A stretch of DNA of 64,000 nt from an uncultured Actinomycetota bacterium. GTDB taxonomy: Bacteria > Actinomycetota > Actinomycetes > JADGOV01. The translations under genes and the position numbers were made by a program. Every line of letters begins with the position of its first letter. Within the stretch, counting starts at the first letter, position 1. The notes under the pieces were generated by a model. It saw only the letters and a list, made by a program, of their open reading frames with translations, was not told the origin of the DNA and made no database searches. This document shows positions 1 to 64,000 of the stretch, piece by piece. The stretch lies in assembly GCA_963814355.1 (NCBI GenBank), contig CAWFCZ010000018.1, positions 854,590 through 918,589 on the forward strand, given 5' to 3'.

Positions 1-130
1 CGATCACCGTGGATCACGGCGCGCAGACGCTCGCCTTCGTCGCCGGCAAGGCTTCGCTGTTGTGGACCGCTGCGACGAGCCCTGCGGACTACGGCCACGA
101 CATCGGCGAACTCGTCCGCAAGGTCCCGGC

Positions 131-628
131 GTGAGCAGGACAGCGCTCTGCCTGCTGCTCGGGATGGGAGGGGTCCTCACGGCCTGCGCCGGGGGTCGAC
201 CAGCGCACGATCCGCTGCTCGAGATCCGGGTACCCACCGCGGTGACGCTTCGCTCGGCTCCGGTAGCCGGACTCGGGCCGGTCCTCACCGACGGCGGCGG
301 CCAGACGCTGTACATGTTCCCGCCGGACGCCGGCGGCAAAGTGTCCTGCACCGGCGCCTGCGCCGGAACGTGGGCACCGTTCGTCATCGCCCCGGGCCAC
401 ACGCCACAGATCACCGGCGGGGTGCACAAGGCCGACCTCGGGACGTTGAGCGACCCCAACACGGGCGGGCGGATCGTCACCTACAACGGGTTCCCGCTCT
501 ACCGCTATGCCGGCGACGTCGGTCCCGGCACGGCCCACGGCCAAGGACTTTTCCTCAACGGTGGTCCCTGGTACGCGGTCGACCCGTCGGGTCAGCCCGT
601 CACCTCCGACCCGGCATCGGGCGCTTGA
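131..628 (+). CDS. Secreted lipoprotein with repeated Yx(F/W/Y)xxD-type motifs (COG4315-like)
   Basis: GTG start at 131 gives a lipoprotein signal peptide (LLLGMGGVLTAC, lipobox). Repeated motifs YMFPPD / YNGFPLYRYAGD match the 'secreted repeat of unknown function' family. The ORF track lists the longer 62..628 form. Confidence 0.55.
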   Translation: MSRTALCLLLGMGGVLTACAGGRPAHDPLLEIRVPTAVTLRSAPVAGLGPVLTDGGGQTLYMFPPDAGGKVSCTGACAGTWAPFVIAPGHTPQITGGVHKADLGTLSDPNTGGRIVTYNGFPLYRYAGDVGPGTAHGQGLFLNGGPWYAVDPSGQPVTSDPASGA

Positions 629-639
629 ACCGCCCGACC

Positions 640-1395
640 ATGACCGCGAACCGGCCCGCCCGCAGCGGTGACGCACCAGCTACCGCCGTCCGCTCCCTGA
701 CCCGACGGACCGTGCTGGCCGGCGGCGCCGGCCTGGCGGCCGGTGCTGCAGCCACCGGCGCAGCGGACCGGGCGCTGCGAGGTCCCGGTCCGCACCTGGC
801 GTCGGCCGGCGAGGAGCTGATGACCGAACACGGTGTCCTCAAACGGGTGCTCCTCGCCTATCGTGCGGCGGCCGAGGCGCTGGTCGGCGGTGCGGCTCCA
901 CCCATCGGCGCGATCACCGACGCCGCCCAGATCGTCAGCGACTACGTGGAGAGCTTCCATGAAGGACTCGAGGAGGCCTACGTCTTCCCCCGGGTACGCG
1001 CCCTCCAGCCCGATCTTGTCCGGACCCTGCTACTCCAGCACGACCGAGGACGTCATCTCACCGCCCAGATCCTGAACGCCGTTGCAGGCGACCCGAGGAC
1101 GACCGCGCAGCGGCGCTCGCTGGCCGGGCTCCTCTCCAGCTTCGTGCGTATGTATGAGCCCCACGAGGCGTGGGAGGACACGGTCGTCTACCCCGCGCTC
1201 CGGACCACCACCCCCGGCCGCACGCTCACCCAGCTCGCCGAACGCTTCCACGACCTCGAGAACGCCAGGTACGGCGAGCACGCCCTCCGGCAGGTCGTCG
1301 ACCGGGTCTCCGGCGTCGAGCAACAACTCGGTATCGGCGACCTGTCGGCCTTCACACCGCGAGAGCCGCCGCGCCTCCCCCTCCGACCGAAGTGA
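640..1395 (+). CDS. Hemerythrin HHE cation-binding domain protein with Tat signal
   Basis: ATG at 640 (MTANRPARS) is followed by a twin-arginine-like signal (SLTRRTVLAGGAGLAAGAAATGA). His/Glu-rich helical segments (HGVLKRVL, HEGLEEAYVFP, HEAWEDTVVYP) are typical of hemerythrin-like domains. Confidence 0.5.
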   Translation: MTANRPARSGDAPATAVRSLTRRTVLAGGAGLAAGAAATGAADRALRGPGPHLASAGEELMTEHGVLKRVLLAYRAAAEALVGGAAPPIGAITDAAQIVSDYVESFHEGLEEAYVFPRVRALQPDLVRTLLLQHDRGRHLTAQILNAVAGDPRTTAQRRSLAGLLSSFVRMYEPHEAWEDTVVYPALRTTTPGRTLTQLAERFHDLENARYGEHALRQVVDRVSGVEQQLGIGDLSAFTPREPPRLPLRPK

Positions 1396-1403
1396 GATCG
1401 CGC

Positions 1404-1934
1404 ATGACCATCCTCCGCATCCGATCACCGCGTCACATCGCCGCCGCGGCGGGGCTGGCACTGGCTCTGGTGCTCACCGCGGCGTGTGCCAACCGGCAGC
1501 CAGGACATACGGCCGCCGCTGCCACCGCCCGAACGCCAAAGACAACGCTTGCCCACGCGGAAACCGGCACCCTGAGCGTCAGCGGCGGCTACGTCCCCCA
1601 GCCCGCCTCACCCGATGTGGCGGCTGCGTACCTCTCCATCACCAACAACGGCCCTCGAACCGTCCACCTAACCGGTCTCAGAACCGACGCGGCGGCTTCC
1701 GTCATGCCCATGACAGAGATCAGCAGCAACGGCGTCGGACACATGGCGAACATGACCGCCCTCTCGATCGCGCCCCACAGCACAGCCAGCTTCACTCCCG
1801 GACACGCTCACCTCATGCTCATGAAGCCGACCCGCACGCTGCGCGAAGGCGATCTCGTTGGGCTGACGATGACCTTCTCGCCAGCTGGGCTGGTAAGGCT
1901 CACACTGCCCGTCGTGCCTTCCACCGGTCCGTGA
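1404..1934 (+). CDS. Copper chaperone PCu(A)C (DUF461/YcnI-like) lipoprotein
   Basis: ATG at 1404 (MTILRIRSP). Signal peptide with lipobox LTAAC. A conserved Met-rich Cu-binding segment (HAHLMLMKP) and 'ISNNGP...L' match the PCuAC family. Confidence 0.55.
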   Translation: MTILRIRSPRHIAAAAGLALALVLTAACANRQPGHTAAAATARTPKTTLAHAETGTLSVSGGYVPQPASPDVAAAYLSITNNGPRTVHLTGLRTDAAASVMPMTEISSNGVGHMANMTALSIAPHSTASFTPGHAHLMLMKPTRTLREGDLVGLTMTFSPAGLVRLTLPVVPSTGP

Positions 1935-2114
1935 CGAAAACAGCCGCAGGCGCGTCACTCTCCGTAGCTTCCCGGCCCGGCCCCCGGGTCAGCACTGTCA
2001 CACCAACCGGTCCCCGCCGTCACGTGCCTGGCCCGACATAAGAAATCTCGCGGGTGCTTGTGCTGCAGCGGGCACGGGCTCGTGGAGGCCGCCAGCCGAG
2101 TCACCTCACGATGC

Positions 2115-2336
2115 CTACTTCGCGGCCACCCGCCGGGCGGCGCCGCCTCGAGACCGGAAGGTCACGCCAGCCTCGATCAACAAGCGTCGCACTCGGCCGA
2201 TGCTGTAGCCGGTCTCGGCGCAGAGCTGGCGCACGCTCATGCCGCCCTGATATTCCTTGAGCAGCTCGGCCCCAGCCGCCGTGCGATCCGCCTCGGCCAT
2301 CCGGCGGCCGCGGTCCAGCCGGGGAAGCTTGTCCAT
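2115..2336 (-). CDS. Small helix-turn-helix DNA-binding protein
   Basis: 73-aa product (MDKLPRLDRG...). A clear HTH is present: MSVRQLCAETGYSIGRVRRLLIEAGV. It lies immediately downstream of the MT-A70 methyltransferase on the same strand. Confidence 0.45.
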   Translation of the reverse strand: MDKLPRLDRGRRMAEADRTAAGAELLKEYQGGMSVRQLCAETGYSIGRVRRLLIEAGVTFRSRGGAARRVAAK

Positions 2337-2368
2337 GGCGGCAGAGTGCCACAACCGGATCGGGATCG

Positions 2369-2980
2369 CTACTGCTCATCCCAGCTGTAGCCCAGGTGCT
2401 TGCGCCCGCGTGGCGGGACGCCGCCCACCGCCTCCATCCCCCACGCCGACCAGCCCGCGCGCGGATAGCGCGCGAACAGTTCGAGGTACGGTCTCGGGGA
2501 GCAAGCCTCGATGATCTCGTACTGCTCGTCGGGTTTCCGGGAATGCTCGCGCTTGCGGGTCTCGATGATGTTGACCTGCCGTCGGGCCGGGTCGAGGGTG
2601 CGCAGGCTGCCCCGCACGCCGAAGAGCACCAACTCGGTGACGTTGCGGAAGTAGAAGCCGACGCCGCGCCCGTCCGGGCCGCCGTCCTTGCGCCGCTTGG
2701 CCCACACCAGATTGCTGACGTAGCGGAAGCCCCAAGCGTTCAGCACGCGCAGCCCCTCGGGCAGCAGTGCGTTGGGCACCCACAGGTACAGGTGAGCGCT
2801 GTCGGCCAGGACGTCGGCGACCGGCAGGGCCGCGATCGCGTCGGTGGCCATCGTGTCGTAGCGGTCGAGCCGGCGATGCTCGGGCGCCACCTTGCCGGTC
2901 CGGTTCTGGAACCGCCAGGCGGGGTCAGCCAGCACCGTGGTGAACCCTCCGTCTACCGTCGGGAGCGCCGGGAGGGCCAT
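2369..2980 (-). CDS. MT-A70 family N6-adenine DNA methyltransferase (orphan)
   Basis: Start at M50 of the ORF (MALPALPTVDGGF...). It has a DPPW-type catalytic motif variant (LADPAWRF) and the downstream conserved block (YLWVPNALL...GFRYVSNLVWAKRRKDGG...FYFRNVTELVLFGVRG) characteristic of the MT-A70/Ime4-like family. No restriction endonuclease gene is adjacent. Confidence 0.6.
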   Translation of the reverse strand: MALPALPTVDGGFTTVLADPAWRFQNRTGKVAPEHRRLDRYDTMATDAIAALPVADVLADSAHLYLWVPNALLPEGLRVLNAWGFRYVSNLVWAKRRKDGGPDGRGVGFYFRNVTELVLFGVRGSLRTLDPARRQVNIIETRKREHSRKPDEQYEIIEACSPRPYLELFARYPRAGWSAWGMEAVGGVPPRGRKHLGYSWDEQ

Positions 2981-3364
2981 GGCGGGTGCCGCGTCGGCTC
3001 GCAGCGCGGCCACCCGCACCCTCGTGCGCCGTGGCTGCGCACAGCGGGTCGTCGGCTGCGCATTGGCCGGCCCGGCGGCCGCACTCCCCGCGCGCTGTGC
3101 GGTGGAATCACGGTTCAGGGCCGGCATGGCTCAGAGATACCACGCGAGGAAGCCTCCGTCTGGGAGGCTACGGCCGGGCAGGAGGAGTCGCCGGGGCGCC
3201 AGTTGACTGAGACTCTCTCCCCCGAACGGCCATTCATGAGCCGAGCCCGGTGCAAAACCCCGCGCAATGGAGTACACGTAGCGAACAGCCCGGGGCCAGA
3301 CGCCAACGGGGTGCACACGCGGGCGGCGGAGGTCTCGGTGCGGGTTTCGGGTTTGCGGACAACC

Positions 3365-6300
3365 ATGGTTGGCGCGCTCAGCGTGGCGACCGCGCTGGCG
3401 GTCGCTCCGGCGGGGGGCGCCGTTGCCGGCCAACCAGCCGGGAAGGGCGCGCCCGCACCGGCCCCGGCCAGCACCTCCCCGGCGGTCGCCATCTCGCCCA
3501 CCGCCAGCGCCGCGCTGCGTTTCGAGCCGAACGTCGGCCAGGCGCCGGCGTCGGTCCGGTACCTGGCACGTGGCCCGGCGCAGACCGCCTGGCTCGACCC
3601 GACCGGGGTCTCCGTCGCCGTAGCGGCCAGGCCCAGCGACCACGGCCGGCGGCCGCCCACATCCGCCAAGGCCGCCACACCCAGGCCGGCCGCAGCCGCT
3701 CCGATCCGGCTGTCCTTTGTCGGGGCGGCGCCGACGGCACGCGCGGTCCCGGTCGGCAGAGCACCCGGTGTGAGCAACTACCTCATCGGACGGGACCCGG
3801 CCGGCTGGCACACCGGGGTGCCCGCCTGGTCGGGGCTGCGGTTCACCAACGTGTATCCCGGCATCGACGTGCGGTACTCCGCCGGGGCCGACAACGGCCT
3901 GCGCTTCGACGTGCTGGTCGCGCCCGGAGCGGACCCGTCCCGGCTGCGGCTGCGCTTCCCGGCCGGTGCCACCATCGCCTCGGAACACTCCGGCGACCTC
4001 GTCGTCAGGATCGGGCAAGGACCGCCGCTGCGACTGCACCGGCCGACCACGTACCAGCCGAGCCGGCCGTTCGCCCGGCCATCGGATCCGACCAAGCCGG
4101 TGGCGCTGCCGGCCGCCCAGCCCGGGCAGGCAGCCGTCCCGTCCACCTTCCGGGTCGCCGGCCATGACGTCACGATTGCGCTGGGTCGCTACGACCGCAC
4201 CCGGGCCCTGGTCATCGACCCGACTATCGTCTATTCGACCCCGTTCCCCGGATCCGTGGAGGATCTCGCGGTGGACCGCACCGGGGCGGTCTACCTCGCC
4301 TCGACGGCCATCTCCGCGGGCGCCCCGGTGCGCCGGCTGGGCCCCACGGACGGCAACGACGCGGTAGTGGCGAAGGTGGACCGCACCGGCAGCGTGCTGG
4401 AGTGGATCACCTACCTCGGCGGTTCCTCATACGATTCGGCGACGGCTCTGGCGGTCGACCCCGAGGGCGGGACCCTCGTCACCGGGTACACCTCCTCGAC
4501 GGACTTTCCGCTCCGCCGACCGACGCGATCACGGCCGGCCGGCTCGTTCGTGGCCGCCCTGAACAGCGGTGGCACCGCCGTGAGCTTCGCCTCCTACGTC
4601 GGGACCGGCACCAGCTACGCCGTCGACGTCGCCGCCGGGCCGGCCCACCGAGCGATGGTGCTGCTCACCGCGCACACCGCCGGGCTGCCGCTGGTCGGAC
4701 GGAACGCGCGACCCTACCGCGGCTCTGACGACGGCTACCTCACCGCGCTCGACGTGCACGCCGGGCGGGTGGCCTTCGGTGGCTACCTCGGCGGCTCCCT
4801 TCAGGAACTCCCGGCGGCACTGGCGGTCGGTGCCGACGGCACCAGCTACGTGGTCGGATCCACGGACTCCACGGACTTCCCGGTGCGCGGCGCCGTACAA
4901 CCGGACAGCGGCGGTGACTCCGATGGATTCCTGGTCGCGGTCGACCGGCTCGGCACCGTGGTCACCGGGACCTATCTCGGTGGCTCGGACAGCGACACCC
5001 CGACCGGTGTGTCCGTTGGTGGTACCGATGTGGTGGTCGCCGGTGGAACGTACTCCACAGACTTCCCCATCCGCCGGGCCGCTCAGAGCCGACCCGCCGG
5101 ATACGAGGACGCCTTCCTTACCCGGTACGGCCTGGGCGGGCGAACCCTCCTGACCTCGACATACCTTGGGGGCCGGGGTTTCGAGGAGGCCGACGGTGTC
5201 ACCCTCGGCCCGGACGGCACGGCGTACCTCGCCGGCTACGCGTCCGAGGGCTTTCCGACGCTGCAACCCCTGCCCGACCAGGCCGGGCCTCTGTTCGTGG
5301 CCGCAATCGGGGCCGACGGCCGGATCCGGCGCTCCACGCTGCTCGGCACGTCGGTGGACGGCAACGCGAACGTGTCCGTGATCAAGGCCGACCCCTTCGG
5401 GCAGGTGTACCTCGGGGGGTACGCCGACCCCGGCGTCGTCCCGATAGTTCATCCACTCCCCTTCGACGGCGACACAGGCTTCCTGATGCGGTTGCAGCTG
5501 CTCCCGACGACGATCCGGACCTGCGCCGGCGTACCGGTGACCATCACGGGTACCGACGGCCCGGACCGGTTGACCGGCACCAACGGCGACGACGTGATCG
5601 ACGGCCGAGGCGGGAACGACGTCATTGACGGCCTGGGCGGGAACGACGTCATCTGCGGCGGCCCGGGGGCGGACCGGCTGACCGGCGGGGCCGGCCGGGA
5701 TGTGCTCCGCGGTGACGACGGGGCGGACCTCCTCACTGGCGGCCCGGGGGCGGACACCCTCGACGGCGGCCCGGGGGCGGACACCCTCGACGGCGGTCCG
5801 GGGCGCGACGCGCTCACGGGTGGCGCCGGGAACGACCGGCTGGTCGGCGGCCCCGGGGATGACACGCTGTCCGGCGGTGCCGACCGTGACGTGTGTCTGG
5901 GGGGTACCGGCGCCGCGGACACCGCGGTGCAGTGCGAGATCGCCGTCTGCCAGCTGTGCTGGCAGACGGCAGATGCGCCGCCCATCTCCGGGGAGGCACA
6001 GCTGTTCGATGTCGCCGGGTCCACCTCGAAATCGGCCTGGGCGGTCGGGGTCAGTCGCGACGTGGACAGAGTCGTCCGCGGCCTCGTCGAGCACTACACC
6101 GGGTCGCGCTGGCAGGTGGTACCGGTGCCCCTGCCCGCCGACAGTCAGTTGCTGGCCGTCGACGTCGCCGGTACCGACGTGTGGGCGGTCGGGGCCACCT
6201 TCGACCGGAGGGGGGCCGCCCGACCGCTGGTGCTGCACGGCACCGGCCGCACGTGGCGGGTTCTGCCACCGCCGGCCAGCTCCGGCGGCTTGAGCGGTGT

Positions 6301-6976
6301 CACCGTGGCTGCTGGCCAGGTGTGGGTCAGCGGAGCCGACAGCGGCCCGCTCGTCACCCGCTGGACCGGGACCGGATGGTCGCGGCTGCCGAACCCGCCG
6401 GGCGTGACGGTCGCCTCGGATGTGGCCCTCGACGCACCCGGCAATGTGTGGACCGCCGGGTCACGGTACGTCGAACGCCAGGACGGTGTCGCGACCACCG
6501 CGGTGCACTGGACCGGGAGCCACTGGGAGCGCTCGCCGCTGGGCCCACCGGCCTCGGGCTTCATCGATCAGGAAGTGAACGACGTCTCGGTGATCCCGGG
6601 CCTCGGGGTGCGGGTGGCCGGTGCGGTCGGTGACTTCCGGGGCGGCTTCCGCACGTCGTTCCTGGTGGCCCCGAACGCGCCGGCGGCGAGCCGCACCTTC
6701 GCCGGCTTCACCGCGGAGCAGTTCGCCGGCGTTGCCTCCGGGGCGTGGCTGGTGGGCTACACCGCGACCGGAGACTATTACGATCCGGGACCGCAGCAGC
6801 CGGCGGCCTACGGTTGGGACGGGCGCACCTTCCGGACTGCCCCGATCACGACGTTCGGCGAGGCTGCCGCCTTGCTCGGCACGGCGGCGTGGGGCGGCGG
6901 CGGGGCCTGGGCAGTCGGCGGGTACGTCGATCAGACCGGCACCCATGCCCTCATCCTGGAGCACCGGGCACAGTAG
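3365..6976 (+). CDS. Large secreted multidomain protein: SBBP beta-propeller repeats + hemolysin-type (RTX) Ca-binding repeats + C-terminal propeller-like WAVG repeats
   Basis: The best start is ATG 3365 (MVGALSVATALAVAPAGGAVAG signal peptide); the alternative ATG 3236 gives too long an n-region. There are about 7 repeats with G(Y/S)T.STDFP (SBBP repeat). Residues ~720-860 carry GGxGxDxL nonapeptide repeats (GNDVIDGLGGNDVICGGPGADRLTGGAGRD...). The C-terminus has 6-7 repeats of ..W(A/T)VG.. (propeller-like). The 5' part of ORF 2396..3364 is antisense to the MT-A70 gene and was rejected. Confidence 0.6.
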   Translation: MVGALSVATALAVAPAGGAVAGQPAGKGAPAPAPASTSPAVAISPTASAALRFEPNVGQAPASVRYLARGPAQTAWLDPTGVSVAVAARPSDHGRRPPTSAKAATPRPAAAAPIRLSFVGAAPTARAVPVGRAPGVSNYLIGRDPAGWHTGVPAWSGLRFTNVYPGIDVRYSAGADNGLRFDVLVAPGADPSRLRLRFPAGATIASEHSGDLVVRIGQGPPLRLHRPTTYQPSRPFARPSDPTKPVALPAAQPGQAAVPSTFRVAGHDVTIALGRYDRTRALVIDPTIVYSTPFPGSVEDLAVDRTGAVYLASTAISAGAPVRRLGPTDGNDAVVAKVDRTGSVLEWITYLGGSSYDSATALAVDPEGGTLVTGYTSSTDFPLRRPTRSRPAGSFVAALNSGGTAVSFASYVGTGTSYAVDVAAGPAHRAMVLLTAHTAGLPLVGRNARPYRGSDDGYLTALDVHAGRVAFGGYLGGSLQELPAALAVGADGTSYVVGSTDSTDFPVRGAVQPDSGGDSDGFLVAVDRLGTVVTGTYLGGSDSDTPTGVSVGGTDVVVAGGTYSTDFPIRRAAQSRPAGYEDAFLTRYGLGGRTLLTSTYLGGRGFEEADGVTLGPDGTAYLAGYASEGFPTLQPLPDQAGPLFVAAIGADGRIRRSTLLGTSVDGNANVSVIKADPFGQVYLGGYADPGVVPIVHPLPFDGDTGFLMRLQLLPTTIRTCAGVPVTITGTDGPDRLTGTNGDDVIDGRGGNDVIDGLGGNDVICGGPGADRLTGGAGRDVLRGDDGADLLTGGPGADTLDGGPGADTLDGGPGRDALTGGAGNDRLVGGPGDDTLSGGADRDVCLGGTGAADTAVQCEIAVCQLCWQTADAPPISGEAQLFDVAGSTSKSAWAVGVSRDVDRVVRGLVEHYTGSRWQVVPVPLPADSQLLAVDVAGTDVWAVGATFDRRGAARPLVLHGTGRTWRVLPPPASSGGLSGVTVAAGQVWVSGADSGPLVTRWTGTGWSRLPNPPGVTVASDVALDAPGNVWTAGSRYVERQDGVATTAVHWTGSHWERSPLGPPASGFIDQEVNDVSVIPGLGVRVAGAVGDFRGGFRTSFLVAPNAPAASRTFAGFTAEQFAGVASGAWLVGYTATGDYYDPGPQQPAAYGWDGRTFRTAPITTFGEAAALLGTAAWGGGGAWAVGGYVDQTGTHALILEHRAQ

Positions 6977-7014
6977 TCCTGCCCGGCACGCCTCGGTGCG
7001 ACAGGAGACCACCA

Positions 7015-7428
7015 GTGCAGGTGACGCCGGGCTGGCAGGTGCCGGACTATGAACTGTCCTGGCGGTTCTCCCGTTCCTCCGGCCCGGGCGGTCAGTCGGT
7101 GAACACCACCGACAGTCGCGTCGAGCTCTCCTTCGACGTGGCCGGCGCGGCGTCGCTGCCACCGGAGCTGCGGGAGCGGGCGCTCCAACGCCTCGGCACC
7201 CGGCTGGTCGACGGGGTGCTCACCGTGACCGCCTCGGAGCACCGTTCCCAGCTGCGTAACCGGCAGGCGGCGGCGGCCCGCCTCGCCGGGCTGCTCCGCG
7301 ACGCGGTCCGCCCGCCGGCCCAGCCGAGGCGGCCGACTCGGCCGAGTCGGCGGGCCCGGGAGCGCCGCCTGGCGGCCAAGGCGCACCGGGCAGGGATCAA
7401 GCGTCTGCGCGGTCGTCCGGAGGAGTGA
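7015..7428 (+). CDS. arfB: Alternative ribosome-rescue factor ArfB (peptidyl-tRNA hydrolase, RF-1 domain)
   Basis: GTG start at 7015. The GGQ motif is in context (SSGPGGQSVNTTDSRVEL). The basic C-terminal tail (RRPTRPSRRARERRLAAKAHRAGIKRLRGR) is typical of ArfB/YaeJ. Confidence 0.65.
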   Translation: MQVTPGWQVPDYELSWRFSRSSGPGGQSVNTTDSRVELSFDVAGAASLPPELRERALQRLGTRLVDGVLTVTASEHRSQLRNRQAAAARLAGLLRDAVRPPAQPRRPTRPSRRARERRLAAKAHRAGIKRLRGRPEE

Positions 7429-7606
7429 CCTTCGGCGCCGCGGTGGGCGGCGGCGGGTCGAAGCGGCGCGGCACCCGCTTGAGCTGCTTGGTCATCGACC
7501 GGAAGAGGAAAACGCACAGCAGGCACAGGACGACGATGACCAGCAGCCCGATCGGGCCGGACTGGCCGGCACCGACGGTGACCGCGAGCTGCACGGTGGA
7601 AGTCAC
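7397..7606 (-). CDS. Small single-TM membrane protein (hypothetical)
   Basis: 69 aa with a GTG start and one hydrophobic helix (IGLLVIVVLCLLCVFLF) followed by a basic stretch. It sits in the gap between arfB and mca. Weak support only. Confidence 0.3.
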   Translation of the reverse strand: MTSTVQLAVTVGAGQSGPIGLLVIVVLCLLCVFLFRSMTKQLKRVPRRFDPPPPTAAPKVTPPDDRADA

Positions 7607-7617
7607 GGTTCAGTCTG

Positions 7618-8577
7618 TCACCGGACGGAGCGCCGGGCGCCGCCGGGCCCGCCGGCGGTGGTCACCCGCCGGTCCGGCCGGATCCCGGCGAACAAGTCGT
7701 CTTCGGGCAGCCCGCTCGCCACCCTGGACTGGGCCAGCTGGTAGTCCTCGGTCGGCCAGGCGGCCCGCTGCACCTCCAGCGGGCAGGCAAACCAGAAGCT
7801 CTTCGGATCCACCTGGGTGGCGTGCGCGAGCAGGGCCTTGTCCCGGGCCTCGAAGTAGTCCGCGCACCGCACCCGAGTGGTCACCCTTTCGCGGTCCTCC
7901 GGCTTGTCTACCCAGTCCGCCAGCCGCTCGACATAGGGCGACTCCAGCCCCATCGACACCATCTCGGTGTGCAGCGCCTCGAACCGGGCCTTGTGGAAGG
8001 TCATGTGGTAATAGAGCTTCAGCGGTCGCCACGGCTCGCCCAGCTCCGGTGCGTAGCCGGGATCACCGGCGCGCTCGAAGGCGAACACGCTCACGCGGTG
8101 ACACATGATGTGGTCCGGATGCGGATACCCGCCGTTCTCGTCATAGGTCAGGACCACGTGCGGCCGCTCCCGACGCAGCAGCTCGACCAGCGGCCGGCCG
8201 GCGTCGGCCACGTCCACGGTGGCGAAGCTGCCCACCGGCAGCGGCGGCAGCGGATCGCCCTCCGGAAGCCCGGAGTCGACGAAACCCAGCCAGACCTGCC
8301 GGACGCCGAGGATCTCCCGAGCCCGCTCCATCTCCCGTCGTCGCACGCTCGGCAGGTCGGCCACGATCTCGGGTCGGTCCATCGCCGGGTTGAGAATGGA
8401 GCCGCGCTCGCCGCCGGTGAGCGTGGCGACCAACACGTCGACCCCCTCGGCCGCGTACCGGGCCATGGTCGCGGCCCCCTTGCTCGACTCGTCGTCGGGG
8501 TGGGCATGGACGGCCAGCAGTCGCAGTTGTTCGACAAGCACGGGATGATTCTTACCGATGGATCCACGAGCGCCCAC
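7618..8577 (-). CDS. mca: Mycothiol S-conjugate amidase (LmbE-like; Mca/MshB family)
   Basis: AHPDDE zinc-binding motif is near the N-terminus (LLAVHAHPDDESSKGAATMARYAAEG...LTGGERG) and the sequence is colinear with the mycobacterial Mca N-terminus. Conserved synteny mca / small membrane protein / greA. An alternative GTG start at 8541 would remove the 20-bp divergent overlap with the next gene. Confidence 0.7.
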   Translation of the reverse strand: MGARGSIGKNHPVLVEQLRLLAVHAHPDDESSKGAATMARYAAEGVDVLVATLTGGERGSILNPAMDRPEIVADLPSVRRREMERAREILGVRQVWLGFVDSGLPEGDPLPPLPVGSFATVDVADAGRPLVELLRRERPHVVLTYDENGGYPHPDHIMCHRVSVFAFERAGDPGYAPELGEPWRPLKLYYHMTFHKARFEALHTEMVSMGLESPYVERLADWVDKPEDRERVTTRVRCADYFEARDKALLAHATQVDPKSFWFACPLEVQRAAWPTEDYQLAQSRVASGLPEDDLFAGIRPDRRVTTAGGPGGARRSVR

Positions 8578-8959
8578 CCGGCGAGCGCCAGCCGGCCGCT
8601 ACGGTGTCGCCCGGCCGCCCCGCGTCTTCTACGCGGTCGGCGGGGCGCTGCTCGTCGTGCTGACGGTGGTCATCGTCGTGCTGGGCCGCGACGCCGGCAC
8701 GCCGAAAGTGACCTACGGGGTACGCGCCTTCAGCACCGCGGAGCATTCGGTGCAGATCACTTTCGAGGTCCGTCTCCCGGCCGGCGCGACCGCTACCTGC
8801 CTGCTCCGCGCCCGGGACCGCGCCGGTGCCGAGGTGGGCCGCCGGCACGTTACGGTCGTCGGATCCGAGCGTCGGGGCACCGTGGTCCGTACCGAAACCC
8901 TGACCACCAGTGGCCGCCCGGTGACCGGGGAAGTCAACGACTGCCGGCTCACCGGCTAG
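8558..8959 (+). CDS. Small conserved membrane protein (Rv1081c-like, DUF4307-type)
   Basis: 133 aa with an N-terminal TM helix (VFYAVGGALLVVLTVVIVVLG) followed by a soluble domain. It occupies the conserved position between mca and greA seen in actinobacteria. Confidence 0.5.
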   Translation: MDPRAPTRRAPAGRYGVARPPRVFYAVGGALLVVLTVVIVVLGRDAGTPKVTYGVRAFSTAEHSVQITFEVRLPAGATATCLLRARDRAGAEVGRRHVTVVGSERRGTVVRTETLTTSGRPVTGEVNDCRLTG

Positions 8960-8968
8960 CCTCGAAGG

Positions 8969-9466
8969 ATGACGTCCGCCGATGTGGCCAATATCACGTG
9001 GCTCACCCAGGAGGCTTTCGACCGCCTCACGCGCGAGCACGACGCCCTTGTCGAGGGACGGAAGGACATCTCGGCCAAGATCGAGGCAGCGCGCGAGGAG
9101 GGTGACCTCAAAGAGAACGGCGGCTACCACGCCGCGAAGGAGGAGCAGGGCAAGCAGGAGGCCCGGATCCGGCAGCTCGAGCAACTGCTCCGCACCGCGA
9201 AGGTGGGTGAGACACCGACCGAGAAGGGGGTCGCCGGACCCGGCACGGTCGTGACCGTGGCCTTCGGCGACGGTGACCAGGAGACCTTCCTCATTGGCTC
9301 CCGGGAGGACAGCGCCGCCCGAGACGACATCGAGGTCTACTCCGCACAGTCCCCGCTGGGCCGGGCGCTGACCGGGCTGCGGGCCGGTCAGCGCGCGTCG
9401 TACGCACTGCCTAGCGGCAAGCAGATGTCCGTCCAACTACTCGACGTCAAGTCCTACTCCGGCTAG
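8969..9466 (+). CDS. greA: Transcription elongation factor GreA
   Basis: 165 aa. The N-terminal coiled-coil carries acidic tip residues (DLKENGGYHAAKEEQ) and there is a C-terminal FKBP-like domain (GDGDQETFLIGS...). Full-length GreA family match. Confidence 0.85.
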   Translation: MTSADVANITWLTQEAFDRLTREHDALVEGRKDISAKIEAAREEGDLKENGGYHAAKEEQGKQEARIRQLEQLLRTAKVGETPTEKGVAGPGTVVTVAFGDGDQETFLIGSREDSAARDDIEVYSAQSPLGRALTGLRAGQRASYALPSGKQMSVQLLDVKSYSG

Positions 9467-10654
<1,188 letters not shown>

Positions 10655-10693
10655 GCGCGGGCGGCCGGCCGCCGGACGGGATACGGTTTCGCC

Positions 10694-12067
10694 GTGCCGC
10701 AACGACGCCCGGTGACGCGGCGGTCGCGGCTGAGCCATGCACTGCGGCTGCACCACCCGGCGCAGGCCGTCATCTACGCCTTCGCGATCGCGGTGGCGGT
10801 GGGCACGGTGCTGCTCATGCTGCCCGCGTCCTCGGCCGACGGCGGCGCCAGCACCTTCCGGGTGGCGCTGTTCACCTCCACCTCCGCGCTGTGCGTCACC
10901 GGGCTCACGGTGGTCGACACCGCCACGCACTGGTCGGCCTTCGGGCAGGTGGTGATCCTGGCCGGCATCCAGACCGGCGGCTTCGGCATCATGACCTCCG
11001 CGTCCTTGCTCGGCCTGCTCGTCTCCCGGCGGCTCGGGCTGCGTACCCGGCTGGTGGCCCAGACCGAGACCAACTCGCTGGCCCTCGGTGACGTCAGCCG
11101 GGTGCTGCGGGGAGTGGCGCTGACCAGCCTGTCCATCGAGGCGCTGGTGGCCATGCTGCTGACGGTTCGGCTGGTGGCCGGCGGCGGCGTCGGCCTGGGC
11201 CGGGCGATCTACCTCGGGGTCTTCCATTCGGTGTCGGCGTTCAACAACGCGGGCTTCGCGCTGTGGAGCGACAGCCTGGTGCGTTACGTCAGCGACCCCT
11301 GGTTCTGCCTGCCGATCGCGGCCGCCACGATCGTCGGTGGTCTCGGCTTCCCGGTGCTGTTCGAGCTCCGCCGCGAGCTTCGCTCGCCCCGACGATGGTC
11401 CGTACACACCAAGATCACTTTGCTAGCGACGATCGTGCTGCTCGCCAGCGGCATGGTCGTCCTGCTGGCCCTGGAATGGACCAACCCGGCGACGCTGGGG
11501 CCGCTGCACGCGCCCGGCAAAGTGCTGGCCGGCTTCTTTCAGAGCGTGATGCCGAGGACCGCGGGCTTTAACAGCCTGGACTACGGCCAAATGGGCAAGG
11601 AGTCCTTGCTGGTGACCGACGTCCTGATGTTCATCGGCGGCGGGAGCGCCAGCACCGCCGGTGGTATCAAGGTGACCACGTTCACCGTTTTGCTGTTCGC
11701 GATCCTGGCTGAGGCCCGCGGCGACGAGGCCGTCGAGTCCTTCGGACGCCGGGTGCCGCCCGCGGCCTTGCGCCAGGCCCTGTCGGTGGCCCTGCTCGGC
11801 GTCGCGATGGTGGTCGCCGGGACGCTCGCCATGCTGGAGATCACCGGGCTCGGGCTTGACCAGGTCCTGTTCGAAGTGGTGTCGGCCTTCGCCACGGTCG
11901 GCCTGTCCACCGGCATCACCCCCACCTTGCCGGCGGCCGCTCAGTACCTGCTGGTGGGGTTGATGTTCAGCGGCCGGGTGGGGACAGTCACCCTAGCCTC
12001 CGCGCTGGCCCTGCGGCAACGGCGGCGGCTGTACCAACTACCGGAGGAGCGACCCATCATTGGCTAG
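10694..12067 (+). CDS. trkH: TrkH/KtrB family potassium uptake membrane protein
   Basis: 457 aa polytopic membrane protein with the repeated selectivity-filter-like motifs of the Trk/Ktr family (GFNNAG, TAGFNSLD, GGGSASTAGGIKVTTF). Confidence 0.75.
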   Translation: MPQRRPVTRRSRLSHALRLHHPAQAVIYAFAIAVAVGTVLLMLPASSADGGASTFRVALFTSTSALCVTGLTVVDTATHWSAFGQVVILAGIQTGGFGIMTSASLLGLLVSRRLGLRTRLVAQTETNSLALGDVSRVLRGVALTSLSIEALVAMLLTVRLVAGGGVGLGRAIYLGVFHSVSAFNNAGFALWSDSLVRYVSDPWFCLPIAAATIVGGLGFPVLFELRRELRSPRRWSVHTKITLLATIVLLASGMVVLLALEWTNPATLGPLHAPGKVLAGFFQSVMPRTAGFNSLDYGQMGKESLLVTDVLMFIGGGSASTAGGIKVTTFTVLLFAILAEARGDEAVESFGRRVPPAALRQALSVALLGVAMVVAGTLAMLEITGLGLDQVLFEVVSAFATVGLSTGITPTLPAAAQYLLVGLMFSGRVGTVTLASALALRQRRRLYQLPEERPIIG

Positions 12068-12725
12068 GCGACTAGGGGAAGACGCGGTCCTGGTGATCGG
12101 GCTCGGTCGATTCGGCGGCGCCCTGGCCCTGATGCTGGAACGGCTGGGCCACGAAGTGCTGGCCGTCGACGCCAGTCACGCCCTCGTCCAGGAGTACTCC
12201 GGGGAAATCACGCACGCGGTGGAAGCCGACGCGACCAGCGCGGCGGCCCTGCGCCAGATTGGCGCCCGGGATTTCAAGACGGCCATCGTGGCCATCGGCA
12301 CCGGCATCGAGGCCAGCCTGCTCAGCGCCGGCGCGCTGGTGGACCTCGGAGTGCCGCAGATCTGGGCCAAGGCGATCACCACCCCCCACGGTCGCATCCT
12401 CGAGCGCATCGGCGTCCAGCACGTGGTCTATCCGGAACGCGCGATGGGCCAACGGGTCGCACACCTCATCTCCGGCCGGATCCTGGACTTCATCGAGTTC
12501 GACGACGGGTTCGCGATCGCGAAGCTCAAAGCCCCTCATCACGTAACCGGGCAGACCCTCGCCCAGTCCGGGCTGCGCACCAAGTACGGCGTCACGATCG
12601 TCGGGGTCAAGAGCCCGGGCCAGGACTTCACCCATGCCCAGCCGGAGACCTTGGTGGCCCACCGGGACCTACTGATCGTGTCCGGGCAGACCATCCTCGT
12701 GGAGGAGTTCGCCGCCACCCTCTGA
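12060..12725 (+). CDS. trkA: TrkA/KtrA potassium transporter NAD-binding regulatory subunit
   Basis: Overlaps trkH by 8 bp. It has an N-terminal Rossmann GxGxxG (VIGLGRFGGALA) and a C-terminal TrkA-C domain. Confidence 0.75.
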   Translation: MARRLGEDAVLVIGLGRFGGALALMLERLGHEVLAVDASHALVQEYSGEITHAVEADATSAAALRQIGARDFKTAIVAIGTGIEASLLSAGALVDLGVPQIWAKAITTPHGRILERIGVQHVVYPERAMGQRVAHLISGRILDFIEFDDGFAIAKLKAPHHVTGQTLAQSGLRTKYGVTIVGVKSPGQDFTHAQPETLVAHRDLLIVSGQTILVEEFAATL

Positions 12726-12801
12726 TCGTTACCGTGCGGCGCAGCGCCCGATGGAAGCAGCCTCGGCGCCCGGTCGGCTGACCGGCCGCCTCGGCGCCCG
12801 G

Positions 12802-13701
12802 TCAGCGGACCGGCTGCCAGTCCGGGTCCTGACCGGCAGCGAGGCGTCGCCAGCCGGTTCCGTCGGCCGCCGCGGTGTAGATCTGCCTGGTGTTGCCGGT
12901 GTGCTTCGTGAAGGCGACCTTGTCCCCGCTCGGGGAGTACACGCCGCCGTCGGTTGTGTAGCTCCGGGACGGTTGCAGCACGCTGACATGGAGTGGGCTG
13001 TCATCACCGGAGAAGTCACGCGCGGTCTGCACAAAGGAGAACAGGATGCCCGACCCGTCCGGGTTCCAATTCGCGTCATACATGTCGTCCGCGGAGTGCA
13101 CGCTGCCGCCGGTCCAGGTCATGACATCGACGGCGCCGGTGGCGACGTCCACCCGCGAGATGCACTTCAGCCCGTCGTCGACACAGGGATAGGTACCACC
13201 GAAGGCTCCGCCATTGAAGGCGATGCTTCGGCCGTCGGGTGACCAGGCGATCGGTCGGTTCTCCACGTACTGGTCGGTCACCGTCGCCGCGATGCCGAAC
13301 GGTTCCGTGGAGCTGATCCGCACCACGACGCTGGGGCCACCGACGGGTGTGGTGTACACGGCGGCCAGCGAGGTGCCGTCCGGTGACCAGGCAGGTGCGC
13401 CCAGGCCACCGGTTCGGGTTAGCTGCCTCTGCCGCCTGCCGTCGGCGTTCATCACCCACACGTTCCCGCCACGCAGCATGGCCAGGCGGCCGCCGTCCGG
13501 GGACCAACGCGGCTTCGTGCCCACGGTCACCCGCCGTAGGTTAGCCCCGGCCGGGGTCATGGTGTAGATCACGCCGCTGCGAACGAAGGCGATCCGCCCG
13601 TCGGCCCCCGGAAAGGCGGCGTCGGCGACTCCGGTTCCCAGCGGAGCCCAGAGCACGCACACCGTGATCGCGAGACCGACGAGTCGACGGGTTGCGTTCA
13701 T
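12802..13701 (-). CDS. Secreted TolB-like (PD40/WD40-like) beta-propeller repeat protein
   Basis: Start at ATG 13701 (MNATRRLVGLAITVCVLWAPLGTGVADA signal peptide) with an SD-like GAGGA upstream. Repeated 'SPDG..IAF / WSPDG' PD40 motifs are present. Confidence 0.6.
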   Translation of the reverse strand: MNATRRLVGLAITVCVLWAPLGTGVADAAFPGADGRIAFVRSGVIYTMTPAGANLRRVTVGTKPRWSPDGGRLAMLRGGNVWVMNADGRRQRQLTRTGGLGAPAWSPDGTSLAAVYTTPVGGPSVVVRISSTEPFGIAATVTDQYVENRPIAWSPDGRSIAFNGGAFGGTYPCVDDGLKCISRVDVATGAVDVMTWTGGSVHSADDMYDANWNPDGSGILFSFVQTARDFSGDDSPLHVSVLQPSRSYTTDGGVYSPSGDKVAFTKHTGNTRQIYTAAADGTGWRRLAAGQDPDWQPVR

Positions 13702-14433
13702 GGTGGGCGGTCCTCTGGCCGGCGGACACCGACTCGGCGGAGTCGGTTTCGCAACTGTAGGCAGCTGACGTGCCGCCGGACCGATCCAGCAGCAAGGGTT
13801 CACGCCGATGGCCCACCCACAAGCCGGACCTCCGGCAGAAGTCCGGCGCGCCCGGGAGGACTGGGTAAGAGTCAGGCGTTCCGGCCGGAACCGGGACGAC
13901 GGCTCCTCCCCTACGGCGCCGGAAAGCTTGTCGGGGTCGAGGCGTAAGAACGCCGCGTCGCTGGTCAGCCAGTCTCGGTCGCCCAGCCGCCGCCGGCCGT
14001 AGCGAGCACGTCGGCATATGCACGCCGGATCGGCCGCGATGAACCAAGTGCCGGCGACGTGATCGCTCCGCTCCGGCGACCAATGTCCACAACCGGTGCG
14101 CGGCTTGCAGCCTCCGTTGATAGTCGGGCCCGAAGTCGGCCGTCAGGCTTCGCGCATCGAATCGGCAACCTGCGATCGCGGGTCCCGGCCGAGGCGGAGA
14201 CGAGCGTGGGGACCGAGGCGGCTGGTGAGCTGGCGGACCACCTCGCGGATGTCCATCCGCGCAGGCGCGCGTGCGTCCACACCCAATCGAGGTCATACGT
14301 ATCACAACCATGTCACCTCCACCCTTGACGGCGGTCGAGGCTGCGCGATCCGCCCACGTTGACCCGTTCGATTAGGTGGGCCGCCGGGCTGGGGCCTTGG
14401 CTCCGACCGGCTCCGGGCGCGGTCAGGTGCCAC

Positions 14434-14916
14434 TCAGCCATAAGGCCCCAGGAACCGCTCGCCGTTGAAGTGGATCAGGTGCGTGGGATTGTCGGCGCAC
14501 CAGACTTCCGTTTCCCACGCGATCTGCGCCACGTATTTCCGCATGACGGCCCGGCTGGGAAAGCAGGAGACGTAGACCAGGCCTGAAGAGGATCCGCCGA
14601 AGAGTGCAGCCAACTCGCGGTGTCGCTTGGCGTCGACCGGCCCGTGCGAGGTCGCTGCCTCTAGGCATAGGAAGAAATCGTTGGCGCCGATGCTCACGGT
14701 CACCAAACGCGTGGTGGGATACGTCCGAACGAACGTCATGGGCGCCGCGGGTGCTTCTTGAACGCATCCTTGACCTTCTCGCCAGCGGCTATGAGGTCTG
14801 ATCCCGATGCCGTTTGGCCTGCCCGCTGCTGTTACCAGTGGCGCCGTGTCGGCCACTTCCTTAACCTTTCCCGTGACCCACTGGAGCTTGTTGCTCACCT
14901 TGTCCTGCAAGCTCAT
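14434..14916 (-). pseudogene. Gene debris: CsbD-like N-terminal peptide fused in-frame to a C-terminal fragment of an SGNH/GDSL-type hydrolase
   Basis: MSLQDKVSNKLQWVTGKVKEV resembles CsbD-family N-termini. From M60 (14739) the text resembles the middle/C-terminal blocks of SGNH hydrolases (VTVSIGANDF...) without the N-terminal catalytic Ser block. No intact domain is present, and the surrounding 1.5 kb lacks convincing genes. Confidence 0.2.
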
Positions 14917-15266
14917 AAGCTTCCTTCTCTGGGCCTTTCGAAGTTTGGCCGCGACACCATCGCCGCCGGGTACCCGGGCGGAAGCCGCGGGCGGTGCGGG
15001 CGGTGCTCCTCACGGTGCGGTTGGTTTGGGCTTCGGTACCGGCGTTCGTGATCCCGGTTTCGTCAACCGCATCGCTCCGGCGGCCTCGAAGACACTACGG
15101 TCTTGCACATCGACTCTGGGCTTAGGTTCCGCCGCTGCTGCTCGCACCGTTCGTGGTCCGCGAAACGGCCCGTCGTCCCGGCGAGCCGCTACGGGCACGG
15201 CACGGAGCGCCCGGCAAATACAGCGGAACCGCGCCACTGTGTGACAACTCGCGTACAGTGGGCAAT

Positions 15267-17141
15267 ATGGTGGTGGGGGATGTGCTGTCCGGGGTGTTGA
15301 GCGAGTTCGCCCGCACCCTGGTCACCGACTTCCCCATCCAGGGCATTCTGGATCATCTGGTGCAGCGCATCGTCGAGGTGCTGCCGGTGACCGGCGCCGG
15401 GGTGACCTTGATCTCCCCGGGGATGGCCCCGCAGTACGTCGCGGCCTCGGATGAGCTCGCGTTGGCGTTGGAGCGGCTGCAGACCGAGTTAGGGCAGGGA
15501 CCGTGCCTGGCCGCCTACGAGACGGGCGCGACGATTGTGGTGGCGGATCTGGCCGTCGACGTGCGCTTCCCGGCGTTCGGGCTGGCGGCGGTGGAGGCGG
15601 GGATGGCGGCGGTGTTCACCTTCCCGCTGCGCCACGGCGGCGGCTGCCTCGGAGCGTTGGGCCTCTACCGGGTGACCTCGGGCCCGCTAAGCCCGGCTGA
15701 CCTGGCCGCCGCGCAGACCCTCGCCGACGTCACCTCGGCCTACCTGCTCAACGCCCAGGCCCGGGACCAGGCGCTGGAGATCTCCGACCGGTTCCGGGAC
15801 AGCGCGCTGCACGACGCGCTGACCGGGCTGCCGAACCGGGTCCTGCTCCAACAGCGGCTGACCCACGCCGCCGAACGCTCCCAACGCTCCCACGCCACAG
15901 TGGCGGTGCTGTTCGCCGACCTCGACCGGTTCAAACACGTCAACGACAGCTACGGCCACGCCGTCGGCGATGAGCTGCTGGTCGCCGTGGCGCAGCGGCT
16001 GGCCGGGGTGCTCCGCCCCGGGGACACCCTGGCCCGGGTCTCCGGAGATGAGTTCGTCGTGCTGTGTGAGGACCTCGCCGACGCCGGCGACGCCGAACTC
16101 CTCGCCGCCCGGATCGCAGAGGCGTTCAGTACCCCGTTCGGGCTGGGCGGCCTCGAGCTGTTCGTGACCGCCAGCGTCGGCATCGCCTACGCCGGCGCCG
16201 GTGAGGCCGTCACCAACCAGCTGGTAATCGACGCGGACATCGCCATGTACCAGGCGAAACGCCGCGGCGGCGCCGCCCACCAGGTGATCGACCTGCGCGA
16301 CGCCCAGATCGGCCACGCCCGCAACCACCTCGACCAGGACCTATACGCCGCGCTGACCCGGGCCCAGCTCGACCTGGCCTACCAGCCGATCGTCCGCACC
16401 GCCGACCGTTGCGTCAGCAGCGTGGAAGCGCTGCTGCGCTGGGCGCACCCCGACCACGGCCCGATACCCGCGCTGGCCGCCGTCAGCGTCGCCGAGCAGA
16501 ACGGGCTGATCACCCAGATCGGCGCCTGGGTACTGGAACGCAGCTGCCGGGACCGGATGTCCTGGCTCGCGGCGCACCCCACCCGGGCACTCGGCCTCTC
16601 GGTGAACGTCTCCGCCCGCCAACTGCTCGGCGCCGGCTACGCCGCCGCCGTCGCCGCCGCGTTGGACACCACCGGGATGGACCCCGCCGCCCTCACCCTG
16701 GAACTCACCGAAGGCATCTTCATCGACAACGCTGACCGCGGGCTGAACGTACTCACCGACCTGAAAACCCTCGGCGTGGCACTCGCGCTCGACGACTTCG
16801 GCACCGGCTACAGCTCCCTCGGCTACCTACGGCAGTTCCCCGTCGACATAGTCAAAATCGACCGAGGCTTCATCGCCGACATCGGCCGCAACCCCGCCGG
16901 CGTCGCGATCATCACCGCCGTCACCACCCTCGCCCACACCCTCGGGCTCACCGTCACCGCCGAAGGCGTCGAAACCCAACGACAACACGACACGGTCACC
17001 AGGATCGGCTGCGACCACGCCCAAGGCTTCCTCTACGCCCAACCCATGCCCCGGGACGACATCACCCGCCTGCTCACCAGCCCAGCCCGACCCCTCCGCC
17101 GCCACGCAGCACCCAACCTCACGCTGCTCCTCGACCGGTAG
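15267..17141 (+). CDS. GAF-GGDEF-EAL c-di-GMP signalling protein
   Basis: ATG at 15267 (MVVGDVLSGV). N-terminal GAF domain. GGDEF domain with a GDEF active-site variant (RVSGDEFVV). EAL domain with ELTE, DDFGTGYSSL and KIDRGFI motifs. Confidence 0.75.
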   Translation: MVVGDVLSGVLSEFARTLVTDFPIQGILDHLVQRIVEVLPVTGAGVTLISPGMAPQYVAASDELALALERLQTELGQGPCLAAYETGATIVVADLAVDVRFPAFGLAAVEAGMAAVFTFPLRHGGGCLGALGLYRVTSGPLSPADLAAAQTLADVTSAYLLNAQARDQALEISDRFRDSALHDALTGLPNRVLLQQRLTHAAERSQRSHATVAVLFADLDRFKHVNDSYGHAVGDELLVAVAQRLAGVLRPGDTLARVSGDEFVVLCEDLADAGDAELLAARIAEAFSTPFGLGGLELFVTASVGIAYAGAGEAVTNQLVIDADIAMYQAKRRGGAAHQVIDLRDAQIGHARNHLDQDLYAALTRAQLDLAYQPIVRTADRCVSSVEALLRWAHPDHGPIPALAAVSVAEQNGLITQIGAWVLERSCRDRMSWLAAHPTRALGLSVNVSARQLLGAGYAAAVAAALDTTGMDPAALTLELTEGIFIDNADRGLNVLTDLKTLGVALALDDFGTGYSSLGYLRQFPVDIVKIDRGFIADIGRNPAGVAIITAVTTLAHTLGLTVTAEGVETQRQHDTVTRIGCDHAQGFLYAQPMPRDDITRLLTSPARPLRRHAAPNLTLLLDR

Positions 17142-17176
17142 ACCACCCCACCAGGCCCAACCAGGGGCGAACCGCC

Positions 17177-17430
17177 ATGCTGCCCCGGGTGCCGTTCGCG
17201 TGCGCGCTGGTGGAGGTCGATGCCCGCACCGGATTCTGCGACCACCTGGTCCACGCCGGCGGGAAGGTCACCCGGCCGGCCGAGTTGACACGCAACCTGA
17301 TCTACGTGATCGTCGCCGGGGCCGCCAACATGGGCCTGACCGCGATGGCCGAGTCCTGCGGCGTGCCCGACGACGTGCTCGCCTGGACCGCCGAGTGGTA
17401 CTTCCGGCCGAGAGACCCGCATCCGAGCCG
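17177..17430 (+). pseudogene. Tn3-family transposase (TnpA) internal fragment, remnant
   Basis: LVEVDARTGFCDHLVHAGGKVTRPAELTRNLIYVIVAGAANMGLTAMAESCGVPDDVLAWTAEWYF matches the conserved Tn3 TnpA block (..GFT..F.H......NlGl.kMA.....y..laW...W..r.ety). Only about 85 aa are present, with no start context or remainder of the roughly 1,000-aa protein and no inverted repeats seen. Confidence 0.5.
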
Positions 17431-17453
17431 AGGAATGCGCGAGTTACCCCCCG

Positions 17454-20400
17454 ATGGGCGAGCCCATGTTGTGCCTCATCGGGCGCATCGTCGGCCGCAG
17501 CCCCGTCACTCAAGATCGGGGCCTGCGGTACCGACCAGGGAGAGGTGAACCTTCCCCGGACGCGATCACGGAGCCGGGCGGTGTTGCCGGCCATCCGGCG
17601 CCTGCCGCCCGCCGGGGGGCGGGTGGATCGGTGACGGGCTTCGCCGCGGCGGTAGTCGCGTCGACGGCTGCGGTCGGCGGCGTCGCGGTTGTCCTCAGCG
17701 CTGGTGCTGACGCGGGGTTGGCGCAGGGAGTCGGCGATGTGGCCAGCTTGCTGGCCGCCGTGGTGGCGGTGCTTGCCTGTGCGCGCGCCGCCCGCAGGTC
17801 CGGGCCGGATGCTCGGGAGTGGGCGTTGCTGGCCCTAGCGGTCGGGGTCTGGGCGGCGGGGGCTCTGACTTGGGCGGTGTACGGCTTTACCCGGCACCAT
17901 GTCCACTCCTTCCCGTCGGCCGCCGACATCGGATTTCTCGGCTATTCGGCGCCTGCCGTGGTCGCCCTGTTGGCCTTCCGGCGGCGTGCGGTCCGCGCAG
18001 TATCGCGGGTGCCGGGGGTGCTCGACGGCCTTGTCGTCGGCACCGCGATCCTCTTCACGGGATGGGCCTTCGTGCTCGGCCCGCAGTACTACTCTGCTAG
18101 CGCGGGTTGGTCGGCCCGGGCTACGGGGCTTGCCTATCCGCTTGTCGATGCGGCGATCGCCTCGCTGGTCCTCGTTCTGGCAATGCGCCAGGTCCATGGC
18201 GCGCGGCTGCCTTGGGCGCTGGTGGGCTGCGGCCTGCTGGCGCTGACGGTGACCGACAGCATCTACGTGTCGCTGACCTTGAGCGGTCGGATCGGTCTGA
18301 CCGGCACTGCGCTGAGCGCCGGCTGGGTCGCTGCCTTTCTGCTGGTCGCTGTCGCGACGGTGGCGCCCCATCGGCTGACGGCACCCGGCCGGGTGCGGCG
18401 TATCGCGGTTGGCCAGGAGTTCCTCCCCTACGTTCCGGTGGCCATCGCGCTGATCGTCGCCGCCTACGAGCGGGTCTTCAGTGACCCCGTCCTGCTCGGC
18501 GTCGGCGCACTACTCCTTGTCCTGGTCGGTATCCGTCAGTTTTTGATCACGGTGGAGAGGGTCGCCCTGACCGACGACCTCGAGCACAGGGTGGCACGAC
18601 GCACCGCCGAGTTGCTCAGTGCCCGGGAAGACCTTCAGGATGCCTTCGACAATGCACCAATCGGTATGGTATGGGCCGACCTGGCCGGGACGTTCGTGCA
18701 GGTGAACCCCGCCTTCTGCCGGATGGTGGGCCGCAGCCGAGACGAGCTGGTCGGAACCCGGATCGGGGACATCACCTTTCCAGCGGACGTGGCTGCCAGC
18801 GAACTTCGCATGTCTCGGGGTGCTTCGAGCGAATCCCGAATCCCGCAGTTCGAGAAGCGCTACCGGCACGCCGACGGCAGCGGGGTGTGGGGGGAGGTCA
18901 GCCTGTTGCTCACCCGAGACGCGGCCGGTGCCCCGAAGTTCTTCCTCGCCCAGATCCAGGACATCACCGAACGCCGGTCCTCGGCGGCGCGCACCAAGGC
19001 CAACGAGGCCGTCTTCCTCGACGCGGTCCTGGAAAACCTCGACTCCGGCGTGATCGGCTGCGACGCCGAAGGCCGCCCGACCGTGTACAACCGGGCCAGC
19101 CGCGAACAATTCGGCCCACTCGTGCCGTCGCTCAATCCAGAGTTCTGGGCCGAACATTATGGCTTCTACCGGGCCGACGGAATCACCCCGCTGCCCACGC
19201 GGGAGATCCCCCTGTTCCGGGCATTGAGCGGCGAGCTCGTCGTCGACGTCGAAATGGTCATCGCGCGAAAAGGCGGCGACCCACGGACGGTGGTCGCCAA
19301 TGGGCACGCCATCAGCGGCGGCGACGGCGCCCCGCTCGGCGCGGTCGTGGTCACGCAGGACATCACCCAGCGCCGGAAGGCGGAGGCCGCCCTGAGGCGG
19401 CAGGCGTTGCACGACCCGCTCACCGACCTGCCCAACCGGGCGCTGCTGCGCGACCGGCTCGAGCACGCGATCGCCCGCCAAGCCCGTCAGCCGCACCCCC
19501 TGGCGCTGCTGCTGCTGGACCTGGACGGCTTCAAAATCGTCAACGACAGCCTCGGCCACCAGGCCGGCGACGAGGTCCTCATCACCCTCGCCGGACGCCT
19601 ACGCGCCTCGCTGCGCCCGGACGACACCATCGCCCGGCTGGGCGGCGACGAGTTCGCCGTCGTCCTGGAGAACACTTCAGAGGCCCAGGCCACCTCCATC
19701 GCGGCCCAAATCCTGGCAGTCATACGCCATCCCATCTCCATCCAAGGTCGATCGATCACCTCAGACGCCTCGGTCGGCATCACGACCAGCATCGGAGCCG
19801 ACGACCCGGAGACGCTGCTGCGCAACGCCGACCTGGCGATGTACGCGGCGAAGGACCACGGAAAGGGCAACATCCAGGTCTTCCACGCCTCCATGCACGA
19901 GACAGTCGTGGACCGGTTGACCCTCGATGCCGAACTCCGCGAAGCCGTCGACAAACGCCAGTTCACCCTCGCCTACCAGCCGATCGTGTCGCTGATCACC
20001 GGCCACCTCCAAGGCCTCGAAGCACTACTCCGGTGGAACCACCCCGACCACGGAGTCACGTCGCCATCGGCCTTCATCCCGCGGGCGGAGGCCACCGGAC
20101 TCATCGTGCCGATCGGACGAGGGGTGCTGCGCGAGGCGTGCCGCCAAGCCCGCGCATGGCGCCAGATCCTTCCCGACGCCCAGGACCTCACCATCTCGGT
20201 GAACCTCTCCGTCCGCCAGCTGCAAGACCCGGCGATCCTCGACATCGTCGCCGCCGCGCTGAGCGACACCGGCCTGCCGGCCGGGCAGCTACAGCTGGAA
20301 ATCACTGAAAGCGTCGTCGGTCGACGCGGGGATATCGTCGCGATCCTCCACCGCCTGCACGCCACCGGTGTCCATCTCGCCATCGACGACTTCGGCACCG

Positions 20401-20747
20401 GCTACTCCTCGCTCAGCCGCCTGCACGCACTGCCGGTCGACGTGGTCAAGATCGACAAGTCGTTCATCGACGCCCTCGCCGGCGGCGGCCCGGCGCCTCT
20501 GGTCGCCGCCACCATCTCCATGGCGCACAGCCTCGGGTTGCAGACCGTGGCCGAAGGTGTCGAAACGACCGACCAGCTGCCGTTCCTACGCCTCCACGGC
20601 TGCGACAACGTGCAGGGCTACCTGTTCGGCCGCCCCCTCGCCGCCGACGCGGTCACCGCGTTGCTGCGTCAGCGAGGCACCGGCAAGCTATGGGCGAATC
20701 CCGCCACGCCGGCCGGCCGTCCCCGCACTCAACCCCGGAGTGACTGA
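17454..20747 (+). CDS. Membrane-anchored PAS-PAS-GGDEF-EAL c-di-GMP signalling protein
   Basis: About 9-10 predicted TM helices in the N-terminal 350 aa. Two PAS domains (NAPIGMVWADLAGTFVQVNPAFCRMVG...). GGDEF (RLGGDEFAV). EAL (ELTE, DDFGTGYSSL, KIDKSFI). The true start may be the in-frame GTG at 17631; the upstream part overlaps the Tn3 remnant frame region. Confidence 0.75.
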   Translation: MGEPMLCLIGRIVGRSPVTQDRGLRYRPGRGEPSPDAITEPGGVAGHPAPAARRGAGGSVTGFAAAVVASTAAVGGVAVVLSAGADAGLAQGVGDVASLLAAVVAVLACARAARRSGPDAREWALLALAVGVWAAGALTWAVYGFTRHHVHSFPSAADIGFLGYSAPAVVALLAFRRRAVRAVSRVPGVLDGLVVGTAILFTGWAFVLGPQYYSASAGWSARATGLAYPLVDAAIASLVLVLAMRQVHGARLPWALVGCGLLALTVTDSIYVSLTLSGRIGLTGTALSAGWVAAFLLVAVATVAPHRLTAPGRVRRIAVGQEFLPYVPVAIALIVAAYERVFSDPVLLGVGALLLVLVGIRQFLITVERVALTDDLEHRVARRTAELLSAREDLQDAFDNAPIGMVWADLAGTFVQVNPAFCRMVGRSRDELVGTRIGDITFPADVAASELRMSRGASSESRIPQFEKRYRHADGSGVWGEVSLLLTRDAAGAPKFFLAQIQDITERRSSAARTKANEAVFLDAVLENLDSGVIGCDAEGRPTVYNRASREQFGPLVPSLNPEFWAEHYGFYRADGITPLPTREIPLFRALSGELVVDVEMVIARKGGDPRTVVANGHAISGGDGAPLGAVVVTQDITQRRKAEAALRRQALHDPLTDLPNRALLRDRLEHAIARQARQPHPLALLLLDLDGFKIVNDSLGHQAGDEVLITLAGRLRASLRPDDTIARLGGDEFAVVLENTSEAQATSIAAQILAVIRHPISIQGRSITSDASVGITTSIGADDPETLLRNADLAMYAAKDHGKGNIQVFHASMHETVVDRLTLDAELREAVDKRQFTLAYQPIVSLITGHLQGLEALLRWNHPDHGVTSPSAFIPRAEATGLIVPIGRGVLREACRQARAWRQILPDAQDLTISVNLSVRQLQDPAILDIVAAALSDTGLPAGQLQLEITESVVGRRGDIVAILHRLHATGVHLAIDDFGTGYSSLSRLHALPVDVVKIDKSFIDALAGGGPAPLVAATISMAHSLGLQTVAEGVETTDQLPFLRLHGCDNVQGYLFGRPLAADAVTALLRQRGTGKLWANPATPAGRPRTQPRSD

Positions 20748-20855
20748 ACGGAAGCTGTCAAGCCGCTGGCTGCGGGGGACGATGCAGCGAGTGGCTACGG
20801 TCGGCGAGCCGGATATGTTCTGCCATTGGGGCGATGTCGCCGCTGAGGAGGGGTC

Positions 20856-21692
20856 ATGAGCGACGACCAGGGGCGATTCGCTCGGCTCGACGACCGGCGG
20901 CGTCGGTTGCCGCGGCCGCGTACGCCGAAGGGTCTCGACCCGGCGGTCGTCCTGGCGCTGCACGAAGCCACCCGCCGGCTGCTCGACGCGGTGGAACCAG
21001 CGGATGTGGTGGAGGCCGCGACGGACCTGGTCAACGAACTCGGTGGCAGCGTGGTGCCGGCCGCCCGGGCCGGTGCGGATGTGCTGCCCCTGGACCTTTC
21101 CTTCGGCTCGACCGACCCCCTGCTCCCGGCTGCCCCGCGGGCCAGCGTGGCGCGGATGCATCTCGAGACGTTGCTGCCTGCCTTCCTCGAAGACGCCCGT
21201 CGATCGGTGATGGAGTTGCGCGGTAAGAGCTCGCTGCAGAATGAGGCGACTCGGGACCATCTGACCGGGTTGCTCAACCGGCGGACGCTTGACCGACGGC
21301 TGAGCCAGCTGCGAGTCGGGGATCCAGTCGCGATCCTGGATTTGGACTTCTTCAAGCAGCTCAACGACACCGAAGGACACGCCGCCGGCGACGCCGTACT
21401 CGTCGCTTTCGGTCGGGTTGTCCGTCAGCATGTCCCCAGCGGCGACATCGCTGGCCGGTACGGCGGTGAAGAATTCGTCGTTGCCCTCCGCGGGGCGGCT
21501 CCTGCGACGCTGCTGGCCCGGCTGACCGAGATCCGGCGGGCGTGGGAAACCGTCCGGCCGTTCTCGGTGTCGTTCTCGGCCGGGGTGAGCGTCGTGACCA
21601 CTACCGGCGCCCGGGCTTTGCAGGTTGCCGACCAGGCGCTCTACGTGGCCAAACAGCGGGGGCGAAACCGAATAGAGATGGCTTCGGCGTGA
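20856..21692 (+). CDS. GGDEF-domain diguanylate cyclase with uncharacterised N-terminal sensory domain
   Basis: 278 aa. The C-terminal GGDEF domain has an intact GGEEF active site (RYGGEEFVV) and an RxxD-like I-site context. The N-terminal roughly 120 aa is of unknown function. The stop overlaps the start of the next gene (GTGA). Confidence 0.75.
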   Translation: MSDDQGRFARLDDRRRRLPRPRTPKGLDPAVVLALHEATRRLLDAVEPADVVEAATDLVNELGGSVVPAARAGADVLPLDLSFGSTDPLLPAAPRASVARMHLETLLPAFLEDARRSVMELRGKSSLQNEATRDHLTGLLNRRTLDRRLSQLRVGDPVAILDLDFFKQLNDTEGHAAGDAVLVAFGRVVRQHVPSGDIAGRYGGEEFVVALRGAAPATLLARLTEIRRAWETVRPFSVSFSAGVSVVTTTGARALQVADQALYVAKQRGRNRIEMASA

Positions 21693-22714
21693 CGGCTACA
21701 CGGCCCCTTCATGCTGTGGTGGCTCAATTCCTGGACCTCATCCGGCAGCGCGCTCCCGTGGCCGCGGCTGCTCTCGCCGTCGCGCAGCTTCAGCACGGAT
21801 ATCGACCTGACCAGGTCATCTCCGACCTGCTGGTGCCTGTGCAGGTGGAGGTTGGGCGACGTTGGCACCGCGCACTGTGGACGGCCGCGGATGAGCATCA
21901 GGCGACAGCGGTGACCGACGCCGCGCTGTACGGCGTCACATCTGACGGTATCCGGCCTCGGGAGATCCGGGGAACCGCGGCCGTCGCCTGCGCCGTCGGC
22001 GACTGGCATGTCCTGCCGTCACGAATGGCGGCGGAGTTGCTGCGCCTCGACGGCTGGGACGTCCTGTTCCTCGGCGGTTCGCTCCCGCCAGCGGATCTTT
22101 CCCAGTGGTTGATCGACGCCCGACCGGACGTCCTGGTGGTGTCCTGCTCGATGCCGACAACTGCCCGCAGCGTCGTGGCCACCGCGATGGCGGGGGCCGA
22201 AGTCGGCGTTCCGGTCGTCGTCGGCGGACGTGGCATGGGCCCGGACGGTAGGCGCGCGGCCGCGCTCGGCGTGCGATGGGCGGCGGACCTCAAGTGCCTG
22301 GCGGCTGCCCTAGCGGCTCCAACACCTGCCACCGCCCAACGAGAACTGGCCGAACGGCTGGAGGAGCACTCGCAGCTACTCCTGCGGCGTACGGAGATCG
22401 TCGCCGGGGCTGTCAACGAACTCGGCCGGCTGTGGCCGGCGATGTCCGCGTTCTCCGACACTCAGATGTCCCGGACCAGCGAGGACTTCGGCCATATCGT
22501 CGACTTCCTCGGGGCCGCTGTGGCCACCGATGATCCGCGTCTCTTCGGCGAGTTCGTCGATTGGCTTCGGCTGCTACTGTCCTCCCGCCATCTACCGCCA
22601 GCGGTGCTGCAGATCAGCCTGCGCGCCCTGGCCGCGGCGCTTCCCCGCGAGTTGCCGCTGGCCCCGGCGATCCTGGCCACCACCCGCGACTCGTTACCTA
22701 TGGAGGTGCGGTGA
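21689..22714 (+). CDS. Stand-alone cobalamin (B12)-binding domain protein (CarH C-terminal-like sensor module, no DNA-binding domain) with extra C-terminal helical domain
   Basis: GTG start at 21689 overlapping the upstream stop (GCGTGACGG). B12-binding_2 helical bundle with a W..EH motif (VGRRWHRALWTAADEHQATAVTD). B12-binding Rossmann domain with a DxHxx(G) variant (AVGDWHVLPSRMAAELLRLDGWDVLFLGGSLP...DVLVVSCSMP...VVVGG). Followed by about 150 aa of uncharacterised helical sequence. Confidence 0.55.
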   Translation: MTATRPLHAVVAQFLDLIRQRAPVAAAALAVAQLQHGYRPDQVISDLLVPVQVEVGRRWHRALWTAADEHQATAVTDAALYGVTSDGIRPREIRGTAAVACAVGDWHVLPSRMAAELLRLDGWDVLFLGGSLPPADLSQWLIDARPDVLVVSCSMPTTARSVVATAMAGAEVGVPVVVGGRGMGPDGRRAAALGVRWAADLKCLAAALAAPTPATAQRELAERLEEHSQLLLRRTEIVAGAVNELGRLWPAMSAFSDTQMSRTSEDFGHIVDFLGAAVATDDPRLFGEFVDWLRLLLSSRHLPPAVLQISLRALAAALPRELPLAPAILATTRDSLPMEVR

Positions 22715-23019
22715 CAGCACCGGCATTCGTCGTGACCAGTGAGGTCACTATCCCCGAAAGTGCCGCCGAGGGACTGGAGGCGGCGTTCACGGCGCGCCTC
22801 GGCGAAGTGGACAGTTTCCCCGGCTTCCAACGCCTTGAGGTCTGGCGAGACACCGCAAGCCGAGGGACGTACCTTATGGTGTCCTGGTGGGATAGCCGGC
22901 GGGACTTCACCAGCTACATGCGTTCCGCGCAACACCGGCGATCCCACCAGCGCATCCCGACCGAGCCGGTCAAGCCTCGTGGGACCGGAGTACACCGGTT
23001 CGAACGCATCTCCTGTTGA
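22711..23019 (+). CDS. Antibiotic-biosynthesis-monooxygenase (ABM) domain protein
   Basis: GTG at 22711 overlapping the upstream stop (GTGA), with GGAGGTG SD immediately upstream. A 102-aa ferredoxin-like ABM fold signature is present (FQRLEVWRD...YLMVSWWDSRRDFTSYMRSAQH). Confidence 0.55.
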   Translation: MTAPAFVVTSEVTIPESAAEGLEAAFTARLGEVDSFPGFQRLEVWRDTASRGTYLMVSWWDSRRDFTSYMRSAQHRRSHQRIPTEPVKPRGTGVHRFERISC

Positions 23020-23144
23020 CGGCTTCCATCCTGCCGTCGTAGGTGCGAACTCGACGCCGCATAATGATCGTTTCCCCGCACCCGAAAGCTTCGCACCGGA
23101 CTTGCGGCTCTCACCGCATCTCGGCTCACGCAAGCCACGGGGGC

Positions 23145-23955
23145 TCACGGCAGCCGCGTTGAAGTCCCGGGCGTCGTACCACGGCACCTGCCCGCCAGGG
23201 ACGAAGTAGAGGAGGACCAGCGCCGAGCGCTCGTTCGACCTCTCGGCATCGAAACCCAGGGACTCCAGGACCGTCGAGCGTGAGGCGAAGGTGTGCAGGC
23301 GGTCGACGACCACGGCGTTGCGAGGAGGAACATGCGGAAACGTTTGACGTACGGACCGTTGGCGAACGACCGAGGGGTGATCGCGACGAGTTGTCCGCCG
23401 GGACGAAGCGACAGCACCCCCACGGTCACGAAGGCGGCATAGAGGGTCGGGGCGTCGACCCCCATAGCGGCGAGCGTCGGTGGCCGAGTTAGTCGCCAAC
23501 TTGCCGTACGGTGGATTCATGATCACCAAGTCGTATGCGTCGTACTCGTGTGCGGTGCCCATCCCGGTGCCCGCATAGAGCAGGTCCTCGCACCGGACGT
23601 CGACCGTCACGGTTACACCCCGTTTACGCGCCCACTCGACGCACAGCGCGGCCGTCGCCTCCAGTGCCGGAAGGAGGGCCGGGTCCACCTCCACCGCCGT
23701 GACGGCTATTGTCGTTCTCGGCTTGTCCGCCACCATGCGCTGCACAAGCGCGGCCAGCAACATGCCCGACCCAGCACCCGGGTCCAAGACGCGCATGGGT
23801 CCGTCCCCGTCCGGCAGGCGCGGCATGTGTGCCATCAGGGCCGCCGCACGTTCAGGAGTGAAGAACTGGCCGAGGCGCGCCTGCTGCCTCTCGTCCAGGC
23901 TTGCGAGCGTCAAGACCCTGAGCGCCTCAGCACGTTTCAGAAGATCGTTCGCCAC
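23145..23955 (-). pseudogene. Frameshifted and 3'-truncated Eco57I/type-IIG-like N6-adenine DNA methyltransferase (restriction-modification remnant)
   Basis: N-terminal 170 aa in one frame carry motif X/I/IV of gamma-class N6-MTases (LGQFFTP..., VLDPGAGSG, MNPPYGK). Continuation (GVDAPTLYAAFVTVGVLSLRPGGQLVAITPRSFANGPYVKRFRMFLL) is in a different frame (ORF 23145..23465), then stops. The expected large C-terminal specificity/endonuclease region is absent. The remainder of the long ORF 22462..23144 is antisense read-through of the B12/ABM genes. Confidence 0.5.
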
Positions 23956-24002
23956 GAGAAAACCCTACGGTTGACCACCGACAAAACCGGCGATCCTGCT
24001 TG

Positions 24003-25592
24003 CTATTCCCATTCGATGGTGCCCGGCGGCTTGCTGGTGACGTCCAGCACCACCCGGTTGACCCCGGGCACTTCGTTGGGAATGCGCCCGGAGATTGTGC
24101 CCAGCACGTCATAGGGCAGCCGAGCCCAGTCCGCAGTCATCGCGTCGGCCGAGGTGACCGGTCGCAGCACGACCGGATGGCCGTAGGTGCGACCGTCGCC
24201 TTGGACGCCGACGGAACGTACCTCGGCGAGGAGTACCACCGGGCACTGCCAGATCTCCCGGTCCAGCCCGGCCCGGGTCAACTCCTCGCGAACGATGGCG
24301 TCCGCCGCCCTGAGCATCTCCAGCCGTTGCACGGTCACTTCGCCGACGATCCGGATCCCGAGGCCCGGCCCAGGGAACGGCTGGCGCCAGACAATCTCCG
24401 GTGGCAGCCCCAACTCCTCACCGACCCGCCGCACCTCGTCCTTGAACAACAGCCGAAGCGGCTCGACGAGGGCGAAGGTGAGATCGTCGGGCAGCCCGCC
24501 GACATTGTGGTGCGACTTGATCGTGGCCGTACTTGAGCCGCCTGAGCCGCCCGACTCGACGACGTCCGGATAGAGGGTCCCCTGGACGAGAAACTCGACC
24601 GGTTCGGTCTCCTCCAGCCCCCGGGCGGCTTGCTCGAAGGCCCGGATGAACTCCCGCCCGATCGCCTTGCGCTTCTCCTCCGGGTCGCGAATCCCGGCCA
24701 GCGCCGCCATGAAGGCCGGTACTGCGTCCGCCACGTGCAGCCGGACACCGGTGGCGGCCACGAAATCCCGCTCGACCTGCTCGGCTTCGCCGGCCCGCAG
24801 CAGGCCGTGGTCGACGAAGACGCACTCCAACTGGTCGCCGATCGCCCGCTGGACCAGCGCGGCTGCCACCGCCGAGTCCACTCCGCCGGACAGCCCGCAG
24901 ATCACCCGCTTGCCGCCGACCTGCGCCCGGATCGCCTCGATGGAGTCGGTGACGATGTTGAGCATCGTCCAGGTCGGGCGACAGCCGGCAGCGTCGAGCA
25001 AGAAGTGCCGCAGCATGTCCGACCCGCGGTCGGTGTGCAGCACCTCCGGGTGGAACTGGACGCCGTACAGCCCGCGCGCGGGATGCTCGAACGCCGCTAC
25101 CGGGGTCGCCTCGGTGGCCGCAGTGACCCGGAACCCGTCCGGGGCCGAGCGCACCGAGTCACGGTGGGACATCCAGACCGACGCGGCCGGCGGCAGGCCG
25201 GCGAACAGCGTGCCCGGATCGCGGACCGACAACGCGGTGGCGCCGTACTCCGCGGTGCCGGTCCGGGCCACCTCGGCGCCGAGGGCCTGGGCCATGGCCT
25301 GGAAGCCGTAGCAGATCCCGAGCGTCGGTACCCCGGTGGCGAACAGCGCGGCCGGTACGGCCGGGGCGTCGGGGGCGTACACCGACGACGGTCCCCCGGA
25401 GAGCACGATCGCCTTCGGGTGCTTGGCCAGCATCTCCGGCAGGGCCATCGACCAGGGCACGATTTCGGAGTAGACGTGGCACTCCCGGATCCGGCGGGCG
25501 ATGAGCTGGGCGTACTGGGCGCCGAAGTCCACCACCAGGACGCGGTCATGCCCAGCCGCGTCGGCGGCCGGCGTCTCGGTGGCGTGCGTCAT
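24003..25592 (-). CDS. guaA: GMP synthase (glutamine-hydrolysing)
   Basis: Start at M53 of the ORF (MTHATE...). N-terminal class-I glutamine amidotransferase (GICYGFQ catalytic Cys). ATP pyrophosphatase P-loop SGGVDS. C-terminal dimerisation domain. Full-length GuaA. Confidence 0.9.
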
Positions 25593-25728
25593 CTGCTGAG
25601 GGTATCGGCGGTGGGGCGCACCGGGTCCGCGGCACGCCAGCACCGCGGAGAGCCGCCGCCACCTGCTCCAAAGCCTCACGACCGGCGCCGGCGCCGACCG
25701 CGCCGGCACAATCAGGTTCCGGTCGAAG

Positions 25729-26472
25729 TCAATCCCGGCCGCCTCCACCGGGCCGCACCAGGTTGAGCAGCCGTCGGGGAAGCGCGAAGACGGCGTACCG
25801 CTTCGCCGGAGCGACCGCTACTATCGGCCAGCCGGATCGTTGGGCTTTCTCGCGCAGCTCCCGGTCGGGGTTGACCGCGACCGGGTGACCGACTGCTTCC
25901 AGGAATGGTAGGTCGCTGATCGAGTCGCTGTAGGCGTAGCAGTCGGCCAGGTTGTAGCCGCGGTCCGCGGCGAGGAGCCGGATCTCCTCGGCTTTGCCCT
26001 CCTGGTAGCAGAACGGCCCGGCCAGCACGCCGGTGTAGCGGCCCCCCTCGTCGATTTGCGACCGGGTACCGACCGCGCCCTCGAGCCCGAGCTGGTCGGC
26101 CAGCGGCCGGACGATCTCCACCGGTGAGGCCGACACCACGAAGCGGTCGTGGCCCGCCGAGCCGTGCTCGGCCAGCAACGCCCGAGCCTCTGGCAGCACT
26201 GACGCGACAAGTTTGGGGACGAAGCCCTCGCTCAACGCGGTGAAGTCGGCCGCCGGATGCCCGGCCACCACCCGCAGGATCCGCTCGCGCAGGGCCGCGG
26301 AACCCGCATCGGTCGCACCACGCAGCACGAATGACACCGCCGCCACCGCGTCCCACAGGAGGTCGCGCGGCGGGATGTAGCCAGCGCGGAACGCGGCCAC
26401 CGCCAGCGGGAAGGTGGCCGAGCCCCGGATCAGCGTCCGGTCAAGGTCGAAGAAGGCCGCCGTGACAGTCAT
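25729..26472 (-). CDS. HAD-superfamily subfamily IB hydrolase (PSPase-like)
   Basis: Start at ATG 26472 ([14 protein letters not shown] = HAD motif I DxDxT). Motif-IV-like acidic pair near the C-terminus (YAYSDSISD). Confidence 0.65.
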
Positions 26473-26710
26473 GCCGCCCCTTTCGTTGGTGCTGACTGTC
26501 CCGCAGCAACTCGGCCGCGGCAAGCACCCGGCTGCACCGCCTTACCCAACACCGCCAGTCGCAGCACGGGCGGCCTCGGCGGCCGGCACCGCTGCCCGTA
26601 CCGGGGGCGGCGCCCCGGTTGCGCGGTCGCATCTCGATCAGGTCGCCGCCAGTTCCAGGCGCGTGCCGACGGTGTTGGCGATGAACGCCTCGGGCAGCCG
26701 GTTGGCCAGC

Positions 26711-27697
26711 TCATGCATGGCGCGCGCACCCGGTGCAGTGCGCGGGTAGCACCAGGTCGGGAGCGAGCGCGCCGAGCGCCTCGACGGTGGGTGCGATGAG
26801 CGGCTCGAACAGCGCACCGGTGAGGTGGAAGCCACCGACGAGGGCGTGCACGTGCTCGACCCCGGTCAGGGCGCGGGCGTAGCGGACGATGTTGACCACG
26901 CCGGCGTGCCCGCAGCCGGTGATCACCAGCAGGCCGCGGCCCTCGACGTGCACGATCAGCGCCTGGTCGTCGAGGATCAGCGGGTCGGGCTCCCACCTCC
27001 CATCGCGCAGCGCCTGGTGGTTGGCGAAGCCGCGCTCGAAGTCGGTCGTGCGGGCCACCTCGCCGGTGATCAGCACGCTGCCGTCGAACAGGAACGACGG
27101 CTCCGGTCGTTCGACGATCTGGAATCCGAGCCCCTCGAGCCCGGCGCGGCTGGTGGCGGGCAGTTCCCACGGATCGCGGCCGGGCAGCGCGAGTCGCCGC
27201 CGCGACCAGAATTGCGGGTGCAGCACGACCGGCAGCTTGGCCGGTCCGCCGAGCGCCCGGGCGAGCCCGTCCAGTCCGGTGGTGTGGTCGAAATGGCCGT
27301 GTGAGCACACCACAGCCGACACCGAGTCCGGGGCGAGGTCCAACCGGCGCATGTTGGCCACCATGCCGTCCGGGCTGACCCCGGTGTCGAACAGCAGCCG
27401 GTGAACCCGACCGTCGGTCAGCTCAACTTCGACAAGCGCAGAGAACCCATGCTCGCCGACCGGCCCGCTGACCACCGGGTCGTCCTGGTGCGCGGCGGCG
27501 GGCAGCCGGGGCCAGCCGACCAGCGGGTACCGTTTGGCCGGGCCGGCATCGGCAGCCAGTACGTCCAGCACGTTGTCCACCAGCGTCGTGACGTGCACCC
27601 GGCGTACCGGAACCAGCGGCACCCGCTCGCCGCGGAACGCGCCGATCTCCGCAGGAACCGTCGCAACATTTGCGGGAGTGCGGCCGCCATCACACAT
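26711..27697 (-). CDS. MBL-fold metallo-hydrolase
   Basis: Start at ATG 27697 (MCDGG...). Metallo-beta-lactamase signature HxHxDH (VVCSHGHFDHTTG) plus downstream His/Asp ligands (GCGHAG). The 5' 730 bp of the long ORF overlap the LigD gene region and were rejected. Confidence 0.6.
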   Translation of the reverse strand: MCDGGRTPANVATVPAEIGAFRGERVPLVPVRRVHVTTLVDNVLDVLAADAGPAKRYPLVGWPRLPAAAHQDDPVVSGPVGEHGFSALVEVELTDGRVHRLLFDTGVSPDGMVANMRRLDLAPDSVSAVVCSHGHFDHTTGLDGLARALGGPAKLPVVLHPQFWSRRRLALPGRDPWELPATSRAGLEGLGFQIVERPEPSFLFDGSVLITGEVARTTDFERGFANHQALRDGRWEPDPLILDDQALIVHVEGRGLLVITGCGHAGVVNIVRYARALTGVEHVHALVGGFHLTGALFEPLIAPTVEALGALAPDLVLPAHCTGCARHA

Positions 27698-27846
27698 AAG
27701 CGGCCAGGATAGCGGCCCTCGGCTCCCGGTGGCGTTGTATCCGGCGTCGCCGTACCGGTCGCGCCCTGAGGGAACCCGAACAAGGCGACGGCGGCGGGTG
27801 AAGAAGTCCCGGTTGGGTAACCAGGCGCGGGGCTGGGCGGGGTCGA

Positions 27847-29115
27847 TCAGCGCCGTCGCTGGGAGCCGCGGTAGCCCGCCCATGGGTCGTAGTCGACCTC
27901 GAGTTCGGCCTGCTCGGGACGTTGCTCCTCCGGGACGTGCTGGAGGTTGATCCGCACGCGATACCACACTGAGCTGCTGCCGCGCATGCCGTCGACGAGC
28001 ACGTCGGAGTCCTCCAGCAGCGGCACCAGATCGGGGTGTTTCGCCTGCCAGGACTCGAGGCCGGCGAGCGCCTCCGGTTTCGTACGGGCTCGAGCCACCT
28101 CGACGAGCGGCATGCGGGGCGTTCGCCGCCCGGTCCCCTTCGGGGGCTTCTCCACCGGGCCGAGCCGCTCGGCCAGCGCCAGCAGTGCCTCCAGCGACCC
28201 CGGTTCGGCGTCGAACCCGGCCCACGGGTCGCCGATCTCGGCGAACCGGGCGGGCGCGGTGGCGAGCGTGTGGTCCGGCGGGCGGACCTGGCGCACCTCG
28301 TCCCAGCGCAGCGGCGTGGACACCCGCGCGTCCGGCGTGGCCCGCACCGAGTACGCCGAGGCCACCGTGCGGTCCTTGGCGTTCTGGTTGAAGTCGACGA
28401 ACACCCCCTGACGTTCCTCCTTCCACCACCGGCTCGTCGCCAGCCCGGGCGCGCGGTGCTCCACCTCACGGGCCACGGCCTCCGCCGCCGACCGCACCTC
28501 GGGAAAGGTCCAGACCGGGTCGAGGCGGGCGTAGATGTGGAAGCCCCGGGAGCCGGACGTCTTCGGCCACGCCGACAGTCCCACGTCGGTAAGGACCTCC
28601 CGGACGACGAGCGCGACGTCGATGATCTGCCGCCACTCCACGCCCGGCACCGGATCCAGGTCGATACGCAGCTCGACGGGGTGCTCGAGGTCCTCAGCCA
28701 ACACCGGGTGCGGGTTGAGGTCCACGCAGCCGAGGTTGACCACATAGGCCAGCCCAGCCGCGTCGCGCACCACGATCTCGGCCGCCGAGGTCCCCGACGC
28801 GTAATGCAGCTCAGCGACCCCCAACCACTCCGGCCGCGTCGCCGGGGCCCGCTTCTGGAACACCGCCTCCTCGCCGATGCCCTTGACGAACCGCTTGAGG
28901 ATCATCGGCCGGCCGGCCACCCCGCGCAGCGCCCCCTCGGCGACCGACAAGTAGTAGCGGACCAGGTCCAGCTTGGTGTACCCGGCGGCGGGAAACACCA
29001 CCTTGTCCGGGTTGGTGATCACCACCTGGCGGCCGCACAGCTCGAGCACCCGCTCCCTCGATGTCGCCACACTGACAGACTCAACCGTGATCGACCACGG
29101 CGTCCAGCCCGCCAC
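27847..29115 (-). CDS. Stand-alone NHEJ DNA polymerase/primase domain (LigD-Pol, PolDom) with ~110-aa C-terminal extension
   Basis: Colinear with LigD polymerase domains (VVITNPDKVVFPAAGYTKLDLVRYY..., SGSRGFHIY catalytic Ser/His region, VDFNQNAKDRTVASAYSVRA). No ligase or 3'-phosphoesterase domain is fused. The extra C-terminal region is of unknown function. Confidence 0.7.
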   Translation of the reverse strand: MAGWTPWSITVESVSVATSRERVLELCGRQVVITNPDKVVFPAAGYTKLDLVRYYLSVAEGALRGVAGRPMILKRFVKGIGEEAVFQKRAPATRPEWLGVAELHYASGTSAAEIVVRDAAGLAYVVNLGCVDLNPHPVLAEDLEHPVELRIDLDPVPGVEWRQIIDVALVVREVLTDVGLSAWPKTSGSRGFHIYARLDPVWTFPEVRSAAEAVAREVEHRAPGLATSRWWKEERQGVFVDFNQNAKDRTVASAYSVRATPDARVSTPLRWDEVRQVRPPDHTLATAPARFAEIGDPWAGFDAEPGSLEALLALAERLGPVEKPPKGTGRRTPRMPLVEVARARTKPEALAGLESWQAKHPDLVPLLEDSDVLVDGMRGSSSVWYRVRINLQHVPEEQRPEQAELEVDYDPWAGYRGSQRRR

Positions 29116-29354
29116 TCACCCCAACCGGAGCCACGCGACACCCGCGGCGGTTCCGCAAGGTCTGGCCACCCATCGAAAGCATCATGCTGGGTCATGTCCG
29201 GGCGTCGGCGAGCACCTCGCGAAGGCGACGGGCCCAGCGTCGCGTTGGAGGCCATGTTGCTGCCTCGTTCCGGAGCAGCCCCGGTCTTGACCCTGGCACC
29301 CGGCTTGACCCCCCGACACCGGCACCGGCTACGGACCCGGAACCTGGGGCAGCG

Positions 29355-29786
29355 TCAGGTCTCGAGGGAGGCCCGCAGCCGTTCGAGGTCGGCGGTGATG
29401 CTGCGCCGCACCTGACGGGTCATCAGCGGGGTGGCCCAGCCGAAGAACCGGCCAGGGCTACCGGCGGCTCGGATGGCGACCGACGTGCCCCCCGGGGCGT
29501 CCTCGAGCTCGTAGGTGACGTGCATGGGAAACGGCCGGTCGACTCGCAGCTCGACGAGCCGGTCTGGCTCGTCCCGGGTGACGACGTAGCGGTAGTCGAA
29601 GGTGCGGCCGAGGAACCTCGCGGTGCGCACCACTGTCGAACCCTCACGGAGGCGACCGGGCTGGTCCGGGCGGCTGGAGGTGATGCCGCCGGTCCACCGC
29701 AGGTCGTTGGCCGGGTCGAACATGAAAGCCGCCACCTCGGGCCGAGGCCGGCGGACAAGCACGGCCGGCCGAACGTCGACAGCCAC
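29355..29786 (-). CDS. SRPBCC-superfamily (polyketide cyclase/dehydrase-like) protein
   Basis: 143 aa with a GTG start. Size and sequence pattern of Bet v1-like/SRPBCC proteins. Confidence 0.5.
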   Translation of the reverse strand: MAVDVRPAVLVRRPRPEVAAFMFDPANDLRWTGGITSSRPDQPGRLREGSTVVRTARFLGRTFDYRYVVTRDEPDRLVELRVDRPFPMHVTYELEDAPGGTSVAIRAAGSPGRFFGWATPLMTRQVRRSITADLERLRASLET

Positions 29787-29819
29787 GCGCGCTCCTTCCC
29801 GTTGGTGTCGAGTAGCCCG

Positions 29820-30254
29820 CTAGCTGGTCTCGGTGAACAACGGCTGCGGCGTCCCGGTGTCGGCGAACGTGGCGAGCCGGTCCATGACCATCGCCCAGGT
29901 CTGCGCGGTATGGCCGAGGTCGGTTTCCGGATAGTCCTCGGCGAACCCGTAGTGGCGGAACAGGATGCCGGTGCCGGACTCGGCTCGGCTGGCCGGGCCG
30001 AGCTCCCACTCCCACGTCGAGCCCTCCCAGAACGGGAACCCGGAGCTAACCTGCATGCGGATGAGCTTGCCGGGCTCGGTGCTCACGGTGACCTCCAGGT
30101 CGACAGGGGCCTGGGCGAACCCGAACCGGGCGCGGTCGGCGGACACGTCGCAGTCCGCGGTCCAGAAACCGCGCTGTCCCTCAGTGGTGGACAGGACCTC
30201 GAAGACGTGGTCGACGTCGGCGGCCACGTCGACGGCCAAGGTGGTGCGGGACAT
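29820..30254 (-). CDS. SRPBCC/AHSA1-like (activator of Hsp90 ATPase homolog) domain protein
   Basis: Best start is M30 of the ORF (MSRTTLAVDVAADVDHVFEVL...). Typical AHSA1-type small START-like protein. Confidence 0.5.
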   Translation of the reverse strand: MSRTTLAVDVAADVDHVFEVLSTTEGQRGFWTADCDVSADRARFGFAQAPVDLEVTVSTEPGKLIRMQVSSGFPFWEGSTWEWELGPASRAESGTGILFRHYGFAEDYPETDLGHTAQTWAMVMDRLATFADTGTPQPLFTETS

Positions 30255-30380
30255 TGTTCCTCCTGGTGGTGAGCAGCGACCTACTTTAGGCTTACCTAAA
30301 ATAGAGCCTAGGTCAAGTCGCGCCGGCCGATGCGTCCACACTTGTCCCGGGAGCGCAACCGGAAGTGAGGGCGGGTCGTC

Positions 30381-30692
30381 GTGGAGCCCTTGCAGGTGAT
30401 CGCGGCCCCCCGGCGGCTACGGATCCTCGAGCTCGTCTGGGACCGCGAGCGGTCCGCCGGTGACATCGCAACCCAGTTCGACGTCTCCTGGTCGGCGATC
30501 AGCCAGCACCTGACCGTGCTGCGCTCCGCCGGGTTCCTGCTCGAGCGCCGCGAGGGCAACAGCCGCCTCTACCGCGCCGACCAGGCGGCGCTCGGCCCGC
30601 TGCGCGCGGTCGTCGAGCAGCACTGGCGGGCCGGCCTGGGACGCGTCCAGGAACTCGCCGAGGCCGAACAGCGGGACCGGGACCGGACATGA
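30381..30692 (+). CDS. ArsR/SmtB family metalloregulatory transcriptional repressor
   Basis: GTG start. Winged HTH present: RLRILELVWDRERSAGDIATQFDVSWSAISQHLTVLRSAGFLLERREG. Confidence 0.7.
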   Translation: MEPLQVIAAPRRLRILELVWDRERSAGDIATQFDVSWSAISQHLTVLRSAGFLLERREGNSRLYRADQAALGPLRAVVEQHWRAGLGRVQELAEAEQRDRDRT

Positions 30693-31126
30693 CCGACCCC
30701 GCCGTGCTAGAGGTCAGCGTGCACATCGCCGCCCACCCCGAGACGGTGTTCCCGTACTTCACCGACCCGGCCCGCTACGTGCAGTGGATGGGCCGCGACG
30801 CCGATCTCGAGCCCGTTCCGGGCGGCACGTATCGGGTGCGGATGCGCGACGGGGTCGAAACCGTCGGGCGGTTCCTCGAGGTCGACCCGCCGCGCCGGCT
30901 CGTGTTCACCTGGGGCTGGACCGAGGGCCCGCCGGTCCCTCCCGGCAGCACCCGCGTGGTCGTCACCCTCGAACCGGAGGCCGGCGGCACCCGCGTCGTG
31001 CTGCGCCACCACGACCTCCCCGACGACGAACAGCGTCAGCACCACACCGCCGGCTGGGAGATGTACCTCGGCCGTCTCGCCGTTCGCCTGGCAGGCGGCG
31101 ACCCGGGCATCGACCCCAATGCCTGA
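30689..31126 (+). CDS. SRPBCC/AHSA1-like domain protein, translationally coupled to ArsR
   Basis: ATGA start/stop overlap with the arsR-like gene, a classic ArsR + AHSA1-like pair. Confidence 0.6.
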   Translation: MTDPAVLEVSVHIAAHPETVFPYFTDPARYVQWMGRDADLEPVPGGTYRVRMRDGVETVGRFLEVDPPRRLVFTWGWTEGPPVPPGSTRVVVTLEPEAGGTRVVLRHHDLPDDEQRQHHTAGWEMYLGRLAVRLAGGDPGIDPNA

Positions 31127-31435
31127 CCGTCTCCGCGCTTGCGGGCGGTCAGCAACAGGTACTCCCAGTCCATCGCCCCGCCGCCCAGGTCATGCCGGCC
31201 GCCAACTCGAGCAGGTCGCGGTCCAGGGCTGCGGTCCGTTCCGGGTCGCCGGCGAGGCTCCGGTAGGTGCTGATGGTCGGGCCGTAGCTCGCCTTGAAGT
31301 AGTCCCGGAATGCGGCCCCGTCGCGGAAGTGGTCCACCCGCAGCGTCTGGCGACGGGCTCGGACGTCGCTCACCCGGTCGCAGAGCAGTCACTGACGTGG
31401 GACTCCCGGCCCCACAGCGGCGGCGGCTCGGCGCC

Positions 31436-31453
31436 GGGCGGGGGGGGGCGGGG
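31436..31453. repeat. G-tract (GGGCG9CGGGG), homopolymeric slippage-prone / G-quadruplex-capable
   Basis: Read directly: gggcgggggggggcgggg lies immediately 5' of the HxlR-like start codon, between two truncated genes. Confidence 0.6.
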
Positions 31454-31456
31454 CGT

Positions 31457-31927
31457 ATGGCTCCTCGGGAGCTCACCCTCGGCAGCCGGCACTTCAACGA
31501 GCTGCGGCGCGGCGTGCCCAGGATGTCCCCCACCCTGCTGTCCAAGCGCCTGAACACGCTTGTTCGGGCCGGGGTGGTCGACCGCTGGGACGATGGTGGG
31601 CGGATCGTCTACCAGCTCACACCGGCCGGACGAGAGCTTGAGCCGATCGTCGCGGCCGTGGGCAGTTGGGGGGTTCGCTGGATGCCCGAGCTGGGCAAGG
31701 AGGACGACTGCCCGCCGGCCACCCGTCATTGGTGGATCGTGGTCAACCCTGACGAGGTGGACGTCTGCGACGTGGATCCCGGCTTCGACGTCCGGGTCAC
31801 CATCGAAGCCTCGTTACGGGCGATGATAAGACTCTGGCGCGGTGATTGGAGTTGGCGCGACGCGCAGCGCTCCGGGGAGCTGAGCATGGCGGGCGAGCCG
31901 CACGCGCGCCGGGCGGTGACCAGCTAG
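31457..31927 (+). CDS. HxlR-family winged-helix regulator, apparently carrying an internal N-terminal deletion (possible pseudogene)
   Basis: RELTLGS-RHFNELRRGVPRMSPTLLSKRLNTLVRAGVVDR matches HxlR (..ELTL..IGGKW..LIL..L..G..RFNEL..) but is missing about 19 aa between ELTLG and RFNEL. The C-terminal dimerisation region is present. Confidence 0.4.
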   Translation: MAPRELTLGSRHFNELRRGVPRMSPTLLSKRLNTLVRAGVVDRWDDGGRIVYQLTPAGRELEPIVAAVGSWGVRWMPELGKEDDCPPATRHWWIVVNPDEVDVCDVDPGFDVRVTIEASLRAMIRLWRGDWSWRDAQRSGELSMAGEPHARRAVTS

Positions 31928-32174
31928 CTCAAGCTCTCGCCGTTGGCCCACGTGCCGCGACCGGCGATGACGGGCTGACCCGCCCAAGTGCGGAGCCGCG
32001 CCCCTCAAGACCGTCCATCACGACGTGCGGACACGGTTCAGCCGGGCCACCCCTGGTCCGCGGAGCCGGTCGACGGATGCGGTGGTGCGTCCGGTCAGCA
32101 CCAGGAGAAGTGCCTCGATCGGTCCCTCGACCCGAGCGCCCTGACCGGCCGACCAGTCCATGGGGCTGGCGTGA

Positions 32175-32975
32175 CTAGCCGGAGCGGTCCGGCATGTGCT
32201 GGTCGGGGTTGTTCTGGCCCAGCCAGAACACGGCGCCGGCCGGGTCGGCGAGGGCTCCCATCCGTCCGTACGGCGTGTCGAACGGCGGCGCCAGTACCCG
32301 GCCGCCGTGGTTCTCGGCGGCGCTGACCGCGGCGTCGGCGTCGGCTACACCGAAGTACACCAGCCAGTGCGACGGGGTTCCCTCCGGTGCGCCGAACATC
32401 CCGCCCAGGCCGCCGAGCGGGGCTTCCTCGCCGCCGAGGTGGAACGTGGTGTAGTCCGGCCCGGCCTCCGGCAGGGGTCGGAAGTCGAAGCCGAACACCT
32501 GGCCGTAAAAGGCTCGGGCCGCCGCCGGGTCGGTCGAGCGCAGGTCCTCCCAGGACAGCCCGCCAGGGGCATTGACGAGCGAGGCACCGATGTGGGTACC
32601 GGCCTGCCAGACGCCGAAGACAGCGCCGGACGGGTCGCTCGCGATGAGCATCCGGCCGAGAGGTCCCACGTCGCCGGGTGGCAACAGTACGGTGCCGCCG
32701 TTCTCGGTGACCGCGGCCCCGGTCTTGTCCGCGTCGTCGCTCGCGAAGTAGAGCGTCCAGGCTGGTGGCTGCCCCTCGCCCTGGATGGGGCCGATGCCGG
32801 CAGCGGCGCCGCCGCCGGCCTCGCCGATGACGTATCCCCCGTACTCCTGCTCGGTGTCCTGGAAGGACCACCCGAGGACGGCGCGGTAGAACTCCCGCGC
32901 GGCCGCGACGTCGGTCGTGGTCAGGTCCACCCAGCACGGCACGCCGGCTGGCCAGCGTGATGTCCGGATGCTCAT
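32175..32975 (-). CDS. VOC-family (glyoxalase/bleomycin-resistance fold) two-domain protein
   Basis: Start at M7 (MSIRTSRW...). Two tandem VOC modules (WVDLTTTDVAAAREFY... and WEDLRSTDPAAARAFYGQVFGF...). Confidence 0.6.
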   Translation of the reverse strand: MSIRTSRWPAGVPCWVDLTTTDVAAAREFYRAVLGWSFQDTEQEYGGYVIGEAGGGAAAGIGPIQGEGQPPAWTLYFASDDADKTGAAVTENGGTVLLPPGDVGPLGRMLIASDPSGAVFGVWQAGTHIGASLVNAPGGLSWEDLRSTDPAAARAFYGQVFGFDFRPLPEAGPDYTTFHLGGEEAPLGGLGGMFGAPEGTPSHWLVYFGVADADAAVSAAENHGGRVLAPPFDTPYGRMGALADPAGAVFWLGQNNPDQHMPDRSG

Positions 32976-33100
32976 GAGCCCCGATCCCATCACCTCGGCC
33001 GGGTGGTGTAAACCCCCACCATTGCCTGGCAGTGGACCGCTCAGCGCGCGACCGGTCGGGAAACTCAGAACACGTCACCGCAGCGGATACCACCCGTTGA

Positions 33101-34057
33101 AGGTACGATTCGCGCTGTAGACGGCCGAGGACACGCGTCAGGCGTGCGGTCGTCAGGGGGTATCCGCTCTGGTTCACCTTCGACCACGAACCCGACGTGA
33201 TCGTCAAGAACGATCCGAGCGGCGCCGCCACCGCAGCGGCCTACGCCTGCGCCTTCCGCACTATCCAGGGCATCGCCGACGATCTCGGCGTCACCAACAT
33301 CAAGTGGTCCTCGGCGCTGCTCGCCCCCGCCTACACCGACGGCTCGGCCGCCGACTTCATCACCGGAGTCCATCTCGACGCCGCCGGCATCGACCTCGAC
33401 CTCTACATGTATGGCCCGCTGGACAGCGGCGACGCCGCCTGCCAGCCCGCCCGGATCGCCGCGGCGGAGGCGTTCGCCCAGGCCCGCGGGCTTCGGCTGG
33501 CGCTGCCGGAGTGGGGCGTCAGCGCCAATAAGATGACGGACGATCAGCGCGCCACGTGCGTCGACCGGTGGGCCACCTGGCACGACGGCTGGGCCGAGAG
33601 CCCCTTCCTGATCTACTTTTCGCCGTTGTCCTCCCCCGGCCCGCTCAACACCCGCATCGGTCCAGGCACCGCCGCCTATGCCGCGTACGGCCGGGCCACC
33701 GGCACCACCGCCCCGCCGGCGGACACGGCCCCGCCGACGGTCAGCCTGCGAGCGCCGGTGGCCGGAGCGACGGTGACCGGAACCCTGACCGTGACCGCCG
33801 ACGTGACCGACGACACCGGCGTGGACAGCGTCACGCTGGCGGTGGACGGCTCGGCGACGTCCCGCGACGCCACGGCGCCCTACACCCCAGCCAGCATCAC
33901 CTGGGATTCCGGTTCCTACCGCGCGCCTGAGACTGAGAAGACCCGGATATCCGTGGCGGCCGTCGCAAGCGCGGTCGCGGTGAACAGCGCCAACGCGACT
34001 GCGTGCGCCGCGGTGCACCAGATGCAGATGGCGTCCAGTACGAAAAGCTCGACGTAG
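33101..34057 (+). pseudogene. 5'-truncated glycoside-hydrolase-like gene fragment with bacterial Ig-like domain
   Basis: The reading frame opens right after a stop at 33098-33100 with no start or signal. The first recognisable residues (GYPLWFTFDHEPD) look like an internal catalytic-region motif of a (beta/alpha)8 glycosidase. Downstream is an Ig-like domain (PPTVSLRAPVAGATVTGTLTVTADVTDDTGVDSVTLAVDG). The 3' 140 bp overlaps the convergent VKOR gene. Confidence 0.3.
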
Positions 34058-34392
34058 ATCAGGTACACCACCATGGCGACCCCGACCAAACCAGCGCCCA
34101 GCCGGGCCCAGGCAACCGGCGTCGAGGCGGCCCGCCACATACCGGGCAGGCACAGGACCAGCATGCCCAGGAAGTACAGCAGCCCGAGGACGGCGACGGG
34201 GGCCCCGAGAAGTTTCGACTCCGCGCTCGTGGTGACCTTGAGGCAGTTCAGGACGCCGGTGTTGGGGCAGGCCAGCGTCGTCGAGGTGGTGTAGTGCTCA
34301 TAGGTCAGATAACCGGAGACGGCCACCCCGGCGACCGACAGCAACAGCGTGACCGGCGACGCCCAGCGCGGCGGGACTCGCTCAGCTCCCAC
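33916..34392 (-). CDS. Vitamin K epoxide reductase (VKOR) family membrane protein
   Basis: Four-TM protein with a loop Cys pair (LACPNTGVLNC) and active-site CxxC in the last TM (CIWC). The GTG at 34392 overlaps the stop of the upstream thioredoxin-fold gene by 11 nt; the alternative ATG is at 34431. Confidence 0.55.
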   Translation of the reverse strand: MGAERVPPRWASPVTLLLSVAGVAVSGYLTYEHYTTSTTLACPNTGVLNCLKVTTSAESKLLGAPVAVLGLLYFLGMLVLCLPGMWRAASTPVAWARLGAGLVGVAMVVYLIYVELFVLDAICIWCTAAHAVALALFTATALATAATDIRVFSVSGAR

Positions 34393-35278
34393 CGAGTTGG
34401 CCCCGCAGCGCGGTGATGGCGGAGGAGTCACAGACCGTGCTGGGCTGATTCTTGGTCAGCGTGCAGATCGCCGCGGTGATGGCGTTCGCGGTTCCGCCGA
34501 TGCCCTTGGCGACAGCGGTCTGTGGCTTGGTCAGGTCATCGGCGATCTGCGCCATCGACATCCCGCTGAGAACTCCGGGGTCGTAGGAGGCACCGCTGAT
34601 CGTGAACCGGTTGCCGAAGTCGATGAACGGGATGCCGCCCGGCTTGTAGGTGTCGACCAGCTTCTGCTGCTCCGCGGTGATCTTGTCCAGCGGCTCGTAC
34701 CCGTTGCCGCTGGCAGCCAGCTTGTTGGACTCGGTCTCCACACCCTCGAAGGCGAGGTAGGAGCTGGTGTAGCTGGCGCCGTGAAAGCTGAACGTCGGGG
34801 TGTTGGGGTAGACCTCCGGCTTGGCGCCGGACGTGGTCGCCCCCAGGTTGTGCCAGGTGCCGAACCGGGACAGCGCGACGACCACTGGCCAGCGTTCCGC
34901 CGCGCAGTACGGGCAGTATTCGGCGCCGACATAGACCACCTTCGGCTTGCCGTCCTTGGTCAGCGGGGAGCCGCTCACCGGCTTCGGGAACGCGGCCTTC
35001 TTGAGGCTGCCGGCGCCGATCGTGTCCAGGGTGGCGGCCGGAAGGGTGGTCACCTTGGCCGCGGTCGCCGGGTCCAGCGTGACCGACGCCACGCTGCTCG
35101 TACTCTTCTTGCCACCGGCCAGCTTGATCGCCACGAGGGCACCGATCACGGCCAGCACCGCGATCACCGCGACCCCGGCCAGCACCATCCGCCGCCGAGC
35201 CTCCCGGCGGCGCTCCTTCTCCCGTAAGGCGGCGGCCTTGGCCCGGGCGTTGGGGCGGATGCGCTGTGAGCTGGTCAT
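34382..35278 (-). CDS. Membrane-anchored thioredoxin-fold protein with CPYC motif (DUF929-like), probable VKOR partner
   Basis: Start at ATG 35278 (MTSSQRIRPN...). N-terminal TM anchor (VLAGVAVIAVLAVIGALVAI). The periplasmic domain carries a Cys-x-x-Cys redox motif (GAEYCPYCAAERW). Confidence 0.6.
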   Translation of the reverse strand: MTSSQRIRPNARAKAAALREKERRREARRRMVLAGVAVIAVLAVIGALVAIKLAGGKKSTSSVASVTLDPATAAKVTTLPAATLDTIGAGSLKKAAFPKPVSGSPLTKDGKPKVVYVGAEYCPYCAAERWPVVVALSRFGTWHNLGATTSGAKPEVYPNTPTFSFHGASYTSSYLAFEGVETESNKLAASGNGYEPLDKITAEQQKLVDTYKPGGIPFIDFGNRFTISGASYDPGVLSGMSMAQIADDLTKPQTAVAKGIGGTANAITAAICTLTKNQPSTVCDSSAITALRGQLGGS

Positions 35279-35510
35279 CCGGTTCGGATCTCTCCTCATA
35301 CGGGTCCCGACCGAGACGGCCGGTTATTCCTTCATAGTACGAAGCCCGCCCGCCGGCGGCGCACCCTTCGGTCGCCGCGGGCGTGGCGACCCTCGCCCGG
35401 CATAATCCACGCGCCGGGGTCGTTACCGATTCGGGACTTGTAGGTCCCCGCCCGGTCGTCGAAAACTCGTTCGACCGCAACTGCCCGCCGCCCGCCTGAC
35501 TCGAGGACGT

Positions 35511-37016
35511 ATGAGTTCCCTCACAGCCCCCACGATCCCCGCTGGCGGTGCCGCCAGCCGCGGTCATCACCCCGGCCTCGCTCTGGCGATCATCGCCGGC
35601 TCGCAATTGATGGTGGTGCTCGATGCCACCATCGTCAACATCGCGCTGCCGAAGATGGCGAGCGCGCTGCACTTCTCCACCACCAACCTGTCCTGGGTAC
35701 TCAACGCGTACACGCTCACCTTCGGCGGTCTGCTGCTGCTCGGCGGGCGGGCCGGTGACATCCTCGGCCGGCGCCGGACGTTCGTCTTCGGCATCCTGCT
35801 GTTTACCCTGGCCTCCTTCCTCGGCGGCTTGGCGACCTCCTCGGCGTGGCTGCTGGCGGCCCGGGCCCTGCAGGGCGTCGGCGGGGCGATCGCCTCGCCC
35901 ACCGCGCTGTCGCTGATCACCACCAACTTCGCCGAGGGCGCCGAGCGCAACCGGGCCTTCGGGGTCTTCGCGGCGGTCTCCGGCTCCGGCGCCGCCGTGG
36001 GGTTGCTGGCCGGCGGCATGCTCACCTCGTGGCTGTCCTGGCGCTGGGTGCTCTTCGTCAACGTGCCGATCGGCCTGCTGCTGGCGGCCCTGGCCCCGAT
36101 GTTCGTCAACGAGTCCGAGCGGCACCCGGGCCGTTTCGACCTCGGCGGCGCGCTCTCCTCCACCGCGGGGATGACCGCCCTGGTGTACGGCTTCATCCGA
36201 GCCGCCCAGGACGGCTGGGCGGACCCGTACACCATCTGTTCCTTCGGGCTGGCCGTCGTGCTGCTCGCCGCGTTCGTTCGGATCGAGACGACGATCACCT
36301 CGCCGATCATGCCGCTGCACCTGTTCCGCAATCGGAACCGGGCCGGCAGCTACGGCATCATGCTGGCGCTCGCCGCGGCCCTGTTCAGCATGTTCTTCTT
36401 CCTCACCCTGTTCGTGCAGGACATCTTGGGTTACAGCCCGCTGCGCGCCGGCTTCGCCTTCCTGCCGGTCAGCGCCATGATTGTGGTAACCGCCCAGTTC
36501 GCCTCGCGCAGGCTGCTGACCGTCGGCCCCAAGCCGTTCATGGTGGCCGGCGCCGTGCTGGCCACCGCGGGGTTGGGTTGGCTGTCACTGCTGTCGGTGG
36601 ACAGCACCTACGTCAACGGGATCTTGCTGCCGATGCTGGCGTTCTCGGCCGGTATGGGCTTCCTGTTCGTACCCCTGACCATCACCGCAGTCAACGGCGT
36701 GGCCACCGCCGAGTCCGGGGCCGCCTCCGGCCTGCTCAACGTCATGCAGCAGGTCGGCGGCTCACTCGGACTGTCGATTCTGGTCACCGTCTTCGGCACG
36801 GCGAGTCGAAACGAGCAGAACACCCTGCTGGCCAAGGCGGCCGCGTCCGGCAAGCCGGCGACCGGCGTCAGGGAGGCGGCCCTGGCGCACGGCATCTCGA
36901 CCGCGTTCCAGATGGCCGTGGTCTTCGCCGGAATCGCGCTGCTCCTGTCCGTGGTGGCGATCCGGACCAAGGCCTCCGACGTGGACGCCTCGGCGATCCC
37001 CGGCCTGACCGGCTGA
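35511..37016 (+). CDS. MFS transporter, DHA2 (EmrB/QacA-like, 14-TM) drug:H+ antiporter family
   Basis: 501 aa. Motif A-like GGRAGDILGRRR. 14 predicted TM segments. Confidence 0.8.
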   Translation: MSSLTAPTIPAGGAASRGHHPGLALAIIAGSQLMVVLDATIVNIALPKMASALHFSTTNLSWVLNAYTLTFGGLLLLGGRAGDILGRRRTFVFGILLFTLASFLGGLATSSAWLLAARALQGVGGAIASPTALSLITTNFAEGAERNRAFGVFAAVSGSGAAVGLLAGGMLTSWLSWRWVLFVNVPIGLLLAALAPMFVNESERHPGRFDLGGALSSTAGMTALVYGFIRAAQDGWADPYTICSFGLAVVLLAAFVRIETTITSPIMPLHLFRNRNRAGSYGIMLALAAALFSMFFFLTLFVQDILGYSPLRAGFAFLPVSAMIVVTAQFASRRLLTVGPKPFMVAGAVLATAGLGWLSLLSVDSTYVNGILLPMLAFSAGMGFLFVPLTITAVNGVATAESGAASGLLNVMQQVGGSLGLSILVTVFGTASRNEQNTLLAKAAASGKPATGVREAALAHGISTAFQMAVVFAGIALLLSVVAIRTKASDVDASAIPGLTG

Positions 37017-37029
37017 CGGGGCGCTGGGA

Positions 37030-37884
37030 TCAGCCCCAGGACCGCTCGGCAGCGTCGACCACGTTGGACAGCAGCATCGCCCGGGTCATTGGACCGACCC
37101 CGCCGGGCATCGGCGCCAGATATCCGGCCACCTCACGGACGTCGGGGTGGACGTCTCCCACCAAACCGGCGTCGGTGCGGGTAATGCCGACGTCGAGCAC
37201 GGCGGCTCCCGGCCGGATGAGATCCGGCTTGACCAGGTGCGGTACTCCGGCCGCCGCCACCACGATGTCGGCTCGGCCGATGTGATCGGCCAAGTCTCGG
37301 GTGCCGGTGTGGCACAGCGTGACCGTGGCATTCTCGGTCCGTCTGGTGAGCACCAACCCGAGCGGACGGCCGACCGTGATCCCCCGGCCGATCACACAGA
37401 CCTCGGCACCGGCGATCGGCACGTCGTATTCCCGCAGCAGCGCGACGATGCCACGCGGAGTACAGGGCAACGGCGCCGGGCGGCCCAGGACCAGGCGGCC
37501 CAGATTGACCGGATGCAGCCCGTCGGCGTCCTTCGCCGGGTCCATCAGCTCCAGCACGGCGTTGGGGTCCAGACCGGCCGGGAGCGGCAGTTGGACGATG
37601 TACCCGGTGCACGTCGGGTCGGCATTCACATCGCTGACCGCCGCCTCGACCTCGGCCTGGCCAGCCGTCGCCGGCAGGTCCCGGCGAATCGAGGTGATGC
37701 CGACCTCGGCGCAGTCCCGGTGTTTGCCGGCGACGTAGGACGCGCTGCCCGGATCGTCCCCGACCAGCACGGTGCCGAGCCCGGGGACTCGGCCGCAGGC
37801 CGCCCGCAGCGCGGCCACCCGCCCGGTCAGCTCGGCCCGGATCCGGGCCGCGGTGGCCTTGCCGTCGAGGATCTGCGCCGTCAT
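37030..37884 (-). CDS. folD: Bifunctional methylenetetrahydrofolate dehydrogenase / methenyl-THF cyclohydrolase
   Basis: 284 aa. Conserved [26 protein letters not shown] and [11 protein letters not shown] blocks of FolD. Confidence 0.85.
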
Positions 37885-37899
37885 GCCGGTCCGGCCATG

Positions 37900-38847
37900 T
37901 CAGTCGAGCCAGTAGTCGTTGATGTACTTCTCGCCCTCGTCGCAGAAGAAGGTGACCACGTGCTCGTACTCGGCCCGCAGCGCCCGGGCGGCGATCAGAT
38001 GCGCTCCCGAGCTGGGGCCGACGAACAGCCCGTAATTCCTCGCCAGCCGGCGCATTTCGGCGATGGCCTCGTCGCTGTCCACCGGCACGAACTCGTCCAC
38101 GTCGGTGCGGTGCCGGGCGATGATGCCCGGTACGAAGCCGTCGGCGATGCCCTCGATGAGATGCTTGCCGATCTCCCCGCACATCAGGGTGCACGACTCG
38201 TTGGGCTCCACGGCAACCACCCGGCAGGCCGGGTTCACCCTGCGGAAGGCCATCCCGACGCCCACGATCGTGCCTCCGGTACCGACCCCGCCGACCACCG
38301 CGTCGGGGACCACCCCGTCTGGCAGTTGATCGAGCACCTCCGGGCCGAGCCAGCTGCAGTTCTCCTCGACGTTCCACTCGTTGTCGAACTGCTGCGGCGC
38401 GAAGTAACCGGGCTGCTCCCCGAGTTCCCGGGCCTTGCGCAGCGCGTCGTTGACATGGAAGTCGCCGAGGGTCATCACCTCTGCCCCGAACGCCCGGGAG
38501 ATCGCGGCCCGCTCCGGGCTCATGCCGTTGGGCATCACGACCAGCATCCGGTATCCCTTCACGGCGGCGACCATGGACATGGCGTTCCCGGTGTTACCAC
38601 TGGAGGCCTCCACGATGGTGTCTCCGGGATGGAGCAGCCCTTCCCGCTCCGCCTTCGTGATCATGTAGCTCGCGATCCGTGCCTTGATCGAGCCGGACGG
38701 GTTGAGGAACTCCAACTTCACCCAGATGTCGTCGACCCGGACCAGCGGCGTATTGCCAATACCGTCCAGAATGGTGGCCCGCCACGGGTCCCCGCGGCGC
38801 ACCACCGCCGGGCGGCCCGCGGTCGGCGGCGTTTCCACGATCGCCAT
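37900..38847 (-). CDS. Cysteine synthase / PLP-dependent CysK-CysM family enzyme
   Basis: 315 aa. PLP Lys motif (NPSGSIKARIA). Asn loop SSGNTG. Gly-rich GGVGTGGTIVGVG. Confidence 0.8.
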   Translation of the reverse strand: MAIVETPPTAGRPAVVRRGDPWRATILDGIGNTPLVRVDDIWVKLEFLNPSGSIKARIASYMITKAEREGLLHPGDTIVEASSGNTGNAMSMVAAVKGYRMLVVMPNGMSPERAAISRAFGAEVMTLGDFHVNDALRKARELGEQPGYFAPQQFDNEWNVEENCSWLGPEVLDQLPDGVVPDAVVGGVGTGGTIVGVGMAFRRVNPACRVVAVEPNESCTLMCGEIGKHLIEGIADGFVPGIIARHRTDVDEFVPVDSDEAIAEMRRLARNYGLFVGPSSGAHLIAARALRAEYEHVVTFFCDEGEKYINDYWLD

Positions 38848-39031
38848 GGCGTTCCTCCGCTTCGCATCGTCGGTAGGCGGGTAGCGGGCCGGTCGGGGTG
38901 GCCGACGCCCGCCGGTCGAGGCCCGGACGCAGCCACGCTACGCCGCGACCCGCCGGAACCCCAGGTCCTCCCCTACCGGCCCTCGCGCCGAGCGTCCGTA
39001 GGGTTGTCCCTATCCGGTCGGAGGTGAGGAC

Positions 39032-40216
39032 TTGGAGGGCGAGAACGTCCTGACGCTGTCGCGCGCCCCGGACTCGGACACCGCGCGCTCCGCCGGCCGG
39101 CCCGGCTCGCTGGCCCTCTCCGCCACGGCGATCTTCCTGGCGAGCCGGCTCCTCACCAGCGCCGGCATTCTGCTCGCGCACTGGGTTTCGGGACTCAGCA
39201 TCCGCATGATCGTGGTGAAGTGGGATGCCCACTGGTACCTCGCGGTCGCCCAGCACGGGTACCCGACCAGCACTGCGCCACTGCCCGGTCAAGCCGAGCT
39301 CCGGCTGGCTTTTTTCCCGCTGTTCCCGCTGCTGATCTCCCCCGTCGGCGGCCTGGGGTCCAACGCGATCCTGGCGGCGACCGCATTGGGCACCGCGTTC
39401 GGGCTGGCCGCCACCATCGCCGTGGCGTTCCTGGCCCGGACGGTGGGGCTGCGCGCGGGTCGGGACGCGGTCGGCGCGCAGCGCAGCGCGCTGGCGGCGG
39501 TGGCCCTGTTCGCCTGCTTTCCGGGCGCCATCGCGCTCTCCCTGGCCTATACCGAGGGCGTCGCGCTGGTCGCCGTGGTCGGCTGCCTGCTCGCACTGCT
39601 GCACCGGCGCTGGCTGAGCGCCGGGCTGTGCGCCGCGCTGGCCACCGCCACCAGGCCCAACGCGCTGGCTCTGCTCGCCGCCTGCGCCTGGGCCTGCGCC
39701 GAAGCTCTACGACAGCGCCGGGAATGGCGCTCCCTGCTGGCGCCGCTGCTCGCTCCGCTCGGCGCCCTGGGCTATCTCGCGTACCTGCAGGTTCACGTCG
39801 GGGACTGGCGGGCCTGGCACGAGGTCGAGGCCCGAGCGTGGCACCAGAACATCGACTTCTCCGCCCAACTGCTGCGGCTGCTCAGCCCGGCGGAGATCGT
39901 CAAGCATGCGGCCCGGACCGACTGGAACTACTTCTCCATCGTGGCCGGGCTGATCTTCGTCGTGATCTCCGTACTCTGCCTGCGCCGCTGGCGACCGCCG
40001 GGAGTGCTGGTCGCCTACACCGCGGCCGTGCTGGCGTTGTGTTTCATCTCCAGCCACGTCGGCCCCCGGCCTCGGATGGTGCTGGTGGCCGTACCGCTGT
40101 TCATGGCCTGCGCCGAACGCCTGTCCCGGGTGCAGTACCGGTGGCTGCTGGGGAGTTGCGCCGGGCTGACCGTGGTCATGAGCTATTTCGTGTCGATGGG
40201 CCGGATCATTCCCTGA
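39032..40216 (+). CDS. Integral-membrane GT-C fold glycosyltransferase (PIG-V/PimE-like mannosyltransferase family)
   Basis: 394 aa, about 9-10 TM helices. Conserved luminal-loop motif KWDAHWYLAVAQHGY near the N-terminus. The track-defined start (39032) is a TTG/GTG-type codon and the exact start is uncertain. Confidence 0.45.
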   Translation: MEGENVLTLSRAPDSDTARSAGRPGSLALSATAIFLASRLLTSAGILLAHWVSGLSIRMIVVKWDAHWYLAVAQHGYPTSTAPLPGQAELRLAFFPLFPLLISPVGGLGSNAILAATALGTAFGLAATIAVAFLARTVGLRAGRDAVGAQRSALAAVALFACFPGAIALSLAYTEGVALVAVVGCLLALLHRRWLSAGLCAALATATRPNALALLAACAWACAEALRQRREWRSLLAPLLAPLGALGYLAYLQVHVGDWRAWHEVEARAWHQNIDFSAQLLRLLSPAEIVKHAARTDWNYFSIVAGLIFVVISVLCLRRWRPPGVLVAYTAAVLALCFISSHVGPRPRMVLVAVPLFMACAERLSRVQYRWLLGSCAGLTVVMSYFVSMGRIIP

Positions 40217-41423
40217 CCGCGGCCGGCGCCGGCGCGGCGCTACCGGACCGAGGTGTGACCCCCGGTGGGGCAAGTGCCGGCATCGGGGACGCCAGGGCCG
40301 CTCGCACCGCCAGCCCGCCGGCGACCACCAGCACTGCGTTGCGGACCGCGAGCAGCAGGGCGGAGCCGACCGCACCGTGGATCAGCCCGACGTACCAGAT
40401 CGGGTACAGCCACTGGGTGAGCCCGCAGGCCAGCACCAGCAGACCGGCCGTCCGCCGTTGCCGGCTGGCCGGGTTGCTCACCGCAAGCGCGGCCAGGCCG
40501 AGCGCCCAGACCAGGTATTGCGGGCTGAGCACCCGGGCGACCAGCAGCACGGCGAGCAGCCCGGCCAGGCCGAGGTCGAGATTGCCGGGCCGCCGCCAGG
40601 CCAGCCCGAGGACGGCAAGCACCACCACGGCGCTGGCCACCGTGGTGAGGGCGACCACGACCGACACGCCCGGTCCGTGCACCTGGTAAGCCCCGTACTC
40701 GCGCACCACCCGGATCCCCGACGCACCGAACGCCCGGGCAAGCACGTACGGGGTGGCGGCCAGCGTCTCGGTCTGCAGGCCCCGAGCCTCCTGGTTGTGC
40801 CGGAAGTCCAGACCCTCGCCGAGCCGCCCCCCGGCCGCCAGCCCGACGACGATGACCCCGCCCACGGCGAGCGCCCCCGCGGCGGCCCGACGCCGCCGGG
40901 CGATCAGCGGGAACAGCAACACCGGCCACACCTTGACCGCCGCGCCGAGACCGAGGAGCGCGCCGGCCAGCCCGGACCGCGAGCCCGACACGCTCCCGGC
41001 AGCCGGTCCGGATGCCGGCCTGGTGGCTACCGCCAGGGCGGCCACCGCGAGCAGCGTCGGCGCGGTGTCGAAGCGGTTTTCCACGATCGGACCCAACGCG
41101 GTCGTGCCGAGGATCCACACCCAGGCGCCGGCCGGGCTGCCGCCGGCAGCGGCCCGGCGCGCCAGCACGGCCAGCACCAGCGCGTCGCCGATCAGTGCGA
41201 GGGCGACGAAGGACGGGTAGTAGCGCAGCGGGCTCAGGCCGGGCAGGGCCAACACACCGGCCGCGCCGGGCGGGTACTGCCAGGTCGGATCACCCAGGGG
41301 GAAGTGGCCGGAAACCAGGGTTGACGCCCACCCCGCGTACAGCCGGACGTCTCCGGTGATCCCGGCGTGGTGCGGGTACCCGGACCAGCCGGGCGCGGCC
41401 ACCAACAGCGCCCGGGTGGCCAC
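40206..41423 (-). CDS. Polytopic membrane glycosyltransferase (DUF2029 / GT87-like)
   Basis: 405 aa, more than 10 TM helices, with a Gly/Ala-rich membrane domain typical of actinobacterial GT87/DUF2029 proteins. Convergent with the preceding GT-C gene. Confidence 0.45.
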   Translation of the reverse strand: MATRALLVAAPGWSGYPHHAGITGDVRLYAGWASTLVSGHFPLGDPTWQYPPGAAGVLALPGLSPLRYYPSFVALALIGDALVLAVLARRAAAGGSPAGAWVWILGTTALGPIVENRFDTAPTLLAVAALAVATRPASGPAAGSVSGSRSGLAGALLGLGAAVKVWPVLLFPLIARRRRAAAGALAVGGVIVVGLAAGGRLGEGLDFRHNQEARGLQTETLAATPYVLARAFGASGIRVVREYGAYQVHGPGVSVVVALTTVASAVVVLAVLGLAWRRPGNLDLGLAGLLAVLLVARVLSPQYLVWALGLAALAVSNPASRQRRTAGLLVLACGLTQWLYPIWYVGLIHGAVGSALLLAVRNAVLVVAGGLAVRAALASPMPALAPPGVTPRSGSAAPAPAAVRE

Positions 41424-41525
41424 CCAGGCGACCAGCAGGGGCAGCCAGCCGTCAGGGCTGCGGAGGTCGGGGCTGCGGAGCCTGGTGAGGCCGGACAGGA
41501 CGACCGCCTCCCCGGGCTCGCGGAC

Positions 41526-42800
41526 TCACCCGGAGGGCCGTACCGCTCCGGCGTATTGCGGCCACCACACCGGTTCCTCGCGGACCAACGCGCCGGTGTG
41601 GGGTGCATCGATCATCATGCCCGACCCGACGTAGATGCCCACATGGTGGATCGGGCTGCCGAAGAAGACCAGATCGCCGGAGATCAGCTCCGAGCGGCTC
41701 ACCGGGCGACCCTGGTTGATCTGGGTACCGGTGTAGTGCCCCAGATAGACCCCAGCCTTGGCCCACACGTATTGGGTGAGGCCCGAGCAGTCGAAGGCAT
41801 CGGGTCCGGCGGCCGCCCAGACGTAGGGCTTGCCGATCTCCCGGTACGCCCAGGCCACCGCCACCGCGGCACCGCCCGACCCCAGCCGAGGGGTGGTGAA
41901 CGTCGCGGCCGGGGTGCCGGCCGAGTTCGGCCGATTCGCGCTGGTCCGGGCTGCGGTGGACGCGGACCGGAACGCCGACGCGGCGTGCGCCTGCGCCGCC
42001 CGTTCGGTGGCCAGGGCGGCCGCCCGCGCCTTCGCCGCCGCCAGCGCCTTGGCGGCCACGGCCACGTCCACCGCGTGCCTGGCGGCGCTCGCCGAGGCGA
42101 GAGCCGCCTGGGCCTGGGCCACCAGCTGGGCCTGGGCATCCTGCAGTTGGCCGAGAAGTTGCTGCTCGCGGGCGGCGGCGGTGAGCACGGCGTCGCGCTG
42201 CCGCCGCTTGTCCGCGGTGAGCTGCCGCTGCCGGGTCACAGCGATGTCGGCCGCGAGCTTGGCGAACGCCTGCTCGTGCTTGGCGACTGCGAGCTGCGAC
42301 AGACTGTCCTGCTGGACCCGGGCCACGGCGTCCAGGGTGACCGCCCGGTCCAGCAAGGTGGCGGGTCCGGCCGCGTCGGTGAGCAGTTCGAACTGCGACA
42401 GCCCGCCGCTTTGGTAGGCCTCGACGGCGACCGCGCCGGCCCGGGATCGCAGCCGAGCCAGCTCCGCGGTTGCCCTCGCCAACCGGGCGCGGGCCGCCCC
42501 GGCGATCCGATTGGCCCAGGCCAGCTGCTCCACCGCGCCGTCGTAGGCCTCGGCGGCGATCTCCGCCCGCACGTTCAGGGCGTCCAGTTGGCGCTGCACG
42601 GAGGCGATGTGCGTCCGCTCCGCGGCGACGCGGGCTCGGGCGCTGGTGGCGGCCGCGGCGGCCGCCGCCGCCTTCGCTCTGGCGTCGGAGACCTGATCCG
42701 CGACCGCGGCCGTTGACGAGGGCACGGTGGTCGCCGTCAGGGCGGCGAGGAGCACACCTCCGGTCAGGGTGCGCGCTCGAGAGCTGAGCGGCAGCTGCAC
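41526..42800 (-). CDS. Secreted NlpC/P60 peptidoglycan endopeptidase with long coiled-coil N-terminal domain (RipA-like)
   Basis: GTG start at 42800 with an AGGAG SD 6 nt upstream. Signal peptide (LTGGVLLAALTATTVPSSTAAVA). About 250 aa of Ala/Gln-rich coiled coil. C-terminal NlpC/P60 with a catalytic Cys (DCSGLTQYVW) and His (HHVGIYVG). Confidence 0.7.
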   Translation of the reverse strand: MQLPLSSRARTLTGGVLLAALTATTVPSSTAAVADQVSDARAKAAAAAAAATSARARVAAERTHIASVQRQLDALNVRAEIAAEAYDGAVEQLAWANRIAGAARARLARATAELARLRSRAGAVAVEAYQSGGLSQFELLTDAAGPATLLDRAVTLDAVARVQQDSLSQLAVAKHEQAFAKLAADIAVTRQRQLTADKRRQRDAVLTAAAREQQLLGQLQDAQAQLVAQAQAALASASAARHAVDVAVAAKALAAAKARAAALATERAAQAHAASAFRSASTAARTSANRPNSAGTPAATFTTPRLGSGGAAVAVAWAYREIGKPYVWAAAGPDAFDCSGLTQYVWAKAGVYLGHYTGTQINQGRPVSRSELISGDLVFFGSPIHHVGIYVGSGMMIDAPHTGALVREEPVWWPQYAGAVRPSG

Positions 42801-43013
42801 GCTTCGCTCCTGGGGATCTCGGGGCTCAAACGGGCCAACCGTACGCGCACATCGATCATCCGTCACCTGTCTGGCGGAATAACCTAGCGAAACTGGGTGG
42901 GTTTCGGTAGGTCTGATGGCACACCCCGTTTGATCCGGCGCGGTGCGCGGCAGTCGCCGGCGGACATCGAGCCCTCGGCCCGGCCCGGCCCCGGCTCGGG
43001 ATAGCGTTTCCCG

Positions 43014-43676
43014 GTGCCGACCGAGACCCCCACCGCGGAGCCTTTCGTCCCGGCAGGCACCGACCTGGCGGGCCTGGCGGCCGCCGCCGCGGACTGTCGC
43101 GGCTGCCATCTGTACAGCAACGCCACCCAGACCGTCTTCGGGGAAGGCCCGGCGACCGCGCGCGTCGTGCTGATCGGCGAGCAGCCGGGTGATGTCGAGG
43201 ACCGGCGCGGGCGGCCGTTCGTCGGCCCGGCCGGTGCGCTGCTGGATCGCGCGCTCGCCGACGGCGGCCTGGACCGGGATGCCGCGTACGTCACGAACGC
43301 CGTCAAGCACTTCAAGTTCACCATGGACAGCGGCGGCAAGCGCCGGATCCACGCCAAGCCGGACGCCTGGGAGGTCAACGCCTGCCGGCCGTGGTTGCAC
43401 GCCGAACTCGGGCTGCTGGACCCGGAGGTGGTGCTCTGCCTCGGCGCCACCGCGGCGCAGGCGATCTTCGGGTCGTCGTTTCGGGTGACCAAGTCCCGGG
43501 GTGTGCTGCTGCCTTGGCCGGCACAGGAGGAGGACGGGGTTCAGTCCCCGTACGCGCTGGCGACCATCCACCCGTCCGCGGTGTTGCGGGCCTCCGACCG
43601 CGAGCAGGCCTACGCCGGCCTGGTCGCCGACCTCACCGTGGTGGCCGAGTTCCTGCCGGGCCGGACGACGCCCTGA
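43014..43676 (+). CDS. udgX: UdgX-type uracil-DNA glycosylase (family-4-derived, covalent-crosslinking subtype)
   Basis: Carries all three UdgX-diagnostic features: motif A GEQPG (not GE[AC]PG), the R-loop insertion KRRIH, and motif B HPSAVLR. The Fe-S cluster Cys ligands are retained (CRGC...C). Confidence 0.7.
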   Translation: MPTETPTAEPFVPAGTDLAGLAAAAADCRGCHLYSNATQTVFGEGPATARVVLIGEQPGDVEDRRGRPFVGPAGALLDRALADGGLDRDAAYVTNAVKHFKFTMDSGGKRRIHAKPDAWEVNACRPWLHAELGLLDPEVVLCLGATAAQAIFGSSFRVTKSRGVLLPWPAQEEDGVQSPYALATIHPSAVLRASDREQAYAGLVADLTVVAEFLPGRTTP

Positions 43677-43686
43677 GCGGCCAGCG

Positions 43687-44328
43687 GTGAGCGTCGAGGT
43701 GTCGGCGCGCCCGCGGCTGCGCGGCGCCTCCCATGCCCTGGCTGCGGTGGCCGCGGTACCCGCCGGAGTGTGGTTGGTCGGCCGAGCACCCTCAGCCGCC
43801 AGTCGGCTGGCCGCCGTGGTCTACGCCGTCACGGCCACGGCACTGTTCGCCGTCAGCGCGTTGTACCACCTTGGTCGCTGGAACGGCGCCGCCCGGCGCC
43901 GCGCCAAGGCCGCCGACCACGTGACGATCTTCTGCTACATGGCTGGCTCCTACGGTCCGCTCGGGGTGCTGCGGCTGTCCGAACCCGCGGCCGCGACCTG
44001 GCTGGGCGCGCTGTGGGTGGGCGCCCTGGTCGGCGCCGTGGTCAAGGTCCGTACGCTGGACCGCCTCGGCGGGCCGGCCGACGCCCTGTACGCCGTCGTC
44101 GGCGGCTCGGCGATCCTGCTGCTGCCAGCGTTCGTCCACCGGCTGACCGGGGCGGAGCTGGCGCTGCTGCTGGGCGGGCTGCTCTGCTACGGCTTGTCGG
44201 CGTACTGCCTGAAATTGCGCCGGCCCAATCCCTGGCCGGCCACATTCGGCTACCACGAGTGCGCCCACCTGTGGGTGGTCGGGGGCGCAGTCAGCCACGT
44301 GGCGTTCTACGCCATGCTGTTCCGGTGA
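43687..44328 (+). CDS. Hemolysin-III / PAQR family channel protein (YqfA-like)
   Basis: GTG at 43687. Seven-TM protein with conserved His motifs (ALYHLGRW..., HECAHLWV). Confidence 0.65.
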   Translation: MSVEVSARPRLRGASHALAAVAAVPAGVWLVGRAPSAASRLAAVVYAVTATALFAVSALYHLGRWNGAARRRAKAADHVTIFCYMAGSYGPLGVLRLSEPAAATWLGALWVGALVGAVVKVRTLDRLGGPADALYAVVGGSAILLLPAFVHRLTGAELALLLGGLLCYGLSAYCLKLRRPNPWPATFGYHECAHLWVVGGAVSHVAFYAMLFR

Positions 44329-45026
44329 TGGCGGGTCCGGCACCGGGGGCAGGTCCGGTGCCGAGGACAGGCCCGGTGAGGCCCGGGCACGACTTCGAGC
44401 CGGTCTGGCTGGTGGGCATCCAGGTCCTGGACGGCTACGTACGGGCCGCGTTGCGGCTGCGTATCACCGGGCTGGAGCACCTGCCCCGCTCCGGCGCGGC
44501 CCTGCTGGTCGCCAATCACGTCTCTTACCTCGACCCGGTTGTGCTGATCGTGGTCGGCCACCGGGCGGGCCGGCGGGTACGGGTGCTCAGCGTGCAGGAA
44601 GCGTTCGAGCGGCCCGGCAGCGGGTTTTTCCTGCGCGCCGGACGACACATCCCGGTCGGCGCGGATCCGGCTGATCGGATGGTGGCGATCCGCCGGGCCC
44701 GGGCCGCGCTGCACCGCGGGGAGGTGGTGCTGATCTACCCGGAGGGCACGATCGCCAGCGGCACCGAACAGCGGGCGGCCCGGGGTGGAGCCGGCCTGCT
44801 CGCGCTGACCAGCGGGGTGCCGGTCATCCCGATACGAACCTGGGGCCTGGAGCGCGGCGCGGCGCGCTGCTGGCACCGCCGGCGGGCGAGCGTGGTGGTC
44901 GGCCCGCCGGTGGACCTCACGCCGGCGAACCAGATGTCCGGGCGCCGGCGGTACGAGGCGGCCGCAGCCCTGGCCCTCGACGCCGTCCGCGCCCTGCGGC
45001 CGCCCGAACCGAGCAGCCGGGACTGA
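44325..45026 (+). CDS. plsC: 1-acyl-sn-glycerol-3-phosphate acyltransferase (LPLAT/PlsC family)
   Basis: Start overlaps the HlyIII stop (GTGATG). Acyltransferase motif I NHVSYLDP and motif III IYPEGT are present. Confidence 0.65.
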   Translation: MMAGPAPGAGPVPRTGPVRPGHDFEPVWLVGIQVLDGYVRAALRLRITGLEHLPRSGAALLVANHVSYLDPVVLIVVGHRAGRRVRVLSVQEAFERPGSGFFLRAGRHIPVGADPADRMVAIRRARAALHRGEVVLIYPEGTIASGTEQRAARGGAGLLALTSGVPVIPIRTWGLERGAARCWHRRRASVVVGPPVDLTPANQMSGRRRYEAAAALALDAVRALRPPEPSSRD

Positions 45027-45029
45027 GGA

Positions 45030-45155
45030 CTACTTGCCCGACTCCTTGGGCCGGGTGGCTGGTGGGACGATGGCGTTGGCCGGGGTCACCGCCTTCGGCT
45101 TCTTGTCCTGCTTGGGTTTACGGGCCTCGCGGCCACCCTTGTTCTTACCGCCCAT
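45030..45155 (-). CDS. Small lysine-rich basic protein (41 aa), not in ORF track
   Basis: Translated by eye: MGGKNKGGREARKPKQDKKPKAVTPANAIVPPATRPKESGK*. A strong GGAGG SD sits 6 nt upstream of the ATG. The gene is convergent with plsC. Confidence 0.3.
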   Translation of the reverse strand: MGGKNKGGREARKPKQDKKPKAVTPANAIVPPATRPKESGK

Positions 45156-45239
45156 GATCATCCTCCGGCTCGGTTCCTAGCCCAAACGGTACGGCCATCC
45201 AGGGCGGCGGGGAAGGTGTCCAGCTCGCCGACCTCCCGA

Positions 45240-45893
45240 TCAGGGCCCGAGCCGTTCCAGGACCCAGCTGTCGGTGCCTCGGCGGTAGCGCAGCCGGTCG
45301 TGCAACCGGTCGTCGCGACCCTGCCAGAACTCCAGTGAGTCGGGAGCCACCCGAAAGCCTCCCCAGAACGGCGGCAGCGGCACCGCCGGGTCGTCGTCGT
45401 CGTCGGCACCGAAACGGTCGGTCACCTCGGCGAGGCGGGCCAACAGTTCGGCACGCGAGGTGAGCACCGCCGACTGCGGCGAAGCCCAGGCCCCGAGCCG
45501 TGATCCCCGCGGGCGTTCGGCGAAGTACGCCTCGCTCTCGGCCGTGGTGGTACGCGTCACGCTGCCTTCCACCCGCACCTGACGTTCCAGCTCGTGCCAG
45601 GGGAAGAGCAGCGCCGCCCGCGGGTTGGCCGCCAGCTCGGCTGATTTGCGGGAGTCGTAGTGGGTGTAAAACACGAATCCGCCCTGGTCGTAGCCCTTCA
45701 GCAGCACCATTCGGGCACTCGGGGCACCGTCCGCGGTGGCCAGCACCATCGCATTGGGTTCCCGCAGGCCGGCGGCCACCGCGGCGGCGAACCAGCGGTC
45801 GAACTGCGCCAGCGGGTCGGGATCGGCGTCCTGCTCGGAGAGGCCGCCTGCCAGGTACGCCCGCCGCATCGCCGCCGCCGCATCGTTGGTCAC
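45240..45893 (-). CDS. pdxH: Pyridoxamine 5'-phosphate oxidase
   Basis: 217 aa. FMN-binding split-barrel with conserved [14 protein letters not shown] and a C-terminal (F)WQGR..RLHDR motif. Confidence 0.85.
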
Positions 45894-45935
45894 ACCGCTT
45901 TCCTAGCACTCGGCGACTAGTGTCAATATGAGCCC

Positions 45936-48235
<2,300 letters not shown>

Positions 48236-48390
48236 AGAGGTCGCCGAGCACGTGAGCACACAGTGCTCACGTGGCGCGATGATCCGCACGCTCGCGACGA
48301 TCTCTGCACCGGCCGAAACCGGACCCACTGTGTGCTGAAGTGCTCATTCGACGCCGCCGATCAGCCGCGCGGCGGGGGTAGCGTCGCGCC

Positions 48391-49362
48391 ATGGAGTACA
48401 CCCACCTCGGCCGCAGCGGCCTGTCCGTCAGCCGGCTCTGCCTGGGCACGATGAACTTCGGCCCGCAGACCCCTGAGTCCGACTCACACGCGATCATGGA
48501 TCGGGCGCACGAGCACGGCATCAACTTCTTCGATACGGCCAACGTCTACGGCTGGAAGGCCGGCGAAGGGGTGACCGAGCAGATCATTGGGCGCTGGTTC
48601 GCCTCCGGTGGCGGTCGCCGCGAGCGCACGGTGATCGCCACCAAGCTGTACGGCAGCATGAGCGACTGGCCGAACGACACGTTCCTGTCTGCGCTGAACA
48701 TCCGCCGGGCGTGCGAGGCGTCGCTGAAGCGGCTGCAGACCGACTACCTCGACCTTTACCAGATGCACCACGTCGACCGCTCGACGCCGTGGGAGGAGAT
48801 CTGGGAGGCGATGAGCGTCCTGCGCCAGCAAGGCAAGATCGTCTACACCGGCAGCAGCAACTTCGCCGGGTGGCACATCGCGGCGGCCCAGGAGGCGGCC
48901 AACCGACGGCATATCGTCGGCCTGACCAGCGAGCAGAGCATCTACAACCTGCTCACCCGCAACGTCGAGCTCGAGGTCATTCCGGCCTGTGAGCACTACG
49001 GGCTCGGGCTCATCCCGTGGAGCCCGCTCGGCGGCGGCCTGCTGGGCGGCGTCCTGGGCAAGGAGCGCACCGCCGGGCGGCGTAGCGAGGGTCGAGCCCG
49101 GGACCGGCTGGAGGCCCACCGGGAAGCCGTCGAGGCCTACGAGGCCTTCTGCGCCGACGCGGGCGAGGAGCCGGCAAACGTGGGCCTGGCGTGGCTGCTG
49201 CACCAGCCAGTCGTCACCGCTCCGATCATCGGTCCGCGGACCGATGAGCAGCTCGACGGGTCGCTGCGGGCGCTGGAGATCCCACTTGGCGAGAAGGAGT
49301 TGACCCGGCTCGACGAGATCTTCCCTGGCCACCGGAGCGCGCCGGAGGACTACGCGTGGTAG
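48391..49362 (+). CDS. Aldo/keto reductase
   Basis: 323 aa. AKR catalytic tetrad context present (DTANVYG, ...K..., H). Confidence 0.8.
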   Translation: MEYTHLGRSGLSVSRLCLGTMNFGPQTPESDSHAIMDRAHEHGINFFDTANVYGWKAGEGVTEQIIGRWFASGGGRRERTVIATKLYGSMSDWPNDTFLSALNIRRACEASLKRLQTDYLDLYQMHHVDRSTPWEEIWEAMSVLRQQGKIVYTGSSNFAGWHIAAAQEAANRRHIVGLTSEQSIYNLLTRNVELEVIPACEHYGLGLIPWSPLGGGLLGGVLGKERTAGRRSEGRARDRLEAHREAVEAYEAFCADAGEEPANVGLAWLLHQPVVTAPIIGPRTDEQLDGSLRALEIPLGEKELTRLDEIFPGHRSAPEDYAW

Positions 49363-49384
49363 TTCGGCTTCCAGGAGTCGATTC

Positions 49385-49930
49385 TCAGATGGGCAAGTCC
49401 CAGGCCGCGATCTGCTCGTGACGTACCACGGCGCCAAGCGTGCTGCGCACCAGCACGACCTCCGGGACCGGCTCCACCGGACCGGCGTAGTGCCGTAGGT
49501 GCGCAATGATCGCCCCGGCGTCGGTGCCGCCCGGGGGCCGGGCTCTGGCCAGGGTCAGGTGTGGCCGGTAGCGGCGGTCCTCGATCGAAACCCCGGTGCG
49601 CCGGCAGGCCGCGCTCGTCCGTTCGGCGAGCCGGATCAGAGCGTCCCGGTCGCCGGCCACGCCGGTCCACACCACCCGTGCCCGGCGGGCGGACGGAAAG
49701 GCGCCAGCACCGGCCAGGCCGATCGCCAGCGGACCCGAGCGGGCCGCGGCCCGGCCCATCCGCTGCTCCAGCTCGGCGATCCGCGCGGCCGGCACGTCGC
49801 CGAGGAACGTCAGGGTGAGATGCTGGCGCGCCACCGGCACGAGCCGCCACGGCTCGGGCAGCGCCGGCAACGCCGCAGCCAGCGACTCCAGCGCCGCAGG
49901 TGACGGGTACACCGCGACGAACAGCCGCAC
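49385..49930 (-). CDS. thpR: RNA 2',3'-cyclic phosphodiesterase (2H phosphoesterase, ThpR/LigT)
   Basis: Two H-x-T-x motifs present (HLTLTF and HLTLAR). Confidence 0.7.
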   Translation of the reverse strand: MRLFVAVYPSPAALESLAAALPALPEPWRLVPVARQHLTLTFLGDVPAARIAELEQRMGRAAARSGPLAIGLAGAGAFPSARRARVVWTGVAGDRDALIRLAERTSAACRRTGVSIEDRRYRPHLTLARARPPGGTDAGAIIAHLRHYAGPVEPVPEVVLVRSTLGAVVRHEQIAAWDLPI

Positions 49931-49937
49931 GTCAGGG

Positions 49938-51251
49938 TTAGAAGGCCCGGGCGCGGGCCGCGCCGTCGGAGTATCCGGCCGGCGTGGGCTCGGCCACCGG
50001 ACGGACGTGCACGTGCGGATGCCGGCGGATCAGGTGCGCGGTGAGGGTTACCCGCCGAGCGCGCAGCAGCACCAGCGTGGCGAGGGCCGCGCCCAGCGCG
50101 GAGAGCACTCCGCCGATCAGCAGGCTGGAGCGAGGGCCGGCTTCGGTGGCCAGCCAGCCGATCACCGGGGCGCCGAATGGGGTTCCGCCGAGGAAGACGA
50201 GGATGTAGAGCGCCATCACCCGACCACGCATCTCCGGTACGGTCCTGGCCTGCAATGCGGCGTTCGCCGCGGTGGTCATGGTGAGCGCGGCCGCCCCGGT
50301 CGGGATCAGGAGCACGAAGAACGTCCAGTACGTCGGCATCAGGCCGGTGAGCACTTCGAGCAGGCCGAAGGCGAGCGCGGCGCCGAGCACCAGCCGTAGC
50401 CGGACGGTGCGCCGCCCGGCGGCCAGCAGGGCCCCGATCAGCGAGCCGATGGCCAGGCCGGTGGAGAGCAGCCCGTACGCGCCGGCGCCCCGGCCGAAGA
50501 CCTGGGTGGCAATCAGCGCCATGGTGATCTGGAAGTTCAGCCCGAAGGTCCCGACCACACCGATCAGTGCGATCAGCACCATCAGGTCCGGGCGCGCCCG
50601 CACGTAGCGCAGTCCGGCCCGTAGTTGGCCGGGTTCGCGTAGCGCCGGCCGGGCCGGGTGGAGCTCGGCGGTACGCAGTAGCAGCAGCCCGACGATGACC
50701 GCGAGATAGGAGGCCGCGTTGGCCAGGAAGGCCGGGCCGGTCCCCCAGCGGGCGATCACCAGACCGGCGACCGCCGGGCCGACAATGCGGGCCGAGTTGA
50801 AGGTCGCCGAGTTGAGGCTCACCGCGTTGGGCACCAGATCGGCCCCGACGAGTTCGGAGACGAACGCCTGGCGGACCGGGGCGTCCAGCACGCTGGCCAA
50901 TCCGAGAATGAAGGCCAGGGCGTACACCTGGGACAGGGTCACCAGGCCGGTCACGTCCAGCAGCCCGAGGGTCAGCGCGGCCAGTCCCATGCCGGTCTGC
51001 GCCGCCAACAGCAGGGTCCGCTTGGGATAGCGGTCGGCGAGCACCCCGCCGTAGAGACCGAGGAGCAGCGTGGGCAGGAACTGCAACCCGGTGGTGATGC
51101 CCACCGCGGTACCGCTGCCGTGCGACAGCCGCAGCACGAGCCAGTCCTGGGCCAGCCGCTGCATCCAGGTACCAGTGAGGGAGACGACCTGGCCGGTGGC
51201 GAAGATCCGGTAGTTGCGTACCCGCAGGGACCTGAAGAGCGTGCCGGTCAC
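49938..51251 (-). CDS. MFS transporter (EntS/MFS_3-like efflux)
   Basis: GTG start at 51251 overlapping the marR stop. 12 TM segments. Confidence 0.7.
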   Translation of the reverse strand: MTGTLFRSLRVRNYRIFATGQVVSLTGTWMQRLAQDWLVLRLSHGSGTAVGITTGLQFLPTLLLGLYGGVLADRYPKRTLLLAAQTGMGLAALTLGLLDVTGLVTLSQVYALAFILGLASVLDAPVRQAFVSELVGADLVPNAVSLNSATFNSARIVGPAVAGLVIARWGTGPAFLANAASYLAVIVGLLLLRTAELHPARPALREPGQLRAGLRYVRARPDLMVLIALIGVVGTFGLNFQITMALIATQVFGRGAGAYGLLSTGLAIGSLIGALLAAGRRTVRLRLVLGAALAFGLLEVLTGLMPTYWTFFVLLIPTGAAALTMTTAANAALQARTVPEMRGRVMALYILVFLGGTPFGAPVIGWLATEAGPRSSLLIGGVLSALGAALATLVLLRARRVTLTAHLIRRHPHVHVRPVAEPTPAGYSDGAARARAF

Positions 51252-51712
51252 GCCTTGGCCAGCGCTTCGCAGACGGGCAGGGCGGAGCGCAGCGCGGCCC
51301 GGTCCGCCGCCGGAAGGGCCCGCAGCTGCTGGGCGAGCCAGGCCTCGCGGCGTCGCCGGTTGGCCGCCAGCCAGGCGATCCCGGCCGGGGAAATAGCCAC
51401 CAGGCATTGCCGGCCGTCGGTGGGATGGGCGCTCCGGGTGGCCAGTCCGGCGGCCGCGAGCGCCGCGATCACCCGGGTCATCGACGGGGGCTGGACCCGC
51501 TCGTGCCCGGCCAGCGCGCCGGCGGTCATCGGGCCGTGCCGCTCCAAGGAGGCCAGCGCGGCGATCTGGGTGAGCGTCAGCCGGCTGTCGGAACCTTCGG
51601 CCCGAAGCCGCCGGGCCAGGCGCAGCACGGCGATGCGCACGTCCTGGGCCAATGCGTCGGCTTCCCCCGCCACCGCGGCAGCCCGAGCAGTCGTCGCTGT
51701 CGGGGTGGCCAT
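51248..51712 (-). CDS. MarR family transcriptional regulator
   Basis: Start at ATG 51712 (MATPTATTARAA...). Winged HTH present (LTLTQIAALASLERHGPMTAGALAGHERVQPPSMTRVIAAL). Forms an operon with the MFS gene. Confidence 0.7.
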   Translation of the reverse strand: MATPTATTARAAAVAGEADALAQDVRIAVLRLARRLRAEGSDSRLTLTQIAALASLERHGPMTAGALAGHERVQPPSMTRVIAALAAAGLATRSAHPTDGRQCLVAISPAGIAWLAANRRRREAWLAQQLRALPAADRAALRSALPVCEALAKA

Positions 51713-51838
51713 ATCGTTAGCATAGCAAACGATACGGACGGCGGCGAGGCTCGCACATCCTCGCCGGTGGCCCAGCGGTGGCGGTCCGGAGATCGGCCGG
51801 CCGCGACCACCGCGTGCCAAGCCGGATCACCCGGTCGG

Positions 51839-52252
51839 ATGCGGGCGCATTTCGACGCGCTCTGTACCGTGGAAGCCGTGCACCCTGACTCCCCGCTCGA
51901 CCCGTTCTCCGGCGACCCCGCCGATCCGGCCAAGGTGCTGGGCAGCGACGAGCTCAACGAGCCGCTCTCGCCGGAGGAGCGCGAGGAGGTGCTCGGCGAC
52001 CTCGAGGACCTGGAGATGTTCCGTACCCTGCTCGAACCGCGGCGGGTCCGCGGGCTGGTGGTGGACTGCGCGGACTGCGACGAGCCGCACTTCTTCAGCT
52101 GGGATCTGCTCGCCGGGAACCTGCGGCACCTGCTCGACATCGGCCAGACCCGGATGCACGAGCCGGCCTTCAACCCGGACCCGGCGGACTATGTCAGCTG
52201 GGACTATGCCAGGGGGTTCGCCGACGGGGTGCTAGGTGCCGACGACAGCTGA
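51839..52252 (+). CDS. Conserved acidic actinobacterial hypothetical protein
   Basis: ATG at 51839 (MRAHFDALCT...). 137 aa, highly acidic with a CADCDEPHFF Cys/His cluster. Confidence 0.45.
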   Translation: MRAHFDALCTVEAVHPDSPLDPFSGDPADPAKVLGSDELNEPLSPEEREEVLGDLEDLEMFRTLLEPRRVRGLVVDCADCDEPHFFSWDLLAGNLRHLLDIGQTRMHEPAFNPDPADYVSWDYARGFADGVLGADDS

Positions 52253-52267
52253 CCGGCGCCGGCCCGC

Positions 52268-52774
52268 TCAGGCCAACGCCAGGGTGCCGAGGCCTGGTAC
52301 CGCGACCGTCCGGCCGGCAGCGAGGATCTCGTAACCGTCACCCGCCAACTGCAGCACGCTCAACCGAGAACCCGGCTCGGCGATCACGTAGCGCTGGATC
52401 CCGAGGCGGGCGTACAGCGCCCGCTTGGTGACCCAGTCGCGGGCCTCCTGCCTGGGGCTGGTCACCTCGAGGACCAGCCACACCGCCGCCGGAGCAAACG
52501 CGGCAGGTAGGTCCGTCATGTCCGCGACGATCAAGAGGTCCGGTATCGGCGCATCGGGACCGGCGTCGATCTGCGCCCCGGGCAGCACCAGGCGACCGGC
52601 CGGACACTGCGCGGCAAGCTGCCTGAAAAGCTCGCCCACGACGCGCTGGCGATTCCCCCCGGCCATCGGCGTCACCGACAGACTCCCGTCGATGATCTCG
52701 TAACGCTGCCCATCGTTGGGCATCGTCACAAGGTCGGACGCGACGTAGTACCCCCGTTGCGTCGCGACGGTCAT
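52268..52774 (-). CDS. Uma2-family (DUF820) PD-(D/E)xK-type putative endonuclease
   Basis: 168 aa. Conserved YEIIDG...PDL..E motif pattern of Uma2 proteins (YEIIDGSLSV ... PDLLIVAD ... LVLEVTSP). Confidence 0.65.
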   Translation of the reverse strand: MTVATQRGYYVASDLVTMPNDGQRYEIIDGSLSVTPMAGGNRQRVVGELFRQLAAQCPAGRLVLPGAQIDAGPDAPIPDLLIVADMTDLPAAFAPAAVWLVLEVTSPRQEARDWVTKRALYARLGIQRYVIAEPGSRLSVLQLAGDGYEILAAGRTVAVPGLGTLALA

Positions 52775-52793
52775 CCCGCGAGCGTAGCGCCGA

Positions 52794-53420
52794 TCAGCGC
52801 ACCAGCCCCCACCGGAAGCCGAGCGCCACCGCCTGGGCGCGGTCGTGGACTCCCATCTTGCGGAACAACCGGCGGGCGTGCGTCTTGATGGTGTCCTCGG
52901 ACAGGTAGAGCTCCCGGCCTATGGTGCCGTTGCTCTTGCCCTGGCTCATCCCGCGCAACACCTGCAGCTCTCGCTCGGTCAGCGACGGGGCGGGCGTGTC
53001 CGGCTGCGCCGGCGTTCGGCGGTCGTTGTGCCGCTGGGCCAGCTGTTCGGTGGTGGCTACGGTGTGGGCGACCGCGGCGCAGAGTTCCTCGGTACCGACA
53101 TCCTTGCTGAGGAACCCGCGCGCGCCGGCGGCCACCGCGGCGGCCACCGCATCCCGGTCGGCGGCGACCGTGAGTACCACCACGTTCGCGTCCGGATGGG
53201 AACGCACGAGTTGCCGTGTTGCCTCCACGCCGCCGATGCCGGGCATGTTGATGTCCATCAGGACAAGATGGGGGCGGGTTGCCGAATACCGCGTGATGGC
53301 CTCCTCGCCTCGGGTGGCGATCTCCACCCGGCTCACGCCGGGGATGCCCGCGACGTAGGCGCGCAGGCCGTCGCGTACGGGTTGCGAGTCGTCGCAGATC
53401 AACACGGTGGTCAAAGCCAC
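52794..53420 (-). CDS. NarL/FixJ-type response regulator (REC + LuxR HTH), orphan
   Basis: GTG start at 53420 with a GGAGGTG SD. REC domain with an Asp pocket (VLICDDS...LVLMDINMPG). C-terminal LuxR HTH (LTERELQVLRGMSQGKSNGTIGRELYLSEDTIKTH). No sensor kinase gene is within 10 kb. Confidence 0.75.
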   Translation of the reverse strand: MALTTVLICDDSQPVRDGLRAYVAGIPGVSRVEIATRGEEAITRYSATRPHLVLMDINMPGIGGVEATRQLVRSHPDANVVVLTVAADRDAVAAAVAAGARGFLSKDVGTEELCAAVAHTVATTEQLAQRHNDRRTPAQPDTPAPSLTERELQVLRGMSQGKSNGTIGRELYLSEDTIKTHARRLFRKMGVHDRAQAVALGFRWGLVR

Positions 53421-53596
53421 CGCACCTCCGGCCCTCTTTCGGTGTACCTGCGCCACGGCAATTGCCGACGGCTCTCTCACTCATCGGCAGGTACCGCGAT
53501 GGAGGTAAGGTCGCCGACGGCGCCAGTTCGGGGCCGCCTCCCAACTCCGGAGGCGGCCCCGTGGACCCAGGCTGGTGGTGCGTGGTGCGGCTGCGC

Positions 53597-55279
<1,683 letters not shown>

Positions 55280-55597
55280 TTACTTCTCGATGACCGCGAG
55301 AACGTCGCGGGCGGACAGCACGAGGTATTCCTCGTTGTTGTACTTGACCTCGGTGCCGCCGTACTTGGAGTAGATGACGGTGTCACCGACACTGACGTCG
55401 AGCGGCACCCGGTTGCCGTCTTCGAACCGGCCGGGGCCGACCGCCAAAACGGTGCCCTCCTGAGGCTTCTCCTTGGCGGTGTCCGGAATCACGATCCCGG
55501 ACGCCGTGGTCTGCTCCGCGTCGGAGGGCTGCACCACAATGCGGTCCTCAAGCGGCTTGATGGCTACCTTGGTGGATGAATCGGTGGCGGTCGCCAC
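55280..55597 (-). CDS. groES: Co-chaperonin GroES
   Basis: GTG start with an [20 protein letters not shown] mobile-loop region. Confidence 0.9.
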
Positions 55598-55675
55598 GAC
55601 CTACCTCCCTTATCGCTAAAAATGCGCACATGTCTGGTGCGAGTTGGACGCCTGCCGTCGCGGGGATCAGGTGCC

Positions 55676-55702
55676 GTGTCGCCGATTGGCACTCTCGGGT
55701 GC
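55676..55702 (-). promoter_or_regulatory. CIRCE element (HrcA operator) upstream of groES
   Basis: TTGGCACTC-N9-GAGTGCCAA is a perfect inverted repeat. It closely matches the CIRCE consensus TTAGCACTC-N9-GAGTGCTAA and lies about 80 bp upstream of the groES start. Confidence 0.65.
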
Positions 55703-55809
55703 CGAGTGCCAATCTAGAACGATCGGCACGGCGCCGTCAACCGGGAGCCGGGAAAGCACCGGGAGTTGCAACCGCCCACTCGGCAGCCTCCCCCCGGTAC
55801 AACGGGTGA

Positions 55810-56355
55810 CTACTTCTCCTTGATCGTCGCCCCCGCGGCGGCTGAGTCCTTACCGATCTGCTTGAGCAGAGAGTCCGCCCCGAGCAGGTCGCCCGGGTTG
55901 AACGAACCGGACTTCAGCCCGGTGGCCAGGCCGGTCAAGGCGACCGCCGCCCTCTCCAGCGGGGCGGTCAGCTTGCACAACTGGGGGTCGGCGGCGGCGT
56001 TGTTCTTTGCCCGGCGCAGTTGGTCGGCGACCACCAGCCCGGAGGCGCCTGCCTTGGTCAGTGCAGCGACCCGGCCCGGGGTGCCCTTGGCGAACGCTCC
56101 GGCCCGGTAGGGCTTGAGGATGTACCGGTTGAAGGCGCCGTAGGCGATTCCGGCGTTCACCAGAAAGCGGGTCTTCGCCAACTTCCTCGTGCCGGCGCTG
56201 GCGCACGCCGCAGACGTCGGGCTCGCGGCGCTCACCTCGTCGCTGGATGTGGTGCCCGGGGACTGGGCGGTGGTCTTCGTGGCGGTATCGCTGCTACCGC
56301 AACCGACCGTGAACGCCAGCATCAGGCAGGACACCAGCAGGGCAACTCGGCGCAC
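55810..56355 (-). CDS. Hypothetical secreted lipoprotein
   Basis: GTG start at 56355 gives a signal peptide with a lipobox (VRRVALLVSCLMLAFTVGCGSS). The mature protein is Ala/Lys-rich. The longer ORF form (56496) has no signal. Confidence 0.4.
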   Translation of the reverse strand: MRRVALLVSCLMLAFTVGCGSSDTATKTTAQSPGTTSSDEVSAASPTSAACASAGTRKLAKTRFLVNAGIAYGAFNRYILKPYRAGAFAKGTPGRVAALTKAGASGLVVADQLRRAKNNAAADPQLCKLTAPLERAAVALTGLATGLKSGSFNPGDLLGADSLLKQIGKDSAAAGATIKEK

Positions 56356-56562
56356 GCGAACTCCAGTGCTGAAGAACGGAGACGAATGAAGAGGGCGATG
56401 CCCGGCGGAGCCGCTTGCACGCCGTCCGGCATGAACGTGTGGCCATGACGTTACCGTTTCCCGATCCACCGGGCGACCCGACGGGCAATCCGCCAATCCC
56501 CCAGGGCAGATTCGGGGCCCGCGCGGGGACTATCGAGGTGAGGTGGAGGACCCCACGGCGAC

Positions 56563-57303
56563 CTACCGGGCGGCTAAGGGCACGGTGGGCCGGGGGCCGA
56601 GGTAGCCGATCCGGTCCAGGAGTACCACCATCTGCTGGTCGAACAGGGCGGCGGGATCCAGCATCGGCGGGAGGTGGTGGAACAGCTCCAGGGTGATCAG
56701 CCCGTGCAGCGTGGCCCAGCAGGTCAACGCCGCGCACAGCGCCCCGGGCGGCAGCGCCGCCGGACCGCTCGCCCGCCAGGCTTCCAACTGCGGGCGCAGC
56801 GCCGGGCTTACCAAGGCCTCCAGCCGCTCCTGGTCCATCGCGCCGGACTCGACGCAGTGCCGCATCACCGCCAAAAGGACGTCGACCCCGCGGAACATGG
56901 CCGGCTTCGTACGGTCCTCCGGTGCCTCGTACCCGGGCACCGGCGTGCCGAAGATCAGCGTGTAGTCCGACGGATGGTCCAGCGCCCAGCGTCGGTAGGC
57001 GCCAGCCACGTCCACCCACAGCTGCCCGCCACTGCCGATGGAGGCGTCCCGAGCGGTTTCCAGGTGCTCGGCGAGGCTGGTGAAGGCGTCGACCACAAGA
57101 TCGGTAAGGAGGTCGTCGCGGCTGGGGAAGTAGCGATAGAGCGCGCTGGCGGTCAGCCCCATCTCCCGGGCCACTCCGCGCAGCGACAAAGCGGCGGCTC
57201 CCTCGACGGCGAGCTGCCGGCGGGCGGTCTCCTTGATCTCCTCGATGGTCGCCTGCCGTAGCCGCTGGCGCCGGGGCAGCTTTCCCACCGTCGCGGACGC
57301 CAT
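56563..57303 (-). CDS. TetR/AcrR family transcriptional regulator
   Basis: Start at ATG 57303 (MASATVGKLPRRQRLRQ...). TetR HTH present (LSLRGVAREMGLTASALYRYFPSRDDLL). Divergent from the MMPL gene. Confidence 0.7.
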   Translation of the reverse strand: MASATVGKLPRRQRLRQATIEEIKETARRQLAVEGAAALSLRGVAREMGLTASALYRYFPSRDDLLTDLVVDAFTSLAEHLETARDASIGSGGQLWVDVAGAYRRWALDHPSDYTLIFGTPVPGYEAPEDRTKPAMFRGVDVLLAVMRHCVESGAMDQERLEALVSPALRPQLEAWRASGPAALPPGALCAALTCWATLHGLITLELFHHLPPMLDPAALFDQQMVVLLDRIGYLGPRPTVPLAAR

Positions 57304-57442
57304 GGCCCCATCATGCTCAGTGCAGTGAACTCCGTCAACTTCTGCGAACGACGCTCTTGACAGCGTTGGTCCCTGGTTGACACTGTTCTCACCAGCGAGC
57401 GACGCGCACTCAGCGCTACGCCGCACGCAGAGCGGAGACCCG

Positions 57443-59659
57443 ATGCTCACGACCCTGGCCCGGTTGCTGGTTCGTCACGCCCGTCTGGTGCTGGCGGTGG
57501 CCCTCATCGCGCTCCTCGGCGCAGGCGTGGTGGGTATGGGGGCGTTCGCCAAGCTCAAGACGGCCGGTTTCGAGGCCCCCGACTCCGGCGCGGTCCGGGC
57601 TCGCGCGGTGCTCGCCACCCAGTTCGGCGGCGAACCCGACCTCGTGCTGCTGGTCCGTACACCCGGCTCGGTCGACGGCCCGGCCGGAGCCGCCGCCGGG
57701 CGGGCGGTGACCGATCGCCTGGCCGCCGAAGCCGGCGTGGCGGGGGTCACCTCGTACTGGACCTCCGGCGCGCCGAGCCTGCGGGGCCGCGACGGCCGGG
57801 CCGGGCTGGTGCTCGCCCACGTCGCCGGCGACGAGCAGGCCGCCGCCGACCGGACTCGGCAGCTCACCGACGCCTTTGCGGGGCCGGCACCCGGCGGGGC
57901 TACGGTGACGGTCGGCGGTGGCGCCGCGATCGGCAACCAGATCGGCGGCCAGGTGGCCACCGATCTGGCCCGGGCCGAGTCGGTCGCGGTACCGCTGACG
58001 CTGCTGCTGCTGGTCCTCGCCTTCGGCAGTATCGTCGCAGCGCTGCTGCCACTGGTGATCAGCGGGATCGCGATCTTCGGTACCTTGGCGGTGCTCGCGG
58101 TGCTGGCCAGCGTGACCGACGTATCAGTCTTCGCGCTCAACCTCACCACCGCGCTCGGTCTCGGGCTAGGGATCGACTACGCCCTGCTGATGGTCAACCG
58201 GTACCGGGAGGAGTTGCAGCGCGGGTCTGGGCCGGAGCAGGCCGTGGTCACCACGATGGCCACCGCCGGGCGCACCATCATCTTCAGCGGGGTCACCGTC
58301 GCGGTCGCCCTGTCGGCCATGCTGGTCTTTCCGCTGTACTTCCTGCGCTCCTTCGCCTACGCCGGGATCGCCGTCGTGGCCATCGCGGTGGCGGCCGCCG
58401 TGCTCGTGCTGCCGGCGCTGCTCGCGGTCCTGGGCACCAGGGTCAACGCCGGGCGGTTGCCCGGTCTGCGGCGCTGGAGCATCCCCTCCGGGGAAAGCCG
58501 GTTCTGGCGCCGGATCGCGGACGGCGTGCTCCGGCGGCCGGTGCTGTACGCGCTGCCGGTGGTCGTTCTGCTGGTCGCGCTGGGAACCCCGTTCGCCTCG
58601 ATCCGTTTCGGGACCCCGGACGATCGGGCCCTGCCGACCAGCGCAAGCACCCGGCAGGTGGGAGACGCGCTGCGCGGCGAGTTCCCCAGCGACGACGCCG
58701 CCGCGCTGTCCGTGCTGGTCGCCGGCAGCTCCCCGGCCGCGCTGGTCCCCTACGCCCGCCGGCTCGCCGGGCTGCCCGACGTCGCCCGAGTGCAGACCGC
58801 GACCGGCACCTACGCCGCCGGGTCCCCCACCGTCCCCGGCTCCGCGGCGACGGCCCGGTACGCGACCGGCTCGACCGTGCTCCTCAGCGTCATTCCCGCC
58901 GTGGACCCGCAGACCCCGGCAGCCGAACGGCTGGTACGCACGATCCGCTCGACACCCGCGCCCGGTGCGTCGGTGCTCGTCGGCGGTACGTCGGCCAGCC
59001 TGGTCGACCAGAAGTCCGCTATCCGCGACCGGCTGCCGCTCGCCCTGGGCATCGTCGCGCTGACCACCCTGCTGGTGCTGTTCCTGTTCACCGGGAGCGT
59101 GGTACTGCCGATCAAGGCGCTGGTGCTCAACGTGCTGAGCCTGTCCGCGGTGTTCGGTGCGATGGTCTGGATCTTCCAGCAGGGTCACCTGTCCGGGCTG
59201 CTCGGCTTCACCCCCGGGCCGATCAACACCTCCATGCCGGTGCTGCTGTTCTGCATCGCGTTCGGCCTGTCGATGGACTACGAGGTCTTCCTGCTGTCCC
59301 GGATCGCCGAGCTACACCGCGCCGGCGCGGACACCCGGACCGCGGTCGCCGGCGGCCTGGCCCGGACCGGGCGGATCGTCAGCACGGCGGCCGCGCTGCT
59401 GGCGGTGACGTTCTTCGCCTTCGGCACCTCGAGTGTCTCGTTCATCAAGCTCTTCGGGATCGGTACCGGGATCGCGATCCTCATCGACGCCACCCTGATT
59501 CGCGGCGTCCTGGTACCGGCTTTCATGCGCCTCGCCGGCGGCGCGAACTGGTGGGCGCCGGGCCCGCTGCGCCGGCTGCACGCCCGGCTCGGGCTGGCCG
59601 AGGCTCCAGCATCCGAGCCTGCGCCACCACCCCGGGAAATGGAGCCGGCCGCCACCTGA
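57443..59659 (+). CDS. MMPL-family RND transporter
   Basis: ATG 57443 with a GGAG SD. 12 TM segments with two large periplasmic loops. 738 aa, typical MmpL architecture. Confidence 0.8.
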   Translation: MLTTLARLLVRHARLVLAVALIALLGAGVVGMGAFAKLKTAGFEAPDSGAVRARAVLATQFGGEPDLVLLVRTPGSVDGPAGAAAGRAVTDRLAAEAGVAGVTSYWTSGAPSLRGRDGRAGLVLAHVAGDEQAAADRTRQLTDAFAGPAPGGATVTVGGGAAIGNQIGGQVATDLARAESVAVPLTLLLLVLAFGSIVAALLPLVISGIAIFGTLAVLAVLASVTDVSVFALNLTTALGLGLGIDYALLMVNRYREELQRGSGPEQAVVTTMATAGRTIIFSGVTVAVALSAMLVFPLYFLRSFAYAGIAVVAIAVAAAVLVLPALLAVLGTRVNAGRLPGLRRWSIPSGESRFWRRIADGVLRRPVLYALPVVVLLVALGTPFASIRFGTPDDRALPTSASTRQVGDALRGEFPSDDAAALSVLVAGSSPAALVPYARRLAGLPDVARVQTATGTYAAGSPTVPGSAATARYATGSTVLLSVIPAVDPQTPAAERLVRTIRSTPAPGASVLVGGTSASLVDQKSAIRDRLPLALGIVALTTLLVLFLFTGSVVLPIKALVLNVLSLSAVFGAMVWIFQQGHLSGLLGFTPGPINTSMPVLLFCIAFGLSMDYEVFLLSRIAELHRAGADTRTAVAGGLARTGRIVSTAAALLAVTFFAFGTSSVSFIKLFGIGTGIAILIDATLIRGVLVPAFMRLAGGANWWAPGPLRRLHARLGLAEAPASEPAPPPREMEPAAT

Positions 59660-59792
59660 CCTGGCGACCACACGGTTGCGCCACCCGGAGTCGATCAGGA
59701 ACCTCGGCGTAGGCGTCGGCCTCAGGGCCGCTGACCCGACGCTAACCCTGAGGTGCTTGATCGGTTAGCTGGGTGCGAAGGCGGGGCCAGCG

Positions 59793-60362
59793 TCAGGACG
59801 AGGCCGGCCACTCCCGGTCCAGGATCGCGTAGTCGATCTCGCTCGACCACGCTCCCTTGAACCACTCGTTGTCGATCAGATGCGCTTCCAGGCGCATCCC
59901 CACCCGTTGGCACAGCGCACCGGAGGCCCCATTCCGAGAATCCACCCGGGCCAGCGCGCGGTGTGCTCCGAGGCCTGTAAAGGCGAGGTCCAGTAAGGCC
60001 CGTACGGCTTCGGTGGCGTACCCCCGGCCGGCGCACGCCGGGGTGAATATGTAGCCCACCTCGACCGTCTGATGCTCAGCGGAGTGCAGGGCAAGGACGA
60101 GGTCACCGATCAACTCGCCATTCCCGGCCAGGGTGACTGCCAGGTCCAGATGGTCCCCGTCGCGGTGCAGCGCGGTTCCAGCCAGCTTCCGGTCCAGCGC
60201 GACCGCCATGTCCTCGCGGGTACGAGGCTCGAACGGTACGAACCGGACCACCTCCGGCAAGGAGTGGTACGCCAGCAGCGCCTCGAAGTCGTCGGGGCGG
60301 CAGGCCCGCAGCCGTAACCGCCGGGTGTGCACCGGCAGGGCCGGGGTGTACGGGAGGCGCAC
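59793..60362 (-). CDS. GNAT-family N-acetyltransferase (RimJ/RimL-like)
   Basis: 189 aa. Acetyl-CoA binding motif A context present (VGYIFTPACAGRGYATEAVRALLDLAF). Confidence 0.7.
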   Translation of the reverse strand: MRLPYTPALPVHTRRLRLRACRPDDFEALLAYHSLPEVVRFVPFEPRTREDMAVALDRKLAGTALHRDGDHLDLAVTLAGNGELIGDLVLALHSAEHQTVEVGYIFTPACAGRGYATEAVRALLDLAFTGLGAHRALARVDSRNGASGALCQRVGMRLEAHLIDNEWFKGAWSSEIDYAILDREWPASS

Positions 60363-60368
60363 GACGGG

Positions 60369-60628
60369 CTACCGCACGCCGACGGAGACGAAGTCCCAGG
60401 CGTGCGCCGGGCGGGCCAGCCACGCCGGCGGCGGCCCGGGCAGCTCGACGGAATCCCCGGCCCACCAGGTCAGCACCACCACCCGGTCCTCGGCGCCGGT
60501 GAAGACCTCGGCATGGTCGAACCCGGCCTCGGCGGCCAACGCCGGGATGCCCACGTCGAACAACCAGGCCACCAGCGCGGCTGCCTCGTCATCGCCGGCG
60601 GCCCGGGCCTCCCACATCCGGACCCTCA
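60369..60628 (-). CDS. Small hypothetical protein translationally coupled to tsaD
   Basis: ATGA overlap with the tsaD stop. 86 aa ([27 protein letters not shown]...). Function unknown. The rest of the long ORF 60369..61613 is antisense artefact. Confidence 0.35.
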
Positions 60629-61666
60629 TGTCAGCTCCATCCCCGGGTCGGCGGGCAGGTCGAGCGGGTCCGGCGGGACCCCGGCGGAGACCAGCAGCGA
60701 CCCGAGAACGGCGACCATCGCCCCGTTGTCGGTACACAGCGCCGGGCGGGGCACCCGCAGCCGGATCCCGGCGGCGGCGGCGCGGGTCTGCGCCAGGGCG
60801 CGCAGCCGGGAGTTCGCCGCCACCCCCCCGCCGAGCAGCAGGTCGCCGATGCCGAGGTCGCGGCAGGCCCGGACCGCCTTGCCGGTGAGTACGTCGGCGA
60901 CCGCCTCCTGGAACGACGCCGCCACGTCGGCCAGTGGCACCGGCCGCCCGGCCGATCGGGTGGCCTCCACCCACCGAGCCACCGCGGTCTTCAGCCCGGA
61001 GAAGGAAAAGTCGTACGCGGCATCCCGCGGGCCGGTGAGCCCGCGCGGGAAGTCGATCGCGCAGGCGTCCCCGGCGGCGGCCTCCCGGTCGATCGGCGGG
61101 CCGCCGGGAAAGGGCAGCCCGAGCACCCGGGCCACCTTGTCGAAGGCCTCGCCAGCGGCGTCGTCCAGCGTCTCCCCGAGGGTGGTCACCGGCGCGGTGA
61201 CGTCGCGGACCGCCAGCAACGAGGAGTGCCCGCCGGAGACCAGGAGCGCGACGCAGGGGCTCGGCAGCGGGCCGTGCTCGACGGTGTCCACCGCGACGTG
61301 GGCGGCGAGGTGGTTGACGCCGTACAGCGGCCTGTCCAGCCCCAGCGCGTACGCCTTGGCACCCGCCACCCCGACGAGCAGCGCGCCAGCCAGGCCGGGA
61401 CCCGCCGTGACCGCGATCGCGTCCAGTTGCGATGGCCGGACGCGGGCGGCGGCCAGTGCCCGGCGCACCGTCGGCACCAGCGCCTCCAGGTGCGCCCGGC
61501 TGGCCACCTCGGGCACCACCCCGCCGAAGCGGGCGTGCTCGGCCACGCTGGAGGCGACCTCGTCGGCGAGCAGCGTCCCGCCGCGGACGATGCCCACGCC
61601 GGTCTCGTCGCACGAGGTCTCGATGCCCAGCACCAGCGGGCCGCCGGGTCGCCGGCCCTCAGCCAC
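60626..61666 (-). CDS. tsaD: tRNA N6-adenosine threonylcarbamoyltransferase TsaD (Kae1/Gcp)
   Basis: 346 aa. [16 protein letters not shown]-terminus and His/His metal motif characteristic of TsaD. Confidence 0.85.
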
Positions 61667-62102
61667 GGCGCATCACGAGCGCGTCGGTGCCGCTGGGCTG
61701 GTAGTACCGCCGACGCCGGCCGATGTCGGTGAAACCGAACCGGCGATAGAGCGCCTGGGCACGGTCGTTGTCCACCCGTACCTCCAGCAGCACCCGCCCC
61801 GCCCCCCGCCGCTCGGCCTCGGCCAGCAGCTCGGCGAGCAGCGCGCCACCCATCCCCCGGCCCCACTGCGCCCGGGCTACGGCGAGGGTCTGGATGAACC
61901 CCTCGCCGCCGGCGGCGGCCATCCCGCCGTAGCCGACGATCCGCTCCTCCCGGGGGGGCTGGACGGCAAGGTAGTGCCGGGTGTCGTGCTGCGCCAGCTC
62001 CGACCAGAACGCCGGCTCGCTCCAGCCATCGGCGCCGAAGTGCTCGGCTTCGATCTCGGCGGCGGCGGCCAGGTCCCACCAGCGCAGCGGGCGCAGGGTC
62101 AC
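61659..62102 (-). CDS. rimI: Ribosomal-protein-alanine N-acetyltransferase RimI
   Basis: GTG start at 62102 ([11 protein letters not shown]...). GNAT motif present ([15 protein letters not shown]). Sits in the conserved tsaB-rimI-tsaD position. Confidence 0.75.
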
Positions 62103-62728
62103 CGGCTGACCGGCTTCGGGGCACCCGGCGGTACCGCGTCCGGGCGGCGCAGGTAGAGCGGCGTCAGCGGGTCCGGCGGCGCGCCGCGCGCCGCCCTCGT
62201 GGCGACCAGCGCGGCCAGGTCGGCCGCCCGCGGCCAGGCCGCCTCGCCGGGCAGCAGGTCCGGGTACAGGGCGGTCACCGGGCCGATGACCGGTCGGCCG
62301 CCGAGGGGTACCTCCGCCGGGCGGGCGACCGCCGGACCGGCCACTCGCGCGCCGCCGGCGTCGTAGGCCGCCCAGTACACCTCGCGGCGGCGGGCATCGG
62401 TGGCCACCACCACCGCGCCGCGGTTGTGGGCCAGCACATCGAGCGAGCACTCGCCGTAGGCCGGTACGCCCAGCGCGTCGCCCAGCCCGGCGGCGGTGAC
62501 CAGCCCGACCCGCAATCCGGTGAACGGGCCGGGTCCGGTGCCCACCGCGATGGCGCCGATCGCGGCCCGGGGCGTGCCGGTGGCTGCCAGCAGTTCGGCG
62601 ATCAGCGGAGCGAGTAGCTCACCGTGCCGGTTGACCCCGACCTCGCAGCGCTCACCCACCACGACGCCGTCGGCCAGCAACGCGACGGTGACGGCCGGGG
62701 TGGCGGTGTCCAGGGCGAGGAGGAGCAT
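62099..62728 (-). CDS. tsaB: tRNA threonylcarbamoyladenosine biosynthesis protein TsaB (YeaZ)
   Basis: Start ATG 62728 (MLLLALDTATPAVTVAL...). Inactive Kae1 paralog pattern. Confidence 0.75.
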   Translation of the reverse strand: MLLLALDTATPAVTVALLADGVVVGERCEVGVNRHGELLAPLIAELLAATGTPRAAIGAIAVGTGPGPFTGLRVGLVTAAGLGDALGVPAYGECSLDVLAHNRGAVVVATDARRREVYWAAYDAGGARVAGPAVARPAEVPLGGRPVIGPVTALYPDLLPGEAAWPRAADLAALVATRAARGAPPDPLTPLYLRRPDAVPPGAPKPVSR

Positions 62729-62819
62729 CGGGCACCAGGGTAGGGGCAGCGCTCGCGTCAGCAGCCGGCCGACATCGACCGCCCCGGTACGGCCGCCGCC
62801 CTGGCGGCTTGGGCGGGCC

Positions 62820-63272
62820 TCAGCCCGGCAGCGCCACGCCGGCCCAGCGCGCCCCGTACCCGGTGACCCGCACCTCGCGGCCGCCCTGCACCGGGTTGGC
62901 CGACCGGGAGATCCGTACCTCCAGACGGTGCGCCGCCAGGCCCTCGGCCAGGCCTTCGCCCCACTCCACCAGCGTGACCGACTCCTCGAGGGCGGCGTCC
63001 AGGTCGAGGTCGTCGAGTTCGGCGACCGAACCGAGCCGGTAGGCGTCGACATGGACCAGCGGCACCCGCCCGCCCCGGTGTACCCGGGTCAGGACGAAAG
63101 TCGGCGAGCGAACCGGCCGAGGCACGCCGAGACCGGTTCCGACACCCTGGGCGAGGGTGGTCTTGCCGGCGCCGAGTTCCCCGATGAGCAGGACCAGGTC
63201 ACCCGGCCGCAGCCGCTCGGCGAGCGCCGACCCAAAGGCGCGCATCGCGGTCGCCGTGGCCACCGTCACCAT
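62820..63272 (-). CDS. tsaE: tRNA threonylcarbamoyladenosine biosynthesis ATPase TsaE (YjeE)
   Basis: Start ATG 63272 (MVTVATATAMRAFG...). Walker A GELGAGKTT. Confidence 0.75.
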   Translation of the reverse strand: MVTVATATAMRAFGSALAERLRPGDLVLLIGELGAGKTTLAQGVGTGLGVPRPVRSPTFVLTRVHRGGRVPLVHVDAYRLGSVAELDDLDLDAALEESVTLVEWGEGLAEGLAAHRLEVRISRSANPVQGGREVRVTGYGARWAGVALPG

Positions 63273-63282
63273 GCCGGGCCGT

Positions 63283-63858
63283 TCACCCGGCGAGCCGGGC
63301 CGCCAGCGCCAGATCCGCCCGGAGGAGCGCCATCGGCTCCCCGGCCGGGCCGAAGCGCAGCGCGGCGGACGGGTGGTAGGTCGGCAGCACCGCCCGGCCG
63401 TCGACGTCGTGGGGGCGGCCGCGGACGTCGGCCAGCCGCAGCCCGTGGCCGAGGAACGCCGCGGTCGCGGTGCCCCCGAGTGAGACGACGATCCGGGGAT
63501 CGAGGGCAGTGAGCTGGGCGTCCAGCCAGTCCCGGCAGGTGGCCGCCTCGGCCCGGGTCGGCGCCCGGTTGCCCGGCGGCCGGCACTTGACCACGTTGGT
63601 GACCGCCACTGTGCCCCGGTCCAGGCCGACCTCGCCGAGCAGCCGGTCCAGCAGCCGACCGGCCCGGCCGACGAACGGCCGGCCGGCGGCGTCTTCCTGG
63701 GCACCGGGCGCCTCGCCGACCAGCAGCAGCCGGGCCGGTACCGGCCCGGAACCGACCACCACGCGGTGCCGGCCGGCGGCCAGCGGGCACGCCGTGCAGG
63801 ACGCGATGCGGGCGACCAGCGCCGGATAGTCCCCGCCCGGGTCGCTCAGGGCGGGCAC
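63283..63858 (-). CDS. Family-4 uracil-DNA glycosylase (canonical UdgA-type)
   Basis: Motif A GEAPG (LLLVGEAPGAQED). Fe-S Cys ligands present (CTAC...C...C). Motif B HPSAAL. The start may be slightly downstream of 63858, which would avoid a 13-nt overlap with the next gene. Confidence 0.65.
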   Translation of the reverse strand: MPALSDPGGDYPALVARIASCTACPLAAGRHRVVVGSGPVPARLLLVGEAPGAQEDAAGRPFVGRAGRLLDRLLGEVGLDRGTVAVTNVVKCRPPGNRAPTRAEAATCRDWLDAQLTALDPRIVVSLGGTATAAFLGHGLRLADVRGRPHDVDGRAVLPTYHPSAALRFGPAGEPMALLRADLALAARLAG

Positions 63859-64000
63859 GCCCGGTCCAGCAGCCCGACCAGCGCGGCATCCACGGCCTCG
63901 GGATGCTCCAGCATCACCATGTGCCCGGCGTTCGGCACGACCACCAGGTTCGCCGTGGGCATCCCCGCCGCCATCGAGCGGCTATGGTCCGGCGGTGTCT
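63846..64000 (-). CDS. C-terminal end of an alpha/beta-hydrolase-fold protein (5' part outside window)
   Basis: Translated by eye: ...MAAGMPTANLVVVPNAGHMVMLEHPEAVDAALVGLLDRACPP*. This is the typical C-terminal His-containing tail of alpha/beta hydrolases. Confidence 0.35.
   Translation of the reverse strand, partial: TPPDHSRSMAAGMPTANLVVVPNAGHMVMLEHPEAVDAALVGLLDRACPP

What the first reader, a model, noticed from the sequence alone, without database searches (positions are those of the whole stretch)
15267..23955. Accessory c-di-GMP island with mobile-element and restriction-modification scars
Within about 9 kb there are three c-di-GMP enzymes: GAF-GGDEF-EAL, a 10-TM PAS-PAS-GGDEF-EAL protein, and GGDEF. 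A Tn3-family transposase fragment sits exactly between the first two, and a decayed type-IIG-like methyltransferase lies at the distal end. About 1.5 kb of gene debris (13.7-15.26 kb) forms the proximal end. The block sits between conserved housekeeping genes (trkHA/tolB-like on one side, guaA on the other). This is the signature of a horizontally acquired signalling island that has since lost its mobility functions.
Basis: partly seen in the sequence, partly recalled or inferred. Interest (0 to 1): 0.55.

Follow-up and report, generated by a model that had tools for sequence, protein, structure and literature searches.

The report
c-di-GMP gene block inside dead restriction gene
An 8.55-kb block of five signalling genes (three cyclic-di-GMP enzymes, one paired with a vitamin-B12/bilin light sensor and a heme-degrading enzyme) was inserted into the endonuclease gene of a decaying restriction-modification cassette in an actinobacterial chromosome; this is an ordinary example of a gene island that has lost its mobility.

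Summary

A sister-species contig (L082, 84-89% nt identity) has trkH-trkA-TolB-like-[R.BsuBI/PstI-like, Eco57I-type MTase]-guaA with no c-di-GMP genes. In the window, 14662-23212 (8,551 bp) replaces ~0.62 kb inside the endonuclease gene. A separate ~0.86-kb deletion fuses the methyltransferase stump to the endonuclease N-terminus. So the R-M remnants are the broken insertion target, not part of the island, and the methyltransferase is not type IIG.

The GGDEF gene is joined by GTGA overlaps to a photocobilin (E 4e-50 to PDB 8J2W) and an IsdG-like ABM protein, a known kind of light-controlled cyclase module.

The block is a mosaic:
- GAF-GGDEF-EAL is host-like in codon usage.
- The other block genes and the R-M remnants are atypical.
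- Homologues elsewhere sit alone.
- The photocobilin cassette lies beside another Tn3 transposase in two metagenome contigs.

No terminal repeats, target duplication, integrase or tRNA were found. The island reading holds with corrected boundaries, on one comparator genome. Interest is low to moderate.

The parts
12802..13701 (-). TolB-like PD40 beta-propeller gene (299 aa). Conserved left flank, syntenic with L082.
   Evidence: Pfam PD40; gene call in L083; 84% nt identity to L082.
13895..14403 (.). 509 bp with no counterpart in L082, which has 75 bp here. Unexplained.
   Evidence: Alignment gap; no Pfam, Rfam or repeat hit.
14404..14661 (-). C-terminal remnant of a BsuBI/PstI-type restriction endonuclease gene (stop codon at 14434-14436). 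Left half of the insertion target.
   Evidence: Pfam PF06616, 92-95 bits, profile 79-154 of 154; 88.8% nt identity to L082 5122-5378.
14662..15266 (.). Left end of the insert. Gene-free and low in GC (0.636). Presumably holds the promoter region of the GAF-GGDEF-EAL gene.
   Evidence: Homology to L082 stops at 14661; GC; no family hits.
15267..17141 (+). GAF-GGDEF-EAL protein (624 aa) with SGDEF, an RxxD I-site and an intact EAL motif set. Host-like codon usage.
17177..17407 (+). Internal relic of a Tn3-family transposase gene, equivalent to residues 577-653 of about 1007.
17631..20747 (+). 10-TM / PAS-PAS / GGDEF / EAL protein (1038 aa from the GTG at 17631; the longest ORF starts at 17454). 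All catalytic motifs are intact and the family is rare.
20856..21692 (+). Stand-alone diguanylate cyclase (278 aa; GGEEF, no I-site). First gene of the photocobilin cassette.
21689..22714 (+). Stand-alone photocobilin (B12-binding_2 + B12-binding + photoglobin domain; W-x9-EH and His ligand conserved). Its GTG start overlaps the cyclase stop (GTGA).
   Evidence: PMC10979010.
22711..23019 (+). ABM-domain protein (102 aa), closest to IsdG/HmuQ-type heme-degrading enzymes. Its GTG start overlaps the photocobilin stop.
   Evidence: Pfam ABM 50.8 bits; NCBIfam PRK13315 42 bits, below cut-off; 72% identity to the ABM gene of L084/L085.
23020..23212 (.). Right end of the insert, gene-free.
   Evidence: Homology to L084/L085 ends at 23020; homology to L082 resumes at about 23213.
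23209..23272 (-). N-terminal remnant (about 21 codons, LESLGFDAERSNERSALVLL) of the same endonuclease gene. Right half of the insertion target.
   Evidence: 93.8% nt identity to L082 5996-6059, inside the RE_N gene.
23270..23955 (-). Eco57I-type N6-adenine methyltransferase pseudogene. The N-terminal ~40% is retained with two frameshifts; the C-terminal part was lost in a ~0.86-kb deletion.
24003..25592 (-). guaA (GMP synthase, 529 aa). Conserved right flank.

Best explanation
Window 14662-23212 is an 8,551-bp mosaic insertion that landed in the endonuclease gene of a resident two-gene BsuBI/PstI-type restriction-modification cassette lying between a TolB-like gene and guaA. It replaced about 0.62 kb of that gene. 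A second deletion of about 0.86 kb, plus frameshifts, then destroyed the methyltransferase. The block was assembled from at least two or three units. (i) A GAF-GGDEF-EAL gene looks native to the lineage and relocated. (ii) A rare 10-TM PAS-PAS-GGDEF-EAL gene has atypical codon usage. (iii) A translationally coupled cassette encodes a diguanylate cyclase, a stand-alone photocobilin (AdoCbl + bilin photoreceptor) and an IsdG-like ABM enzyme. A 231-bp internal relic of a Tn3-family transposase gene between units (i) and (ii), and the occurrence of unit (iii) beside another Tn3-family transposase in unrelated contigs, point to Tn3-family transposition for at least part of the delivery, followed by deletions that removed the transposase, the inverted repeats and any target duplication. 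Functionally the block adds three input-specific c-di-GMP turnover modules: GAF-sensed, membrane/PAS-sensed, and light-sensed. In the light module, the photocobilin most likely activates the adjacent cyclase by protein-protein contact on illumination, and the ABM enzyme supplies the bilin from heme. Shown: the insertion, its boundaries, the gene content, the motif integrity and the family memberships. Inferred: the delivery mechanism, the order of events and all biochemical activities.
For: Empty site: L082 has trkH-trkA-TolB-like-R-M-guaA with no c-di-GMP genes. Collinear blastn blocks are W10662-13894 = L1839-5046, W14404-14661 = L5122-5378, W23209-23272 = L5996-6059 and W23270-24246 = L6917-7896. 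L082's R gene covers the full Pfam profiles (RE 4-153/154, HTH 2-129/140), while the window keeps only RE 79-154 plus about 21 N-terminal codons. The uninterrupted state is therefore ancestral. Mosaic origin: homologues of the two large genes are solitary in ordinary chromosomal contexts. Composition: flank genes have GC3 0.84-0.93 and CAI 0.63-0.76. The block genes have GAF-GGDEF-EAL 0.91/0.70, TM-PAS 0.84/0.59, DGC 0.80/0.56, photocobilin 0.78/0.52 and ABM 0.74/0.50; the R-M remnants are 0.80-0.82/0.49-0.55. Tn3. The DGC-Pcob-ABM cassette (72/64/72% aa identity) lies beside a Tn3 DDE gene in L084/L085. Photocobilin: E 4e-50 to 8J2W across residues 24-318. GTGA overlaps. The DGC-Pcob pair recurs in three further lineages. 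Light activation of a DGC by photocobilin, including in trans, is reported in PMC10979010. Catalytic motifs are intact.
Against: There is only one close comparator, a 7.9-kb Logan contig. No terminal inverted repeats, target-site duplication, resolvase, integrase or tRNA were found, so the insertion mechanism is not demonstrated. The Tn3 relic is only 30% identical to the transposase next to the cassette in L084/L085, so they are different elements. It also lies upstream of unit (ii), not next to the photocobilin cassette. Overall GC of the insert (0.689) is close to the flanks (0.71). The junctions are not independently confirmed by reads. The ABM-to-heme-oxygenase assignment is below the NCBIfam cut-offs.
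Confidence: 0.8

Rival explanations
1. The c-di-GMP cluster is ancestral at this position and the L082 lineage lost it by deletion. The window would then show the original state, not an insertion.
For: Only one comparator exists. GAF-GGDEF-EAL is host-like in codon usage and belongs to a family conserved across Actinomycetota.
Against: L082 carries about 0.62 kb of endonuclease-coding and about 0.86 kb of MTase/endonuclease-coding sequence that the window lacks. These segments complete full-length family profiles collinearly, and a deletion cannot create them. In the window the two endonuclease remnants flank the block in the order and orientation expected for an interrupted gene. Homologues of the block genes are unlinked elsewhere.
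Confidence: 0.04
2. One intact composite Tn3-family transposon (or another single mobile element) delivered all five genes in one event, and later decay removed its ends and transposase.
For: There is a single pair of breakpoints in the R gene. A Tn3 relic lies inside the block. The photocobilin cassette is seen next to Tn3 transposase genes elsewhere.
Against: Codon usage is heterogeneous within the block. The genes are never linked in other genomes. The relic is internal, so transposon ends would be expected within the block rather than at its borders. No inverted repeats or target duplication were found anywhere. The cluster tables suggest that TM-PAS-GGDEF-EAL, DGC and photocobilin also exist at 99.5-100% identity on a second contig without a GAF-GGDEF-EAL cluster mate.
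Confidence: 0.15
3. The arrangement is an assembly artefact: a chimeric join in a metagenome-assembled contig brought unrelated c-di-GMP genes between the R-M fragments.
For: The source appears to be a MAG-type 1.27-Mb contig. Independent Logan contigs from run ERR11571143 cover only 10534-13862 and 20549-22241 and do not span either junction.
Against: Two independent chimeric joins would have to fall inside one 1-kb gene and leave its two remnants in correct order and orientation. The MTase-endonuclease fusion and the frameshifts are typical biological decay. The Logan contigs agree at 99.9-100% with the window where they overlap.
Confidence: 0.03

Closest known systems
Accessory c-di-GMP genes on mobile elements and in variable gene complements (for example DGCs on SXT/R391 ICEs, plasmid-borne PDEs, variable-complement GGDEF/EAL genes of Acidithiobacillus; PMC4542580, PMC5023117, PMC6416229)
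   Same: GGDEF/EAL genes are present in one genome and absent at the same site in a near relative. They are associated with mobile-element remains and partly atypical in composition.
   Different: Here the carrier is fully degraded: no integrase, conjugation genes or transposon ends remain. The host is an uncultured-type actinobacterium, and the landing site is the endonuclease gene of an R-M cassette.
Photocobilins: SasPcob (PDB 8J2W/8J2X) and the DGC fusion AbDPcob (8J2Y), Nat Commun 2024, PMC10979010; photoglobin operons predicted in PMC8717448
   Same: The domain set is the same (B12-binding_2, B12-binding, C-terminal photoglobin). W-x9-EH and the His ligand are conserved. The protein is linked to a diguanylate cyclase, and ABM monooxygenase is already listed among photoglobin operon neighbours.
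   Different: Cyclase and photoreceptor are separate, translationally coupled genes rather than a fusion. An IsdG-like ABM gene is coupled downstream. The cassette is found beside Tn3-family transposase remains in two contexts. Nothing has been tested biochemically for this member.
Tn3-family transposons with passenger genes
   Same: A DDE_Tnp_Tn3 fragment is 56-60% identical to actinobacterial plasmid Tn3 transposases, and signalling genes sit in positions where passenger genes would be.
   Different: Only 77 of about 1000 codons survive. No 38-bp inverted repeats, 5-bp target duplication, resolvase or res site were found. It cannot be called a transposon today.
BsuBI/PstI-type type II restriction-modification systems
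   Same: In L082 the R gene has both family domains (PF17728 + PF06616). The adjacent gamma-type N6-adenine MTase has DPGAGSG and NPPY motifs, and the M stop overlaps the R start.
   Different: In the window both genes are wrecks. R is reduced to 76 C-terminal and about 21 N-terminal codons that flank the insert. M is truncated, frameshifted and fused to the R stump. Even in L082 both genes carry a frameshift.
Mycobacterial GAF-GGDEF-EAL bifunctional enzymes (DcpA/MSDGC-1, Rv1354c type; recalled from memory, not tested here)
   Same: The three-domain architecture and length (~620 aa) are the same, and the family is very widespread in Actinomycetota at 64-73% identity.
   Different: The window protein has SGDEF instead of GGDEF. 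Orthology to the mycobacterial enzymes was not tested directly. Here the gene sits inside an inserted block rather than in the ponA/whiB-type context seen for a 73% homologue (L092).

Membership tests
Genomic island (strain- or species-variable inserted block) | Present in one genome and absent at the orthologous site of a close relative | tested here: met
   L082 lacks the block between conserved flanks. Only one relative was available.
Genomic island (strain- or species-variable inserted block) | Atypical composition relative to the host | tested here: inconclusive
   Four of the five genes have low GC3 and CAI, GAF-GGDEF-EAL is host-like, and bulk GC is 0.689 against 0.71.
Genomic island (strain- or species-variable inserted block) | Integrase, tRNA target or flanking direct repeats | tested here: not met
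   No tRNA in the window, no integrase domain in any block ORF, and no border repeats.
Tn3-family transposon | Full-length (~1000 aa) DDE transposase | tested here: not met
   Only residues 577-653 are represented, and no other fragment exists in 64 kb.
Tn3-family transposon | ~38-bp terminal inverted repeats (GGGG...TAAG type) and a 5-bp target duplication | tested here: not met
   No inverted repeats at or near 14662/23212. The pattern GGGGN28-32TAAG gave 0 matches in the window. Divergent inverted repeats could escape this simple pattern.
Tn3-family transposon | Sequence homology of the fragment to Tn3 transposases | tested here: met
   Pfam 43.5 bits against a cut-off of 24. tblastn gave 56-60% identity to annotated Tn3 family transposases.
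BsuBI/PstI-type type II R-M system | Endonuclease with BsuBI_PstI_RE_N and BsuBI_PstI_RE domains | tested here: not met
   The window has only RE profile 79-154 plus about 21 N-terminal codons, split by the insert. L082 has both full domains. The window locus is a remnant of such a system, not a member in working order.
BsuBI/PstI-type type II R-M system | Separate adjacent N6-adenine methyltransferase with motif I and NPPY | tested here: inconclusive
   The motifs are present, but the gene is frameshifted twice and lacks its C-terminal ~60%.
   In L082, R and M are separate genes with a 4-bp overlap, and R is of the BsuBI/PstI type. The Eco57I Pfam hit covers only the methylase domain.
Photocobilin (B12 + bilin photoreceptor) | B12-binding_2 + B12-binding + C-terminal photoglobin domain, homologous over the full length to a characterised member | tested here: met
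   phmmer E 4e-50 to SasPcob 8J2W over residues 24-318 and E 3e-40 to AbPcob 8J2Y. Pfam finds both B12 domains.
Photocobilin (B12 + bilin photoreceptor) | CarH-type W-x9-EH motif and His lower ligand | tested here: met
   WHRALWTAADEH and GDWHVLP align with the SasPcob residues WQANRWSVAQEH and GEWHALP.
Photocobilin (B12 + bilin photoreceptor) | Binds AdoCbl and biliverdin; light-dependent control of a partner enzyme | not testable with these tools
   This needs spectroscopy and enzyme assays. It has been shown for SasPcob and AbDPcob only (PMC10979010).
Active diguanylate cyclase / c-di-GMP phosphodiesterase | GG[DE]EF active-site motif; EAL, DDFGTG, E-x-T-E, KxD and EGVE motifs | tested here: met
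   TM-PAS protein: GGDEF + RxxD and all EAL motifs. DGC: GGEEF. GAF protein: SGDEF (variant), RxxD and all EAL motifs. Activity itself was not tested.
IsdG/HmuQ-type heme-degrading ABM enzyme | Scores above the curated family cut-off | tested here: not met
   The ABM fold is confirmed by Pfam (50.8 against 23.1). The heme oxygenase models are the best NCBIfam hits but score below cut-off (42 against 119; 29 against 130). The heme-degrading role is an inference from context.

The most novel reading that the evidence does not exclude
The DGC-photocobilin-ABM cassette is a self-contained, horizontally mobile 'light-to-c-di-GMP' module. It would be a natural split version of the photocobilin-cyclase fusion that carries its own IsdG-type bilin supply and spreads among actinobacteria as Tn3-family transposon cargo. 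It would give stand-alone photocobilins, whose role the 2024 paper called unclear, a defined native partner and a testable system.
Probability: 0.4. Interest if true: 0.45.

Novelty: new member of a known kind. Interest (0 to 1): 0.3.

Why it matters
The finding is a clean, nucleotide-resolved example of how second-messenger signalling repertoires grow. Sensor-specific c-di-GMP enzymes accumulate at a site that an earlier selfish element, an R-M cassette, had already made disposable, and the carriers are then erased. That process is well known in principle. The more useful by-product is a native gene arrangement (cyclase, stand-alone photocobilin and IsdG-like ABM protein, all translationally coupled and recurring in other lineages). 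It names the likely physiological partner and chromophore source of stand-alone photocobilins, which are of interest for green/red-light optogenetics.

Tried and rejected
The best match was 77% identical, and none of the 80 loci had trkA, TolB-like or any block gene near guaA, so they gave no usable synteny. Five loci have an unrelated GGDEF gene within 3 kb of guaA (37-42% identity, domain only, from two clades). I judged this compatible with chance.
2. The metagenome-contig scan anchored on the TolB-like protein found nothing closer than 33% identity.
3. Cluster look-ups for flank and R-M proteins of the window and L082 found no further relatives.
4. Attempts to fetch the 287,755-bp contig that carries near-identical copies of three block genes failed, because P0006 and P0031 are not on record.
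5. Repeat search found only GGDEF/EAL domain paralogy at 60-78% identity, with no border repeats. The Tn3-type IR pattern search gave 0 hits. Mapping a full Tn3 transposase onto the window found no second fragment.
6. Rfam, tRNA and promoter/terminator scans of 12-26.5 kb found nothing above noise.
7. Pfam scans of all ORFs in 13.7-14.45 kb, 14.6-15.2 kb and 23.0-23.3 kb found nothing beyond the R remnant and the ABM gene. Apparent SGNH-like and CsbD-like peptide strings at the left end have no statistical support.
8. Plasmid searches for the photocobilin and the 10-TM domain found only distant homologues at 30-36% identity.
9. I looked for an inverted repeat downstream of the ABM gene in L084/L085 to carry over to the window. 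None was recognisable, and the transposase there is itself decayed.
10. A recent tandem duplication as the origin of the three GGDEF genes was rejected, because the domains share only 60-78% nt identity over short stretches.

Full report
**Context.** The window is about 70% GC and actinobacterial in gene content (PIG-L/MshB-like, greA, trkH, trkA, guaA, LigD primase-polymerase). The best guaA matches among 185,579 species genomes are only 77% identical, to Nonomuraea, Jatrophihabitans and Frankiaceae. Cluster tables show that the window's proteins occur on one 1.27-Mb NCBI/ENA contig and on almost nothing else. The lineage is therefore poorly sampled.

**Checking the observation.** Pfam confirms the three c-di-GMP proteins.
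- GAF-GGDEF-EAL lies at 15267-17141.
- A large protein in ORF 17454-20747 has two PAS stretches, GGDEF and EAL. A hydropathy scan gives 10 TM segments, and the likely start is the GTG at 17631.
- A 278-aa GGDEF protein lies at 20856-21692, and the same gene call appears in L081.

The segment between the first two genes translates to a piece of a Tn3-family transposase. Pfam DDE_Tnp_Tn3 scores 43.5 bits against a cut-off of 24. It is 56-60% identical over 77 residues to annotated Tn3-family transposases on actinobacterial plasmids. Mapped onto a 1007-aa Streptomyces plasmid transposase, it covers residues 577-653, and nothing else in the 64-kb window matches that protein.

On the minus strand at 23270-23955 there is an N6-adenine methyltransferase with DPGAGSG and NPPYGKL motifs, followed by two frameshifts.

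- a BsuBI/PstI endonuclease C-terminal fragment at 14404-14661 (92-95 bits, profile positions 79-154 only);
- a 341-aa B12-binding protein at 21689-22714;
- a 102-aa ABM protein at 22711-23019.

**The decisive comparison.** A >90%-identical TrkA in the cluster tables led to L082, a 7.9-kb contig from run SRR23898733. It is 84-89% identical to the window across trkH, trkA, the TolB-like gene, the methyltransferase 5' part and the guaA 3' end. Its gene order is trkH, trkA, TolB-like, R (BsuBI_PstI_RE + RE_N), M (Eco57I-type), guaA, with no c-di-GMP gene.

Nucleotide alignment fixes the breakpoints.
- Homology runs to window 14661, inside the endonuclease C-terminal domain, and resumes at about 23213, inside the endonuclease N-terminal domain.
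- The 8,551 bp in between replace about 0.62 kb of L082.
- After only 64 bp of endonuclease N-terminus (23209-23272), the window jumps to the middle of the methyltransferase gene. This is a separate deletion of about 0.86 kb.
- The window's reading frame shows the fusion directly...RLHTFASRSTV | LESLGFDAERSNERSALVLL | then insert.

L082's endonuclease spans the full Pfam profiles (RE 4-153/154, HTH 2-129/140). The uninterrupted cassette is therefore the ancestral state and the window carries an insertion. A deletion in L082 cannot generate the missing coding sequence.

The methyltransferase belongs to a two-gene BsuBI/PstI-type system and is not a type IIG enzyme. Where the block is absent, TolB-like and guaA are separated by the 2.8-kb R-M cassette rather than abutting.

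The R-M remnants have the lowest codon adaptation in the region (CAI 0.49-0.55), which suggests the cassette was itself an earlier acquisition. Even in L082 both genes carry a frameshift.

**What the block is made of.** Codon statistics split it.

| Gene(s) | GC3 | CAI |
|---|---|---|
| Flanking genes | 0.84-0.93 | 0.63-0.76 |
| GAF-GGDEF-EAL | 0.91 | 0.70 |
| TM-PAS-GGDEF-EAL | 0.84 | 0.59 |
| DGC | 0.80 | 0.56 |
| B12 protein | 0.78 | 0.52 |
| ABM | 0.74 | 0.50 |

GAF-GGDEF-EAL has thousands of relatives at 64-73% identity across Actinomycetota. The closest named genome is a Mycobacteriales MAG. That MAG's copy is 73% identical and its guaA is 76% identical. There the gene sits by ponA and whiB with no mobile element nearby. 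It therefore looks like a lineage-native gene that has been moved.

The 10-TM PAS protein has only about five full-length relatives at 57-65% identity. Two of them, examined in context, are solitary chromosomal genes. The three units are never neighbours elsewhere. The GGDEF/EAL repeats inside the block are old domain paralogy at 60-78% identity, not recent duplication.

**The third unit is a known kind of photoreceptor module.** The B12 protein aligns over residues 24-318 with SasPcob, the stand-alone photocobilin of Saccharothrix syringae (PDB 8J2W/8J2X, E 4e-50), and with the photocobilin domain of a cyclase fusion (8J2Y, E 3e-40). The alignments include the C-terminal photoglobin domain, the W-x9-EH motif and the His ligand.

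The 2024 paper (PMC10979010) makes these points:
- Photocobilins bind adenosylcobalamin and biliverdin.
- Light raises the activity of the fused cyclase more than tenfold.
- Stand-alone photocobilins activate an isolated cyclase domain in trans.
- The natural role of the stand-alone form remains unclear.

The 2021 photoglobin paper (PMC8717448) already lists GGDEF and ABM monooxygenase among the operon neighbours.

In the window, the cyclase, photocobilin and ABM genes are joined by GTGA stop/start overlaps. The ABM protein's best curated matches are IsdG-type heme oxygenase and HmuQ, although both score below cut-off. The cyclase-photocobilin pair with a 4-bp overlap recurs in three other lineages (L084/L085, L086-L089 and the P0016 contig). 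The ABM gene recurs in one of them. A fifth homologue is instead next to a MASE4 hybrid kinase.

The most likely function is a split light-activated diguanylate cyclase with its own bilin supply. This is inferred from homology and gene context and was not tested.

**How it got there.** In L084/L085 the same three-gene cassette (72/64/72% amino-acid identity) lies directly beside a divergently oriented Tn3-family transposase gene, and in L084 also near a phage-type integrase. That transposase is only 30% identical to the window's relic, so these are different elements. The association of this cassette with Tn3-family elements is nevertheless seen twice.

The window holds no terminal inverted repeats, target duplication, resolvase, integrase or tRNA. 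It holds no riboswitch or other Rfam match either. The mechanism is therefore inferred: Tn3-family transposition for at least part of the block, probably in more than one step, followed by deletions that trimmed everything not under selection down to gene boundaries.

One lead was left open. A 287,755-bp contig encodes 99.5-100% identical copies of the TM-PAS protein (frameshifted there), the cyclase and the photocobilin. No ≥90% cluster mates of TrkA, TolB-like, guaA or GAF-GGDEF-EAL come from that contig. This could mean the right-hand sub-block exists in a second context. The contig could not be retrieved.

**Rivals.**
- Loss in L082 is excluded by the continuity of its endonuclease gene.
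- A chimeric assembly would need two joins inside one gene that preserve the order and orientation of its remnants. Independent Logan contigs agree with the window where they overlap, though none spans a junction.
- A single-event delivery of all five genes is possible but fits poorly with the compositional heterogeneity and the internal position of the transposase relic.

**Verdict.** It needs three refinements: the R-M remnants are the target, the block is a mosaic that includes one native-looking gene, and one of the three cyclases belongs to a photocobilin light-sensing cassette. Accessory c-di-GMP genes on decayed mobile elements are well documented (for example PMC6416229, PMC4542580), so this is a new member of a known kind. 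Interest is low to moderate. Most of it lies in the native split cyclase-photocobilin-ABM arrangement, which is a ready-made test system for stand-alone photocobilins.

Noticed in passing
window 13895-14403: A 509-bp segment between the TolB-like upstream region and the endonuclease stop codon has no counterpart in L082, which has 75 bp here. It has no Pfam, Rfam or repeat match. It may be another small insertion or a gene remnant.
   Followed up: partly
window 10662 and upstream; L082 1-1838: Synteny with the sister contig also breaks immediately upstream of trkH. L082 has glycyl-radical and radical-SAM activase genes there, while the window has HPPD-like dioxygenase and greA. The whole neighbourhood is rearranged between the two relatives.
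   Followed up: partly
cluster tables for window 17631-22714 (P0031, P0001, P0006): A second NCBI/ENA contig of 287,755 bp encodes 99.5-100% identical TM-PAS-GGDEF-EAL (frameshifted in the EAL domain), cyclase and photocobilin. No ≥90% relatives of the flanking genes or of GAF-GGDEF-EAL come from it. This may be a second genomic context for the right-hand sub-block. The contig was not retrievable.
   Followed up: partly
L084 4108-7883; L085 1381-5606: The cyclase-photocobilin-ABM cassette sits next to a decayed, divergently oriented Tn3-family transposase gene. In L084, a tyrosine recombinase, an HTH protein and a 793-aa unknown protein lie beyond it. The two contigs are 99% identical over 4 kb and then diverge, as expected for a mobile-element hotspot.
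   Followed up: partly
L082 5630-5672 and ~7344-7420: In the sister contig both R-M genes are also interrupted. The endonuclease is split between its HTH and catalytic domains, and the methyltransferase motif-I region is in a different frame from the rest. Either the cassette was already decaying before the insertion in the window lineage, or these are assembly errors.
   Followed up: no
L067, L068 (~13575-14125); L070, L073, L077 (~11570-12120): In two other actinobacterial clades (Nanopelagicales MAGs; Cellulomonas and relatives) an unrelated GGDEF gene lies within 0-3 kb downstream of guaA. Identity to the window's cyclase is only 37-42% over the domain. This is probably coincidence.
   Followed up: partly
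window 17631-18620: The 10-TM N-terminal domain of the PAS-GGDEF-EAL protein matches no curated family, apart from a sub-threshold DUF7937 hit at 17.6 bits. It has very few relatives, and its only plasmid hits are 30%-identical haloarchaeal sensor kinases. It is an uncharacterised membrane sensor module.
   Followed up: partly
window 15267-17141, residue 259: The GAF-GGDEF-EAL protein carries SGDEF instead of GGDEF, while keeping the RxxD I-site and all EAL motifs. Whether it still makes c-di-GMP or acts only as a phosphodiesterase is open.
   Followed up: no

Follow-up and report, generated by a model that had tools for sequence, protein, structure and literature searches.

The three overlapping genes described here probably form a naturally split light-signalling unit, in which a stand-alone photocobilin acts on a diguanylate cyclase encoded as a separate polypeptide. 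This reading, which we hold with fairly good confidence, gives the cyclase's N-terminal domain an adaptor function and assigns a bilin- or heme-related role to the small ABM protein encoded by the third gene. The genes lie in a window of 64,000 nucleotides (the whole stretch of DNA analysed) from an uncultured Actinomycetota bacterium. An earlier reading of the window from sequence only had proposed a cobalamin- or light-gated c-di-GMP module, and this core idea is well supported by the sequence, by homologues of solved structure, by conserved gene neighbourhoods and by natural gene fusions. Control of a cyclase by a B12 and bilin photoreceptor is already known. The unit does exist and is conserved, yet for the most part it adds a further instance to a class of system already known.

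The features identified are listed in Table 1. All three genes are on the forward strand and, as the sequence-only reading had stated, are chained by two GTGA overlaps, both of which can be read in the sequence.

Table 1. Features of the photocobilin/cyclase locus and its upstream neighbour (positions are those of the window)
Feature	Position	Strand	Details
Upstream membrane PAS-GGDEF-EAL protein, 1097 aa	17454..20747	+	Pfam; ends 108 nt 5' of gene 1
Shine-Dalgarno-like GAGGAGGGG	20845..20853	+	Precedes ATG of gene 1; strong site; read directly in sequence
Gene 1, 278 aa: N-terminal adaptor domain (putative), long helix, GGDEF diguanylate cyclase	20856..21692	+	
Gene 1 N-terminal domain, residues 26-128; putative photocobilin-docking adaptor	20931..21239	+	Minimal GAF-like fold (predicted): helix-helix-strand-strand-long helix
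GGDEF catalytic domain	21246..21671	+	GGEEF at 21462-21476; I-site position PSGD at 21435-21446
GTGA overlap, gene 1/gene 2	21689..21692	+	Gene 2 GTG at 21689; gene 1 TGA at 21690-21692
Gene 2, 341 aa, stand-alone photocobilin: B12-binding_2 + B12-binding + photoglobin	21689..22714	+	PDB sequence search
CarH-type adenosylcobalamin-binding module (by homology)	21725..22255	+	Four-helix bundle 21725-21928; Rossmann domain 21974-22255; Pfam
Signature residues of gene 2	G56RRW59 21854-21865; E69H70 21893-21898; G104DWH107 21998-22009; G129xxxP133 22073-22087	+	
Photoglobin/bilin-binding globin domain (by homology), about residues 215-335	22331..22693	+	T263-x-x-D266 22475-22486; W292 22562-22564
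GTGA overlap, gene 2/gene 3	22711..22714	+	Gene 3 GTG at 22711; gene 2 TGA at 22712-22714
Gene 3, 102 aa, IsdG-like ABM (ferredoxin-like) protein	22711..23019	+	S10 22738-22740; Y69 22915-22917; H79 22945-22947

The GTG start of gene 2 is backed by the N-termini of its homologues: the nearest relatives begin with 'MT..PLHAVV' in the same alignment column. A GGAGGTG sequence lies shortly 5' of the start of gene 3. Neither terminator-like nor promoter-like sites were found within positions 20300-23500. These results speak against the concern, raised with the original proposal, that the overlapping starts might be misassigned and the genes separated by terminators. An Rfam search of positions 16000-26000 gave no match, that is, no cobalamin or c-di-GMP riboswitch around the operon, and base composition between 14 and 27 kb shows no island-like anomaly. 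Overlaps of four nucleotides between the same types of gene also occur in unrelated loci (L009, L014, L023 and L085-L087), those in L085 and L087 being equivalent to the gene 1/gene 2 junction. Because they recur in this way, the coupling is a family trait and not the product of chance.

The PAS-GGDEF-EAL protein encoded upstream is probably an associated partner in c-di-GMP turnover, although we assign this role with lower confidence. GGDEF-EAL genes flank the module in several other loci (L001, L039, L061, L044, L029 and L005). A single open frame holds both the EAL gene and the gene 1-type gene (N-terminal domain plus GGDEF) in L039 and L061, and fusions with the order EAL, N-terminal domain, GGDEF are present in the proteins P0167, P0219 and P0244.

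A Pfam HMM search of the three proteins, proposed as a check in the sequence-only reading, returned the expected domains in each case (GGDEF for gene 1, B12-binding_2 and B12-binding for gene 2, and ABM for gene 3), all exceeding the curated cut-offs. In gene 1 the GGDEF domain (residues 131-272, E 4e-29) is complete and its GG(D/E)EF active-site motif is intact, in the form GGEEF, in line with the original description of an active-looking diguanylate cyclase. Gene 1 is, judged by its sequence, a catalytically competent GGDEF cyclase. It lacks the inhibitory RxxD I-site, an optional feature, five residues ahead of GGEEF and reads PSGD at this position, so the product is unlikely to inhibit the enzyme via the primary I-site.

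The two-part B12-binding architecture attributed to gene 2, CarH-like but lacking a DNA-binding domain, was confirmed. Pfam identifies B12-binding_2 (PF02607; residues 13-80, E 3e-9) and B12-binding (PF02310; residues 96-189, E 3e-14), and detects no helix-turn-helix domain (that is, none of the MerR type). The C-terminal 136 residues match nothing in Pfam or NCBIfam, even at E 10. They had been described as about 150 residues of novel helical sequence, which is incorrect: they align with SasPcob and correspond to the known photoglobin, or biliverdin-binding globin, domain (PMC8717448; PMC10979010). Since this domain has no Pfam model, its identity comes from a search of PDB sequences and from the literature. 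Using phmmer, gene 2 matches SasPcob (8J2W/8J2X) over residues 24-318 with E 4e-50 and AbPcob (8J2Y) over residues 21-340 with E 2.7e-40. The match to CarH (PDB 5C8A/5C8D; E about 1e-12) is limited to the B12 part, and with the NCBIfam CarH model the score is 61 bits, far short of the 400 bits required. A bilin as second chromophore had not been picked up in the earlier reading.

Gene 2 carries the full set of residues (G56RRW59, E69H70, G104DWH107 and G129GSLP133) corresponding to the published CarH-type light-responsive signature of GxxW, EH, GxxH and GxxxP (PMC11796333). These are invariant in the family alignment (A1) with the exception of E69, which is nearly so (>=90%, that is, at least 90%), and none of W59, E69, H70 and H107 is lost in any of the 80 genome loci. 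In the bilin pocket, D266 aligns with Asp270 of SasPcob (the key biliverdin ligand) and W292 with Trp296, which contacts the D-ring. The Asp is kept in 67/80 loci and the Trp in 79/80; the one remaining locus, L062, has an alignment gap at the Trp position. Family membership and motif conservation thus identify gene 2 as a stand-alone photocobilin, which would be expected to bind both adenosylcobalamin (AdoCbl) and a bilin.

B12-binding domains also serve as dark cofactor sensors or carriers. Gene 2 might similarly sense cobalamin availability or redox state and tune c-di-GMP with no role for light, and the weak NCBIfam matches to corrinoid proteins (for example, MtgC and MtaC) could be taken in this sense. 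We consider this very unlikely: the CarH-type signature is complete and the four residues listed above are universally kept, the nearest solved relatives are photoreceptors, and an attached bilin-binding domain makes sense for light sensing only.

We surveyed the gene neighbourhoods of 80 genome loci containing a relative of gene 2. A full gene 1-type cyclase (N-terminal domain and GGDEF) adjoins or is fused to the photocobilin in 43/80; in L011 the N-terminal domain is instead fused to MerR. All three genes occur together in 29/80, in Actinomycetota, so that the survey suggested by the sequence-only reading revealed co-located GGDEF genes and a conserved operon. Natural fusions are of three kinds. 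The cyclase is fused to the photocobilin in L017, L041 and L077. The cyclase carries the ABM domain at its C-terminus in nine loci, an arrangement confirmed by Pfam in L031. The third kind, a direct fusion of the N-terminal domain to a B12-binding domain, is found in P0242. L069 resembles a fusion but is in a different frame and was left out of the counts.

Could the three genes simply be chance neighbours, or share transcription without forming a functional unit? Nothing specific speaks for this beyond the 33/80 photocobilin loci that have other neighbours. Against it, the trio turns up repeatedly in different classes of Actinomycetota, arranged in three gene orders and with recurring four-nucleotide overlaps, and there are the three kinds of fusion and the reverse neighbourhood test described below. 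The comparative data effectively refute this explanation.

The N-terminal part of gene 1 had been reported as an unassigned domain of 120 residues. It is indeed absent from the domain databases (103 residues give nothing in Pfam or NCBIfam, even at E 10) but is not merely an unassigned part: it tracks the photocobilin. The domain, of about 100 residues and with a putative minimal GAF-like fold for which there is no Pfam model, was identified in 44/80 genome loci, and in 44/44 of these it is beside or fused to the photocobilin gene. In L011 and L035 it is linked to MerR in place of GGDEF. For the reverse test, six proteins with the N-terminal domain were picked independently, without reference to photocobilin; in 6/6 a B12-binding_2/B12-binding gene is located immediately downstream. 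The domain is therefore a partner-specific element of the cyclase and may provide the contact surface for the photocobilin.

Gene 3 is, as originally described, an ABM ferredoxin-like protein of roughly 100 residues (Pfam ABM, residues 6-80, E 1e-13). Its IsdG-like nature goes beyond the earlier description. A profile of the gene 3 family was compared with the PDB: 17/19 matches (best 2.6e-13) are to IsdG-type proteins, hypothetical ones included (TT1380, HmoB, MhuD, IsdI and IsdG), and the two lowest-scoring ones are to ABM proteins whose names do not mark them as IsdG-type. Matches to NCBIfam heme oxygenase models are weak (42 bits, cut-off 119). IsdG-family heme oxygenases are defined by a catalytic Asn-Trp-His triad (PMC5557675), and residue-by-residue alignment places S10, Y69 and H79 of gene 3 at these positions. 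The family alignment (A4) shows no variation at S10 and H79 and almost none at Y69; in a broader alignment of ABM loci the His is missing in L016, L048 and L050. The 'SWW' sequence was considered as the conserved catalytic Trp of IsdG but was rejected, as the profile alignment shows this to be another conserved Trp and the catalytic position to be occupied by Tyr.

The idea that the ABM protein is a bilin supplier is weakened by replacement of two of the three IsdG-defining residues (Asn by Ser and Trp by Tyr). That it might be a generic supplier for all photocobilins can be discarded: among the immediate neighbours of 33 SpoIIE/STAS-type loci, the 25 commonest of 63 Pfam families do not include ABM or heme oxygenase. 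The ABM protein therefore goes with the cyclase and not with photocobilins as a whole. Since it is also sometimes fused to the cyclase, a regulatory subunit explains the pattern no less well than an enzyme supplying the chromophore.

An ABM domain always dimerises, and GGDEF domains are active only as pairs. Within the same photocobilin-cyclase unit, the ABM protein could thus be a heme-, bilin- or redox-binding subunit that regulates or dimerises the cyclase, and the output would integrate light with heme or oxygen status. The co-occurrence with the cyclase, the nine C-terminal fusions and the exchange of Asn and Trp with retention of the His ligand all agree with this. We nevertheless judge it to be possible but rather unlikely. 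We know of no ABM protein that acts as a cyclase regulator. In addition, loci with ABM nearly always keep the bilin-ligating Asp (32/33 ABM-containing loci compared with 35/47 others; Fisher p = 0.011), and bilin photoreceptors commonly have heme oxygenase genes beside them or fused to them; a fusion of a heme oxygenase to a photoglobin has been reported (PMC8717448).

Under the preferred reading of a split light-signalling unit, the proteins might work as follows. Gene 2 would bind AdoCbl with His107 as the lower ligand and with the adenosyl group surrounded by Trp59 and Glu69-His70, while its photoglobin domain would hold a bilin beside the corrin through Asp266 and Trp292. By analogy with SasPcob and AbDPcob, the AdoCbl-loaded photocobilin would be a head-to-tail dimer in the dark and cyclase activity would be low. 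Green light acting directly on AdoCbl, or red light acting via the bilin, would break the Co-C bond; His70 would then take the upper axial position and the dimer would open. In its light state the photocobilin would engage the cyclase, with the putative minimal GAF-like domain and long helix of gene 1 as the adaptor through which it acts, and c-di-GMP synthesis would rise. Gene 3, which keeps the heme-ligating His, would most likely make or hand over a linear tetrapyrrole for the photoglobin pocket, or couple heme status to the system. Cofactor binding, the direction of regulation, the N-terminal domain as contact surface and the role of the ABM protein are proposals, and the direction is borrowed from a single characterised fusion that has His, not Asp, in the bilin pocket.

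A more far-reaching version can be put forward tentatively. The trio might form one stoichiometric complex, a new Ser-Tyr-His branch of IsdG-like proteins might make the photoglobin bilin from heme (possibly other than biliverdin IX-alpha), and the N-terminal domain might be a general 'receiver' for stand-alone photocobilins, attached to GGDEF, MerR, EAL or histidine kinase outputs. If true, this would answer the questions raised in 2024 concerning the targets of stand-alone photocobilins and the source of their bilin.

The photocobilin family was first characterised in 2024, including AdoCbl and biliverdin binding and a light-driven dimer-to-monomer change (Zhang et al. 2024, PMC10979010). 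The sequence-only reading held that a dedicated pairing of a GGDEF enzyme with a B12 partner, as separate but coupled polypeptides, was not described, and here it must be corrected. In AbDPcob, a GGDEF-B12-photoglobin fusion, light activates the cyclase more than 10-fold in vitro (>10-fold), a light-dependent change seen with AdoCbl and not with other cobalamins; the isolated AbDPcob cyclase is activated in trans by the light-state photocobilin, and stand-alone photocobilins were reported often to neighbour diguanylate cyclases (Zhang et al. 2024, PMC10979010). The same authors noted that the function of stand-alone photocobilins "is less clear", and their trans-regulation test used an artificially separated cyclase only (PMC10979010).

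The present locus and many of its relatives represent a natural split version with a dedicated, translationally coupled cyclase. They provide a defined physiological partner pair for studying light control of c-di-GMP in non-phototrophic Actinomycetota, while the basic picture of how the receptor works is unchanged. Three aspects are seemingly undescribed in the literature searched: the cyclase/photocobilin/ABM trio as a conserved Actinomycetota operon with cyclase-ABM and cyclase-photocobilin fusions; the putatively GAF-like N-terminal domain tied to photocobilins; and an IsdG-like ABM protein with Ser-Tyr-His instead of Asn-Trp-His. The small unannotated N-terminal domain marks the clients of photocobilins, both cyclases and MerR regulators, and could therefore help in finding targets across whole genomes and in building optogenetic couplings. 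The IsdG-like protein, with its altered triad and its link to the cyclase, may be the missing bilin source or a second (heme) input.

Several known systems resemble parts of the locus. In SiaD-SiaC (PDB 7E6G) a cyclase is activated by a separate protein binding its N-terminal stalk, but the score does not reach the family cut-off, and that system has an unrelated partner and involves neither light nor a cofactor. BphP-BphO operons and phytochrome-linked cyclases (for example, IsPadC, PDB 5LLW) use a PAS-GAF-PHY fold unrelated to the B12 module and globin; the locus differs in having two chromophores, a cyclase that is a separate polypeptide and an ABM-type rather than an HO-1-type oxygenase. 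IsdG/IsdI, MhuD, HmoB and LFO1 share with gene 3 the ABM fold, the PGF motif, the first Trp and the heme-ligating His. Gene 3, however, has the Ser-Tyr-His triad and lies in a photoreceptor operon rather than in an iron acquisition context, and some of its relatives are fused to GGDEF.

CarH/LitR, the MerR-family AdoCbl photoreceptor repressors, have a homologous AdoCbl module with the same light-responsive motifs. Gene 2 differs in lacking the MerR DNA-binding domain and in having the bilin-binding globin, and its output would be an enzyme partner rather than DNA binding. In related loci, a separate protein composed of MerR and the N-terminal domain adjoins the photocobilin, giving a split CarH-like arrangement. 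AbDPcob (from an Acidimicrobiaceae bacterium; 8J2Y is its photoreceptor part) has the domain order cyclase, B12 module, globin, which is that of gene 1 followed by gene 2, and the fused relatives L077, L017 and L041 share the N-terminal domain of gene 1. AbDPcob is a single polypeptide, whereas here the two parts are encoded by ORFs that lie in different frames and overlap by GTGA. In AbPcob a His replaces the bilin-ligating Asp and biliverdin is poorly bound, while gene 2 keeps the Asp, and the AbDPcob-like locus L077 has no ABM partner. SasPcob from Saccharothrix syringae (339 aa compared with 341) has the same four-helix bundle, Rossmann B12 domain and C-terminal bilin-binding globin as gene 2, the same W-x9-EH and D/ExH motifs and equivalent biliverdin ligands. 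Its context is different: SasPcob is associated with STAS/SpoIIE partner-switching proteins, whereas the partners to which gene 2 is translationally coupled are a dedicated cyclase and an ABM protein.

Gene 2 of the trio encodes a stand-alone photocobilin. Photocobilins combine a CarH-type adenosylcobalamin (AdoCbl) module with a C-terminal five-helix globin that holds biliverdin beside the corrin, an arrangement that adds red to the green-light response (Zhang et al. 2024, PMC10979010). The globin was predicted earlier as 'photoglobin' (Schneider et al. 2022, PMC8717448). A PDB sequence search matches gene 2 with SasPcob, the stand-alone photocobilin of Saccharothrix syringae (8J2W/8J2X; E 4e-50, residues 24-318), and with the photoreceptor part of the cyclase-photocobilin fusion AbDPcob (8J2Y; E 2.7e-40, residues 21-340). 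These matches span nearly the whole protein, while that with CarH (about 1e-12) covers the B12 part only. The stretch of about 150 aa described as novel helical sequence in the sequence-only reading is this published photoglobin domain, aligned here to solved photocobilins. Pfam has no model for it, which explains the earlier description.

The complete light-responsive signature (GxxW, EH, GxxH and GxxxP; PMC11796333) is present in gene 2 as G56RRW59, E69H70, G104DWH107 and G129GSLP133. These residues are invariant in a 21-member family alignment, except for the nearly invariant E69, and W59, E69, H70 and H107 are each retained in 80/80 genome loci. With numbering carried over from the PDB search alignment, D266 corresponds to Asp270 of SasPcob, the key biliverdin ligand, and W292 to Trp296, which contacts the D ring. 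Because both are matched, the gene 2 protein looks, from its sequence, like a fully bilin-competent photocobilin. AbPcob, the photoreceptor part of AbDPcob, has His where SasPcob has Asp270 and is a poor binder of biliverdin (PMC10979010).

Features of the window around the cyclase/photocobilin/ABM trio
Feature	Position	Strand	Length	Remarks
TrkH/TrkA potassium uptake genes	10694-12725	+		Ordinary housekeeping
GAF-GGDEF-EAL protein	15153-17141	+	662 aa	Assigned by Pfam
Membrane PAS-GGDEF-EAL protein	17454-20747	+	1097 aa	GGDEF and EAL motifs intact
Gene 1, GGDEF cyclase	20856-21692	+	278 aa	ATG start
Gene 2, photocobilin	21689-22714	+	341 aa	GTG start
Gene 3, ABM protein	22711-23019	+	102 aa	GTG start
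ORF overlapping gene 3	22462-23955	-	497 aa	Opposite strand; real part ~23200-23955
guaA (GMP synthase)	24003-25748	-		~1 kb downstream of trio
LigD primase-polymerase domain protein	27847-29115	-		Ordinary housekeeping

The GTGA overlaps proposed from the sequence are present at both junctions (21689-21692 and 22711-22714). GAGGAGGGG lies directly ahead of gene 1 and GGAGGTG directly ahead of gene 3. No terminator-like or promoter-like sites were found within 20300-23500, and there were no matches to Rfam families in 16000-26000. In favour of the GTG start of gene 2, its closest homologues open with 'MT..PLHAVV' in the same alignment column. P0001, a 99% identical database protein, has an annotated start nine codons later (332 aa; window position 21716 instead of 21689), with which the GTGA overlap would vanish; the homologue N-termini favour the longer form. 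The proposed domains are all recovered by Pfam above curated thresholds: GGDEF in gene 1 (residues 131-272), B12-binding_2 and B12-binding in gene 2 (residues 13-80 and 96-189) and ABM in gene 3 (residues 6-80). The GGEEF motif of gene 1 is intact, as had been noticed. Its I-site position reads PSGD, without RxxD, so product feedback through the I-site is not expected.

Gene 2 relatives were sought in one genome per species, and 119 loci turned up, almost all in Actinomycetota (Acidimicrobiia, Nitriliruptoria and Actinomycetes). We fetched 80 of these and sorted their neighbourhoods by tblastn and ORF analysis. This survey, suggested by the sequence-only reading, repeatedly finds a cyclase beside the gene 2 relative or fused to it. 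The order is cyclase, ABM, photocobilin in 18 loci; in 9, a cyclase fused to ABM precedes the photocobilin; and in 3 the cyclase is fused to the photocobilin (one with ABM upstream). A gene-1-type partner is followed by the photocobilin without ABM in 12 loci (11 cyclases, and L011, where the N-terminal domain of gene 1 is fused to MerR), and ABM is followed by the photocobilin in 4. The window's own order occurs once (L001, Catenuloplanes). The remaining 33 loci include neither cyclase nor ABM; their adjoining genes encode SpoIIE phosphatases in 14 cases and STAS proteins in 4, the context published for SasPcob (PMC10979010). Four-base overlaps recur at junctions of the trio type (L009, L014 and L023). 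The fused proteins, which include those of L077 (618 aa), L017 (609 aa) and L031 (376 aa), are independent evidence that cyclase, photocobilin and ABM protein work together. The L077 protein, being fused and having a His at the Asp position, is AbDPcob-like.

The region ahead of GGDEF in gene 1 (the N-domain, residues 26-128) has no match in Pfam but is conserved among about 24 full-length homologues (246-299 aa). AlphaFold2 predicts the entire protein with a pLDDT of 90.6 and the N-domain by itself with a pLDDT of 93.7 (pTM 0.85), as two helices, two short strands and a 30-residue helix continuing into the GGDEF domain. An HMM of the N-domain finds it in 44/80 loci, each time fused to the photocobilin or in the adjoining gene. 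Since these loci had been picked for having a photocobilin, we also ran a reverse test with three MerR-Ndom and three Ndom-GGDEF proteins, chosen solely for their resemblance to gene 1 or to the domain and for the length of their contigs. A B12-binding_2/B12-binding gene lies immediately downstream in 6/6, including all three MerR-Ndom cases (L082-L084). It encodes 339-358 aa in four, while in L084 and L086 it is broken over two ORFs; 4-nt overlaps are present in each of the three cyclase loci (L085-L087). On the simplest reading, stand-alone photocobilins would act on their client proteins through the N-domain, the putative surface of contact.

Three gene 1 homologues (P0031, P0034 and P0036) keep the N-domain with degenerate active-site motifs (GGEKL, YDDHR and YGPHH) and are, to judge from these motifs, probably inactive cyclases. 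Such proteins could function as receptors or scaffolds while remaining in a pair with a photocobilin, as P0031 is.

Searched with the N-domain profile, 1.84 billion representative proteins yield 536 matches at E <= 1e-3, of which 401 reach E <= 1e-10. The architectures sampled are MerR-Ndom, EAL-Ndom-GGDEF, GAF-EAL-Ndom-GGDEF, PAS-EAL-Ndom-GGDEF, GGDEF-EAL-histidine kinase-Ndom and Ndom-PAS-GGDEF-EAL. In P0242 (1594 aa) the N-domain follows PAS-GGDEF-EAL and is fused directly to a B12-binding module; in P0160 and P0171 (843 and 980 aa) it follows a GGDEF-EAL-histidine kinase core. These are hints of additional outputs addressed by photocobilins.

In the window, the two GGDEF-EAL genes and the trio are five consecutive, same-strand, head-to-tail genes assigned to c-di-GMP signalling, with the PAS-GGDEF-EAL gene ending 108 nt ahead of gene 1. 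GGDEF-EAL genes flank the photocobilin module in six other loci, and EAL is fused to Ndom-GGDEF elsewhere (database proteins P0167, P0219 and P0244; single open frames in L039 and L061). For these reasons, the PAS-GGDEF-EAL protein may act in this circuit as the phosphodiesterase that opposes the cyclase. On the other side of the trio, the 22462-23955 ORF is probably a gene remnant and no true overlapping gene: a truncated N6 adenine DNA methylase makes up its N-terminal part (Pfam N6_Mtase, residues 21-164 only) and the remainder is high-GC read-through overlapping gene 3 on the opposite strand. GTP is the substrate of diguanylate cyclases, and guaA lies nearby. Photocobilins are statistically linked with purine biosynthesis (PMC10979010); the proximity of guaA may be coincidence. 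A scan of nine neighbouring ORFs turned up no genes for cobalamin or heme biosynthesis.

Gene 3 is clearly related in sequence to the IsdG family. Every PDB relative is a heme-degrading monooxygenase of the IsdG type or an uncharacterised protein of the same kind (HmoB, TT1380, MhuD and one 'Monooxygenase'). A 20-member family profile gives 19 matches (best E-value 2.6e-13), of which 17 are again of this type, IsdI and IsdG among them; the remaining two, with the weakest scores, are ABM proteins that bear no IsdG-type name. NCBIfam heme-oxygenase models score gene 3 far below their cut-offs. By definition, the IsdG family has an Asn-Trp-His triad needed for heme degradation (PMC5557675). In the 20-member alignment, Ser is invariant where the triad has Asn (S10), Tyr is nearly invariant in place of the catalytic Trp (Y69), and the heme-ligating His is invariant (H79); the PGF motif is kept, as is the conserved Trp outside the triad. 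With Ser-Tyr-His in place of the triad, gene 3 falls outside the family as defined. Among the wider set of ABM loci, the His is missing in L016 (5603-5902), L048 (5603-5902) and L050 (5681-5911). L016 and L048 also have no cyclase gene, which suggests that the ABM protein decays or changes role where the cyclase is absent.

Heme oxygenase genes beside bacteriophytochromes supply bilin from heme, and gene 3 might do so for the photocobilin. The bilin-ligating Asp is commoner in ABM loci (32/33) than in the others (35/47; p = 0.011), which weakly supports bilin supply, and a reported heme oxygenase-photoglobin fusion (PMC8717448) also counts for it. In the same paper an 'ABM monooxygenase' is mentioned in passing among photoglobin neighbours and read as degrading antibiotics or heme. 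Alternatively, since the neighbours of loci lacking both partners indicate that the ABM gene follows the cyclase, not photocobilins generally, and since nine loci have the two fused, gene 3 could encode a cyclase subunit that binds heme or bilin and has a regulatory or dimerising role. We consider bilin supply somewhat more likely, although not by much.

By analogy with published photocobilin biochemistry, the AdoCbl-loaded gene 2 protein would be a head-to-tail dimer in the dark. Cleavage of the Co-C bond, by green light on AdoCbl or by red light through the bilin, would allow His70 to take the upper-ligand place and the dimer to open. The light-state protein would then act on the cyclase through the N-domain and its long helix, presumably increasing c-di-GMP synthesis. 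The comparison establishes the family membership, the conserved motifs and operons and the fusions; binding of the cofactors, the sign of regulation, the surface of contact and the role of the ABM protein are inferences from these.

The photocobilin family, the cyclase fusion and its light activation, and trans-activation of a separated cyclase have been published (PMC10979010). Stand-alone photocobilins are also known often to adjoin diguanylate cyclases. The proposal that such a pairing is an undescribed architecture is thus unsupported. We found no description in the searchable literature of the conserved three-gene operon and its fusions, of an associated branch of IsdG-like proteins with Ser-Tyr-His, or of the N-domain as a photocobilin-associated module common to cyclases and MerR regulators. 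MerR-Ndom proteins form more than 130 clusters. In L011 (5090-5815, +) and L035 (6989-7828, -), as in L082-L084, their genes stand beside photocobilin genes, the N-domain being joined to a MerR helix-turn-helix in place of GGDEF. Such a pair amounts to a divided CarH, with DNA binding in the client protein and B12/bilin sensing in a separate one.

Follow-up and report, generated by a model that had tools for sequence, protein, structure and literature searches.

A gene encoding a predicted UdgX protein was located at 43014-43676 on the forward strand of the 64,000-nucleotide stretch of DNA that was analysed (the window). The udgX coding sequence begins with a GTG start, ends with a TGA stop and specifies 220 aa. 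Divergent from it on the reverse strand (41526-42800) is a gene for an NlpC/P60 peptidoglycan endopeptidase (Pfam NLPC_P60) with a long Ala/Gln-rich N-terminal region, and a spacer of 213 nt (42801-43013) separates the two. Downstream on the forward strand are hlyIII (43687-44328, Pfam HlyIII), whose GTG start lies 10 nt after the udgX stop, and a plsC-type acyltransferase gene (44376-45026, Pfam Acyltransferase), followed by pdxH on the reverse strand (45240-45893) and citrate synthase on the forward strand (45936-47126), both identified by Pfam. The placement of hlyIII and plsC downstream of udgX, put forward in an earlier sequence-only reading of this DNA, was borne out by Pfam and by the gene calls on a public contig encoding the identical UdgX protein. 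A second uracil-DNA glycosylase (UDG) gene is present on the reverse strand at 63283-63858.

The divergent neighbour had been described as a RipA-like cell-wall hydrolase. A cell-wall hydrolase is indeed encoded on the opposite strand, but the closest relative is RipC (MT2245, 8idc_E), the FtsEX-associated endopeptidase. RipC was the sole full-length solved match (residues 61-410, nearly full length) while RipA and RipB matched in the catalytic domain only, and RipC-like is therefore the better label. Convergent genes for polytopic membrane glycosyltransferases (a PIG-V-like mannosyltransferase and a GT87 member, 39032-41423) adjoin the NlpC/P60 gene and form a cell-envelope block beside udgX.

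The remainder of the window is ordinary actinobacterial chromosome and includes greA, trkHA, guaA, folD, groES/EL and tsaEBD-rimI. A 1526-aa open frame at 2396-6976 on the forward strand carries many RTX calcium-binding nonapeptide repeats in its C-terminal 648 aa, and is overlapped on the opposite strand by an MT-A70-family methyltransferase ORF (2372-3127), the boundaries of both being putative. Three consecutive cyclic-di-GMP turnover proteins, with the domain orders GAF-GGDEF-EAL, PAS-GGDEF-EAL (1097 aa) and GGDEF only, are encoded at 15153-21689 on the forward strand and are followed by a putative B12-binding-domain protein (21542-22711). The end of the latter ORF is overlapped on the other strand by a candidate ORF of 497 aa (22465-23955, reverse strand) with a weak match to N6 DNA-methylases (26.8 bits). 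A standalone LigD-type primase-polymerase domain protein of 422 aa is encoded at 27850-29115 on the reverse strand, with no adjacent ligase or Ku gene detected in the Pfam pass.

The udgX frame was intact and all catalytic residues were present. The exact protein is also present in NCBI/ENA on a 1.27-Mb contig and in one Logan assembly. The public contig with the identical protein carried an independent gene call with the same start and stop as the window udgX, and the NlpC/P60 gene start at 42800 also matched the call on that contig. The GC3 of udgX was 0.93, within the 0.85-0.95 recorded for other window genes, and its local GC of 0.71-0.74 was like that of the flanks, which together indicate a native gene of the expressed type. 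The ORF proposed from the letters is thus a real one, as its coordinates and GTG start were reproduced and its similarity to the UdgX chains in the PDB (E 3e-71) is far beyond chance.

A phmmer search of all PDB sequences gave the first 24 places among distinct sequences to M. smegmatis UdgX (MsmUdgX) or its point mutants (E 2.5e-71 to 1.7e-68), ahead of the classical family-4 UDGs of Thermus, Thermotoga and Sulfolobus (E 3e-26 to 1e-22). BLASTP against wild-type MsmUdgX gave 59% identity and 71% positives, and Pfam reported the generic UDG superfamily domain only. Among the NCBIfam models, TIGR03914 (TIGR03914.1, 'UdgX family uracil-DNA binding protein') scored the window protein at 242 bits, above the curated cut-off of 189.95. 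The broader family-4 model TIGR00758 was also passed (131.4 bits, cut-off 125.3) while the equivalog NF040953 was not (115.8 against 250).

The UdgX family was defined by Sang et al. in 2015 from the motifs GEQPG and HPS(S/A)(L/I)L and an extra stretch, AAGGKRRIH (PMC4787834). The BLASTP alignment to MsmUdgX was gap-free over window residues 8-166, so that Msm numbering there runs 4 below that of the window protein, and KRRIH at 109-113 (43338-43352) falls on Msm K105-H109. The alignment to mycobacterial UdgX that the sequence-only reading had proposed as a check therefore shows KRRIH to be positionally equivalent to the R-loop, and the motifs it had quoted were all found in the protein, where GEQPG spans residues 55-59, KRRIH 109-113 and HPS 186-188. 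Motif A, GEQPG (43176-43190), supplies E56 and Q57, the equivalents of Msm E52, the glutamate of the catalytic dyad, and of Msm Q53, which stands where family 4 has Ala or Gly. The segment from N95 to H99 (43296-43310) includes N95, which lies within VTNAVKH and corresponds to the uracil-recognition residue Msm N91, and H99, which corresponds to Msm H95; K98, H99 and K101 of the VKHFKF segment are the counterparts of Msm K94, H95 and K97. The R-loop insertion DSGGKRRIH (residues 105-113, 43326-43352) aligns without a gap to Msm AAGGKRRIH at 101-109, with R111 and H113 at the positions of Msm R107 and H109. Motif B, HPSAVLR (residues 186-192, 43569-43589), comes after one 4-residue indel, conforms to the published pattern HPS(S/A)(L/V)(L/V)R and places H186 and R192 at Msm H178 and R184.

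Conservation of these positions was consistent across relatives. In an alignment with 52 homologs (66-91% identity) the functional residues were all invariant, including N95, R110, R111 and H113, and in 80 species-representative loci GEQPG, VKH and HPS(A/S)(V/I)LR each recurred in 80/80 while xRRxH was present in at least 75/80. By sequence, the mutationally defined UdgX residues E56/Q57, N95, R111, H113, H186 and R192 are all conserved in the window protein.

The iron-sulfur site required a correction to the earlier description, in which the protein was credited with the family-4 Fe-S cysteines. Three of these are present: C28 and C31 of the CRGC motif (residues 28-31, 43095-43106), which is aligned to Msm CRGC, invariant in the 52 homologs and predicted to supply the first two ligands (Msm C24 and C27), and Cys124 (43383-43385), which is aligned to Msm C120, also invariant and the predicted fourth ligand. 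The remaining position is occupied not by cysteine but by His99, as in MsmUdgX, for which the replacement of one C by H at the Fe-S site has been described (PMC4787834). His99, in VKH, stands where the third family-4 Fe-S cysteine, that of VKC, sits, opposite Cys92 of the window's second UDG in the pairwise alignment, and this substitution is itself a hallmark of UdgX. A set of four family-4 cysteines was thereby ruled out, and the predicted ligand set is C28, C31, H99 and C124, or three Cys and one His, all aligned and invariant. Cys142 is an extra cysteine that is not conserved.

An AlphaFold2 model of the window UdgX built with the 52 homologs had a mean pLDDT of 89.3 and a pTM of 0.88, with a pLDDT of about 81-84 in the R-loop region. 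Foldseek comparison with the PDB returned MsmUdgX entries as all of the top 30 matches (TM 0.82-0.94, rmsd 1.7-3.2 Å), and the family-4 UDGs came next with a query-normalised TM (TMq) of about 0.75. Within the model, confidence was low in a single internal stretch, the surface loop before motif B (residues ~167-176, 43512-43541), where pLDDT dropped below 50 at 171-175. Compared with MsmUdgX this loop has 4 extra residues, and it varies from homolog to homolog. As modelled, the fold is of the UdgX type and sets the R-loop beside the active site.

Sequence and model together unambiguously place the predicted product of 43014-43676 as a UdgX ortholog. UdgX proteins belong to the uracil-DNA glycosylase superfamily, arose from family 4 and carry a [4Fe-4S] cluster. 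The features found comprise the TIGR03914 score, GEQPG, the R-loop equivalents of R107 and H109, motif B, the Asn91 equivalent, the three Cys and one His and the fold, while Gln57, His99 and the 9-residue insertion depart from the feature set of a canonical family-4 enzyme (UdgA). The ortholog claim of the sequence-only reading is upheld by the curated TIGR03914 model, which the window's second UDG fails, and by a predicted fold closest to the UdgX crystal structures.

Residue functions in the prototype have been described. M. smegmatis UdgX mutants H109S/G/A/Q gain turnover while R107S and C27S are inactive (PMC4787834). In the mechanism given by Aroli et al. in 2023, H178 and N91 pull on the uracil and E52 activates H109 for its attack on C1'; the R-loop is anchored by Q53 through the K110 and K97 backbone, and R184 has the task of positioning the substrate (PMC10359453). 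Expression constructs of the prototype could not be introduced into ung- E. coli strains. The hallmark of the resulting complex is stability to SDS, heat and urea with no turnover, and it was formed by all of the natural UdgX proteins tested, namely those of M. smegmatis, M. avium, R. imtechensis and B. diazoefficiens (PMC4787834, PMC10359453).

By analogy, the window UdgX would flip the uracil of ssDNA or dsDNA into its pocket, where H186 and N95 would stabilise the leaving uracilate as the N-glycosidic bond breaks. Attack by water would be absent; the nucleophile would be the R-loop residue H113, which E56 of motif A would activate and which would attack C1' of the sugar, with Q57 anchoring the R-loop and R192 intercalating or positioning the substrate. 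The result would be a covalent, stoichiometric link of the protein to the abasic site, a single-turnover or 'suicide' reaction. It is from the characterised proteins that we infer a loaded Fe-S cluster, specificity for uracil and covalent capture of the abasic site through His113 in a single turnover. The proposed role is that of an AP-site shield, which may protect against breakage under uracil-generating stress and then be resolved by a RecA-dependent or proteolytic route. Three observations run counter to a simple transfer of function: identity to the prototype is 59% rather than near-identity, the low-confidence surface loop before motif B has 4 more residues, and Ala114 is found in the window protein where Msm has K110. 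The published contact at Msm K110, however, is made by the backbone oxygen (PMC10359453).

The second UDG of the window, which the sequence-only reading had offered as a conventional family-4 contrast on the strength of its GEAPG motif, proved to be just that. It is a protein of 191 aa with four cysteines (C21, C24, C92 and C108) and without the R-loop according to PDB, NCBIfam and alignment comparisons, and GEAPG occupies residues 48-52 (63703-63717, reverse strand). In the PDB it was matched best by two family-4 UDGs, those of T. maritima and T. thermophilus (E about 4e-44), and it passed TIGR00758 (162.7 bits, cut-off 125.3) but failed the UdgX model (156 against 190). The changes that separate the two classes are GEAPG in the paralog against GEQPG in UdgX, VKC against VKH, and PPGNR against a loop 9 residues longer ending in KRRIH. 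The paralog gene is directly upstream of a same-strand run of tsaE-tsaB-rimI-tsaD (60626-63290, reverse strand), its end meeting or overlapping the tsaE start, with groES-groEL farther downstream. This arrangement suggests co-transcription of the housekeeping UDG gene with those for t6A synthesis.

An alternative is that the window UdgX is functionally a multiple-turnover family-4 UDG that merely resembles UdgX and is redundant with the second UDG. The two proteins share 42% identity in pairwise alignment, the family-4 model TIGR00758 is passed by both, and single substitutions of Msm H109 restore turnover (PMC10359453), which makes the boundary between the behaviours a thin one. Against this, H113, R111, E56 and Q57 are kept without exception in the homologs as in the window protein, the UdgX-specific model scores well above the family-4 model (242 against 131 bits), the combination of R107 and H109 was confined to UdgX among more than 1000 sequences (PMC10359453), and every natural UdgX tested, from M. 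smegmatis to B. diazoefficiens, formed the complex. We consider a turnover enzyme very unlikely. The window gene very probably encodes a functional UdgX that crosslinks to DNA, the crosslinking being read from the conserved residues.

UdgX relatives were widespread. A scan of species-representative genomes gave at least 599 pattern matches and at least 484 confirmed UdgX relatives, and a protein database search gave at least 8000 matches, several of them already named 'UdgX family uracil-DNA binding protein' by NCBI. In large protein searches E-values do not tell UdgX from family 4. The best 80 of the at least 484 relatives were almost all from Actinomycetota and included Mycobacteriales, Frankiaceae, Acidothermaceae, Micromonosporaceae, Actinoplanes, Nonomuraea and Saccharothrix, and the closest species-representative genomes among the matches listed, with only 70% identity, were Mycobacteriales, Frankiaceae and Acidothermaceae MAGs, which places the organism approximately, in the vicinity of the Frankiaceae and Mycobacteriales MAGs. 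As in the window, pdxH and citrate synthase accompanied udgX in 25 of the 80 best loci, at a distance of about 3 kb or less except in two where it reached ~6 kb, and in one related locus udgX directly abutted pdxH. This shared synteny, seen in Mycobacteriales- and Frankiaceae-type genomes, favours vertical inheritance, with the gene keeping its place on the chromosome. An NlpC/P60 gene was near udgX in 11 of the 80 best loci. Neither hlyIII nor plsC was found beside udgX in any of the 80 related loci, even at E 1e-3, and the insertion of hlyIII-plsC between udgX and pdxH was limited to this organism and one near-identical metagenomic contig.

The sequence-only reading had called UdgX sporadic and its presence here notable. 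The distribution of the family across bacteria has been described as 'sporadic' (PMC10776899), so that the first part stands, but within this branch of the Actinomycetota the gene is common and syntenic (at least 484 genomes, 25/80 loci) and has no compositional anomaly, and its presence is expected rather than notable. A recent horizontal acquisition or a decaying relic, either of which would make udgX an oddity in this genome, might be read from the sporadic distribution and from hlyIII-plsC, whose position beside udgX in none of the 80 other genomes implies that the locus has been rearranged. Such an origin is nevertheless most improbable: the GC and GC3 values agree with those of the flanks, no tRNA, integrase or repeat signal was detected near udgX, the frame is intact with every catalytic residue kept, relatives occur in hundreds of species genomes and the pdxH-citrate synthase neighbourhood points to vertical inheritance.

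With the hlyIII start only 10 nt past the udgX stop, co-transcription of udgX-hlyIII-plsC is possible, as judged from spacing only. A sigma-70 consensus scan, which is weak for high-GC actinobacteria, found no promoter or terminator around udgX. The divergent spacer was examined for structured RNA because a c-di-AMP riboswitch is a frequent element ahead of cell-wall hydrolase genes in actinobacteria; no Rfam match was obtained at the gathering score or at E<=1, and the fold z-score of -0.88 was not unusually stable. It is conceivable, though we give the idea very little weight, that in this lineage udgX, which diverges from the gene for the RipC-like septal hydrolase, is co-transcribed with hlyIII-plsC and that its expression is thereby linked to a regulon of the envelope, division or stress. 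In that case UdgX would be an AP-site shield at particular growth transitions and would share labour with the housekeeping family-4 UDG of the tsaE-tsaD-groES operon region.

The window udgX is a further ortholog of a family that was described in 2015, had its structure solved in 2019 and is named automatically by NCBI annotation models, and it adds little biologically, bringing no progress on the purpose of UdgX in vivo. Uracil mapping and covalent DNA-protein conjugation both use UdgX proteins as reagents, and a natural variant that is 59% identical and differs in the loop before motif B could be an engineering candidate. With UdgX and a family-4 UDG side by side in one genome, the steps between the classes (Ala to Gln, Cys to His and the insertion of the loop) are also neatly illustrated.

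Three known systems bear comparison with the window protein. The SRAP/HMCES/YedK proteins, a functional analogy to UdgX, also become covalently joined to DNA at abasic sites, and the adduct is thought to shield the site from cleavage. Their fold is unrelated, and the linkage is a Cys2 thiazolidine made to a pre-existing AP site in ssDNA, unlike the histidine-C1' bond of UdgX, which is formed together with base excision. We know of no sequence relationship between the two. The family-4 UDGs (UdgA; T. thermophilus 1UI0, T. maritima 1L9G/1VK2) have the alpha/beta UDG fold and [4Fe-4S] site in common with UdgX as well as the motif A glutamate (GE.PG) and the motif B histidine, with ~30% identity between the window protein and the solved examples. 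They differ in having GE(A/G)PG, four Cys (VKC), a short P-x-N loop and turnover where the window UdgX has Gln57, His99 and His113 of the R-loop.

The closest comparison is with M. smegmatis UdgX itself (MSMEG_0265; PDB 6AJO, 6AIL, 6IOD and 8IIE among others), to which the window protein is 59% identical over its full length. The window protein, which is known from sequence only, has an N-terminus 4 residues longer, 4 further residues in the loop before motif B, Ala114 for Lys110 and the extra Cys142, and lies in a genomic context unlike that of MsmUdgX. Both are standalone single-domain proteins of similar length (220 and 209 aa) in which neither GEQPG nor the GGKRRIH core of the R-loop differs and motif B reads HPSAVLR in the window and HPSSLLR in Msm. 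The equivalents of N91, K94, H95 and K97 and the three Cys and one His are common to both, and the predicted fold agrees at a TM of about 0.9.
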